From Podarcis pityusensis (taxonomy: Eukaryota), in assembly GCA_964106645.2 (NCBI GenBank), contig OZ067039.1: a stretch of 64,000 bases of DNA. One strand, 5' to 3'. Shown piece by piece: positions 1-64,000 of this stretch; positions within the stretch are counted from its first letter, which is position 1, and the number at the start of each line of letters is the position of its first letter. A model generated the notes under the pieces. The model saw nothing but the letters and a program-made list of their open reading frames with translations, ran no database searches and had not been told where the DNA came from. The translations under genes and the position numbers were made by a program.

Positions 1-269
1 CTCACTCCATAAGGAACATTGTGTACACCCAGGATTATTGTGCATCTGTAAACAATCCTCAGTTGTACCTTTACACTTAAAACACATTTACGAATGGTGG
101 GTGAAGAGCTTCTGTGCGTGAAGCACAAATTTAGCAGGTGAAATATTTTCATCTCACTGCATATCCACTGCTGGGGAAACCTTTCCTTGTTGATCCCCTG
201 ACTGCTTGGCTGTTAATAATGTTTATGTACTACAGTCAGTGCCATCAATGGCACCCAAAGTAGCTAACA

Positions 270-640
270 GATAATAAGGAATAAAAACCAACAGCACTTA
301 AAAACAAAAGCACAGTCATATAAAACCTGCAAATTGGGCAGTCACATAATCAACCAGTCCCTAAGAACACAGCAATAAAAAAAAATGCCTTCCCAAACAC
401 AAAAGGTCTAAACTTGTTGTCCTAAGGAGAGCCTTACACAAGCCTCACTGGGGATAGTATACCAGGGTGTGGGTGCAACTGCAGAAAATGTCCTGCCCTG
501 TTGGACAGGCTGTAGAACAAACCTGTCTAATTATTGGAATGCTGAACAAGGACTCACCTTTGGATCTTAATAAGCAGTACAGCATGCTCTCAAATACACC
601 AGTGCCTTGAATTGGGCCTGAAAGCTAATGAGTGCAGCTA
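270..640 (-). mobile_element. Old L2-like LINE 3' fragment
   Basis: Reverse-oriented GGGCAGGACATTTTCTGCAGTTGCACCCACACCCTGG... followed by a T-rich tail. Confidence 0.4.
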
Positions 641-654
641 GGCTAAAACTGAGC

Positions 655-742
655 ATTTCCAGGGCATGCTTTGAAAGAAGATGAGACTACCACCTCATAT
701 TTCCAGGGCATGCTCTGAAAGAACATGAGACTACCACCTCAC
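655..742. repeat. 44-bp tandem duplication
   Basis: ATTTCCAGGGCATGCT(T/C)TGAAAGAA(G/C)ATGAGACTACCACCTCA occurs twice in tandem. Confidence 0.95.
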
Positions 743-2134
743 CGAAGATAAGAAGCTGTGCACCTAATGACTGCCTGAATGGGATGGGTATGAGTTTGTG
801 CTTACAGATCTTCCCATTATGCAGTAGGCTGGGGTGAGTAGTGAAATTGGGAGAGTCTTGGGAACAGATGGGAGCAAAGAAGCACATAAGCAGCACGTGG
901 GATGTGCAGAAAGGGGAGATTAGCGAAACCAAAGAATAAAGAGCTGTTACCACATGTGTGTCCATCATTTGATGATTAAAAACACCCAATGATAACTGCG
1001 TGTCAGAAATGGGGTCTCACATATATAATGCCACAGAACTTTCACATCAACTTAGATAAAATGCTTTTCAACGAAGTCACTTCATACATTCTATTGCTGG
1101 TCATCAAACTTCCAGTATTTATTTTTTTGTAAAGAACTCATACATGACATTGTATGATATGAACCATGCCAGAGTCGAATGCATGGAGGCAAGGGATGGG
1201 AGAAGAAAGAGGAATGTTTTGATACTAAATAAATATATAGTAGATTATTCTGCTAAGTACCCTCCCCTGCCACCGTTTGTTAAAGCTTAACTTCCTGCTT
1301 TCTTCCTTTGTAATAGTTCAGACACTTTATGAATGACCCTAGTGTATACACATAGTAAACCTGATCAAATGGCCCTTTAAATAAATGTTTCCATCGTTAA
1401 CAGAAGCCTGACAGACAGAAATTTACCAGATGAAGCTTTTCCTGGCATGGAGACACAAGTAGTGAGGGCAATAAATCACCTGTTTAATTTCTGGTTTTCG
1501 GTGTTGGGCTGTTAAAGGCACAAGTGCTGGGCTAACCGGTAACCATAACCATCAGCCAAAATTCTTATGGCACATTAGCCAAAGCACCTTCTCCCATCCT
1601 CTAGAAATAGATTAAAACCAAACTCTGCATGGTAACATACATAGAGCTTTGAGGAAAACTTTATCAGAAGTTGAATGAGCCACATGGTCACTGAAAGCTG
1701 CATTTCCCTCACACCACCAGGCATGCATGTCATGTCCTGATCTTGAGATGGCTTCTGTTAGGAGGATTGGCTTTATAAAGTTTTAAGACCTGCCTGCAGT
1801 TAATTTTATCACTTGATCTATACTGCAATAATTTTTGTATTGCAATTGCATTTTTATTGTTTATTTTGTATTTCAATGTACTCTTGCCTAGAGAACTTTG
1901 GTTATGTAGCAGCACAGAAGCATCAAGAGAGTCCCTTCACTGACAGGACTATGGTGGCTGAATCATAGGTGATAATATCCTGTTCTCTGTGAGTCTGTTA
2001 CAAGTAAATGAGGGTTATATAGTACACCAATATCAGGGACACATTATGCCTCTGAATACTAGTGCTCTCATGTCCTGCTTATAGCCCTCCCAAAGACATC
2101 TAGTAGGCTACTAGGAGACAGGATGCTAGAACAT

Positions 2135-2520
2135 ACCATGCATTTAAAGTACATTCTCCCACCCCCAAATCCTGAGAACTACAGTTTGTCCCTCAGAGCT
2201 CCAATTCCAAGTAACCTTAACTAACTACAGTTCCCAGTATTCCAGGGTGCTTAAAATGTATTGTGTGTACATTGTCCAAATGGGCCTTTGGTTTGTTCTA
2301 GCAGGGCTCTTCTTATCGTCCATCTCAGGTGTCTCGGCATGACAACCTTGGGACATGAGAAGGGGAAGGGAAGCATTTCTTTCCCCTTTCCCCGGGGATC
2401 CATAGTTCTGAGAGACATGTTTGGAGCACTAGCCAACAATTCTGAGTGACCTCATCAAATTACAATTCCAAGAAATGTTGTGGGGAAGCCATGTCAAATG
2501 TTAAAATCACATAAACCCAG
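2135..2520. mobile_element. Degenerate MITE-like elements
   Basis: GAGAACTACAGTT...AACTACAGTTCCCAG and AAATTACAATTCCAAG motifs with imperfect inverted symmetry. Confidence 0.45.
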
Positions 2521-2944
2521 ATCAGATAAACCCTACATTTCTGTAGTGTAGATTCAGCTGGAGTGAGGGATGTGTTTCCTTTCCTTTGGAGGAAGGAAAA
2601 ACATTATGCACATCCTCTGAGAAACGTACATGTTTATTACTTAAAATATCCATGCGTTACTGAGTTGGGTCCTGCCTGGGGAGCCCGAGATAAGGACTTT
2701 TTGTACCCACATTTTTTTCCTCCCATCTGATTACTAGGACATGCTCTATGACAACACTTTGTAACCACCGGCTGGACTCTGTCCAGGCTTCCTTTTCACG
2801 TGTGAGTGTCCCATAATAATAAGCAGCCAGGCTGCAGGGTCAATCCATAATGAAGAGTTTCCATTGGTGAAAACTGAATCGTTTAGGGGAGCAATGGAGA
2901 AAAGGGCGGCGCGGTGAGAGGAGAGAAGCGGCTCCACTAGCCAG

Positions 2945-2961
2945 TGACCTCCGAGTGCCCT
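2945..2961 (-). promoter_or_regulatory. Candidate DR5 RARE
   Basis: Minus strand AGGGCA ctcgg AGGTCA; E-box CACGTG (~2797) and Meis-type TGACAG (~3091) nearby. Confidence 0.45.
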
Positions 2962-2992
2962 CACTTAACGAATTCAGATAGACAAAGCCACA

Positions 2993-2995
<3 letters not shown>

Positions 2996-3030
<35 letters not shown>
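2996..3030. repeat. (GT)n microsatellite
   Basis: Direct reading. Confidence 0.95.
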
Positions 3031-3031
<1 letters not shown>

Positions 3032-3631
3032 CTGCAGTACAACTGACCTGAAGGATAACATTTAAGGAGACTGACCGGAGCTTTTACTAGTGACAGCTCA
3101 GCAGCCCAAACTAAAGAGAAAGAATGAAGTCTTGCTAAAATTTGGAGCGAAGGAAGGAACTGTTTTGAATGCATGCCTCAAAGAAAGGTTGCAGCACTGT
3201 TAAGTGTCGTCTTGTGCTGCCCTTGCTCCAAGGCGTCGTTCATTCCCAACCTTTGTCCTACCACAAATCGGCAGGCCTTAGTAATCAAAACCCTATTCCG
3301 CAATGCTCAGGGGTGGAGAATGAACACAAAAGGACAGCAAGTAGAGGCGCCATTTAAGGAAAGTGATGATCGTCCTTCCCGGCGCCCCCCTCTACTCTGA
3401 CCCGTAATTCAGGCCACGTATGATTATTCTTGAAAAACACATTCCCCACCCCCACCCCTCACTCCACGAAGAGGTAGCCATGTTAGCCTGCTGCGGCACC
3501 TTGCATCCGATAGCATAGATCGTGCACTCTAACCCACGAAAGCTTTCCCATGATAAATTTGCTAGTCCTGTAAGTTGCTTCAAGACTCGTCGTTGTGTTA
3601 ACCTATATTTTCTCCCGTAGGAAAAATAAGC

Positions 3632-3662
<31 letters not shown>

Positions 3663-3982
3663 AGAAAGAGAGAGAGGGGGGGGAGGGAGGGAGAGACCAC
3701 CTTTATCCAACACTTATGTTCTATTTTTTATGACCTATAGTTAAAACAATGAAGTGACTCAAATGACAACGGCTCCTAATACCTCTTTGTGAACACATAT
3801 GGTTGTATCGCAGCATTCATGCTCCTTCGTCTTGGATGCATCCAAGAGCCGTTGGTCCTTCCTGGGTCCTGTCCCCATCCGCCCTACTCTAAAATCGCAT
3901 CCCTGGTAGAAAGGACAGGGGCTTCCAATGAAGGGCAAGCCTTTGCTGGTGTTATTGATGCCCCAAATGTAGATACAATCAA

Positions 3983-4252
3983 TCAAAGAGCTCCACTGAA
4001 GTACATCGTGCTGTTTGGAGGAGGGGTGGCTCCTAGCGCCTTCCCCGTCCTTCCCTGCCTACACAGGCTTGCGAGATTCTGACGAAAGAAAATTGTGGCC
4101 TCTCCAGACGAGAATTCATCAGTCTGGAACGTAGCCCTCAGGTGAAACTCGTCTGCCAGCTCCACCAACCACCTCCCCCTTTTTCTTTCCTTAAAAAAGC
4201 TTTTGGCTTTGGGGTTCCTTCCGGAGGTTAGTGGGTGGAGCTCAGCCTCAAC
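3983..4252 (-). pseudogene. HOXC3: Degenerate homeobox, most likely a HoxC3 remnant (exon 2)
   Basis: Reads ...KRGR-W-LVELADEFH...IFFRQNLASLCRQGRTGKAL against Hox3 consensus [20 protein letters not shown]...[19 protein letters not shown]. Same strand as the other Hox genes and 3' of HoxC4. W48 is lost and there are internal deletions. Confidence 0.68.
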
Positions 4253-5559
4253 CTACTGAGAACATGGGAGTTCCGAAGACGTTTAAGCAAGGATTTCTTT
4301 CCTCCAACACCCCAACCGGAGAAGTTCAGAAGCTCAAAGTTATCAGCCATGGATTTTCAGCGTGGAGGAGTACAAAAATAAATAAATCCAAGGCTAATAT
4401 TAACATCCATATTTGTGAGGGAGTGCAGTTGGCTACTGACCAATGAAAGATGGACGCTCTGCACTTGCTCAGGCTCCAGGGCTGAGAGGCATATTCGTAT
4501 GCTCCAGGGCTGAGGCCGGGCAATCCGGAAAACAGCAGCAATGCTATAGGTAGAAGATCACAGTATTTTCTGTACAGTCCACTTTCTAAATATATCTAGA
4601 ATAATCATTGTCTGTCTCTGTCCCTTACAGCGCAATCCTGTCTTCCAGGTAAATGCATATAGCTTAGTGTGTAGCACGGCTTGCAATGAATTTACTCCTA
4701 TTTGAGTGAAACTAGAACTTCAGCCCCCTGATCTTTAATAACGTATGCATTATTTTATGGTATAGGGTTGGCTGGACTTCAGAGACGGCTTCTCTTTCGC
4801 CCCCTCCCCACTCCTCAGAACAGTTTGTGGGTTATCTTTTTGCAGTTATTTGAGCTTTCTGGGTGCTTTGGTAACTCACGTCCCTTTTCTTGTTGGCATC
4901 TGATATAGTGAAAGACTTGCAAGTTTATGGATCTCAGAGTGGAGTGGGGAAAGGATAAACTAAATAAAGAATTCAGGCCAGGTTATCTGTAAAAATAAGG
5001 AATGTTAAGTTAACGTTGCTAACATCCTGTTCTATGTTGAATAAAGGAGAAAAATTGACAGAGAACGCCATTTTTTAGTCAATATTACAATCTATTGTGA
5101 AATCAAGGTCGGGTGCCAGACATCAGTGTGGTCTCCGCCTGTCTCCACACAACCTCCGCCCCTCTTTTCTTCTTTTTCTAGCATCCCTCAAGTCTTTAAC
5201 AGGGTGAGGGAAGGAGGTGGAGTAATCTGCACTTTCCTGGCCAAAGCAAATTTTTACAGTTGTAGTCATTGCAGCGTGGAGATCTGCAATCTATCTCAAC
5301 ACACACAGACCTCCTATCACTTTTGAAAATTCTTAGAAAGCATGGGCTGGTGCTTTGGTTACAATAGAGTCCAGGGTTTGACAGATCCTTTTCGACTTTG
5401 TACCACTTTTCAATGAATCGCCGGTTGGTTTTAAACGCATTTGACACCCCCCCCCAAGAAGTCGTGGGATTAAAGGTAGACAACCCCTAACAAGGGAAAT
5501 CGCTGTCTAAAAAAAGAAGCGGGATCTTGTTCTTCGGTGAGATAGTTGTGCGTGACACA

Positions 5560-5800
5560 ACTGAAGCTCTACTCGGGGAGACTTGGGTTCAAATCCTCGC
5601 ACAGCCACAAAATTTACAAGACTCGTCCTTTTCGAAAGCTTATTGAGTGAGCTTGTCGAAATAGAAAAATTCCTTCCTGTAGCACCTTAAAGACCAACTA
5701 AGTTAGTTCTTGGTATAAGCTTTCGTGCAGCCTAACCTACCTGATTAGATTGGTATGAGGATCAAAGGGGCCGACCATATACTTTGCCTTAAGCTGTGCA
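5560..5800 (+). mobile_element. MIR/CORE-like SINE interrupted by a Penelope-like fragment (5633-5727)
   Basis: B box GGTTCAAATCC at ~5586; the body CAGCCTAACCTACC...GTGAGGAT-like sequence resumes at 5728, after the insert. Confidence 0.55.
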
Positions 5801-8800
5801 ATTGATTAAACTAAAACTCAAAGTGAAGACTTGCCCAAGGCCACTCCAAAGAGCTTCCTACCCCACCAGAAATCTGAAGCTACTTTATAACCCCAACCCC
5901 CTTGAGCTAACTCACAGCTCATCGGCTGACGAAACTGCAGCATCAATAGGATACCCGCGTGAGTGAAGGAGCCACAACATATCAAACACTGCAGACAGAA
6001 CTTTCAGTGGAGTCAGTCAACTGCTCCTAATTCGGAGTGGTGGTCCATGTGTATGATAGCGAAGTAGGCCTTTTGGGGCTGCCCCAAACTGACCCTCTCT
6101 TGTTACCACACTCGTCCCAAATCCCAGCTGGACGCCACTTGCCCTTGGCGTGACCCTGCCCAGAAATCGATATGGTGTCTCAGTCCAATGGAGTTGCTTA
6201 ATTCATAAGAGAAGGCAAATAATTTAGTGGACAGAATAAGGGTTTTAAAAGAGTTCAGCAGTGCTAGATGACCGGTGGTCCATGTGACTAGTTCAGTATT
6301 GACCAGACCTCGATTTCAACCCAGATCTGTTCGATCAGGAGCACAAGCAGTGATATTTGGTCCAGAATCCTTAACTGAAGAGAAAACCCGATTCCCCACC
6401 CAATCCGCTTAACATGCACCTTATCCGCAACATTATTACGAGGTTTTTCACATGACAATCACTCAATGGGCGGTAAGTATTGTATGGTGAAACTATCGTT
6501 ACAATATTTGCATAGTCTAATACAAAGGTTGCCTGATGGTGTGGGTGGGTGTGTTTATACATACAGATTACATATATTTAGATAGGCCTCAAGACATTAT
6601 TAATTTCTGCTATCCGTCGACCGATGTATTAATTTGAACAAAGTCGCATAGAGTTACATTGCAGATTTAAACCATTTTCAAACCTCTTTAAAGTTAATTC
6701 CTCAAACTAAGGGGTCATTAGAAACGATGCTATTTGGAGAAGTTCATAGCACCTGCAGCAGTGCAGTTCCTGGGAATCTTTGGGAGGTATCTTTGGTAAA
6801 TGACTTTCAGATTGTTAACATTTGTTATGTAGATCCTCCAATGAATGCTAAGGGATGGATGCGTTGGCCTCGACCGCGCATTTACCTGGAAGTAAGTATC
6901 CGGGCTGTCAACTAAAGTGAGCTCCGAGTGTGCTCATGCTTCAGAACTGAGACTGGATCCCGCAAAGCACGTTTAAATCCCAGCCTCTTCCCGGTACCTT
7001 TTGTATCTTATGATACGACCAAAGAGGTGCTACTCAAAGCACTGCAAAGCAAGCCTACATCCTATTCAGCTCAGTGACACTTAAGAACATCCATAGGCTC
7101 TGGACGCAAGGATCCTGAAGGCACCATGTGCTATTGATTTGAATGACATGCCTTTCCACTTACTGGAGGATGTGTGCAAATCCCATTAATTTCAACGGTA
7201 CATAAACTTTCCACGGGTCTGGATTGCTCGCATTGCCAATAAAACAACACTGGTTAGGTGTGCCTCATACACACTCACCTTCCCATCCAAATCTCCAAAC
7301 TGTGCCGATTTAATTTATTCTAGGCAAGCTAACCGATCTTCCTATCTCAGGTTCTTCCAAACGCTAGGAGGCAAGTCCCCCAGAAATGTGTAGGGCTTAC
7401 TCCGGCGTAAACGTGCGAGGAATCCGGGTATTCTACTTGAAAGGCCAGCAAAATGACTGTCGTGGAATACCGACTGCCATCGGAATAATAAAGCGATGGG
7501 TTTGTTGGTCTGTTTCCCCAGCCTTCAGCATTTGATGATCACCTCTGACTCTGTTCTGCGACCATATGCTAACGTGCAGTCTTGAGTTTTTCGAGGTAAG
7601 GACTGCATCAGCATCCTACATGCAGGCGGCATAATTCAGGGGGCATGAATTTGAGGGTAGGGGCCAAGGTTTCCTTGGGGCACTAAGGGAATTTAACTGA
7701 AATGAATAGTTATTTCTCTTGGCTTTTATCGCTGCCCATCTTTATAGCTTGCTGGCCAAAACGTTGGGACCGAGTGGGAGAGGAGGACCGCTCTCAAACT
7801 CCTGCAGAGGGAATCACCTTTCACCAAAGCAGCGAAAACTGTAAAGTCAACTCGGAGATTGCTCACGAAGGGCTCGTATTTTTTCCTTTCCTTTCCTTTT
7901 TTTTTTTTTTAAGGACTCTCTGGCAGGTCGTCACAGAGAATCGCTGCCGGCTAATATCTGCAGCGAGTAACCAGCCAGAGACAGAAGAGAGGAAGACCGA
8001 AGACAGATAAGTCCAAAAAAGACTAAAGATGAAGCAATAGCAAAAGCGGGGGGCGGAGAGAAACTGGAAGGGTTTTTTTAAAAAACAAAAAAACAGGGCG
8101 AAGGACGGGTGTTCTCCCCATTTGGTGCGGGGAGAGTCTTCTTACAACGGCTGTGCCTAAAACCAGGCCGGATCCAGCTGCAAAGGTGTCTCCAGGTCAG
8201 CAGCACCCTCCTCCCGCCCCCTCTCTCTGCCCCCTTGGCTAGAAGTATGTGGGGCTCATCCGGACAAAAGGGTCAGGGAGTCGAAGAAGGATGAATGGCT
8301 TTTGAAAGATCCAGGCGGAACACGGACAAGCTGTTTCGTAACAAACGTCAGACGTGGCTGCTTGACCCGCAGAGACTAATGGGATTTTAGGAATGAAGAA
8401 GGAGCATTTCAGGAATGCCCACCCCCCTTGTATCTCCTTGTTTCCCCCAGTCGGTCTGATCTGATAACACCCACTCTGTGTCTGTGTGGGAGGTAGTATC
8501 TTTAATGTAACAAGTTAGATTGTGGACGTGTGGTCTTCCCCGGCTTCACTGTTTAGAAGGAAGAAGAGTTGTTTCCCTCCCTCTCTTTCTCTCTTTTTCT
8601 CTTCACCCAAAAAAGTCCCATGCCATCTATCTATCATCTATCTATCTATCTATCTATCTATCTCTCTATCTCGATCGACCGATCTAAAAAGATATAGATA
8701 GACGCAGGCGCGCACATAGCATAGCAATCGCACTCGCACAGGAAGGAAGAAGCATGTACAGGCCATGCGATCGCAGGCCCTGGAGCTGTGCTTGATTCAG

Positions 8801-9337
8801 CACACCACGCGGAGGGGAAGGGGGGCGAGTGCCTCTCTTCCCAAACATCTGCAGCCAGACATTTGATTTTTAGAGCTCGACTCTGCCAGACGTTCCCGAG
8901 GAGTCTTGCAAGGAATTCCCTCTCCGTAACAAACGCGGGCCAAGCCAAACCTCCACGGAACGTCACGCGATCCTTGCAAAACGTGGCCCAGTAAGTTTTC
9001 ATAGGCACATCCTCCTGATGTCCATGAGAACTTTTTGGGAAGAGGTGGCTAGAGGGGTGAAACTCCAGCCCACTGGATCCAAAGGCACTCGTGCCCAACT
9101 GGTACTCAGGACCACTGGGGTTGAATGGCACACAGGGAATGGGTTTGAACCTGGAACCCCTGGACACGGGAGAAAGTTAGTTCCAATGGCATTGGCTTCC
9201 TAGCAGTATTTATTTTTAAGTGAGGGGTTAAGGAGCAACTCTAGCCCATCCACACTGCAGAATTTTTGCCCTGGATTTTCTTCAAGTATGAATTGTTCTT
9301 TGCAGTCCTAGATCCAAGCAGAAGGGAAAAGATAATT

Positions 9338-9461
9338 GGATAGCTCAGTTGGTTAGAGCGTAGTGCTGATAACACCAAAGTAGCTGGTCCTATCCCCCTA
9401 TAGGACATCTGCATTGCAGGGGTTGAGCCAGATTATCCTTTCCAACTCCATGATTCTGTGA
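9338..9461 (+). mobile_element. tRNA-Ile-derived SINE with CR1-type 3' tail (POM/Squam2-like)
   Basis: Head TAGCTCAGTTGGTTAGAGCGTAGTGCTGATAACACCAAAG has an A box and resembles tRNA-Ile; B box degenerate. Tail ...TTCCAACTCCATGATTCTGTGA resembles a CR1 3' end. Confidence 0.75.
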
Positions 9462-9899
9462 CATGTGGAGGGGAGACCCACGCCTTTGTGAAAGGGCCTT
9501 AAGGCTAGTTCACACAACCTATCACACATCATAGGACTGGTTCACTCAAAGTCTGAAACATCTGGTGTTGCCTCCTGTGTGTGAATGGCCACTATAGATA
9601 TCACACGCCAAACAGAACTTTCCCCATTCTCCCCAGGCTACCTTAAACACAATACTTTTCAATAGTCAGTTCACACTTTCACTTACCATGTATCAGAAAT
9701 GCATGCTAATCAAATGTTGATATAGTAGTACATGTAGGAACCGCTTACATCTAAGAAAGTATGCCTCGGATTGTGGTGACAAGTGGTATCTATGGTTGTG
9801 ATACCAGCTAGCAGTAACACACAGGCACAACAGAAAATGCATGTTTGTGCCCTGCAGGCCTCTCTCAGGTAGACATACCTACTAGTACACCTGTTTGCT

Positions 9900-10345
9900 A
9901 CCAGGTTAGGTTTAAGGTTTTAATATAGCGTATAAGATCCTAAGCAGTTGGAGACCAGGTTAGCAATGCAGATCTTCCCAGTTACGGAAATCATCATCAA
10001 AGGCCTTCCAGGTTGTGGCTCAGCCTGCAGATGGCCATCTGGCAACAACCAGCAAGAAGGCCTGTTCTGCATGGCATCCAAACTCTGGGATGGCCTCTCT
10101 CCAGAACTAAGGCAGCCACCAACATTGATACTCTCTAAAATCTCCTTGTTGGCCTGGCTGTGGTCATTTCTTTGCTAAGCAGCTGTAGAATGCCAGGTAT
10201 TCTTCCTGACTGACTGGGCTTGATGTAAATTGTATAGGTATAGGTACACGGACATTGCCTTTTATGATACTACTGTACACCTCCTTGAAATGCTGGCCTA
10301 ACAGGTGATATATGCATATTTTAATAAATGAACAAATCAATCCAA
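9900..10345 (+). mobile_element. Old L2-like LINE 3' fragment
   Basis: AAGGCCTGTTCTGCATGGCATCCAAACTCTGGGATGGCCTCTCTCCAGA resembles the L2 3' region (AF..AP.LWN.LP motif); ends in an AATAAA-rich tail. Confidence 0.55.
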
Positions 10346-12513
10346 TCCTTAAAATTCAAAAGGAAGGAAGAATCACAAACAAGTTAGGGCTCTAATCATG
10401 TACAAATTAGCTGCAGCTCCCAATTTATTTTCATTTAGCAGGTTTATGCCCTCAAATATACACCTAGACGGTAGACACACAGGCATAAATGACCTTCAGT
10501 GGAGATGCACACACACATATACAAATAGGCATCTGTACATTGAGGCACAGACACTCTGGCACAATTGCATCATGTCATACAAACATATCTATACCCTTTT
10601 GAGTTTGGGCACCTATGCTATGTAGTCAGCAGTACCCACACAAATAGACCATGCTCCTCCAGCAATACTGAGCACACGGATTGATACATTTAAGCCGAAA
10701 TTATTGGATCGATTTTTAAAAAATAATAAAAGTTTCCGTGGATCCAGGCCAGGTACGCTAGATTTGTGGTGAAAAGTACTGTAAAAATGGCGCGCACATA
10801 CACAGGAGTGGAGACCTCTCACTTTTATCCTCTTCCCAGAGGTGGGTGGAAATAGTTTATGTGAAAAATATAGAGGAGGGTCCATTTTAAAATAATAACA
10901 GTAACTTAGAATATCTACTATCTCAATCAGGAAATAAGCTCAGGCAGGAAAAATTAGGCATTGAGAGAGTTTCACTCCCGCATTGACATCAAGCAACTTA
11001 AAATGCTTAAGTCAAGGAGGATCGTGTCCTGAGAAGACCCTAACATAACGTCTGAAGAAACCCCAAATACACACGGCCTGATCCATCACGCTAAAAGTGC
11101 GGAATCCTGTCCTAAACACCGTAGAATCTCATAGGTTTCAATGCCATCTAATAACCATCTTTCAGCCTCGTGTAAGTCAAGGGCCATGATCCTGCTCCTG
11201 CTCCATTCCAAGCAGGGAGAAGGGCTACCTCAGTGCTAACCAAACCGAGTGGAACAACTGCCTGCTTAGAAGCAAATCCCACCAAGTTTAATGGGGCTTA
11301 CTCCCAGGTAAAGCTGGTGTAGGAGTCTAGCCTAAGCCTCGCTGGAAAGTAAAGGGGCGGGTTTTCCACAATACTCTGCTTCAAGATCCGGATGCACGCA
11401 TACCCGGTAGTAAGTTCTCTGGAAATAAATGGGGTTACTTTCCAGGAAACGTGTTAAGAGGACTGAGGAGCAGAATGTCTGAAATCCGAGTTTGGGCTGG
11501 GAAACATCTATTATCCACGCTGAGGAGCGAATGCATGCAGCCATGGATACCGACAGGTAAACATACATAGACACACACCCGGCCCCACACAAATAAAACA
11601 AACCTCTCGTGATTTATCTCCCCTTGAGCTATCCTGATGCGGATCCCGAGATTATTATTTTTCTACCCATTTTAGGAAGAAGTTGTCTCGTGCCCAGCAA
11701 GATGGTTTCCAGATAGAAGAGAACTGCTTACGTTTCAGAAACGCGCCTCTGTGCTTTTTGCCCTCGGAGAATAAACATTCCCACCACCACCACCACCCGA
11801 GAACGACCGTATTTCTTCGGGTGTGGTTGGAGAATATCTAGTGGAAGGAACCAACAAGGCGCTTTCTTAATAACAAGCCTGGAAAAGAGGGGTGGGGGTG
11901 GGAAGCTAAGGAGAGAGAACCGTGACCTTCTCCAGCGTTCCTCGGTCTGGTCCAATATAAATATATAGGGCAGGAGACTCTTCAGACCGATTTGCGTTCA
12001 ATGATCGTGCTGTTCAATATGTTTATATATTGCTTTCTACGTATTCTTTGCTAAGGTTTAAAGCCCTGGCCGTGATGCAACCTTTTTGTCGGTCCCGGAA
12101 ATGTGGTGCGGCGGCGAGTAGATATTGTGTGTTTTCTGCAAGCGGCGCGATCCACAATCCAGCTAAGCCGCAACATGAGGATTTTAATCAGTCAAACATT
12201 AATTACTCCTTGCCCCCCATTCACAGAAACCCCAAACCCCTCAAGCTTTGCGTTGGGTTGAGGTCTACAATCCGGTTTAAAGAGGAAGCCAGAAGCCAGA
12301 CTTTAGGCTTTACTGAATTGTGGATCTTTGTGTCAAAAACTTTTATATCTATCTACCTATCTATCATCTATCCATACATACGCATGGCCTTGTTCCTAAC
12401 ATTAAGAGCCGCGATTAAACACCTTTTAAGTTTTATAGGGTCTCAGCGGGAGAAATCGATCCACTTGCCCTTTCTCCTCTTGAAATCACAGAGCTTTAAA
12501 AGCGAGTAAGACG

Positions 12514-12596
12514 GCAACTCCTGTGCCCACTTACCCGGGAGTAAGCCTCTCTGAGTTCAGGGGGGCTTACTTCTGAGTAGGCATACACAGGATTGC
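12514..12596. mobile_element. Palindromic ~85 bp MITE-like element (representative copy)
   Basis: GCAACTCCTGTG..ACTTACCCGGGAGTAAGCC..TGAGTTCA..GGCTTACTTCTGAGTAG..CACAGGATTGC is imperfectly self-complementary. Confidence 0.75.
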
Positions 12597-15500
12597 TCTG
12601 CAAGGTACAATTGTTTGAAGGTGGAGTCCAACTGAAGTCGACGGGACTTCCTTCAGAGTAGAAGTTCCTAGTATCGGCCCCTATTTCTGTCAGGGATCGT
12701 TCCCCTATCTCCCCCCCCCCCCTTAGTAGTTAACGTCCCATTGAGGTTTATCAAAAGTACAAAACTTCCATAACTTTGCCCCTCCGATTTCACAGAGCAA
12801 CTTTTTCTTAGGAATAAGTCTCGCTTGGAATCGCAACCTCACTTCGCATCTTCTGCGTCTGCTGCCGGAGCGTCCCTTTTAAATTCACACGCAACCTTCC
12901 CGTCCACCCAACACCCCCTCCCCAATTATTCTGGAAATAAACACTGCCAGCCATTAAAGACGTGTACAAACCAAGACTCCTTTTCATCCCCAGGATCTGA
13001 ACCGCTTAGCACATTTCATTCTGCTCCCCTCCGAGATAGCGCCTGCTCCACGCAGAGCCAGGGGCTAATCCAGGCACCTCCATACCCAGAGATCGCTTTC
13101 AAGAGACAGGAGGAAGATATACGGTCGCTCGCAAAGGCCCTTGCAAAGAGAGCTGTTAACTTGGCACTTTAAAAAAAAAAAGAAAAGCTGCTGAATAAAT
13201 TTTATACAACTTTGAAGGCAGCTTTTGGATCTGTTCCCTTTGGAAGTTTTTACACAGAGGCAAATTCCCAAACGCAAAGCTTTAGAAAATGTAATGAAAC
13301 CAAATGGAAACAAAATGCAATTGCAATCACAACTTGTGGCGGGGCGGGGGGGGGGGGTGGAGAGAGAATTGCCTGAAAACTGCAATTTCTTAAACTGGGG
13401 AGACAAGTTGGCGATGACTATCCATAGCAGGCAGACAGATTACCATGTGTATTTTGAAGGGATCCAACCTAAATAACACACACACACACATTTCATGCGC
13501 TGCAGAAGACCCACAGAATGACCTGGCTGTTCCCTTGCAGTCTGACTCATGGCTGTTCGATGTACTTCAATAGGATTTAGGACTGAAGCCTTTAAAGACG
13601 ACGCTATAGCTATCTAGTAAGCCGAATGCAACCTTAAGGGAGACCAAGGACTTGCAGAACAGCCTGAGAGGAGACTTAGACTTTCATACCCATTTTAAAT
13701 AATGTCACGTTTCTCATTACAAACCATTCAGAATGGTGGATTGGTATACCCTGCCCCAAACTTCCTTGGAGGTAAGTTCCAAGGGATGCAGAGCCGGAGC
13801 CGATCCATGGTTACTCGGAAGTAAGACCCGCTGAGTTCAATGAGGCTGGACTTACTCCCAGGTTAAGGTGTCTAGGTTTGTAGGCTTGTTTCTGCTAAGA
13901 TGTTTTGAACGTAGTCTGAGGATGCAGTCAGCCATGTCTTAAATAAAATGCGAGGGATCTAGAAAGCCCAAATCTACTATAAATTAAATGGAATTGCAAT
14001 CTTCCACACTCTTGCATGGCAGTAAGCCTGATCCGATAAAGGGGCATTTGTTGTATGCTAGAGCAGATGTTGGGAGAATTGCAACATCCACGCTCTCCTG
14101 TATCTAAGATTCAGGGTGCAATGTCCCAATCCCAAGACCCGCCAGCTGAACAGCCTTGGAGGCGTTACGTCCTCCACATTTTATTCCCAAGCAGGTCCTG
14201 CTTGCTGTCAGCGGAATCAACTTTGAGGTGTACGCGGGTATTACTCTCAAGTAGAAGCAAGTGCAACCTGATCCTATCCCTGTTTACTCAGAAGAAAACC
14301 CTATCGTTCCCCTCCAATGTGACCAGTGCCCCGTCCCTCAATATTATTAGTAGTAAGTCCCAATGACTTTAGTGAAAGTAGCTTTTATATAAAAGGTTCA
14401 AGAACCAACTGTCCAGTGACTCTGTTATTACCATGCCATGTGATAGTTTTTGTTAGCTGCAGATAGAACTACTAATTAATTAAAGTAGGTCTTTCCCTTC
14501 CTTCTATTTTTTAAAATACCTATCTATCTACAATATTACATACATACATACATACACAAATACACAAGCATTCTCAGTAATCTCAAAAGAAGGGAGGATT
14601 TCCAGGCATCCCTCCATCACGACAGACCCTGGCTAAAAGTTCTGCTTCCAGACTTTAGAGTTCTTGCCAAACAAGTAAATTAACCTGCTGCTCCAAACAA
14701 TCACCCCGAGATGATGTCGCTGCCCAACAACAAGACGCGCGTTCCCTCGTCAACCGACTCTTTGTTCTGCTGTCCAAATTCGGGGTCGTGACCTAGCTTT
14801 GAGCAGAAAAGGCAAACTCGCGAGTAAACATTTTAGGAGGGCTTCTTTAAATATTTATTAGAGGTGCCGTTCGGGAGGATTCGAGGAGGAAGTCAGGCTC
14901 GGAAGCGACTCCCCTCTAGCTCCTTGGTAGGGCCAGAGCACAATCCGCGGGATCGGATGCCTGCTGTGTCCTTCTGGGCGGATGATAACGCCAGTGTTGG
15001 CTGGGTTTGGATGGGTGGATGAAAGGTGGTGGTGGAGGAGGTGTCTTTCTTTATGGGCACATTTTATAAGCATGTTAAGCAAAGGGCCATAGATGGACGG
15101 ATAGACAGACAAATAGGCAGATCTGACTATATACGGTGGTTATAAATCCTTGCTCATTTTTCGAAGGCATGCATAAAGCGAAATGATTCCAACGTTTGGA
15201 AACATAAATATTCTGTTTTACTTCAGTTGCAGACATGCACATTCTACGCATACAATAATATATATATATATCTTTATGTATATCATGCACAAACGCTTGC
15301 ACACACATATAGCAGACGACCGTGTATGTGGAGCGGCTAATAAATCCAGATTGTACATTCAGAGCGAGAGAGAAGAAGGAAAGAGTCTACAAAAAGTTGT
15401 GCTGGGCCCGAATGCTTCCAGTCTTCCGGTTCAAGTGTGTAAAAACTGTTGAAATAATTCTTTGTGACGATGCATCTTAAAGCCTAAACATTATGCTACC

Positions 15501-16814
15501 TTATGGAACCTAAAGGCTGCCTTATTGTTATATGGAAGAGAAAAAACTGTCGTTTTTAGGGGCGCCCCTAGTTTGTTTGGGGCACGACACCCTCTAGCAT
15601 TCGGAAATAGGCCGCGGGCGGAGGGGCTAATGGAGGCCAGGAAACGCTCTGTGGGTCGGGTGGTGTCAGTAGCGGCATCCCCACGTAGGTAAGAAACACC
15701 GGAGGACACTGGAAAGAGGGGGGGGGGGATATTTGCCTTGCCCATGGTTTGGGAGAACTTGGAATCAATGCACTCTTCACTAGTATAATATTTGGCTCTG
15801 GCAGGCTAAGAAGCCTTTAATCTAAAATTCTATTAATCGCCCTTTTCTTATCTCCTCTATTTACAAAACTCTCTTGGCGAGGCTTGTTTCAAAGGTTAAC
15901 TGCGGTTGTTTTCAGCAATGCCTTTTGTCTTCAGTCACTTCGCGTCTCTCCCAAGTCAATGTGAGCCTGGCAGGGGACCACCAAAGCCCGATCAAGCATT
16001 CACAGGATACTCTGCCTTTACGATTGGTCCCATCATGGTGAAGGAGGGCGCGCAAGGATCCTAAACTCAGAAGAAGTAGGTCTGCTTCGGGATCGGTCGG
16101 CTAATATGCAGAAAAAACTCGCCATAAATGGGATTGTGAAGGGTGAACAGAAGAAATGCCATCCCGCAACCGAATCAGACATATAGGGTTCAATCAAAGC
16201 TCAGAATTCTAGCTTCTCTAGCACCGGCGACCAGCCGGGTAACTCTGGGTACTTGGTTATAATAAGCAAGGTGTAAAAGAGATGGCATCTTCCTATGAAG
16301 GAGAAGTGCTGGCTGGTAGGATTTGGCAGGAGGCACCAGAATAAATGTCCATACTAAGCTGTCATCACAACACTGGCATTTCATGAAATGCCAGTGTTGT
16401 GATATTGTGTGTGTGCGCACACACGCACGCATCCCCAAATAAAAAGGAGCACATTCATAAAAGAATGTGCTACTGTTCTTAAAATGGGGGGGGGGGATCT
16501 AAATTCAAAATAATAATTATATTGGGGTCTCTCTCTCTCCTTCTTCTGAGTTGTCTCCCTCTCAGAAGAATTCTTCATCTGGTGCTAACAAGTAAAGGCA
16601 ATGGTTTGGTTTATGAAGGCCTGCAAATGTGGGATGGGATAGAAAAGAACCCATACAAGTTGCATTAACTTGTGGTTTTTTCCTCTGCTCATCCCCACCC
16701 CTTTAGTATCTTATTGTTTCTGGGAGGAGAGGGATAGGAAATTCGGACATTTCATGATTTTACAGGTTTATAAGGTTTATGGACAGGGTCAAGAGTGTGG
16801 ATAGAGACTTAATT

Positions 16815-17060
16815 GTTTTCCTTCTCTCATAATATTGGAACCCAGGAAAAGTGGACTTGTGTCACTTCAGGACAATCAAAAGGACATAATATGTAACTCA
16901 GGCCTCCGTAAAATGGGGGAAGCCCCACTAGATTAGGTGGGTTTTTTAAAAAATGGATACATTCATGGGGAGGGTATTCCTCAATAGCTATTGGTCACAA
17001 TGTAGCTAATGTGGAAACTCCATGAACAGGAGCAGTATATCTCTGAATACAATATACCAG
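16815..17060 (+). mobile_element. Old CR1 LINE 3' fragment
   Basis: TTCAGGACAATCAAAAGG...TTTTTAAAAAATGGATACATTCATGG...CTCTGAATAC motifs; continues ~17270-17340 after the inserted SINE. Confidence 0.5.
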
Positions 17061-17061
17061 T

Positions 17062-17236
17062 AACATAGGAAGCTGCCTTATACCATCAGACCATCAATAC
17101 TGTTCATACAAGTGGGCAGTGGCTTCCTTGGGGTATTCACACAGTGGGCTTTCTCAGCCCTATCTAGAGGTGCTAGGGATTGAACCTGTAGACTTCCAAC
17201 TGCAAAGAATGCGCACTACCACTCAGCTATAGTCCT
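17062..17236 (-). mobile_element. tRNA-derived SINE (Squam3-like)
   Basis: Reverse-oriented head (TAGCTGAGTGGTAG...GGTTCAATCCC) and tail TATAAGGCAGCTTCCTATGT. Confidence 0.7.
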
Positions 17237-18252
17237 ACACCAAATATCCTTCACAAACGTAATTTTCACATTTCCCAGGGGCATCTGAATGGCCTCTGGA
17301 TTAGATGCATTATGGTTCAGCCCTGTTAGGCAACTCTTGGGTTCTGAATGTTCTATTGTTTGAACCATTGGATCTCTAGATCAGGGATGGGCAAAGGGTA
17401 GAGATTTGTCTGATTTGCAGGGTAGCTAAGTGTGGCTTTCTAATTCTCAATATTTTAATAGTAGCAGCAACAAAATGACTTTGGCTACCTAAATTAGGTT
17501 GAAGAAAGGAGCAGGCCTTTGTGTGTCAAGACTATGATCTTAGTTGAATTCTGAAGCTGAAAACCAATTTCTAGACTCAGAATGTGTTCAGAGGCACACC
17601 TGTTCTTTAATCCCATGTGTATTTTGCACATGGCTCTGCTAGGTAGATCTTGGAGATCAAGTTCAGAAAAGGCCAAGTAGATCTTAGGAACCTACGTATG
17701 CCCACTGCTGCTCTAGACAACTTTGGTCTTGTGAGGCACTCACATGAGGCAAGTACACAAAACTGGGATAGCCATAAACTGTGTTTCTCCATTACCCTGC
17801 CTAATAGTGCCAACAATAGTGCCAACAATGTGTGTGTGTGTTATCTGCATCTGATGCACTAGGCTCTTTCAAGGTGTATGTGTCTCATTATATAGCCCTA
17901 TGCACACTGTAGCGACCTATATAAGCACCGTATTATATATTGTTCCATTGCTTTTGAAGATATAGCATTCAATTAGTGGGCGCAATCCACACCAATCAAG
18001 GCGAGTTTTCCCATTGACTTCAAGGGGATGTATTTGGTCCTGCTCATTTTTAAAAGAATGATAAATACTACTATGCAAATGTATATTTTGGCATTTAAGC
18101 TGCAAGTTTTCCTTCCTTCCTTCTTAAAGGGTGAAAGCAGGGGAATCCAGAATAACAAGATGGAAGGTAAATTGAAAAGGAACTTCACTATGCTGAGAAA
18201 AAAGTGAAGCATATATAAGCAAACACACAAAAAATATATATACTGAAAGATT

Positions 18253-18261
18253 GTGTGTGTG

Positions 18262-18324
<63 letters not shown>
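18253..18324. repeat. Compound (TG)n(AG)n microsatellite
   Basis: Direct reading; similar compound arrays at 3635-3690 and 28758-28818. Confidence 0.95.
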
Positions 18325-18327
<3 letters not shown>

Positions 18328-20643
18328 CTTCCTTTTGCGTGTCTGTATTGGATCTCCTAAATAAATATCATGCTTTGTTTTCTGAAGCCTCATTCTTGCA
18401 TAAATCCTCAGAGCTAATACATATGCTTTTCCACAAAGGAAACCAAGCAGCATCAACATTTGGCTCTTGGTTGTTGTTAAGTACGCTTTTTTAACATATA
18501 GAAAAAGGAAAAAAGAAAACAAAGAAAGTGGCCTTTGCCAGAAATTGCTGATGCCATTAACAGAAGGGTGGTTGGCTGTTTGCAAGGAAATACTAGTCTT
18601 TCACTAAAGTCCCAAAATGTTTGGTTTGGTACCTTGCCCATCAAAATAAATCAAGGCGACAGATTAGGAAGTACATAAAACTATATCTCTGGATAATGAT
18701 ATACGAGACCACAATAAATATAAGTTACATGTTGGAGCTGCTGGCAGTTATGGTTAGAAACCCGTAACTCATTCATTTAACCCTGGCGGAATGTTTGTCT
18801 TTTAATTACAATTAAACAGCGTACTTGAACATTTCTCTCTCTCTCTCTCTCTCTCATATGAACTGCATGGAGAGAGACAAGAAGGAGAGACAGAAAGAAA
18901 AAGAGGGAAACTAGAGAAGATAAGAGACTGGAAAAATCCTGAGACATAATTTGCTAACTGGCAGCTTAGGGAGCTAAGCCACGGTACCTTATCCTATAGC
19001 ACTGCGGGGGAGGGGGGCTTGTCGAGAGGGAGAATGGAGAGGGGGTTTGTGGGGGGTTTAAGCGCACACATGTAATTGTGTCTTAAGTTGAAAACATCCC
19101 ATCCAGTTTTTTTATAGGTTTTTCTTTTTTTTTGCAATTGCCCCTTTTCAGAGAATTACCTCTCCAAACAATATTTGAAGCCACTGGAAATAAAAGGGAG
19201 TGGGGAACACAGCGTCTCCACAGCCATCACCACCACCCTTGGCCTCTTGGAAGTCCCATTGCCCATGGTGGGGGGGGGAGGAAGGGAGAGAATTTTTCTA
19301 ACGCATTATTTTGTGGCCACCGAAGCCCCTGTGAAGTGTTTCCTCCACTGCTGCTTCCTTGCTGTTGAAGAAGCATTGGTTTCCATCACCAAAACTTTAT
19401 TTATTTATTTATTTATTTATTTATTCACTCATTCATTAAAAAGGAAGAAATACAACTTATAATCAGTGTGACTTCACACAAACTGGGCGTCAGGGACTCA
19501 CTGGAGCGCTCCCGAGCAAGTCTCTAGGCTCCAAGGAGCTTATGACACCCCCTCCACAAACATTCTCACCTTTCGCCTGACTTCTCCTCCTTCTTCTTGT
19601 CCTCCTCCTCTCAAGAAGATAAGTGAAGAACAATAATCCGGGCATGATTTAATAGTGAAATCGATGCCATTCGAGAGGAGTAGAGGAGCCCAGCCCCTTG
19701 GTGCCATGCCCCAAGTGGGGGCAAGGAAGGAGCACAGACTTTGGTATCAAGAGGCGATCCATCCATTCGGTGGAGCGGGGAGCGATTTCCTGGAAAGCCC
19801 TGCCAAGACTACAGTCTTGAGCTCCCCAGGAGACCTAGGAGCACTGAACATCAAGTCCATCAGGTTTGAAAGAGGAGCCCATGGAAAGACCAACCATGCT
19901 ACTGGTGGTGTGACGATAGGCTTACTACCACCACCACCCGTTCTACCCGCCGAGGCATAGTGTGGAACAGCCAGCAACAGAGAACATTGATCCCTCACAA
20001 CTTTTCTTTTCTAGTTCCTAAGTGCCAGAGGAAATGTAGCTCTTTTGGGCTGTCCCTATAGAAACCATCAAGAGCGCCTGGTAGCACCTGAATAGACTAG
20101 CAGATTTCCCCACTTTACCCCTTTCCACTAAAGGAGACAATTTAAAAAAAAAGAAGAAGAAGAAGAAGCAACCATCGTCGCCATCATAGCTATGCGTTTT
20201 TAAACTGCTTTAAAAGAAAAAGAAAAACTTTTAAAGGAAACTTACTTGGCGTTGGGAACTTCGCTCTTGCCATAGGATAGCCAGCTGGGAAATCTTCCAA
20301 GCTATGGGAAGGCGGGAAAATGAGAAGGGAGGCTTGGCCGAAACTTCACCCTGCCTTCTTTTCTCTGGGGTTATTTTGGTGACAACACAATGAGATAACA
20401 CGCATTGAATCTGCCCAAACCCTCACTCTCTCCCGGCCGCCCTCCCCACCCACCCGGCCTTCTATTACTATGGTAATTAAAAAAAAAAAAAAAAAACCAC
20501 CACAAAAAAAGTCCAAACAGTGGCGATGCCTTTAAATGTGTGTAGGGAGCAGAGAAGGTACACGTTGGGAGACTTAACTCAGGTCACTGGGGGCTCGGAG
20601 GTCAGCCTGAGTGGCTAGAATAAAACTGCTGGCGTAGAAAAGT

Positions 20644-20660
20644 TGTCCTCTGGGTGAACC
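20644..20660 (-). promoter_or_regulatory. DR5 retinoic acid response element 3' of HoxC4 (neural-enhancer type)
   Basis: Minus strand GGTTCA cccag AGGACA, the same form as the 3' neural-enhancer RAREs of Hoxd4/Hoxb4; ~3.5 kb downstream of the stop codon. Confidence 0.85.
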
Positions 20661-23364
20661 TACTTTCCACCACCCCCCTTTACCCGAACTTCAATAAAGT
20701 AGCTTTCAGGCTCTCAACATGGAGGCGTCAAAAAGCTTTAAAAAAAAGAATGGGGAGAGAAAGAGCAAAATGGGTGAAGAGAGACGGTGGGGCAGGCTGT
20801 ATCTCATCACCTCCCCCCCCCCCGTTTCTTTTGCCCCTGCTGCCTGCCTTTATAATTCATTCATAATCTCCCTACCCTGGAAGAATTGTGTCATGGCCAA
20901 GTCTAAAGGCCAAATCAGATGCTGAAGAATCAGAATTATTAAACCAGAAACAAAAACGAAACAAAACAGGAGGGTGACAAGATTGCAGAAAGTAAACACT
21001 GAAGAGAACTCCAGGAGGAAAATAAATAAAATAAAGTTGGGGGGGGTAGAGAACCGTGGAAAGGAATATATGGTCATATATTTAAATATGAAGTTACTGA
21101 GAGGGTGCTGGTATTTTTAATTGAATATGCAAACTATACAGTTGCAAATGTGATTGATGCCTCCTTTTCCGGGCTTCCTAGGCAGACACAGAGAATGCAC
21201 GCAACACAAAGTCCTATCATATTCTTCCTGATTCTCTCACAGACACTTGGTTATAATTTATCAAGTTCTGCAGGCAGGGTGTGTGGGTGTGAAACTTAAA
21301 AAAAAAAAAAAGTTTAGCACAGCTACACACTCACACATAGTTTACCAAGTCACTACCAGTAGAAGCCATTGTAAATTTCACACGTGTGTGTGTCAGAGTT
21401 TGAAGATCAGCTTTGCAACATATGGCCATTCAGTTGGCAGCACCATTATTCCTAGGTTAGGATTCCCCCCTCCCTTTGTTCACTTTACCATTTATATGCA
21501 CAGAGTGCGTGTGTTTGTGTGGGTGTGTAAAAAAATGGGGGGGGGGGAGACTGGTTGCTGTTCTCTTTTATCTTACCCTAGCAATAGAGTAGGGAGACTA
21601 AGTCTGTGTAACAGAAGGGCAGATAAACAAGCAGACAGACACCTGGGAGATTTAACTTGCAGCCCTATCTTTGCATGCTTACTCAGAAGTAAATCCCACT
21701 ATGTTCAGTAAAGGTATTCTCTAAAATAAGTGAGTGAGATTCCTGTTTCCCCTCACTTGACCTAATGTAGTAAGGGTGAACAAGCAGGCCCAAGAGTGAT
21801 AAGAAAACATTCAAAGCAATTGCTAACATGCAAACTCAACATTCCCCTCGCTTGCTTCGAAAAACTGGAATTGTGAAAACACTGTTAAAGGTTTATGACT
21901 AGCTATTATGTTAATGAATGGATTTATTTCATACTATGCAAAAGGAGATGGAGTTTCTTCAAAGGAATACTACTAACAGGCAGAGAAGAGTCATCCTGAT
22001 TGGTTGATACCCATGACACTTTGACCATTAGCTTCTAAACTGATCTGGATTACAGCCACTATGTGTAATTCTGGCCTGCTTAAAATCAATAGAAGTTCTG
22101 CATTAACTTGAATGAGATGTAGATCGCTGCCATAATCTGTATCTTGTCAATCACTTCCTACCTCCCTGCCTCTTCCTTCTACCATGGGTGCTGAAAAGAT
22201 CTGCTTGTCTTGATAACTGAGGGAGGGGGCAAGATAAAGTGAGGGAACCAACTCCCCTTCAAACCCCCTGCCACTTTTCAGAACTTCTGCTTCCACCTCC
22301 AGTATATAGTTGCCTGGCTGTTTACTGATACCCATAACAGGGAACTGCAATACAGCTCAACCCACAACTTAGTTCTGTGTAAGCAGACTATTAAAGGCGC
22401 CTGAAATTTCATTGAAATCAATAGCAAATAAATTGGACTAGATCCTGCTACTTCAGACTAACTGGTTTCTAGTTTGGGGTGCTAGAATATTTACAAAATA
22501 CAACTAAACAACATTAAACAAGCCTCTAAGAGAGGTATAAACGAAAGCACACTTCAGTCACATGCTTTGCCACTCTGAGGCGAGGACAGTAGAAAAATGT
22601 GAGTTGTAAAAGGAACTTGCTAATCTGGCTGTCTGTCTATCTACCTATCCACACATATAAATAGTACATACTAAAAGTGCTCACTGTGCAAACACATCTG
22701 TATTACACTCTTCCCAGCCACCCTTTCTACTTCCCTCGGGGATGTAAACAAATCCTGAATTCTCTATTATCCGTCTCTATAAAATACCTACAACAGTGAC
22801 AATGTTAAGCATTTATTCAACGTACAGGAATAGGGGCTTGTTAGCTATACAGGCAGTAGAAGGAGGGGTAAAGAAAGCTCCAATATTTTTATTATTATTA
22901 CTACTACTAAAGAAATGGATAGGAGCTCAAATACAGGAAAGGACAGGTGCATTTTTAAAAAATAAACAACAGCAACACAAACCCTGATTTCTATGGACAG
23001 GTCTTCTACTAAAATGCACATTTACACCTCCCAAGGCTAGGACTTCCTAGTAGAATCTGAGGTCAAACATGCTGTGATGTCACAGGGTACAGTGGGTGCA
23101 AGCCACAGTCCCTAAAATCAATGGGAGATTTGCCACTGACTTCAGTGACATGCACTACGGTGCTGGTAGCCTTGTATTTAAAATAACAAAAAACCAACCA
23201 ACCCAAGCTTCTTAAACTTAGCTGAGAAAGTATCCACAGCTCAAGAAATCAGTGTTACACGTTTCCACCCCCCTCCCCCACGTTTTCCCTATATAGTATG
23301 AAGCAAAGAAGAAAAATAACTCACCAGACATTCCAAAGTCAAATCTGTGTCACACTCACTGGTT

Positions 23365-23411
23365 TTTATTGAACAAGGGGACTTTCACATATACACTAAA
23401 ACTCTTTTATT
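23365..23411 (-). terminator. Probable HoxC4 polyadenylation signals
   Basis: Two minus-strand AATAAA (23406-23411, 23365-23370) ~800 bp after the stop, followed by GT-rich sequence. Confidence 0.55.
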
Positions 23412-24205
23412 GCAAGTTTACAATGTTCATGTCAAATCATGTCCAAAAAACACAAAGAACCACGACAAAACGGGGGAAAAAATCTACCTACTGACTTTTC
23501 CTTCCAACTTTCTCGCTGGCTCGCTTCCTCTCTCTCTTCCTTTGAGTCCTTCTTCACATTGAAATAAACCGTAAGTTTACCAGCTACTATTAGCTCCTGT
23601 GCTGTTTTTTCCCCTTGTTTTTTTAATTTAAAAAAATCTTTCTCCTACATTTATACCAAAAAAAGGAAGGAAAAAAGCCTTCAATGGTCCATTTTTTTTG
23701 TTCTCCATTTGTAAACGCACAGAGCAAAATAACTACATTCTTCCCTTGCCTGTGTAATTATTAGCATATGCCCCGATTTTTCATCTAAAACAGAACATTG
23801 TGTTCCCCACCCCAACATACACGCACAGAGACACACAGACACACACAGACACGCATAGCTCATCCTTCCACTCCTTCCCTTTTTAAAAAATAAATAAAAC
23901 CCTGAAAATTGCGTTTTAAAAAAACAAAACAAAACCAGCAGGTATTTCACCTGACCTCTCATGCTAATAATACATGCACCTAGAGCTTGAGATCTTTGCG
24001 GAAGACCTCATTCTTTTGTGTGTGGGTTTTTTTCCCCTCTCTCTTTTTTTCTTCTTAATATATTTAAGCACGGGAAAAACTACGAGGGAAAAAAAGAACC
24101 AAAATATATAGATATATATTAGATTCTATAAATAATCAGAGTCATATTTTTTTAATGGGGGTATTTGTTTGTTTGTTTTGCTTTTGCTTTTTTTTGTTTG
24201 TTTGT

Positions 24206-24558
24206 TTATAACCTTGTAATATCCTCTGCTCGTTGGTCCTGAGATGAGCTTTGCGAATGTTCTTCGCTAGCAACCGCGTTGGAAGAAGCAGGAATGGAAC
24301 TGGTGGAAGAATTGGTAGGAGCCGTAGATCTCACTTTGGTATTGGGCAGCCTGTGGTCTTTTTTCCATTTCATCCGCCTGTTCTGAAACCAAATCTTGAT
24401 CTGTCTCTCCGAGAGACACAGGGAGTGGGCGATTTCGATGCGCCTCCGCCTCGTCAGGTATCTATTATAGTGGAACTCTTTTTCCAATTCCAAGACCTGC
24501 TGTCTGGTGTAGGCAGTCCTGGATCGCTTGGGCTCGCCTCCATTGTAATTGGGGTTCA
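24206..24558 (-). CDS. HOXC4: Homeobox protein Hox-C4, coding exon 2 (homeodomain)
   Basis: Acceptor CAG|TG, then [35 protein letters not shown]...[14 protein letters not shown]...QRAEDITRL*, the HoxC4-type C-terminus. Confidence 0.98.
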
Positions 24559-24884
24559 CTGGGGGGAAAAACACCCAAAGATGAGCATGAATACAGAGAC
24601 AGAGAGAAAGGCAGGGGAAGGAGAGCGGAGAGAGAGATGCACAGGGAGAGAAAGACAGATCTCCAGTGGCTCAGGGGAAAGAGAGAGGGGGAGAGAGCGA
24701 GAGAAAGGGGGGGAGAGGAGAGAGGGGAGAGAGAGAGAGAAAAAAAGTCATCAGCTAAATGGGTTATAAAGAACCCAAGACTTTCTCTTCTAATAAGAAG
24801 GGGTTTCCCTGGCTTGAAAAGAGCCTGAATTATTTATGCACCCCTCGCGAAGCCTTTTGGAGTTTCACACATACATAACAGAAC

Positions 24885-24985
24885 GAACCACATGGCTGGG
24901 GCTGCCCAGACTAGCTTGGCTATAAAATTTATGGTGGGTGTAATTACCCACTCGGAGTCGTAAATCCAGCTCAATTGTGCTAACC
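24885..24985. promoter_or_regulatory. HB-1-like conserved intronic element of Hox4
   Basis: Clustered TTTATGG, TAATTA and TCGTAAA homeodomain/Cdx sites embedded in an otherwise GA-repetitive HoxC4 intron. Confidence 0.7.
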
Positions 24986-25228
24986 CAAAGACTCTCGTTG
25001 AAGGCAAAGGAGGAGATGGGAAAAAGAAGGAGCGAGAGAGGGAGAAGAGTGAGTGAGTGAGAGGGGAGAGAGAGAGAGCTTGCAAGCATGGTGTGAAGGG
25101 GAGAAAAACACACATACTCTCTCTCTCCCTCTCTCGCACTTACACACACACACTAGAGAGAGAGAGAGAGAGGAAGGAAGGAAGGAAGGAAGGGAGGAGA
25201 GAGGGAGAGAGAGAGAAAAGTTGCCTAC

Positions 25229-25682
25229 CAGTACTGACGTGGATTTTTTTCATCCATGGGTAGACTATGGGTTGCTTAGTGGCCGTGCTGCTAGGATGCT
25301 CGGGGTTTTGCTGGTTGCAGGCTGGAGGGGCTGGGGCTGGCGAGGTGGCTGCGCTGGAGAGAGCCGTTTGGTCACAGAGCTGCTGTGGTTTCTCGGGGAG
25401 ATGGTGGCCTCCGGGTGGTGGTCCATGGCCCCTTTGATGCGCTGGGGGGTTGCCGGGACCTTGGAGGCTGGCACAGCTGTACTGGCGCTCGGGGTAGCTG
25501 GGTCGCTGTGGAGGAGGTGGAGGGTACAATTCCTGGTGATGATGCTGAAAACTGGACTCCCTAGTCCGGCTGTAATATTCCGGACTGTGNNNNNNNNNNN
25601 NNNNNNNNNNNNNNNNNNNNNNNNNNNNNNNNNNNNNNNNNNNNNNNNNNNNNNNNNNNNNNNNNNNNNNNNNNNNNNNNNN
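25229..25682 (-). CDS. HOXC4: Homeobox protein Hox-C4, coding exon 1 (5' part inside N gap; start coordinate estimated)
   Basis: HSPEYYSRTRESSFQHHHQELY...KQPIVYPWMKKIHVST is visible at 25229-25589. Phase-1 donor G|GTAGGC. The start is extrapolated from the ~31 residues that usually precede HSPEYY in HoxC4. Confidence 0.92.
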
Positions 25683-25745
25683 NNNNNNNNNNNNNNNNNN
25701 NNNNNNNNNNNNNNNNNNNNNNNNNNNNNNNNNNNNNNNNNNNNN
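25590..25745. other. Assembly gap / masked run (N) covering the HoxC4 start codon
   Basis: 156 N. Confidence 1.
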
Positions 25746-25850
25746 TACTAGCTGGCGACCCCGTAAAGTTAGTTTCACCATGTGACTATTTGCGCCAATC
25801 ACGCCAGCCGAGCTAGTCCCCGGATAAGGAACCAAAAGCTTATTCAAAAT
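25746..25850 (-). promoter_or_regulatory. HoxC4 proximal promoter / 5' UTR conserved block
   Basis: CCAAT box (gccaatca), E-box (catgtg) and the Hox4-typical minus-strand CACATGGTGAAACTAACTTTACGGGGTCGCCAGCTAGTA immediately upstream of the CDS. Confidence 0.7.
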
Positions 25851-27234
25851 GTATCCAATTTGTGTGTGCGCGAGTGTGTGCCTGTGCCTCTGTGCGTGTG
25901 CGTGTGTGTGTGCGATCTTGTTGTTGTTTGTGTGGTCCCCTTAAACTCAGAAAAAGAGGTGCGCGTGCGTGTGTATGTGTGTGTAAGGGGTTATCTTGCT
26001 GTCACGTTCTTTTCTTAAAAAGGCAACGTAAGTGAATGGAAGGATAATGGAAGGAAACTCATTTATTTGGCAGACAGATGGTGTGCAGGGAAAGCTCCTG
26101 TGTTCTTCTCCACCCCACCCCCTTTTTCAGGTACACAGCAAGTCCTCTCTTGTAGGGATCCAGTAGCTAAATGAGTCTTAATCTGGAAGAACTAGTAACA
26201 TTTTGCACTGCAGATAGTGAAGCATGCTTGAAATCGTTCTGCTTGCTTCACCTTAAAGAAAAGCTGTAGGGGAAATGAGGTGCCCCCGCCTCCCTCCCTC
26301 CTCCCCCCAGGACATGGTTAGTGTCATTGTCTGCAGTACTAGTCTCCCCCCACCCACCCACCCCCTACGCACGGTGCAAACAACCCGAAAACTAGAAGGC
26401 AGTTCAGTATTTGTAATCCAATTGTTTGCTGAAGAGACACAAAGGAGGAGGCAGGTTACCTGGGAGGCAAGGAGATGTGGGGAGTGGGGGGAGAGAGAGA
26501 AAGAGCAGCGGGATATGCAAATCATCTTTGCGTCATTTGGAGTTCTCTAGAAATGCTCATCAACCTTTGCTTAAGGGTGATCTTCTTTGGTTGCAAGAGA
26601 AGCTGTTAGTGCCTGTGAGTTGAAACAAGTAGAAGTTCGAGCCAGCCAGATGGCAAGACCACCAGCCACCCAGTGCTGACCATTTTTGGGGAGACAAAGT
26701 TTATGAGGTGCTGGTAGTGGTGGGGAACTAGCAGAGATGTGCTTTTCAGTTCTTGCGGTTAAATAATGGAAGGCTCGGTTTTGTTATGATTATGGAAAAG
26801 ATAACACACACAAACATTCCCATCCAGTCTGGAGGCAGGTAGGTAGGTAAGAAGAAATATGGATCCTCATACAAGATTTACTGTAGCCATGATTTCCCCT
26901 TCATAGCCACGGATGAATGGGAAAGCATGTGTCTAAAGTCCATTCAGAACATTTGACTTCCTTGTGGAGCTTGGGGTGGTGGACAGAAAAAAAGTAAGGC
27001 GCTGTTAAATTCCTCCCCCCTCTCCCAGTATGCCTGTGTAAACAGACCCCTGGGTGGGTTAAAGAAGCTAAGATGTGATGCAAACATTTTAAAGAGTGCA
27101 GTTATTGCAGTTAAGGGCTTTATCTATAGCTTACATTAAGAAGATGGGGCACAGAGAGTCGGATTAATCCCTTGTACTGCTTGATAACAATTATAGTTGA
27201 AAATCATAGCTTGCAGGGCATTGCAATATTTTAC

Positions 27235-27385
27235 TTGATAACAATAAAAGTGACACATAAAGTTAACTGTTTATGTTTTATTTATTAGACTAAATGTGCC
27301 AGCGGTGTCGGAGGCTCTGGGCTGGTTGTAACAGTTTTTATGGGGCTGTAAAATGCCATAAATCAGTCACTTGAAATTGTTAGGT
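27235..27385. promoter_or_regulatory. Hox/Cdx binding-site cluster between miR-10c and HoxC4
   Basis: CAATAAAA, CATAAA, TTTATG, TTTTATGG, GTAAAA and CCATAAA within ~150 bp. Confidence 0.55.
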
Positions 27386-27399
27386 CTCTCTCTCTCTCT

Positions 27400-27431
<32 letters not shown>

Positions 27432-27767
27432 GGCAAGGGCTTGTGTGAGCTTGTGTTTGCGATGACTGCTGTTCCTTCTTTCCAAGAAAAAAGTAGCAAT
27501 TGTGGATTTTATTATCAGAAGCACGCTTTACCTTCCCTGTTATTTTAACTATTTATTCAAGATCTAGCTGTAACAAAGCCCCACCACCACCACACACACT
27601 TTGAATCTGTTTGCCCTTCCTCAGAATGCATGTGTATTTTAAAGGAACTCAGACACACTCTCCCCTGGATCGCTGAAATCTTAATTATAACTCTAGCAGT
27701 TAAGGGGAGTCAAAGGAAGTCTAGGAACTCTAGCAGTCAAAGGAAGCCGGACATTAACAAGGCTCGG

Positions 27768-27850
27768 CGTCGTCCATATACTCCCCTAGAGACGAATTTG
27801 TGATTGAGGCGCTCACACAACTTCGATTCTACAGGGTGCATATGAACGAC
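27768..27850 (-). ncRNA. MIR10C: pre-miR-10 family hairpin (miR-10c, HoxC-linked)
   Basis: Minus-strand 5p arm CACCCUGUAGAAUCGAAGUUGU (27838-27817) carries the miR-10 seed ACCCUGU. The 3p arm CAAAUUCGUCUCUAGGGGAGUA (27800-27779) is complementary. Position ~2 kb upstream of Hox4 is canonical. Confidence 0.95.
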
Positions 27851-28756
27851 TGGAGAATGTGGCCTTTGTGGTACTGGGGGAAGGTGGGAAGTGTATTCCC
27901 CTCCCCCACTGATGTGTTCCAGAATGTCTTTTTTGTTTTGTTTTGGGGTTTGTTTGTTTTTCATGGATGTGGCGTGAGGGAAAGGAGAGCAGCTGTCAAG
28001 ACTTCCTAAAAAGTCGTTTAACAAGCTAAGCCCTTTTCAGGTAGGGCTTGCATATTTCTGAGAGGATCCCTTGCTTTTATCAAGATGGGATCCACGCTTT
28101 GGCAGCTTTGGGAACCGAGCTATGGAAGACAACCTTCCACTTTTTTGATAGCTATTAACATTTATGGTTCCTATTGGATTATTATTATTATTATTATTAT
28201 TAATCAATGCATTCACTAAGTAAGTGGGCAAGTCCCTCCTTGCTGCTTTATTCTGGTGCCACCCATCTCTGTACATGGGTAGCTTTCAATCCATCTATAG
28301 AGAACTGTCAACCTGTTTGCTTATGGACTGGTTGATTCCTGAACAGGAGGAAGAAGAGGACGGTTCAGTCTAAGAATAGAGAAATGAATGTCAGAGGTAT
28401 TATTCTGGCCTTTCCCACCAGGCAAGCTTTACAACTCCTGTTCATGTTATCTCTTACATTTAACTCTGCCCGTTCAACTCATAAAAAAGGGAAACTGCCA
28501 TTCTTATTTTATTCTACTTTGGTAGTCTAAACTGACATGCATACTTAACAGGAATAATACTGGCCAAAGCGCGTGGATAGCTGAGGCAATTTTATTTCCT
28601 TTTGCTGTTTTCCCTCAAAAATCATTGTGAACTGTCCAGAAAAAATGTTGGCACCTGTCTAGTTCTTTCCAGTGGCAGAGTGATTGTACTGCTGGCTGCT
28701 GCAACTACTATTACTACTACTGAACTCTGGGCGGATTCTCAGAGTTTTTATGATAC

Positions 28757-28820
<64 letters not shown>

Positions 28821-29555
28821 CGTGTTTGCCACAGCTACTATTTCCTCATTCCATGAGATGTATAACCGTGATTTCATTAACATGAGCTCCCCTTGCGTTG
28901 CTCTGCTGCTGTTACTACTACTGGTAATAGTAGTAGTAGCAGCAGCAGTGGTTAGTATTTATACAGCCTTTTACTGATTGATTAAAGGACCTTGCATATG
29001 CTCTCTCCGTAGTCCCATTGTCTCACTTAAGCATCTACTTAGCTCTCTGCAGTTAAATTCGGTGGGATTTTAAAATGCTGGACATTGGAGGGATTGGACC
29101 CATTATTAATTAATTTCAGCATAATTCAAATTATATGAGAGGGAGGGAGGGAGAAGAGGAAGATCTACAAGTTGAGGATGCGCTCTTAAGCACACTTACT
29201 AAATGCCTATAAACTCCGTGGCTCTTACTTCCTAGTGAACTCAAAAGGGACTCCTGAGTAGGCTGCCTACTGTAAGAACGTGCTAGAAGCTTGGAACCAC
29301 CAGCTTCTTAAGTAGTTCAGCATTCCTGGGGGTGGTGTTTCTTTCTTTTCCTGGGTCACCCTAATAATCACTTACTGCACCTAAACCTACACTTCGATAT
29401 TTACACTTTTAATTGTTTGTGTAGATGCCCATGAATGAAAGGGCAGCTTTGCCATTCCTGAACATAATCCATTAGAAGTTGAGTAACTTTCATAACAACA
29501 GAGCTTCCTTCCTTTCAAATCACACTGCAAATCGAGTAAGTATGCAGAGAGCCAG

Positions 29556-29634
29556 GCTGTATGCACAGTTACTCGGGAGTAAGTCTCTTTGAACTCAGTG
29601 ACGCTTACCCCGAGTAAATGTATACACAGGATCC
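29556..29634. mobile_element. Palindromic ~80 bp MITE-like element
   Basis: TTACTCGGGAGTAAG...CTTACCCCGAGTAA...CACAGGATC. Confidence 0.7.
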
Positions 29635-31575
29635 AGAAGCAAAATGTGAAAATAAGGTTCTCTATGTTTACGCGAGAGTTTTTTGTTTTGTTTTTTAAGT
29701 ACACAGGAAGTGTAGACAGGATTGCATCTTTAATCATACACTTTTCTATTTATTTATTTTATAAAATATTTTCCCCAGTGGACTTGATCGCTCTTTCTTC
29801 ATTTCACTTCGTTCCTGTGATTTATTTTAACTGACCTTCTGCTTTCCTTGTTAAAATAGGCATTAGTCCCTTAAGTTTATATTTTTCTTAAAGCTATTTT
29901 GGGGGGGGGGGCATGTATTCCTCTCTTAAGTGTTTGGAAGAGTTCCCTTTTATTGTCTCTTTCAAAGAAGGCTCCAAGGACGTGTGGAAGGGGGGGGGGA
30001 ATTAGTGGGGCACAAACCTCTTTTGTCTCTCCAGTACCCCTCCCACTTCTCTCGGATTGGCCTCCGTTTCTCCCACCCGCAGAACAATGTCGGCAAAACC
30101 GGATTATTGCTATTATCATCATCGTCGTCATCATCATCATTCTGAGTGGCAATAGCGAAGGGAAATACACCACCTCGATTAAATAATTCCTGGCCCTTAA
30201 TTCCCAGCCTAGCCAAGAAGCGGGTTGCAAAGCTGGTGTGTCTATCTGGTTACCATTTTCAGGACCATTTCTGAGTACAAAGCGCCTACTTGACAGTACG
30301 GAAGAAAAATAAGTGTTCATTGTCCCCGCGGATTCATTGTGCGAGCCATTACCATACTGACCGCTTGGTAACCTACACCTCTAGCCATTTGCAATCTGTG
30401 CATGGGGGGGGGGGGGAGTGCCTAGCCACTGAGATTTTGCTATTTCATTGTTTAGTAATCATAATAATACTAATACGAAGCCCCTTGTCACGAAAGCCAC
30501 ATCCTAGCTAAGGTCACACGCATAACTACCTCCCCCTAAAAAAATGGGGAGACATACAAAATGATCAGTTCATAAAAAATCGGCTGCAGTCCAACTAAAA
30601 TTCACTGGGGCCATGCAGAGAGGACAGCCACCACCCCCCCACCAGTGTTTTAGATTCGGTGTATTATTCACTTATTTCAGTTTATTATAAGGCTTTAAAA
30701 TATATAGTATTAAAATACAGTGCTGAGAAGGAAGGTTAATCTTGAATGAATAATAATAAATATATATATTCCCCTCTGACTAAATATCCAGATCCAAGAA
30801 TGTATTTTCTGCATCGCCCACCCCCCGCAATTTGAAATTGGGTTCGCTCCTAACTTCAGTGCGTGTATTGTTAACCTCTTCTAGAAAATATCAACATCCT
30901 CTAAGAAGTTCAAAGAGTGGATTTTAAAAGTGTGTATTAAGGGAAGGGAGTCAAAATACAGCTATTTTTTTCTGGTGGAGGGGGTATATCTTTATAAAGT
31001 TGGTCTTTCTATGATACCATGAAACAATAAAAAATTAATTACACTTTCATTTGAAAACAAAAGTTAAAAACAAAAGCATAAAGTGCCACAAAGTCATTGG
31101 GTGTTCTCTCTCCCCCCCCCCGCTCCCCACAATGAAAAGAGACAGGTCTAATTTATGCAAAGAAATATGCAAATGTTTAATTGATTTTTCTTTAAATCTG
31201 TTGTCACTAAAAGTAATGAGTTGGTGCAAACCGATTTGAATAACCAAAGCATGTCACCAGAAGTAAAAAAATAATAATAATAAAAATACCCACAACCACA
31301 TATACACACATTAGCCCTTGTAGGTTCTCCAAAAATGCAAAAGCCTATAAATATTTATTCCTCCGTTTAAAACCCTTAAAAACGAACTCTTCCTGTTTGT
31401 TCGAAAAAGCACATATATGCAAACCATCTTCTCCTTCCCTCTTCCGCAAGCACCCCAACCCCCACCCAACCCCCATTTACCCCTCCCTCCCTCTCCCAGG
31501 AATTCAATTTTCTTCAAATCTCGTTGAAAGTGGCTTTTTAAAAAGTGGACGCATTTTAATATTGCTTAGACGGCG

Positions 31576-31592
31576 TGACCTGAATTTCACCT
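31576..31592 (-). promoter_or_regulatory. DR5 retinoic acid response element 5' of miR-10c/HoxC4
   Basis: Minus strand AGGTGA aattc AGGTCA, the same form as the upstream RAREs of Hoxd4/Hoxa4. Confidence 0.85.
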
Positions 31593-32127
31593 CAACTGTT
31601 TGACTTGATCCAATAGGTCACTGCCAAGGAGTTATTGATGGGGAACCTCCATTGAAATTTGTCTCCTCGCAAATGGCCTTTAGATCTTCTAGCGAGTTCA
31701 ATAACTAGTTATAATGTAGAAGGGAAAAAATGAAGCCCAAAGGCAAACGAATATGATGTTTCATTTTTATGCTGGAGAAATTGTTGGTTTTTCTTTTCCC
31801 TTTCCTTACACCCCCACCCCCACCCCATCCCATCCCACCCCTTTCACCCACTCAAAACAATAACAAAATCTGATTTGGGCGAAAGCATCGCCCCGCCCGC
31901 CTTCTCCTCCCCCCTCCCCGCTAGCCCGCTTGCTTCACCCTTTCAGCTGAAGCCAGATTCGAATCTATATTGCAAATCCATTTGTTTATTTATTTATTTA
32001 TTTAATTGGGGGGGCTAACCGAAGAGCTTCAGTTCATGAACTCTTCAAGACTGACCCTACTCGAGAGTCCATACAATAATTTTCAGCTGGGTAGGAATCA
32101 TGTTTGCTTTACTGGGGTGTTTTGTTA

Positions 32128-32167
<40 letters not shown>
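32128..32167. repeat. (AAT)n microsatellite
   Basis: Direct reading. Confidence 0.95.
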
Positions 32168-32452
32168 GACATACCTATAGCTAACAATAGACTGTATGCA
32201 GCTAAGCTTGGTGAGCGATTTTTTTAAAAAATAAACATGGTACCAAATCCCTTATGACTACATATAGATTTTAAATAAAAGGTTGAACAGTTAATCCACA
32301 CGTATTAAAATGTTAATGTTAGTTTTAGCACTGGGGCGGAGTAGGATGGGGGAGAGAGACTAAAAATGAGCCAAGAAAGAAAATTGTTTAAATTTCTTTG
32401 TGTTGTATAATTTGCTGTGGATCGTTTGCATGACGGTCGGTCATTAAGCAAA

Positions 32453-32536
32453 GCAAGCTCATACCTGCTTACTCAGAAGCAAGTCCCATTGAGTTCAATG
32501 GGACTGGCTCTCAGGTAAAATGGTATAGGATTGCGC
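32453..32536. mobile_element. Palindromic ~85 bp MITE-like element
   Basis: TACTCAGAAGCAAGTCCCATTGAGTTCAATGGGAC...TATAGGATTGC. Confidence 0.75.
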
Positions 32537-33239
32537 CTAAATCTCCTTTAGGAACTAACTGTCTGCTGGTTTTTTATACAGTTTAAAATATACAGTATTT
32601 ACTTTGACTCCGAATGCTGAGTTCCATAGTATGCCGGTTCTGGGGGAGGGGCCGATCCGCCCATCACTGAAGAATGAAAACCTGTGAGGGTTTTGTCTTT
32701 TGAGAACCGAGATAAGGATTTCAAAATCGTCCAAGTACAGAAACACAGGGAACCCCCTCATTCCAGCCCTATAAATACCGCTGATGCATATCTTATCACC
32801 CTGTTACAGGACACGCCAAGTAGCTTATAAGGAAAATAGGAGACTTAAAAGAAGGGGAAAGGGGAAATCAGGAAAAGAGAAGGAAAACTCCTTAAATGTC
32901 CATGAGAAGATTCGCGGGGGGAAGCTGACATTTATTATGCGCTGCGTAAACACGTACACAAATTAGGCTGCTACTGCTGTGTACGACGCTGCCAATAGCT
33001 TTCTTTAAAGAATTAGCACACCCAGATTTATTATTCCTTCCTTGGCTCAGTTATAATATTAATTGGTGGGGGGAGGCGCGGACAACTACGCTTTACAGGA
33101 CCTAAGACTGGCTCAGCAAAGGAGGTGGCTTTTTAAAAAAGCAGAACATTTGCTACATTAAAAAAGAAAAAAGAAAAAATACTGGGGTTGGTGTGTTGGT
33201 GGCACCTAGCACAATTTCGTGGTAGCAGAAAGGATCACA

Positions 33240-33326
33240 CCGCAACCCCACACCCACTTACCCGGGAGTAAGACCCACTGAACACAGCGGGACATACTTG
33301 TGAGTAGACATGCATAGGTTTGCGCT
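33240..33326. mobile_element. Palindromic ~85 bp MITE-like element
   Basis: Shares CCCACTTACCCGGGAGTAAG with the 12514 copy; ends CATAGGTTTGCG. Confidence 0.75.
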
Positions 33327-33721
33327 GTAGTGTTTTTTGCTACATTTTTAATGGATACTGAGAAATGAAAATTGAGGTTCCTTCTTCATGTGGCTGGAGA
33401 AGTCCGGAAGCTGATTCACACGGACCTGTGCTTCGTTCCCTGCCTCTCGCTGCGAAGAACTCTTATCTGCACGTCTGAACTGACTTTATTGAAAACTATG
33501 TGGATTTTTTTAAGACAATGGCAAGGGATATGAAAGCTCTGCCTGTGGTCCTTAGTCTCAGCTGATGTATGTAAATCGTCTCATGATGTTCCAGTTGTCC
33601 AGTGGTGAACACCCATGTGCAGACTCACCAGGACCTTCATGTGAAGCAGCTCTCGCAGAAAGCAACTGTCTGTCTCTGGATGGACAGTACTGTAACTGGT
33701 TTCAAGGTCCATGAGGCCACC

Positions 33722-33836
33722 AGCTTGCTAAGGCATGCCTGGATATGGTCAGCTCTTGGATGGGTGACCACCTGGAAACCACATGTATGCCATGACCCCT
33801 TAGGTTCCATGACAGAAGAAAAGCAGGAATATATAT
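33722..33836 (+). mobile_element. 5S rRNA-derived SINE fragment
   Basis: GCTAAGGCATGCCTGGATATGGTCAGCTCTTGGATGGGTGACCACCTGGAAACC resembles the 3' half of 5S rRNA (internal control region), followed by a SINE-like tail. Confidence 0.6.
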
Positions 33837-36800
33837 GTGTGTGTGTGAAAATAAAATGGAAATCCCCCAGCTCACCCAGTTTCTAACATAACCTCGAGTT
33901 CAGTGTCTGCAGGGTCTTTTAGATGGCTATTTTTGATGCTATATGATTTCTCTTTAATGACTGCATTTTATTGGTTATATCGATCTATGAACTCTTACAG
34001 TGACGTAAAATTCATATTACAAACTTTTATCCACAAAGAGCATGAATGGTCCGTGTCACTGGGGTGGTGGCACTTCCACGTGGGAGTGTGATGCTGTCCA
34101 CAAACAGGAAGCTGTAGCAGAGTCTCCCATTAGATCCTTCTGATTAGAAAGATGTAGGAATGCCTGGGAACTGCGTGGCAACTGATACCCTTAAGCCCAG
34201 AGCAATAGGATATGGTGCTGCGGGATATTATGCAGGGATAGAGGGCAATTGGCGCTGTTCACTTTCCCCCAAGTAAAGGTCAGAGAAAACATTACATCTC
34301 AATGGTCTTCGGGAAACGTGTGTAGGTGTGCACAGCCTAATTGCGGGAGACCTGCCAGATTTTGCTCCCAAGCTTGTGATGGATTGGATAGCCACCCCCC
34401 TTACTAAAAGCGTTTTTGCTTTGCTTCTTTAATGAATGCCAGTTTCCTCGCGAAAGTAGGCACTTATCTTATTCAAAGAAATAGTTGGCAACACGACTGT
34501 TTTCTATGATTTTATGCCTGCGTTTTCCAGTTTATACTCACAGGCGTGTGAATGTACACACGAGTGCCACGGGGCACGTTCTGGGATAGATTCATATATA
34601 CATACACGTAGCTAAACTGTGGTGCGTGTGTACATACTGGAAAGGGCCGTAGATTTTAATATATTGCATATACTTTACACGCACACTGAAAAGAAATCTT
34701 GTTCGGTACCTCCACAATAACGTCAACAAAAAAGCAGCAACAGAGGGCTCCAGATTTTTGAACATGGATGTGCATAAATGAACCTCTCTCTCTCGTTAGA
34801 ATGCATTGGGTAAGTTCCATTTTTCTAATTATTTCTGACAGTATGGACAGCAAGGCGTGGAGAAACGGGACCCTACTTTAAAATGCGTTCATGTGTGTTC
34901 TAAGGCAGTCCAGGCGACTCTCGTCCACCTATTTGCAGGGGAGTAGGTTCTACAGAGCTCTAAGGAAGTGCAAATATTTGGAGGACTGGATGTGTGGGAG
35001 AACCTCCTTTACAAGGGAGACATCGAGCCCATCTACAGAATGATCACTCTGGGATCCTTTTAGTCCATTAACCTTCCCCTTTCTATGTACAAGACGCCCA
35101 TCCATGATCATTCCGGCTTAATTTGATCTTCTGATCGATCAGACACTGCAAACCCACCGCCACCTACCCACCCCAAAAAGCCACCAAGGAAAGATATGGA
35201 ATACATAAACAGATATTTGTGACTGCCTAGGAAGAATATTCTAATTACCTTTTAATATCAAACGCTATTTGAATTCCTTTTTTAAAAAAAATAATGTGAG
35301 TTATATTTTGAGTCTGGGAACAATGGTGCATTATGCTTAAAGAGGAGCTTTGTTATTTGTAATATTTATTTTCTCCCCACCAGGGTACTCTCAGTTTAAT
35401 CTTTCACAGTGCAATAAACTATTATCTTAGTTAATCCCAAAGGTGAATCCATCAAAACCTTTTAATAAAACGTTTATTAGTTCCCGCAATTCAGAGAAGG
35501 CTGTAAACTGTAAGTACAGTGCAGGCGGTGGAACTTAAGAGAAACTTAGGCTGATGTGTTGGGGGGGTGAGGTAATGTTTTGTTGTTAAATAAATGTAGG
35601 AGGGTCTATAACTATCTCCCAGCTGAGGCTGGCGATTATAATTCTGCAGGCTTTGTCAATTTCAGCTGTCATTAGTCAAGCCTACAGAAGCTAAAGGAGC
35701 TGTGGAGTCAGACAAGAGAAATCTCAGGAATGATATACACCACCAGGCCTCTGATGCATCATTGCAGACTTGATTAAGGAAAAAGAATCAGTTGCCTTAT
35801 TTGGGTGGGGGAGAAGGAGAAATACTAAGCATCTTCACATTCTCATCATGTTCACCAAATGCCATGAATATGGGCTTCTCCAAATAACAATGGCAAACCC
35901 CAACTTTAGTGGGAATCCAAAACCCTGGGATGCAGAATACCAAGAGGCCGCAATGATGGGTGAGAAAACAATAATAATAATAGTAAGTTGCGTGGAAGGA
36001 TAACAGAACACAATGGCAGCTGCTACTCCTTATACCAGTCCACTTTAGTGCGTCTCCCCCATTAAAAAAACAAAAAAACAGAATACATATATGCGTTCTC
36101 TGCAGTATGTCAGGGGGATCTGATACAGCATTGTTCACACATGGCTTCTCCGCCTATAGATGACCCCTATAGAAGGCCTAGGATCCTCCACCCTTTCCTA
36201 CTAGCATCATTGGGATGAATTCGTTTCGACAGACCGTCGACCTACGAAACTGACGAACCCAGATGTCAAGTTTCCGAGTGTTCCATGTATTTACCAGCGA
36301 TGGTCTTTTAAGTGTGAATAACAGCAGCAGCAGCAGCAGCAGCAGTAGCAACAGGAAACAGGACTGTTTTTATTTCCTGTAAACGAGAGTGTAAAAATAC
36401 CTGTTGGAGCTCAAATCATACCCTTCTGTTACTGAGGCGATGGCATTTTAAGGAAGGAAAGAAGTGCCTTTTGTTCAAAAGCTGTTAAGAGTAGCACTCC
36501 TCAAAACATATGGAAATTGTATTTTTCCGTAAAAAAAGAAAAAGTAATTTTGCTGTTGTAGATAGATAGATAGATAGATAGATAGACTAATTAGAAAGTA
36601 GTGAACGCTCATAGAAAGGGAGTGATTCCTTCCGCACACAGCAGTCCACCCACCCACTCCCATAAATCAGTAGTCCTGAGTAAAGGGGATTCCTTTCATC
36701 TCTTTGTTTTCTTCATTTACAGCGTTCTAATCAGGTGAGCTAATATACCCTCATCAACAGCCTACGCTCTTTCTCTGAGCCTAAGTCCATGGAGGTTTGG

Positions 36801-37121
36801 CTCTCAGCATCGCGAGGCGGGTAGCTGATGTTACACACGAAGCCCCCCCCCCCGTGTGTGTGTATGTGAGAGAGGGGGGGGGAGAGGTTTTGATGGCAGT
36901 GAACCTCGTGAGGTCTCAACTCTAATGCCGTTTTGCTATTTGCCTGTCCTCACCCCCCGCACCGGCTCTCTTCCCCTCCAGGGTTGGGAATATCTTCGCT
37001 CCCACTGAGAAGGGGAAAGGGGAGGGAGGAAGCCTTTCCTTGTTGTGAATAATCGCAATAGGTTATATCTTCCATCTCAGTCCAGGGAAAGGGACATTTT
37101 CAAGCGATGCCTTGTGGTTGG

Positions 37122-37156
<35 letters not shown>

Positions 37157-39716
37157 GCAGGAGATATTAGCCTGACCACTTGTTTTAAAGGCTCTGCTCA
37201 CTGTCTCTCCGCTTTATGTGCCGTATTTAGTGCAAATAAAGTTCCCATCCAAGGGAGAGCCGTAATGCCTGCAGAGCTCCTTAGCGCATCCATCTTAACT
37301 ACCGAGGGTCTTAAACCTTATTATGCGTCGCCTTAAGAGAAGTCAAAACTACAAATAACTTGTCTTGAGATCCCAGGCAGGAGACACAAGTGTTTGTTTA
37401 AAGCGCGGCTGTAAAGAGGAAGATGGTGTTCAGTTCCCGTTCTGCACCAGAGCTGAAGAGGGGGTTTATTGCACCCCACCCACCCCTTTGCCGCCGTCCC
37501 CCACCCCCTTCCTGGTTGCTTGTTTCATCTTTTCACAAGCACCTCTGAGAAAGGAAGGGAAAGCAAAGGGAGCTGGCAGATTGGTGGGATTTACAACCTC
37601 GAAGTCACCCATCTCTCCAGCCCCCACTTCCTGCGATTAGACAGATCAAACCGGACACCTACCTGCGTTTATGACCCACTCCCTTTCCTGAGTGGAAAAG
37701 GATCCTGCAATAAAAGTCTAGCTTACCCATTGCTTTTATTTGAGGGGATGGGTGGGGGCTGTATATATATTATTATAGGCCACCTGGTGAGGCAATGGGG
37801 TGGAAGAGAGACCACTACAATTGCATGGGTTTAAGGGAGGGGGCATAGCTTTCGAAATAAGGGGTCTTCTACTTGATCTTTCTCCCCCCGCCCCCGCCCC
37901 CTTTTGAAACCTGCCTCTTGCAATGAAGAAGACTACAGAGAAAGTGGGGGGAGAAAGTTTCCTGCCTTGAAAAGACGGAGACAGCAAGAGGAGTGCTTTT
38001 ACCACAGGCATGCAGCTGGAGAGGCTTCGCAAATCTCCTGCAAATGCTTATAGATTACATTACAGTTCATGTTACTGCAACTGTTTATGTTCCAGACTCA
38101 AGCAAACTCTAATCCTGCCTTGTTCAGAAAATAAATAGAAAGGTCAACAGTAGTGATTCGCTTCCCCTCCCCCCTCTTCCTCCATGTTATACTTGCATCT
38201 TTGAGTCATGAATAGGGGAAAATCTGTACTTCTCAGGGAATATCACGTAGAGACCTATTGGTAGTTGTATTAATCTATTTCTGTATACGTGTGTGTAAGG
38301 TCTAGGTGTTATCCACACATCTCTTTCTCCCTCTCCACTATTTGCGTATTACATTATACAATATTAATATAATATTAATATTAATGTTATTAGATGGCTA
38401 AATGTAGACAGACATTGCAGAAGATGTAATGAACTGGATATCGGAAGTTTGGCTACTGCAAATTACTGTTTCCCATTTTCTAGACTCCAAAAAATAAAAT
38501 AAAAAACCTCAAGCAGGCATTTTAGATAGGCATATGGATGGATGGACAAATAGCTTATTAACTATCCTAATCAACCGTACACAAATTTCTCGTCTTTTGT
38601 TTGTGCTATTGAGTTTTCCTTAAGCATTAGGTTGTTCGTTTCCTTTTCCCTCGAAAGGTTATCCCTCTCTAAAACTAGAATAAACCCACCCACACAACAC
38701 CACCAGCGACAGCAGAGACAGCGACAAAAGGGCATTTACCACCATTGGGGGGGTGTTATATGGTGCAGGGCTAATATGGGTAACTGGCAGGAAAGACAGA
38801 AATTGCAAGTCAAGCAAACCACAATCGCACACAAAATCGATAACTGGGATTTCAACTCTTGACCGAATGGAAACGCCATTTGATAGAGAAGCTCTTTCAG
38901 AACCAGATCATAAATCAATACAAGCAACAAATCAGTCAATCAATGCAATTTGCATAGACGCAAGATAGACGCTTTCTCACTTTCCTTTTTTAAAAATTAT
39001 ATTTATATATATGTGTGTGTGTACACACACACACACACACACATACATAAACATACACATATATGAGAGTGACAAACAACAAATAATAATATATTCAACA
39101 ACCCCCACACCGCACGCAGCAAGCACACACACATACATTAAAGAGCTGTACTGAGCGAAACGAGTGAATACCAGCAGAAGTCTGGTATCAGGAATACTTT
39201 CCCAAAGACGAAAATGCCCCATCCCCCACGTCTCTGCTGAATTGCTAAACATATCACACTATTCTCAAGGAGAATATATATATTTTCCTAAACACTCTCC
39301 TACAAATTAATTAATATTCTCAATGGGTTTCTTGTTCTTTACTGTTAGCCGTTTTAAAGTGTTCTAATTTATAAGGCTCCCACGGGAGATATACAAATAG
39401 AACTCCATTCACAATACCCTCAAATGGAAACCAAAGACTTGACGGGAGAGAAGAGGCAATGGAAATAAACGGTGTGTTTGTGTGTTGTGAAGAATGGTCC
39501 AAACGAAAGAACGACATGAAAGTTCCCTTTCTTGATAAGGATATGAAGGCAATAAAATTCATCCAGGTACGTACTTCTTTCACGAGGTGTGCGTGGGGCT
39601 AACCTTTTGGGGTCTTTTAGGCAATCGCAATTGATCTAAAACTTTGCTCCCAGCAAATATTTGCACGGGATGTGCCGTCGGTGTGTTTGCAGCGCCTTAA
39701 AAGCAAATATACTTTG

Positions 39717-39805
39717 GCTGGAGTCCTAGGCACACACTGACCTAGGAGTAAGACCCACCCAACTCAACGGGGTTGACTTTTTGAGAAGACACGTATTGGA
39801 TGGCA
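39717..39805. mobile_element. Palindromic MITE-like element, diverged
   Basis: GACCTAGGAGTAAGACCC..AACTCAACGGGGTTGACTTTTTGAG. Confidence 0.55.
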
Positions 39806-41654
39806 TTGTCTGACAGCCAGCTGCTGGATGTGTTCATATACAGTGAAGGTGGGTACTATTGGTATGTGTTGGACATTCCCTACCCTTTCAACCTCGAGAA
39901 TTGTTATTATTCCCATGTTTACAAACTTGAACGCATATATGGTCAACGGAATGGAAGAAGGTTGTCCCAAATGCTAAAACATGAGATTTCAACCCTCTAG
40001 GATCCTCCTCTCCAAAAACTCGCCAAATAAACCCTGCACCTGGTCAATTTCTTTATCTTCTTACTCTTCCCGTCCATCCACCCATCCCAAAGGGCTTCCA
40101 ATATAACCTGCGCTCTGAAAGGACTTTCTGATGCTTTTGGTCAAGCCCTGAGCGCCCCTCTCACTTCCTTATTGGAACCCTCAAGGATACACATCTAGCA
40201 AGAACTCTCGGGTCTTACAAAGTGGACACAGTCCGATGATCCCTCGCCAGCCAGCTCTGCTCAGCTATTCAAACATTGATGGCTTTTGTTTTTTTAAAAA
40301 AATCTTTTGCAATTCAACTTGCAAGGGAAACGCTAGCCCTTTGCTTGCCGTCTGCTCTGTGACCGACTGTGAGCCGGCTTGAGGCAGTGAGATAGGGAGG
40401 GATAGGTATCTAAACAAATCAAACAGCACTCTTCCATTCCGTCACCTTTCTTTTTTCTTTTTATCAAATAAGAGGAAGTCCTGGTTGAGACTCTAAGCAG
40501 ATAGGTAGAGAAATCGTTCCTCTTCCCATTAAAAAGCAGCGTCTAGTTCACTACAATGTGGGAAACTGCTGTTGTTTCAACAATAGCACCTGCCTCCTCC
40601 CAGAACATTCCAACTTTAATTTTATTTTTTTTATATACATCATGTGTATATATACTCATGTGATTTTTTAAAAACTGAGCTCGTTTACTATGGCGTTCAA
40701 TTTTTATTCCCAGTTATTCGGAAATAATTTTAAAGAAAGTACCCATGAGTTACAAAGATTTCCACGTGAGAGCTCCCAATATTAATAATAATCTTAATTA
40801 AATAAGATTAATTAATAAAATGTGTGATTCATAAAAATGTGTGGTCCTCTCTACCTGTGGAAGAACATGGTCTATAGTCATATTTCTATTCTTTTAAAAA
40901 AATCCAAACGGATACACAATTTCTAAGTAAAATAAAATAAAATATCAAGCTCTGACTAATGAAGTTTGACAGAATTACTTGGGGTGATGGTGTCAGGGAA
41001 GGCGGGGTGGGGGTGGGGAAGAATGGGAATGTGGCAGACGTGTGAATGTCACATTGCCTCTGTCAGTCACAACATGTTTTCTTCTGTTTGGCTTTCACAC
41101 ATATATATCATCGCCTATATGTTATTTCCTCTTGTTGAGTGGAGGACAAGGACCACGTGATCCCATTCCGGGCATGCTCCTTGTCATTCTGGAAATAGTT
41201 TTGATTTCACAGGAGGACACAAATCTTGCAGGTACCTTTCCATCTTTCGGTAGTAGAAAGGTCAGTTTGAAAGTATCAGCCACCCCCAAATATCCATTAT
41301 GGGGAAAGAAAACAAAAACCAAGAAATAGTCGAGAGAATTGATGGGGGTGGGGGACTCAAAGCTTCCTGTAATCATAACTCCTCAGAGTAATTTCCCATT
41401 CTGCAGATGAAAGACTGCTTTGTGAACGCTTCTCTGAGATGGGGTGCTGAACTTCTCTCTCTCTTCCACCTCCTGGTGGGGGCAGACCCATGAAGATCCA
41501 TGTGTATTGCATCAGAGATCAATAATTTAAATACTGTATATATATTGTATATGAATTGACAGAACGTCTGTGGTTATAGGTAAATATATAGATATAGATA
41601 TAGATCTGTTTAGTGGCAATGCCCTAATTCCCACAGGGCCAAGAAAGAAGGTAT

Positions 41655-41775
41655 TGAGCCAGTCACCAACTCTCAGCCTAACCTTCCTCACAGGGATGTT
41701 GTGAGGGTAAAAGTGTAGGGGAGGAACATCTACGCCCCCTTGAGCTTCCTGGAGGAAAAACATGATATAAATATG
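41655..41775 (+). mobile_element. MIR/CORE-like SINE 3' part
   Basis: CTCTCAGCCTAACCTTCCTCACAGGGATGTTGTGAGG...CCTTGAGCTTCCTGGAGGAAAAACATGATATAAAT. Confidence 0.6.
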
Positions 41776-41845
41776 ATAGATAAATCCAATAGGCAGGTGG
41801 GTGGGTTGGTGGATCTCTATCTATCTGTCTGAAATCAATAATGTA

Positions 41846-41916
41846 CAGGGCGAGTCCTTTAAAAGAGGCCCCGTGGATACATGTTCCACGGGGCCTCTTT
41901 TAAAGGACTCACCCTG
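41846..41916. mobile_element. Tc1/mariner-type hairpin MITE (71 bp, TA-flanked)
   Basis: 32-bp inverted arms with one mismatch, 7-nt loop, CAGGG...CCCTG termini, TA on both sides. Confidence 0.85.
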
Positions 41917-41954
41917 TATAATAGGTTTCTACAATATCCAAAGATACGGAGCCT

Positions 41955-42075
41955 CTGGCGCTCCAGACATTGTAAGACTACAACTCCCATCATTTCCAAC
42001 CACGCACTATGCTGACTGAGGATGATGGGAGTTGTAGTATAGTAACACATGGAAAGCCACAGGTTCTCCATCCGT
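41955..42075. mobile_element. Non-autonomous DNA transposon (hAT-like MITE)
   Basis: Internal inverted repeat ACTACAACTCCCATCAT / ATGATGGGAGTTGTAGT, typical of lizard MITEs. Confidence 0.7.
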
Positions 42076-43953
42076 TTATTAATGGATCAGACCAATGCTC
42101 ATACCCTTTTCCGAACAATTGAGGCAGCACAAGCATCAAATGAGGCGCTATGATGGTCTCCTAAAGTTTGTCCTCCAGTACCTGGTATCGAGGGAGGTAC
42201 CCTTATAAGCCTCTGTGGAGGTACAATTTAGGAATCGTGGCTAAGTGCAATCCACAGAGTTCTTTCCAGCATGAACTGAATTCTTATACGAAGCTGTCGA
42301 AGAGAGAAGCCACCACTGCTTCTTCTGGCAGTAGCGAATGCTATTGTGAAGACCTATGAGCACGAATTAGAATCCAAGCTGATGGTATCTGTTTACTTAG
42401 TGGGACCAGCATTTCTCTTCGTGGGTTTGGCAAATGAAGGCACGTTTCAAAGCCGTGGGAAAGTAAACTGTGATAAAGCCACTGATTCCAACCTAAACCT
42501 TAGGCTGACCTCTCCTAACTTTTGATTTCTCCTCCTCCTCCTCCTCCTCCTCCTCCTCCTGCCCATCTAAGTAAGGAACTCGCTTTGCAGCACAAGCTTC
42601 CTATCAACTGCCAAAAGCAAATATCTCCCCCATGCATGCTTTCCATATAATCCTTAACTACAACGTATGGGGGGAAACCTGTTTCAGGTCCAAGTGTGGG
42701 TTGCCTCAAAACAGCATCTTTTTTTCAGATAAAGCTGGACACGACTTAGCAGGACACCAGCCACCATCTTTTTTCCATCTAGCTATAAAGGGGGGATTTG
42801 CAATACTCCCAGCAGAACCATACCGAATAGCTGAATTGCCCAGTTCAACAAACGTTAAAGGAGCTCATCTGTCGCCTACGTAAGCGCCCTGGGGCAAGGC
42901 TGGATCTCCTTTGCGCAAAAGCACTATGACCTGAGTCAGATTTCCAACGCTTCAGCTGAGCATGGTTGGAGGGAATGCCAAGTCCTTTTATTTTGTTTTT
43001 AATGGGCTCACCTCAGATGGGAACCGTTTAATTATACAGTGAACTCCCATCTTATGCTCCACATTACTGTGTTAAATAGTGCAAAGGTACCGAACTACTA
43101 CCACTACTATTAGTAGTAGTGTGCCTCCTCCTCCCTCTCTCTCCTTCTCTTTGTCTTACAACCTCCCCGCCCCCACCCCAACACCGTCAGGCAGCATTTC
43201 CCTGCGTAGGTTCATGTCACAGAAGACCAACACCCAATGGACACCTTCCAAAGGAATTAGAGTTTGAGATATAGCATTCTACTGCTCCATGTAAATTCCT
43301 TCATTGCTTGCTGCTTTTTGTTTTTATTTATTTTATTTAAGGCTCCTTCCATTGGCTCATTAAAGATGTGTGTGGTCTTTCTCAAGGAAGCTGCTTCTGG
43401 AGTGGACTTTGTCCTAAGAGGCTAGCAACCTCAGTTTGCTGCAGCCAATTAAGATGCGCTATTGCACCCAGGTGAAGGAAAGGTAAAGCAACCTCTGTCA
43501 ATCACCCCACTCTCCCTTCAAAAAAAGAGCTGGGTGGTCAGGATATTGAGTGTGCCCCCTGTGGTTAATGTGGTCCAAACTGGTAAGGGTCAGAGGATTT
43601 TTGTAGCTTTCTACATAGAGGAACAACCTGTTTTTCTTTCACAAGGAGTCACTGCTGTTATAATGGGCCTTCCAGAACATTTGGCTTGGCTGTAGGCAAT
43701 AGGGATGGTCTTGGTCCCACTAGCTAAATACTGAGTAGGAGCAGAGTGTGTGTTTACTTTAGGCCTGTGTGCATCCTCCCACTGATGTATTGGCATCCCT
43801 AAGTCTTAATAAGACAGAGAAAGTTCTAGCATGTAGTCTAAGTAAATTATATGATTGCACAATATACAAGAAACAATATGCAAGAAAAACTGAACCCAAG
43901 TGTCCTCCCACCTAGAAGCTCCTGCCTGGATTTTAATGTCATTTTCAGTGAAC

Positions 43954-44133
43954 GGGACAATAGTTCAATGGTAGGGCATATTTCTGCACACAGAATAGCC
44001 CAGCTTAAGTTGCTGGTTATATCAGTTTAAAAACTTGGTATCAGCTCATGGAAAAGACCTCTGGTGGAAGACTGCTGCTGGCTGGATTAGATGGGCCAAT
44101 AATTTGACCTGGTATAAGGCAGCTTCAGTGTTC
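43954..44133 (+). mobile_element. tRNA-derived SINE (Squam3-like), diverged
   Basis: Head GGGACAATAGTTCAATGGTAGGGCAT; tail TGACCTGGTATAAGGCAGCTTCAGTGTT, related to the 17062-17236 copy. Confidence 0.65.
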
Positions 44134-44525
44134 AGACCTGCCTTGCGCTAACACAAGATCACAGAACATCCACATTAAAATACAAGAAACTTCAGACCTG
44201 TATAGTGGAAGGTAAGTGGACACAAAGAGAAATGTGCTGTATAATGATAACCTTATGGGAGCATCTTCCAACAAGAAAGAGTATTCTGGCACCTTGAGGA
44301 CTTGGAGTGTCTGGCTGGCTGGATTCCATCCTTTGACCCCATGTTACCAGTACTGTAAACCCAGTCCCAATAACCGAGGTTCCCAATTCAGTGTTGCTAT
44401 GAAAGCAGGGTTGCACAATGCTGAAAACCCACGTGTGGTTTTTCCATTCCTGCTCTAATGAATGCAAATCAAATCCAGTGGAACCAAGACTATAATTTAG
44501 CCCCGGAGAAGTAGGTAGGGGAGTG

Positions 44526-44654
44526 NNNNNNNNNNNNNNNNNNNNNNNNNNNNNNNNNNNNNNNNNNNNNNNNNNNNNNNNNNNNNNNNNNNNNNNNNNN
44601 NNNNNNNNNNNNNNNNNNNNNNNNNNNNNNNNNNNNNNNNNNNNNNNNNNNNNN
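44526..44654. other. Assembly gap / masked run (N)
   Basis: Run of N. Confidence 1.
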
Positions 44655-47600
44655 GGGAGGAACAGAGAAAGAAAGAATTTGTGTCTGGCCCATGTTTGAA
44701 GATTCTGTCTTCAAACATTATTGTCAGTTTACTACCGGCTTAGGCCACAACGCTTTATAATTTAAATGACTGGTTTTACACATCTTTACACCCCAATAAA
44801 CATGTTTACTCAGAAGTCCGTCTCCTTCATTTCAACTGGTCTCACTTTCAAATACATATCATAGAGCTCGCAAATTTCCACGCCCCGTTAAACTGAGTGA
44901 AGGAAACTTCTGAAATATTGATTGCCCTCCTTGTTTTTTTCGGGTGGCCCAATAAGAATCAGGGTATTTGAGGGGAGCAGAATAGTGAAAGCCTTTGAAG
45001 ACTGAAGAAGTGTTTAAGACTGCTGTGGAAGAATATGAAGGCTTTGGGAACTTAATGAAGTGTGCGTATGTGTGTGTGTGTGTTTTATGCCTACGTGTTT
45101 GTGAGTGTGTGTGCACTGCTGCTAACTTCCTCTTTTCTGATTTCTCTCAGTCAGCCTATCCAGACTGTAAGGACATACTCATCTCTGAGGAAAGGGGAGG
45201 ATCTTCCATGTTTCGTGATGAAGATCTATTGGTTAGAACAGGACTGGGCAGATGGTAAATCAGGATCTACGAATGGATCTCTCTCGGGATGGTTTGCAGT
45301 AGACCGGCAAGGTTTTATTTTGGGGTTTTTTTTACTCCAAATGGTTTAACAATAGCAACAATTTTGTTAAAAAGGCTCCCCCTCCCTTAAATTAGGTGTC
45401 TGAAACGGAAGGCTTGGGAGGGAGGAGCCAGGAATTAAGTCGTCTGCGAAAGGACTGTAAGATCAGTTAAGGACCTTCTGAATGCTATATCTTAGATTGA
45501 GTGTGTGCTCAAAGGCATCCTGGAGGCACAGTAGCACCCCTCGCCCGCATACCAACATTTTGCATTTTGTGGATCTCGATGTTCTAGTAAAAAACAAAGT
45601 AGATCCGTCCAACCTGAAGTATGCCCTCCCCTCGGTTAGAAGAACTATGAAGAAAGGAAACGCAGCCACCATAGAACGTTTTCATCTAAGAAAAGTGTCG
45701 CCAGAAAGCCAGCGTCAGAACAGGACTGTCAATCATACTTTTGGAAAGCAGAATCTTCTCCCTCAGATCATCCCCCTTCACACCGCCCAGACTTTATTGA
45801 GGCCTATACAAAGGACAGCTGTTCTCTTTTCGGGAAGAGCTTCAGCAACATCCTATTGGGGACCTTCCTGAGTGAAATTTGATTTTCCCACTTTCCTAGA
45901 GAAAGATGGAAGATAGAAAGGGGAGGAGAGGGAGATATTCTAGAAATGGCATTTTTTTCTAAATGGAGAAAAGGGGACATCGTTCCGTTGTTTGCACAGG
46001 GAAATGAAGAAAAGGGTGTGCTTTCTTTTTTCATTCCCATGTGTTCAGAAGAGACTTTCTTCATTGTCCTGAAGATGTTGTTGGAAGGCGACGAATGTCC
46101 TTCAATAGTTCTACTGAGAACCTCGGAGTGGTTGACATTTATGAAGGTCTGTCTATCCGCCACACTGCCTAAGTGGATTGTGCCGACGTCCTTTTGGGTA
46201 GCTTGTGTTCAAGCTTTCTCTGAGGCTTACAAAATTCTGTTTTCCTCTCCCCTCTGTGACCTTCCTATCATCCCATTGAACACCCTAGTCAGCTTTCCAG
46301 TTCAACTTTTGCTGATGACTGTCACCAGCACCAACCCTTAGGAAACCAAGCGAGGCGACTGGCACAAAATACAGGGTGCCTTCTGTCTGGTATGGAGTTG
46401 CTTGGATAACTGGGCCACAATGTCACGAACCAACCAGCCAAAGAAACTTTTTAAAAGCCACAATGTAACTCCTTTTTGCCTTTAACTTCAGTGCTGTTGT
46501 TAGTTGGGGCTGAGGATCGGGAACTGTGTTAAGGATGAGTTGGATGATATCCCAACGATAGTTTCTCTGCTCATTGGGCATGACAGCAATGTGTCAGTTG
46601 CACCTGAGTTTTAAACACAGTTAGTTTGGAAGCAGATCACAAAGATCTGCTCCAGACCTACATCGCCAAATTGGTAAGGGTAAGACAGGAGCAGTACACT
46701 TGCATTCCCTCTCTCTCTCTCTGGCCTAGGTAAATTGCGACTGATTGCCAGACCAGTAGCTATCAAAATAAACCAGAAACTTCCCAGAAAGTCCATGCAG
46801 GAAGACACCATCCGATCAAGATTTGGCCTATCAGTATGGAATTATGGTGAAGCTCCCAAAGCTATATGGCACTCCGAGGAAACTTAACTGATAATCTTTC
46901 CTAGGCACCAGCCTGCCGTTATAAGTGAATTCCATCAATGCAACAACAGAACTGAGAAAGAACATATTCGGGGTTAAACTGAGGACAGTGCAAGGATATA
47001 TCGAATGATTATAACAGCATTTGCACAGCGCTTTTTGAGCGTGCAAGGAGCTCCACGTCACTGCTATTCCAACATCGCTGCTCTTATCCCCAGACCGCAG
47101 GTGGACTGGTAGATCTATAGTGCCTTGCCTAAGGCCACTGAGGCCAAATTTCAACCGGATCATCCAGTTCACCACCAGGGGAAAAAAGATTCACTGGCTA
47201 GAAAAAGCTGCCCCTTGAATCGTAGTGGCAGTTACGTTAATGAGACTCACACGCACACACGTACAAATAATGTATACACGGACTTATGCAACGCTGGTGG
47301 GAAATATATTTCTCACACACCCATATACACACTTCTCTCATGGTCTACTCCAGCGTTCTCTTCCTTCCCCTCCCTTCATTTCTCCCTAGGACAAAGATCT
47401 GGCCAGACTTTCCGGCCTAGCTTCAACCTTCTTCCACTCCACCTGCCAACACCCGCGATGCGTACAGAGCAGCCAACGTCTCAGCCCAACTCCAGCGCGC
47501 ATGCACTTTACCCCGCCGCCGCCACCACCACACAAACTTCTTTTTTCTTCTACCCATTAAGCAAGTATTGTACCCGGGGACATTTAAATGTATCTCTCAA

Positions 47601-48864
47601 CCCAGCTGCAAGAGGCAGTCCAAACATTTTGACCGAAAGTTTCTGTTCAGAGGGGGGAACTCCCACCACCCCATCAGATCTCGAGCGTCTTCAGAGAGGT
47701 GTAGAAAGCGGGTGGGAGAAGAAGGGAATGAATCAACCGCTGCCTAACTAAGTAGAAGAAGGTTTGGGTCCTTATCTCATTTTCCACAAGCCCCGAGGAA
47801 GTCAGGAAGGGGAACAAAGGTCTGATCTTGCTTCTTGATAACCGCCACTCTCGACGTGCGCTCCAGAAAGCTTCCCCACACCATCACCTCCATCACCCTG
47901 GAGGAAAAAGCCTTACGCTCCACACTTTCACCCCTCCCCCAACTTCGTAGCCAAGGTGCAACTGAATTCCTCTCCCCCCCACCCCACACCCCGCACCTCC
48001 ACAAGAAAGCTGGATACCATGTTAGAAGCTGGGAGGGGATGGCGTGGGGAGAGGAGCGCGAAAAAAAAAAAAAAAAGCGGGGGAAAGAAATTAACTTACT
48101 GATCTCGCCAGGGATCCATTTGGGAAGATGTGCCTTCCCTAACAGCAGTCCAAGACGTCGTAATCCGCACTAACTGCCTTGTCCCACTGTCCCAGCATTA
48201 AACAGCTCCAGCAGCTGCGATGGTGGACAGTTAAGATTATATATGATGTAAATATATTGTGGGTATGTCAGCTCCCCCAAACCATAAAACTTAGTTTAAT
48301 GACATCACGTGCTCACCGAGAGCCATTCAGGGCTTTTGCTTTGGGCTATCCACATAAATAACCTTCAAAAGTTTTAAACTACTAAATTCACTTAGAAGCC
48401 ATGGGTATTTCTGCTAATGTTCTCAGGGATAGTCAAAGCCTTGGCTCAAAAAGTCCTGGATTATTATTATTATTATTGTTATTATTTTTCATCCTCTCTT
48501 TTAAAGCACACACACGCGCGCACACACTGGAACTTTGGGTCTGTCATTTTTTCCCCCTTCCCTCGCCCTCCCTTTCTTGTTTGGAGGCCTTTTTAAAGTC
48601 CCCACTGTGTTGACACGGATGACAGTGAAAGGTAAGCGATGTTTCATTTCCTTCTTGGCTTTGCAAGACTTCTTTAGGAACGGACTGAAAAGCAGGAGAA
48701 AGAGTGGAAGGAGGGGGGCTGTTAGATATTGAATAGCAAAAGTCAATGACAAGCCCAACAACCAAATATTAATCAGTCCTGAAAAATTACTTTTTAAAAA
48801 GACAGGGAAGAGGCCCAAATAGACCCACGTTGTTCGCTGGATCAACGCACAATTATTCACAAGG

Positions 48865-48867
<3 letters not shown>

Positions 48868-48908
<41 letters not shown>
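48868..48908. repeat. (TA)n microsatellite
   Basis: Direct reading. Confidence 0.95.
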
Positions 48909-48911
<3 letters not shown>

Positions 48912-50011
48912 TGTATATATAACCGACTGGCTTGCGTTATGATAATGGAAAAGTTTTGGACTACTATGTGCGTAAAGGCTTCTCTCCCCCCGCCTTAAGA
49001 TAAAACAATAGAACATCTGATTTTGTTAATTCTAACCTGTCAAACCCAATTATTCCCTGGCAGACTTCCGACTAAAGGGAAAGGAACACCACGGTTTAGG
49101 GGTGGGGTGAGCAGAGAAGACCAAATAGAACGAAACAGATGTAAAAACAACCACCTTTGGTTTCAGTGCACAGCTATCAAGATCTGCCAAGTCTGTTTCG
49201 GTGCCTCAATAAACACTCCATAGATTTACACAGGGTAGCTTATTATTTTCAAACATCAAGATGACATATATACATTTAAATGCTCAGAGAATGTTCCAAT
49301 ATTTGTTGTTGTTGTTGTTGTTTTTGCTGCTGCTGATACTCCTGGGAAGGCACACATGATTTGCAAACACAAGACAATAAGGAAGGCTCCTCTTGGATCA
49401 AACAAAAATGGAATAGAGTAAACCCCAGTGCTTTGATCTCCGTTACATGATTTGACTGATATTTGCGTAAAATCAAATCATATGACAAGTTAAGCCTGGA
49501 AAGGGGAGGGAAAGGAAACTTTCAAGTGGACTGTAAAATTGCCATAACATAAATTGTCATCGCCTTCGTGACAGTATTATTTGATCTTCTCAAAGAGGAC
49601 ACTAAATAATAACTACAATAATAAAATATCAATAAACTTCAGAAATAGAGCACTATTTAAGTCAGAGGGACTCCATGAAAAGCTGGGAATCTTAGGAGGT
49701 AAAGCCAGTTTTATCCTTAAGAGCTTCCACTGTCATTAAAATAAACTTTTGTTTTCAGGTTCAGGAAATGGCTCCATTGTTTGAAATGTGTAAAGGAAAT
49801 ACTATAAAGGTTTATTGAGCCATTGAGGGTCTCTCCCAAGCGTTTGTACTGTAAATAGCTCCGAAAACACCTCAGGCATGACCTCCGGTGTGTGTGACTG
49901 TGTGAGAGATAGTTGGTGTGTGTCTGGTGAAACACACACATACGTGAAATATACATGCACAGTTTTATCCCTCCCCAATCTCCACAGGCCTGTGCATGCA
50001 TAGCCCCAAAC

Positions 50012-50117
50012 TGTGCATGCACACGAAAGCTTATACCAAGAACTAACTTAGTTGGTCTTTAAGGTGCTACAGGAAAGAATTTTTTACTTCGACTATGGCA
50101 GACCAACACGGCTACCC
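50012..50117. mobile_element. Penelope-like element terminal fragment
   Basis: CACGAAAGCTTATACC...GTTGGTCTTTAAGGTGCTAC...CAGACCAACACGGCTACCC, typical of reptile Penelope ends; 54 bp identical (inverted) to 5674-5727. Confidence 0.65.
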
Positions 50118-51274
50118 ATCTATTACTGAATCCAATAACACTACTATATGAAGAAGAGGACGAAGAAGAAGAAGAAATCATAGATAGGCATAGAAGTCAT
50201 CTTTAAACGCATAGAAAGAGATTACAGGTTTCAAAAGGAGTAGAGGACTATTAGCTTTCTTATGTTGCACCTAAACCAGAGAAACTTTCGCAAATATCGT
50301 GCTTTATAAACCACACGTTGAAGTTTTGCGCAGCCCAGGGTTAAATCCTACCATTCTCTGCCCAACTCAGTCGTACTTGTTCTAGTGATCACACATACAC
50401 ACAGCGTCTCAGAAAGACCTACTGCCTTCACAAATCGCCCAGTTCTTGCACAACTTTCACTTAATGTCGATGGAAAGTTGTCTGAAGGGAGGGGCCGAGA
50501 GCCTAGCCCGGTAATTCTGTTCTACAGGGTTAAAAAGGCAATCTTATTTAGAAAGGTAGTCTTGCCTGCATCTGGACTATTAGATTATTGTAAACTGAAG
50601 GAAGGAATTATCAGGGAAAGAAACAAAGCGATCGTACGAAGACCTTTGGAGGACTTTTGAAGAACCCAGAACTATGTTGTTCAAACACTAGGACAGGTCA
50701 AGAATTGTTCAACAGTTCAAAAAAGAGGCATTCACTCCAGAAAGCTTGTGACGAGACCTACAACTGAGTACACATCACCCAAAGTTCTTTTATTGGGGAC
50801 GCAGCAGGGGCGACATAAGATACATAAAAGCCCAACCCATAGCCCATCCGAAGTTAAACACTAGGCTTTGACCGATTTCCACTGCAACCCTTGCTTGAAA
50901 TTGTTCCCCCGCCTCAATGGGGCTTACTTCCAACTTGCGTTTGAAGTAAATCTCATTGCGTTGAATGGGATTCTGAGCTTCATTCCAGAGGCTTGTTCCA
51001 TCCAAAGTTTAGCGCCTGGGAAGTCCCATCGATTTCATTGCAAGAGGTTTGTGCTAAACTCTCCCACTGATATCAATATGACTTCACAAGTGCTGAACTT
51101 TGGATGGCTCGTGCCTCAGACTGACGGGGATTTGTTCTCGTTTTACATATTTATATATTTGAAAACAATTGACAGCAAAATAACAGTGGAAGTGCGGGTT
51201 TGGAGACAGCGCTCGAGCAAAGGCACCTCATATACGTTTTTCTCCCGCACTCCAAAATTGGCCTTAGGTGTTGA

Positions 51275-51299
51275 TTTATTTATTATTTTAGCATTTATT
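51275..51299 (-). terminator. Probable HoxC5 polyadenylation signals
   Basis: First minus-strand AATAAA hexamers seen downstream of the HoxC5 stop (an ATTAAA lies at 51583-51588). Confidence 0.45.
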
Positions 51300-51907
51300 C
51301 AATATGACAAAATATACTGTATATGTTCCATGGCCTTTCACATATGATATTACAACCAATAAATATATGGAATACAACATCGGGGAGAAGGAAGGGGGAG
51401 GTGAATAAAAAGGGCTACATGTAAACAAAAAGTATACATTTGTATAAGAGTTCAGCGTTGTTCTTATCGTTATTATTATTTTGCAAAGCTACATTAATTA
51501 CGCAACCAATAAATACACAGGAATATTTAAGTCGGGAGAATTCACGCACACACATTCTTACCAGCCCCCACCCCAAGAGTGCTTTAATGTTTTTGCACAA
51601 ATATCTCCTAGGAGAGATGGTCAAGCAGATTCGTTCATAGTCCATTCGCTTTTCATTCATATGCAAATAATACAAAAATAAGTCAACGGAGAGGAGGGGG
51701 GTTGAATAATAAAATGAAACAACCCCACCCCAGAAGGACACACCTCACAGCGAGCATTTTTTTTTAAAAAAAAACCCCAAAACAAAACACAATAACAAAT
51801 CACCCCCCCCCCACACACGTTTCAGGTTAAGTGCATCTAGGGAACTACATTGTGTGGAAACTCACCATCCACACCAGAAGTAAACATTCTCACACACCTA
51901 GATCGTG

Positions 51908-52085
51908 CAGCCCGATCCTATGCACGTTTACTCGGAAGGAAGTCCCCCCACGTTCAGTGGGACTGGTTGAGAAATAAGTGCTCACAACAGGTTTGTCGCC
52001 CGTCCCCCGCGTTGGACACAGAGGTAAACTCCACGCCTTTCACAACGGGATTTACTTCCAAGCCTGACGTTTAAGGATCGGGGCC
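51908..52085. mobile_element. Pair of palindromic MITE-like elements in probable HoxC5 3' UTR
   Basis: GCCCGATCCTATGCACGTTTACTCGGAAG... and ...GGGATTTACTTCCAAG...AGGATCGGGG; the outer ends are inverted. Confidence 0.65.
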
Positions 52086-52583
52086 TCGGGACTTTCCAAA
52101 AGTCCTGAGGAGCCCCTCTTTTATGCATAACTTGGACTTGGGTTTCCTAAGCATATTATTCTGATCTTCAGCGTAATCTTTTATAGACAGAGATATAGGT
52201 TTTAGATAAAAGGACCTCTCAAATGTCGCCCATTGGCTTGGTTTTCATTTGACCGACATATTTCCTCCCAATTTAAGGGGACACAGGTTAGAGTGGTGTG
52301 GTGGAAAACAAAACAAAACCCACCAACCCTCCAGCGAGCTGTACACTGAATTCTAGCTGAAAAGCTAAAGGGTCTGTTTGCATACTAATAAGAGAACGCC
52401 TTTGTCTGATAGATTTGTTAGAGTATGTAGTTCAGTCCAGTCTGCGACCCTTCCCCCCCACCCGCCCTTTTCCTCTCCCCACCTCCCAAAGAAAACTTTT
52501 CTCAAGGTAGGCTACAACAACAACAGCAACTCTTGTCAATGTGAACTGACTCTCCCCGCCCAACCCTTGGCCCGGATTTCTAC

Positions 52584-52798
52584 CTAGAGAGACTCTTTGC
52601 TTTTCAATTTGGAATCTTTCTTCCATTTCATCCTCCGGTTTTGAAACCATATTTTGATTTGCCTCTCATTCAAACATAGGTTGTTGGCGATCTCTATGCG
52701 CCTCCGGCGGGTGAGATATCTGTTAAAATGAAATTCTTTCTCTAGTTCCAGAGTTTGGTAGCGAGTGTAGCTGGTTCTGGAACGTTTGCCATCTGCTT
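52584..52798 (-). CDS. HOXC5: Homeobox protein Hox-C5, coding exon 2 (homeodomain)
   Basis: Not in the ORF track; read by hand. Acceptor CAG|AA, then (E)[70 protein letters not shown]. Spliced CDS is 747 bp (248 aa). Confidence 0.97.
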
Positions 52799-53309
52799 CT
52801 GGAAGACAAAAGACATCGGATAAAAAAACCGCTAAAATAATAATAATAATAATAATTATAGAAGAAGAAGAAAAAGAAGGGAATAGGAAAGGAAAAGGTA
52901 TTAAAGGGGGGGGGGCGAGAGAGATTTCTTGGTTCTACCCAGAATACATTTTTAATATATTTAATAGAGGAGGGGCATTTTCCAACACTTTCTCATTAAA
53001 GTTTTGGGTTCAAGCTAAGGTTAGTCCCTAATGAAGTGTTCTCCCTTTAAACCACGAAGAAGTGTATCTATAAGAAGGGGGGGGGGGAATAGATCAAGCC
53101 GCCCATTTCCCTAGGTTAGGAAAGAGGCAAAACTTCTGACTTTATGGAATGATGTGGTAAGGTCTGAAAAAACTCCTAAGCCCCTCTCTCCTTCCTCTTA
53201 AAGAACGCGAGCCTTTCCAAGTTATTTCTCCCCCTTAAAAAAATTCTTCCCTTCTTTCCCCCCCCAACAAAAAAATGGAATATTGCCTTTATACCCGTTT
53301 TGTTTCTAT

Positions 53310-53460
53310 GATCCAATTATGCCGTCATAAATTTGGGCGTATATCGCCTCTAAGCCTTTTAGTGGACAGTTTTACGAGCAATTGATGCCTTAGTCGTAAA
53401 ATTTACGACCCCAGGTTTTTTCCCCCTTATTATTTGCCCCGTATGGCCTATAAAACCAAG
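53310..53460. promoter_or_regulatory. Hox/Cdx site cluster in HoxC5 intron
   Basis: GTCATAAA, TTTTACGA, GTCGTAAA-A-TTTACGAC and CTATAAAA just inside the donor end of the intron. Confidence 0.6.
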
Positions 53461-53499
53461 GCAAATCCTGTGAAACAAAATCGAGAAGCGAAAGTTTAC

Positions 53500-53543
53500 C
53501 GTGGCTCATGTGTAGTTTGGTCATCCACGGATAAATTTGTGGT

Positions 53544-53579
<36 letters not shown>

Positions 53580-54031
53580 TGGTGGTGCTGCTGTTGGTGC
53601 ATGGACTGCCCGCTTTGCTGAGCTGTTTGCACCGGTTCACTCTTGATTTCCCCACTGCTCTTAGATCTATCTTCCAACGGCGTACTGTTGTTGTTGCTGC
53701 TGGTGGCTGTGGTGGTGCCACAAGCTTTCTGACTGTAAATTCCTGGGTTTAGAGAGGTCTGGTCGTCTCTGCCTAAAGTGTGCCCTGCAGATCCCATGAC
53801 TGTACAGGAAGGTCGGTCGGGGTTAGGTCTGGGGGTTGAAGACATGTCCACACCGTTCAGAGAGTTGGAAGCCCCAGATGAAGGGAATGTAATGCTCAGA
53901 TCCAGCCCACTGTAGCAATACCTGGAAGGCTGAACCTCAGACACAGATCCATAATTCCCATAACTTTGCATGGAATAGGCAGGAACATTTTGATTTTGCT
54001 TATAGAACGAATTGGCTACGTAGGAACTCAT
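53500..54031 (-). CDS. HOXC5: Homeobox protein Hox-C5, coding exon 1 (532 bp)
   Basis: MSSYVANSFYKQ...PQIYPWMTKLHMSH has the HoxC5-type N-terminus and hexapeptide. Phase-1 donor G|GTAAAC at 53500/53499. Confidence 0.97.
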
Positions 54032-54057
54032 GTCAGGAATTATATTTTTTTTTCCTC

Positions 54058-54094
<37 letters not shown>

Positions 54095-54234
54095 TCTCTC
54101 TCCCTCTCACACCCCTTTGATTAGGCTTGATTTGTGGCCCTTTTGAAGTTCAGGGTTTTTTGTTCTCTAAAGTGCAGAATTTATAGGTGGAGATTCTTCT
54201 TTTCTTTATTCTATGTGCGCTGCCCAAATATGGG

Positions 54235-54450
54235 ATGTTTAAATAGAATCACGTGACGGTGTTGGCCAGTCATAAATTTGGCTTGATGACCCCAGGAGGT
54301 TATTGATGGAAGCCCGAGAAACGTATGTGATATGTTGGCATAACGAAACAAAAAAAAAAAAAAAAAGGCCCCACACTCAAAACACCGAGACAATGAGACT
54401 ATAGCGTCACCTGGTGCTGGGTCTGGGGTATGACGTCTCGTAAAATACTA
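54235..54450 (-). promoter_or_regulatory. HoxC5 promoter region
   Basis: TCACGTGA E-box, GTCATAAA, and CRE-like TGACGTC adjacent to TCGTAAAA, 200-400 bp upstream of the ATG. Confidence 0.55.
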
Positions 54451-57367
54451 CCCTTCCCTAACGCTCGAGGCTTATGGGTGTGAAACAACTCGCACAAACA
54501 GCCCCTAAGCCTTCGTTGGGATGGAAGACAAGAGCTAATTTCCCGTCCACAGCGATTCATATGAAATTTTCAGCCCTTGATGTGGGGTGGTGTAAAATAT
54601 GGCCTTGGGGCGCGTCCTCGTGTAAAAACATTTCCTTCTGTGTAGGCCGGATATTCCGTGTTGTATGCACATGTGTGTGCGCGCCCGCGCAGCAGCCTTA
54701 TATGAGCCTGTTCGCTTGATTCAGTGTAAACAGACGCATATTCTCAATTAATGCAATCGAGATTGCATCTGCACTGAGTGCAACCAGGGAGACAAGTCCT
54801 GGATTCGAATTCCCTTGGTTAGCGTTACTCGGTACACCAGAGAATACATATGTAGGTGTAAGTGGGATATGCTGCAGGAAGTAAAGTCAGTGTGCTCTGT
54901 ACGCTTTATGCTTTATGCACATGCATACATTGCATTGTTGACATGGATGCATATATAACTGGTCGCATGGAACTGCTTTTATGACTAGGCGCGTGCAACA
55001 GATTGAAACCTACGTTGTGTTAATCTTCTGTTCTTTGTATATCTCTCTGTATAAGTGGAGTGCAGTATCTTTGGGAGTTGGGGTGTGTGTGTGTTCACTG
55101 GAGGTTATGAATCAACGCAGCCTCCCCATAAATCAGCTTTGTACCTTGGGCGAATGAATAAACATTCACCTTGTTTTTTGGTGTCTGTATGTCTGTATGT
55201 CTGTGGGCACGTGAGACGCCTCTTTAAAAAGCTTGGAAAGGGGGATATCAGGCAGGTGAAGGTATGTGCCAAGGCTCCCCTTCCTCACTGCAAATTCCTG
55301 CTTGCAAACATGAGGGTGGATCTGCCGGTTTCTCTTGAGAAATATATTCCCTTCCGCCGGGGTGTTTAGCGAAACAGTTGGAAACAGAGAAGATTTTCCT
55401 TCCCACTTATTAAACTTTTTTAAAGAATAGGATAAAATAAATAACATTGGAATACCTATGTGAGTTATAAATATATCATTTCATCTTTTTACCACCTCAG
55501 TTTTACGTGGTCTTTTTTGGGGGGGCAGCTTTAACATAAAACATAAACTTTTAATTTCAGTGGCCCTTTTAAAAGTCCTTATATTACCCTTCACTTATGT
55601 TTGGTACTTATTTTAATGTTAAGCTCAATTATGGCAGAGGGACATTTGGAAATACGGGAGCAAATCTCTTAAATATTGTTACCTGCATTCCCGTCCTCTA
55701 TGTTGCATATATTTGCATTTGAAATTTATATGATCTCTCTACTTACTACATGTGCTAGGCTTTTGTGGCATATCTAAAGAGAGTGTTCTTAAAGCCTTCC
55801 AAATTTTACGGACAAGCGGGGGTAAGGAATCGTCTTGTTGGGGGGTTGCTGGTATTTTCTTTTGTTTAACCGGAACCTGATAGTTTAGTGCAAAATGTTC
55901 AAAGAGTAGCAAAGGTTCCCAAGGCAGTGAATGCCTCCAGAAGACAGGATTACTTTCTCGAACGTTTGTACCTGGTTGAAAAGATGCCTCTGAGCTAAAC
56001 ATAAAAGCAGAGGGCAATTCCTGAGCCTAAGCCACAATGTAATGTTGATGTGCTCACTGCAAACTAGGCTATTGTCAATCGCGCCTTTGCGCCTTCTAAG
56101 CGTCTGCAATAAAACATAAAAATATTTCTGCCCACTACTCTGCTACCTCGAAATAAATATATCTAGAGAGGGGTGTCCTGGGAGTCTAGTTTCCATTGGC
56201 AGCTTTAATTTAAGAATAAATAAATAAATGCATTTGTTTTTAAGCAATTATTTGGCCTCGAGAATTAGGGAATAAAATGTCTGAGCTTTTAACACTCTGA
56301 GAGTTGGGGTTTCATGCAGTTTTCAGGGATGAAAGCGCGAAATGAAACGCAGCAAGATGGGCTATAGATATTCATTATATATATATTTATATATATACTT
56401 AAGGATACCTAACTGGAAGTAAATTATATCCGCCCACCATCCTGTTTACTTCCGACTAAATATGCCGAGAGTCGTGCTGACAGGCGATCATGAATACTGG
56501 CATCTAAAAATGGAGCATTCTCGCGCACGGAACCCGTGGTGGCTGATGCAAAACTCTTTCACCTGAGATCTTCCCCCAACTGAATTTCAGAAACCATTCA
56601 AGTAACTTTTAAAAATAATATCCAGTTTTTATTAAATACTCAACCATAGTCCTCTGGACGTGACCTTTATACATGATGTTAGAGAGTGTAACACAAGATT
56701 TATTTATTTATTTCCTCCTACTTGCTATAGAATTCCATTCACGTTTATACTGCTTGAACATTACAGTACTAAACATAAATATAAATACAGAGACCACAAA
56801 TACAGCTAAAAATATTCACACAGAAACTGTCACAGTTTGTAGAATGCATAATGACCTCAGGTAGTGTTTAAATACAATTAGTTTACTCTGGAAAATGCTA
56901 TATTTAGGTAGACATAGCTTGGAGGTGTGGGAGAAGGTGGGCATGGAAGGAAATATTTTCACAGGGGTAGGCAATTCAATCCCCCCCCCCCCACTTACAT
57001 CACTGCCACCACCACAATAATTATCATCGTTTTGGAAGCGAAACTGCATAGAGTGCCTTTTTGACATGGTTGATAACGCAACCCAAAGCAGCCCCTACAG
57101 GGGAATCTGCCTTTTTGCAAGCAAAACTATTCTGTCTAGGGAAGTGGAGAAGGAATGGCGGGTGGTGGTGGTAGTAGTGGTGGAGGGGTTTGCATTAAAT
57201 ACAGTCTTTATGCAAAGGTAGATAGCTGGGCTCGGATGCAAAGGCAGGGGGGGTTGGTGAGGTTGGAGGGGGGGCTTGATGAGCTCCTTAGGAAGAAAGT
57301 TATGAAAGTGGGTGCATCACTGCTGGAGAGATGGAGGAGATGGGGGAGGGGAGGTCTCCCACGTCCA

Positions 57368-57369
<2 letters not shown>

Positions 57370-57409
<40 letters not shown>
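57370..57409. repeat. (CT)n / (AG)n microsatellite in HoxC6 3' UTR
   Basis: Direct reading, ~180 bp after the stop. Confidence 0.9.
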
Positions 57410-57412
<3 letters not shown>

Positions 57413-57588
57413 CAACCAAATGTATAGATTGTGCCAGTGGTAACAGAGAATGGAAAGGAGAAACTGGGAGTGGGGGGCGAGAGAGAAAGAGACCGAGAGA
57501 CCGAGAAAGAAGAGGAAGAGGGACCGTGTGCGAATGTCTGTGTGTGTGTTGGGGAAGGGAGAGGGATCTGGCAGCACCGTCAGTGTTT

Positions 57589-57933
<345 letters not shown>

Positions 57934-58634
57934 TTAGTTAACAGATTTGAAAATAAAATGCTTAAATAAAAGAAAACAGACACACAACGAAGCCCGTCAG
58001 CCAGGCTTTCCCCAACCCCACCCTCCACACTCAGTCTTCATTGTCATCCACCGACCAACTCCCCCCCCCCCAACCCACTGCACAATTTAATTCTGTGCCT
58101 TAGTCTTACTACCCATTAAAATCATGCAGCACACATGGAGGATTGGGGGGGTGTCTAATTGAAAGCATGTTCCTATCTTATTTGCAAAGATTCAGAATGT
58201 GTTGTTTTAATTATTTCTGCAAACTTGAAAAAAAAATCCAATTAGATTTTACTCCAATGCTGCTTTAATTACTAGGAATAGACACTCCTTCCATATATTA
58301 TGAAGTCAAGCTACTTCATAAATCCCCCAGCTGTTATTGGACCTGTTATTGGACAAGACACTTTGCAATTTTTTTGCCTTAATAAAAATGCCCTATCTCA
58401 CCTATCAGGGAAAATACATTTTTTTAAAAAAAAATCAAAAACACATCACTTCTATTCTACACCTTATTTCCACCACCCCCTCCAAGGGAAAAAAAATCAG
58501 AGCTGATTGCACTTTATTATAGATATTTTACACTCTCGAAGTCTTTTAATTAGAAAGAGCATAACAAGCCATATTCGCTTGCAACAACTTAACAAATAAA
58601 AGGCCTGTAGCGGCAACTGTGAGGAAGCTATATT

Positions 58635-58700
58635 ATTGTTTTTATGGGGCCATAAAAAGTAGCTGAGCCTGTTCTGCTAGGGAGACGGTCGTAAAGATGG
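58635..58700. promoter_or_regulatory. Hox/Cdx site cluster in HoxC6 intron
   Basis: TTTTTATGG-GG-CCATAAAAA inverted pair plus GTCGTAAA. Confidence 0.6.
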
Positions 58701-58741
58701 TTCAGTTTATTTAATTTATCTCTGCAAGCTGTAAAACTTAC

Positions 58742-59141
58742 CACTGTGGGAGTTCATGCGCTGCATCCACGGGTATATTTGAATGCTAGTTTTCTGTTCC
58801 TGGGATGTGCTCCTGTTTTGGTCACTTGTAAAATCCTGTGCAATGGAAGTTTGTGTATTGTGTCCCATAGAATTTTGCCTGCAGCTAGAGAGCATGTCTT
58901 TTTCTTGATAAAAGGCATTAGATCCGTAATCATATGGTCCCCGACTGGAGCTAAACACAACATTATCTTGCGGTGAATAAAAAGGAGATGAATAGATCCT
59001 GTTTTGAGCAACCGCTGCTCCATAAGTTGAAAAATGCCTTACAGGGTCATAAGCAGAGGAATTGATCGCCACGTTGGGCAGGACCTCTTGACCACTGGTG
59101 AGGTGGCAAGACAACGACGGGTTTGTGAAATAGGAATTCAT
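58742..59141 (-). CDS. HOXC6: Homeobox protein Hox-C6, coding exon 1 (400 bp)
   Basis: Translation [14 protein letters not shown]...[14 protein letters not shown] has the Hox6 N-terminus and hexapeptide. Phase-1 donor G|GTAAGT at 58742/58741. Confidence 0.97.
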
Positions 59142-59469
59142 ATCTTCCCCCCTATACCTGGCTTGTATGATTTCTTTAATATTTATTTCTGTCTCCAGTT
59201 TGTAGTCTGAACTAGATTGTTATAGGGACGGCTCCACTCCAGGACAGACAAAATGACAAAGTCAGCTGACCCGTTGTGAGCCAATAGGAAGCTAGATGTC
59301 AAGACACGGAAAAATTGCTTTTGCTTGTGTTGATTCCCCAGTTGAAACTAAGTATGCATTGAAAGTAAGTCTCGAAATTCTAAATATAAGATGGTTTGGA
59401 AGAAGAGGGGGGAAATAGTAAGTATGGTTCGGGGGAGGGAGTGGGAGAGGGATGAAGAGGGAGGGGCAC

Positions 59470-59540
<71 letters not shown>
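59470..59540. repeat. (GAAA)n microsatellite upstream of HoxC6
   Basis: Direct reading. Confidence 0.95.
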
Positions 59541-61310
59541 CTTCTTCTTTAAATTTCACAACCCAAATAGAGCTTTAGGTGATTTTTTTATAAAAAAAAA
59601 AGAAAAGGCAAATGGTTATGGAGATCAGGAATCAGGATATTTATTCTATTGAAAATGCTTCCTTAATACCTAGCAACCAAATAGCTCAGAAATTATAGTC
59701 ATAAATCTCAAGTGTGCATAAAATATTAAACCATAAATTTTCTTTTCCTCCACTAATTTACTGTTGGTCAATAAATGTGGAATCAAGTGCTTGTGCTCTT
59801 TATAATACAATCTTGAAAGCAAGGAGAGGAGACCAGGTGACAGCTGGGCAGATACTGTATCTTTTAGAGCATTCCTGTACTCTGGAATTTGAAGAACTTT
59901 CCAGGATGGTGGGTTGTTGCTATATATATATATATAATCAAAATTCAGAGTCCAGGTTAGAATTAAAAAGAAGCAGCAGCAGCAGCATATTTGTATGTTT
60001 CTCTATTGAATATTTGCTTTGTCATTTTTCAGAGCTGGAGACTGCTATGGCAATGTTTACATTTGCAATATCAACATCCCCCCAAAGCATTACCTTTGCA
60101 TTTGGAATGGTGTTTGCTAGAAAGAGCCCCTCGTGTTTACGTTTGCAAAAACAGAAAGAGGTAGAGAAAGGAAGAAAGAAATTTACGACTCCAGATATTT
60201 GTAGCTGATTGGAAAACTTCCCTTGAAATATTTAGTTAGATTAGAGAGTGGATTACATTCTACTCCTCTGGTGGATTTGCACCGACACACTAATTGAAAT
60301 GAAGACAGCTAATCTAATTTTAATTTCAATCCAGTGCCATAAATTGTTCCTTAAAAGTAAAATATACCTGCTGATCTGTAAATATAGCAAGACTCCTACA
60401 TCATTCCATTGGCTTGCTATTTAAAAATTCAATTAGGACTAAGAAACACTGGCCTTATTTCCATGGGCATGTTAGGAAGCTTTTGTTTAGTGATTTTAAA
60501 GGTAGAACCAGTCGATTTTCTGGAAAGCTTGGAATATTTCTCATTGTGTTTGGTCGTAATGAATCAATACTTCTAACATTCCTCTTTTGGATGAAGGTTT
60601 TAGTTGAGAAAGAAGGGGACTACATACCCCCCCTACACACACACACCCCTGCTTTAAGTGGAACCCGGATGCCAAAGGATTTTATGATCTTTTTCCTCTG
60701 TGCAACAAAGCAAAGTAATCAATGGTAGTAATAAAACCATAAACGAGACTGCAACTGACAAAAAGAGGGCTGAAGTATTCATCTTGTATAACGTTAAGCG
60801 TTCCTTGAGTGTCAGTATGGGGAAAAAATAAAGTTTCTTTAAAAAAATAAATCAGGGAACATAAAAAGAAAGCAAAAGAGTGGGTAGCTTGTTATTAAGC
60901 TTCTAGCCTGCATCCCTCCCTATTAAATGGACATGGCTTTTCCATCCTACAGCAGTTCTCATCCCAACGTGTACACATTTAAGGCTGGTACGCATGACAA
61001 ATTTACTAGCATGCCGATTTTGAAAATAGTATTTGCTTTCCTGAGGCTTCCCAGCTATTTAGCACATTACACCGGATAATCCATAGGCAGAGAAATACAA
61101 TCACTAGGAGAATGGGAGAGGGAAGAAAAGGGCCCAAACATTACCCCACTACACACACACACTTAGAGATATACATAACAATGCAACCAATGTGTCTGTA
61201 CGTGTAGGTAGGTTGGTAGGTCAGTAGATAAACAGAGACAGGCAGACAAGCAGAGCTCAGTGAAGCTCATGGTAACTGCAAGCAATTAATATCACTAGTT
61301 TTCAAAGTCA

Positions 61311-61346
<36 letters not shown>

Positions 61347-61983
61347 GTTTCCATGCACAATCAATCTGAACTGATAGAAGGTAGATATTTTCCTTTCTCC
61401 TTTAATGGGAGTTAGATAATACACACAAACACAGAGAGACTCCTCCCCCCCTCGTGTGTTTGTGTTTAGATTGGATAGTATCTTAAAAAATACTTCAGTG
61501 TAGATTAAGACTACATTAAAAGTAATAGAACTTCAAGGTGTGTGGGAATGAGAAAGAGAAAAAGAAAAAGACCGTCTTTCTTGGTAGGTTCGATTCACCA
61601 AAAGTATATTCATTGTTCTAGTGTTATAATAATCCTTATCTCAGACCCTTAAAATTTCTGGGATGGTTGCAAATGCAAAGGGGCTGGGGTTTGGAGGGGT
61701 GGCCTTGCAGAAGTCCTAGAGAGCTGTTTTGGAGGGATCTGGTGAGTACCAAGTGATTTCGAGTGGAGAAAGTGAAGTGTTTTATTACTTTTCTAAACAG
61801 AAGAGAAGACCTAGAAGTCTGGTCGAATTATAGGGAAAAGAAAACAGCTGGCGCGAAGAAACCCAACATAGAACCTTTCTTAAGTGTTGGTTGGATTGGG
61901 AGAAAGAAGACGCTGGAAAATTTGTATATATACTAGACTCAGCGTTCTAGTAGTTACATTCCTAATATTTTAGTGTTACATAC

Positions 61984-62021
<38 letters not shown>

Positions 62022-64000
62022 GGAGAAGTTATTATTAAGGTTCTTATAATGTATTTGATCAAAGGAGACGACTCTTCTCTCCCCCCCCTTTAAAAAAAGA
62101 AAACAACACAGGGAAATGTGTAGGACTTTTTCTGGTTAAATTGGTCTGCAAACAATTATGTAAACTCATCAGCAGAAGCAAGAACAGATGTTTTATTAAA
62201 ACTGCTACACAGCAGTGAAAATATGCGCAGGTCCTGGAGTAGTTCTTGTATAGCAGTTGGGGTCTCTTTCCCCCCCTCCCCGCCCCCTGGAGTTAAAGAG
62301 CTCACAGAAAGCTGCAATAACATCCATTCGCTCATAAGGCTGTTTTCTCTTTTTTGTGTTTTTACTCCCGGATTTTACCCCCACACCGAGGTTAAAGAAG
62401 AAAAATATGCTTCGTTAGACCTCTCTCTCCGTTTTAATTAGCGAATTGATGAACTGATTTAGAAGAAGGCTTCAAAAATGCACACTCCACACATGTGTTT
62501 TCCATCCCCACTAATTGTGGAAAGGAAACAAGAGCTATCGTTGGCTCCTCTCTCTCTTGCAGCCCAAGTAAAATGTTGTCAGATTCTGATCCTGTCGTGT
62601 GATTCGGAATGCAAATTCGGAAGCGTTTGTTTACTCGTTTGTTTGTTTGTTTCGAGAGGAGAGTGGATTTTTCTTGGGCGTTAATGGCAAGGGTTTCCAT
62701 CTGAGACCGTTAATGCAAGTGGAAGAAGTGGGGGGGGGGGGGGAGAGAGCGCTTCACAAATTCTCACCCAGTCTGTTGCCTAGGTGTAGAAAACTGCTTA
62801 TTCATAAATGCAGGTTGTGTCTGGTTAGCTTTAAATATGCAACCAAAGTTGCCCTGGGTCAAATACGTTTGTTTACTGTTCATGTGTTGGATTAGCTTGC
62901 ACTCTTGTCTGGAATAGTTTATTATTCCCTGATAGATTGATAAGAACTCCCCCCCCCCTAACCACACACCGCTCAGCAAACACACGCGGGCTTGTTTATA
63001 ACGTGTAGTTATATCTATGTATAGACTTCCAGACTCTACAGCTATGTCCTCATTTGTGTACCATTTATAGGATGAAGAGGCAAATTGGTCTTGGATCTGT
63101 GTAGATGGAGCGTATGTGTTTTTCGTGCAACGCATGCATTTCAAAAGCAAGACAGCCACACTTGGCGATTTGCTTTTACCTTTGTTTTGTTTTTAAAAGT
63201 AGTTGTGTATGGAGCAGTATGGAAAACAGAAGAAAGAGAGATAAACAGAACGACATAAGCAGACAACGAGGCCAGTAATTTTGCGCGCAAGAAACACGTA
63301 TTTTTAAGGCGTTGTACTTAAATCCACGTGGTACCTTTAACTGGATATCTAATTTCAGCTGATCTCACCTTATATATGTTATCTCGGCCTTTTTAGACTT
63401 GACAGTTATTGCAGGCTAGAGCTTCTTGCCTTGTAATTATTTATTTAGAGCGCTTGCACTCCAGTTATTCCTGCTCCTACAGAATAACCTTCTTAATCAA
63501 ATGTTCCCTCTGCCGGTAAATAACTAAATAATAATAATGAGGATGATGATAATGAGAAGAAGACAGAAAATAAAAGAAAAAAGCAGTATATGTAGCGCGT
63601 AAATGCCAGGAGTCAAATGCGCCTGACCGATGCGTTTGCATTGTTTTGAGTCTTCCTTTCTGTTACAGTAATCACATCTTGATAATCTTAACTTTCGGAC
63701 TGCTAGTTTCGCTCAAAGTTTTCACCTAGTTTATGTCATGATATTACTTAAACTTTATACTAAAGTGGTTGACAAAAAAATAATAATTTTAAAATACGCA
63801 GAAAGGGAAGAGTTGGAGAAATTTACCTTCCATATAAATAATTATTATTGTCAATAATTAGTAATAATAGCAATCGGGAGGTTTCTCCCTTTCTGCATTT
63901 TGTCTTGCTTTTGCCCTGCATCCTTCAAAAAACATCCGCCCCCCTACGTCTTGTCACATAAGCACCGCTTCTGCGGTTCGGCCTGCAATATTCTTGGCTG

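What the first reader, a model, noticed from the sequence alone, without database searches (positions are those of the whole stretch)
3983..4252. Decayed HoxC3-like homeobox at the expected position 3' of HoxC4
Seen: the minus-strand frame gives KRGR-W-LVELADEFH-(20 aa)-QN-LASLCRQGRTGKAL. Known: Hox3 homeodomains read [20 protein letters not shown](28 aa)-QN-RRMKYKKDQKGKGM, whereas Hox1 has LTEL and KQKKRE. The 14 residues after QN align without gaps to Hox3, many by small codon changes (K>R, K>Q, K>T, G>A), and GK is kept. I found no intact Hox3 homeobox between here and HoxC4. Inference: HoxC3, lost in mammals but reported as retained in many squamates and amphibians, has decayed independently in this lineage. 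Standard annotation would miss it.
Basis: partly seen in the sequence, partly recalled or inferred. Interest (0 to 1): 0.85.

Follow-up and report, generated by a model that had tools for sequence, protein, structure and literature searches.

The report
Probable HoxC3 fossil in wall lizards
In a wall lizard (Podarcis), the stretch where the body-patterning gene HoxC3 is expected holds only faint, broken traces of it, which suggests an unreported old loss of a gene that all lizards and snakes are said to keep, though an intact copy just outside the window could not be ruled out.

Summary
The window is the HoxC6-HoxC5-mir-10-HoxC4 region of a Podarcis lizard. The 89-codon minus-strand frame at 4252-3986 is as described, about 20 kb 3' of HoxC4, and no intact Hox3 exon lies between. 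Pfam, PDB, phmmer, Atlas and nhmmer give no significant homeobox hit. Helix 1 chained with the C-terminus gives P about 0.004. The C-terminal trace is out of frame and past the stop, helix 3 is destroyed, and one congener carries two 1-bp insertions in the frame, so it reads as a pseudogene. Substitutions among congeners are scarce there (3 of 40, P 0.013). RNA contigs are sparse and unspliced. I could not fetch a real HoxC3 or see left of the window, and a paper reports HoxC3 in the related Darevskia. Verdict: old HoxC3 exon-2 remnant, about 0.68. The scan noted this same stretch once more, not on other DNA.

The parts
3983..4252 (-). 89-codon stop-free frame plus stop; holds the homeobox-like remnant; not kept in one congener
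4142..4168 (-). Helix-1 trace LVELADEFH, 3 base mismatches to the degenerate code of Hox3 LVELEKEFH
   Evidence: p about 0.015 in 24 kb
4034..4081 (-). QN plus 14 codons, weak trace of helix 3 and tail after a net 8-codon deletion; the W-F and R-R-M-K core is gone
   Evidence: 21-23 of 48 bases, p 0.02-0.10; blocks not significant
3850..3873 (-). Trace of the near-invariant Hox3 C-terminal motif GRIQEAPK, read as DRTQEGPT with 4 single-base changes; out of frame with the 89-codon frame and past its stop
   Evidence: only hit at 4 mismatches or fewer on either strand of 64 kb
4253..4277 (-). Candidate splice acceptor region (pyrimidine-rich, AG before 4255 and 4252), about 85 nt upstream of helix 1, a spacing like that of Hox3 exon 2; use not shown
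   Evidence: inference
8600..9030 (-). Candidate exon-1 trace (YEN-like start near 9003, at the CpG peak); best chain in the interval but not above chance
   Evidence: P 0.57-0.69
2633..2638 (-). First AATAAA downstream of the remnant, where the CpG-rich block (about 2500-9000) ends; circumstantial
24206..25589 (-). HoxC4 (exon 2 and the readable part of exon 1), the synteny anchor; start lies at the N gap 25590-25745, left unfilled
27773..27845 (-). mir-10 precursor between HoxC5 and HoxC4 (miR-10c position)
   Evidence: PMC9498476
52584..54028 (-). HoxC5; exon 1 is 98% identical to Podarcis raffonei and 97% to P. muralis, which identifies the genus
57589..59140 (-). HoxC6 (approximate start)

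Best explanation
The stretch is the decayed second exon of HoxC3, a unitary pseudogene. Shown: three short Hox3-like blocks lie in the right order and strand about 20 kb 3' of HoxC4; they are not in one frame; the DNA-recognition helix is destroyed; the frame is broken in a congener. Inferred: after selection on the protein ended, substitutions and deletions removed most of the exon and all recognisable exon 1, so no DNA-binding HoxC3 protein can be made from here. Inferred: the loss is old, since even the best blocks differ from the Hox3 code at roughly 14-22% of informative bases on one lineage, while alignable Hox intergenic DNA differs by about 15% between Podarcis and the worm lizard Rhineura over both lineages; it probably predates the Podarcis radiation and may be shared with other lacertids. 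The scarcity of substitutions among congeners may mean that the DNA now serves a non-coding role; that step is the weakest.
For: Helix-1 block p 0.015, top peak of the window, chance 0.01 by pattern. C-terminal motif: only hit at 4 mismatches or fewer in 128 kb of strand, 295 nt downstream; top of 142 tiles, p 0.007. Chain of both: 43.0 bits against null 34.7 +/- 2.2, P 0.004; real-sequence controls 32.5-34.4. QN register p 0.02-0.10. Hox3 profiles beat Hox4-6 profiles. No intact Hox3 in 1-24200. Two 1-bp insertions inside the frame in organism D. CpG-rich block 2500-9000 ending at the first AATAAA, like a gene body. Dating scale.
Against: No standard search is significant; a whole-homeobox forward score gives only P 0.06-0.5. 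The C-terminal block was one of 15 tried (p 0.03-0.1 after correction) and the chain parameters were set after seeing the site. No exon 1 above chance. No true HoxC3 was available, so it is not shown that tetrapod HoxC3 ends in this motif (the Atlas cluster for teleost Hoxc3a lists no DUF4074). Papers say squamates retain HoxC3 (PMC3038165) and report it in the lacertid Darevskia (PMC9498476). The cluster runs far beyond the window (PMC6791295).
Confidence: 0.68

Rival explanations
1. Chance resemblance in CpG-rich, possibly regulatory intergenic DNA; the real HoxC3 is intact and lies left of the window.
For: All standard searches blank. By protein profile the site is only rank 6 of about 306. 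The other homeobox blocks are jointly not significant (Fisher p 0.24). P. muralis HoxC cluster is 305 kb (PMC6791295), and the HoxC4-HoxC3 gap is called putatively very large (PMC4470032). Darevskia is reported with 41 Hox genes (PMC9498476).
Against: Two Hox3-specific blocks, each the best in 64 kb, in order and 295 nt apart, P about 0.004. The Darevskia call rests on a best BLASTP hit with a gecko sequence in a cluster split over scaffolds, and the PCR survey tested only gecko, dibamid and cobra, no lacertid.
Confidence: 0.2
2. A fast-evolving HoxC3 derivative that is still expressed and translated, with a shortened homeodomain that no longer binds DNA in the usual way.
For: Net in-frame deletions keep 89 codons open; organism E has 1 of 34 substitutions inside the frame (P 0.002) and none is listed for D or E in 4051-4189; low-depth RNA contigs from two studies overlap the frame.
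Against: Organism D has insertions behind 4192 and 4050 that change the frame and the C-terminus. No splice joint; RNA depth about 2, unspliced across 4189, and it may be DNA. No annotated protein matches. Frames this long cover 9% of local codons. No exon 1 or start found.
Confidence: 0.07
3. A decayed local duplicate of HoxC3 exon 2, with the working copy further left.
For: Reconciles the Hox3 traces with the reports of HoxC3 in lacertids (PMC9498476).
Against: Local duplications inside vertebrate Hox clusters are very rare (own knowledge); nothing here points to a second copy.
Confidence: 0.04
4. A remnant of HoxC1.
For: Also 3' of HoxC4 and prone to loss (PMC3038165).
Against: The downstream trace is the Hox3-specific C-terminal motif; helix 1 has LVEL; HoxC1 is reported intact in lacertids, with a 9 kb intron in Darevskia (PMC9498476). 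No Hox1 sequence was fetched, so there is no direct test.
Confidence: 0.01

Closest known systems
HoxC3 of squamates, amphibians and lobe-finned fishes (PMC3038165; expressed in chameleon, bioRxiv 10.1101/2024.09.03.611012)
   Same: Position and strand 3' of HoxC4; Hox3-type helix 1 and C-terminal traces
   Different: No intact homeodomain, no WFQNRRMK core, blocks out of frame, no detectable exon 1; not compared directly because no HoxC3 sequence could be fetched
HoxA3, HoxB3, HoxD3 (fetched: L033, L073, L085, L107 and proteins P0101-P0220)
   Same: LVEL-E-FH helix 1, a QN with a G-K tail, and the GRIQEAPK-like end, in the same order
   Different: Helix 1 to C-terminal motif is 295 nt here against about 640 nt in these genes; all else is unalignable
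Decayed Hox genes left in place, such as the HoxD12 remnant of caecilians (PMC4470032) and non-functional HoxC1 and HoxD12 of snakes (Feiner and Wood 2019, recalled from memory, paper not held)
   Same: Unitary pseudogene at the syntenic position in an otherwise intact cluster
   Different: A different gene and lineage; I found no paper reporting a HoxC3 pseudogene in any lizard, within a library that lacks most subscription papers

Membership tests
HoxC3 ortholog (intact gene) | 60-residue homeodomain with WFQNRRMK recognition helix | tested here: not met
HoxC3 ortholog (intact gene) | Exon 1 with MQK-x-x-YY start and FPWMKE hexapeptide upstream | tested here: not met
   only a non-significant candidate near 9000
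HoxC3 ortholog (intact gene) | Spliced mRNA and one frame through to the C-terminal motif | tested here: not met
   RNA data are shallow contigs, so expression is not excluded
HoxC3 unitary pseudogene | Same strand, 3' of HoxC4 in the HoxC cluster | tested here: met
HoxC3 unitary pseudogene | Sequence similarity to paralogy group 3 above chance and above other groups | tested here: met
   modest: chain P 0.004, Hox3 above Hox4-6; standard searches are not significant
HoxC3 unitary pseudogene | Disabling lesions | tested here: met
   deletions in the homeobox, stop before the C-terminal trace, frameshifts in organism D
HoxC3 unitary pseudogene | Best match is HoxC3 of other squamates, with shared flanks | not testable with these tools
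   walks from HoxC4 reach only 10 kb; no HoxC3 among the hits
HoxC3 unitary pseudogene | No intact HoxC3 elsewhere in the genome | not testable with these tools
   only 24 kb 3' of HoxC4 is in the window; cluster is 305 kb in P. muralis
HoxC1 remnant | Hox1-type residues and no Hox3 C-terminal motif | tested here: not met
   LVEL and a GRIQEAPK-like trace; no Hox1 profile was available

The most novel reading that the evidence does not exclude
HoxC3 was lost long ago in the lacertid line, perhaps in its common ancestor with worm lizards, a third amniote loss that overturns the published view that all squamates keep it; part of the dead exon has since been kept under non-coding constraint and may be transcribed at a low level.
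Probability: 0.25. Interest if true: 0.72.

Novelty: new member of a known kind. Interest (0 to 1): 0.55.

Why it matters
HoxC3 presence has been used as a character for amniote relationships, on the count that squamates keep it and that two losses (mammals; turtles with archosaurs) explain the rest (PMC3038165). A loss inside lizards would add a third, correct the Hox inventory of Podarcis, a much used laboratory and field lizard, and question the 41-gene count for Darevskia. It would give a datable natural knockout to compare with lizards that keep the gene. Hox pseudogene remnants are themselves a known kind of thing, so the surprise is the lineage, not the mechanism.

Tried and rejected
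Pfam, PDB, phmmer on 1.84 billion representatives and the ESM Atlas: blank. Profiles from the window's own HoxC4-6: no signal. Fetching a real HoxC3: walking from HoxC4 loci of tarpon, eel and skink stopped short at 10 kb; a metagenome scan gave HoxA3/B3/D3 and invertebrate Hox3 but no HoxC3; a length-limited search with HoxA3 exon 1 listed 120 of 149 hits, none HoxC3. Anchor alignments for a profile search were dropped because MAFFT misplaced the fragments. Exon 1 by published primers, BLAST, nhmmer and a three-block chain: nothing above chance. Two key papers were not held. I rejected the open frame as evidence of function and the RNA contigs as evidence of expression. Human material: P0067 is named human and was excluded. 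Contig L066 looked mammalian on first translation, could be human, and was left out of every later comparison. A few unnamed mammal-like proteins entered pooled profiles; their contigs were not fetched. The N gaps at 25590-25745 and 44526-44654 were neither filled nor looked up. The reads tool did not refuse the stretch.

Full report
Setting. The minus strand carries three intact homeoboxes with their first exons, HoxC6, HoxC5 and HoxC4, and a mir-10 precursor at 27773-27845. HoxC5 exon 1 is 98% identical to Podarcis raffonei and 97% to P. muralis, and the DNA differs from P. muralis by 1.5-3%, so this is a Podarcis wall lizard. The finding lies about 20 kb 3' of the HoxC4 stop, on the same strand. 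At least five related species hold the stretch.

The observation. No intact Hox3 homeobox or first exon lies between it and HoxC4. No standard tool recognises it: Pfam, PDB, phmmer over 1.84 billion proteins and the Atlas are blank, and nhmmer finds only the 25-29 bases of helix 1 at E 9.2 (HoxC4-6 model) or E 1.7 (HoxA3/B3/D3 model). The open frame is not evidence by itself, as 9% of local codons lie in frames this long.

Is it more than chance? I fetched Hox3 comparators and tested block by block. Helix 1: the degenerate code for LVELEKEFH at up to three mismatches hits the three real homeoboxes and 4142-4168 only, with 0.01 hits expected per shuffled window. A DNA profile of 48 Hox3 homeoboxes ranks the site first of about 310 other peaks in five of six settings, p 0.015 for the 24 kb where HoxC3 could lie. 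Those comparators were retrieved with that motif, but it is also invariant in the Hox3 proteins found independently through exon 1. The N-terminal arm, loop, helix 2 and helix 3 blocks are not significant. A whole-homeobox forward score gives P 0.06-0.17 with vertebrate Hox3, 0.36-0.53 with all Hox3, and 0.8-0.99 with Hox4-6.

A second trace outside the finding. 39 of 42 full-length Hox3 proteins end in the same 14 residues. The code for their core, GRIQEAPK, matches 3873-3850 with four single-base changes (read DRTQEGPT). It is the only hit at four mismatches or fewer on either strand of the window, and it lies 295 nt downstream of helix 1. As a 14-residue block it tops 142 tiles (p 0.007), but it was one of 15 blocks tried, four of them highly conserved, so p is 0.03-0.1 after correction. 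Chaining the whole homeodomain profile with this block scores 43.0 bits against a null of 34.7 +/- 2.2 (P 0.004, 1000 simulations; real-sequence controls 32.5-34.4). The parameters were set after seeing the site, so I read the overall p as 0.004-0.01. This motif is specific to group 3, which argues against HoxC1. Whether tetrapod HoxC3 ends in it I could not check; the teleost Hoxc3a cluster (276 residues) lists no DUF4074, though a short protein of that kind would fit the short spacing seen here (inference).

Gene or pseudogene? The C-terminal trace is in another frame and past the stop. The recognition helix has lost its W-F and R-R-M-K core, so a product could not bind DNA as a homeodomain does (established knowledge). 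In organism D, single-base insertions behind 4192 and 4050 break the frame or swap its C-terminus. RNA-like runs of organism F give three contigs of 151-195 nt at depth about 2, with no splice joint, one running unspliced through the candidate acceptor at 4189; they may be DNA. Against plain neutrality: organism E has 1 of its 34 substitutions in the frame, which is 22% of the stretch (P 0.002); pooled over D and E it is 3 of 40 (P 0.013), or 5 of 45 with indels (P 0.046). That hints at constraint on the DNA, but rests on two species and could reflect patchy ancestry. Exon 1 was not found; the best candidate ends near 8953 at the CpG peak but is no better than chance. The CpG-rich block of about 2500-9000, ending at the first AATAAA (2638), looks like a former gene body (circumstantial).

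Age. Alignable Hox intergenic DNA differs by about 15% between this window and the worm lizard Rhineura and by roughly 20-30% in the less conserved parts from a skink. The best surviving blocks already differ from the Hox3 code at about 14-22% of informative bases on one lineage (my count), and the rest is unalignable. If decay was neutral, it began well before Podarcis species split, perhaps near the lacertid and worm lizard ancestor (inference). A hint only: a rate study dropped its worm lizard for HoxC3 without saying why (PMC4470032).

Against what is known. Liang et al. found HoxC3 in cobra, gecko and dibamid, took Anolis from earlier work, and concluded that all squamates should have it (PMC3038165); no lacertid was tested. 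Chameleon expresses it. Darevskia is reported with 41 genes, but HoxC3 was not found by functional annotation and was placed by a best BLASTP hit with a gecko sequence in a cluster split across scaffolds (PMC9498476). Feiner and Wood 2019, which may have scored P. muralis, was not held. The P. muralis HoxC cluster spans 305 kb, so there is ample room for an intact HoxC3 left of the window. That is the main open risk.

Verdict. Probable old HoxC3 exon-2 pseudogene (0.68); chance with an intact gene further left (0.20); divergent but still coding (0.07); decayed duplicate (0.04); HoxC1 (0.01). It is a new member of a known kind, a Hox remnant left in place, and its interest is that it contradicts the published inventory for lizards. 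One TBLASTN with a real HoxC3 would decide it.

Noticed in passing
window 48119-48094 (-); L001:15777; L122:15835: A mini-exon starting MDPWRD followed by a GTAAGT donor, about 4.5 kb 3' of HoxC5, identical in P. muralis and Rhineura. It resembles the MDP-x-R-x-Q start of short HoxC4 isoforms without exon 1 in turtle and coelacanth (P0087, P0062), so it may be a conserved alternative first exon giving a hexapeptide-less HoxC4. P. muralis has a 105-residue product annotated from it.
   Followed up: partly
window 27773-27845 (-): mir-10 precursor between HoxC5 and HoxC4, the known reptile miR-10c position.
   Followed up: yes
window 18507-18834, 14607-14868, 30181-30403, 20613-20730, 31545-31781: Conserved non-coding blocks: the first three are 82-92% identical to a skink, the last two are also found in tarpon or eel; likely HoxC enhancers.
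   Followed up: no
window 53545-53593 (-): Glutamine-rich repeat in HoxC5 exon 1 just before the hexapeptide; lacertid HoxC5 is about 20 residues longer than turtle or bird HoxC5.
   Followed up: no
window 5665-5727 and 50022-50084; 12524-12600, 33251-33327 and five more; 50988-51117: A young 63-nt repeat pair (98% alike, inverted), an older dispersed repeat family, and a long imperfect hairpin: probably small mobile elements inside the Hox cluster.
   Followed up: no
window 25590-25745 and 44526-44654: N gaps; the first covers the start of HoxC4 exon 1.
   Followed up: no
window 655-741: 44-bp tandem duplication, 95% alike.
   Followed up: no
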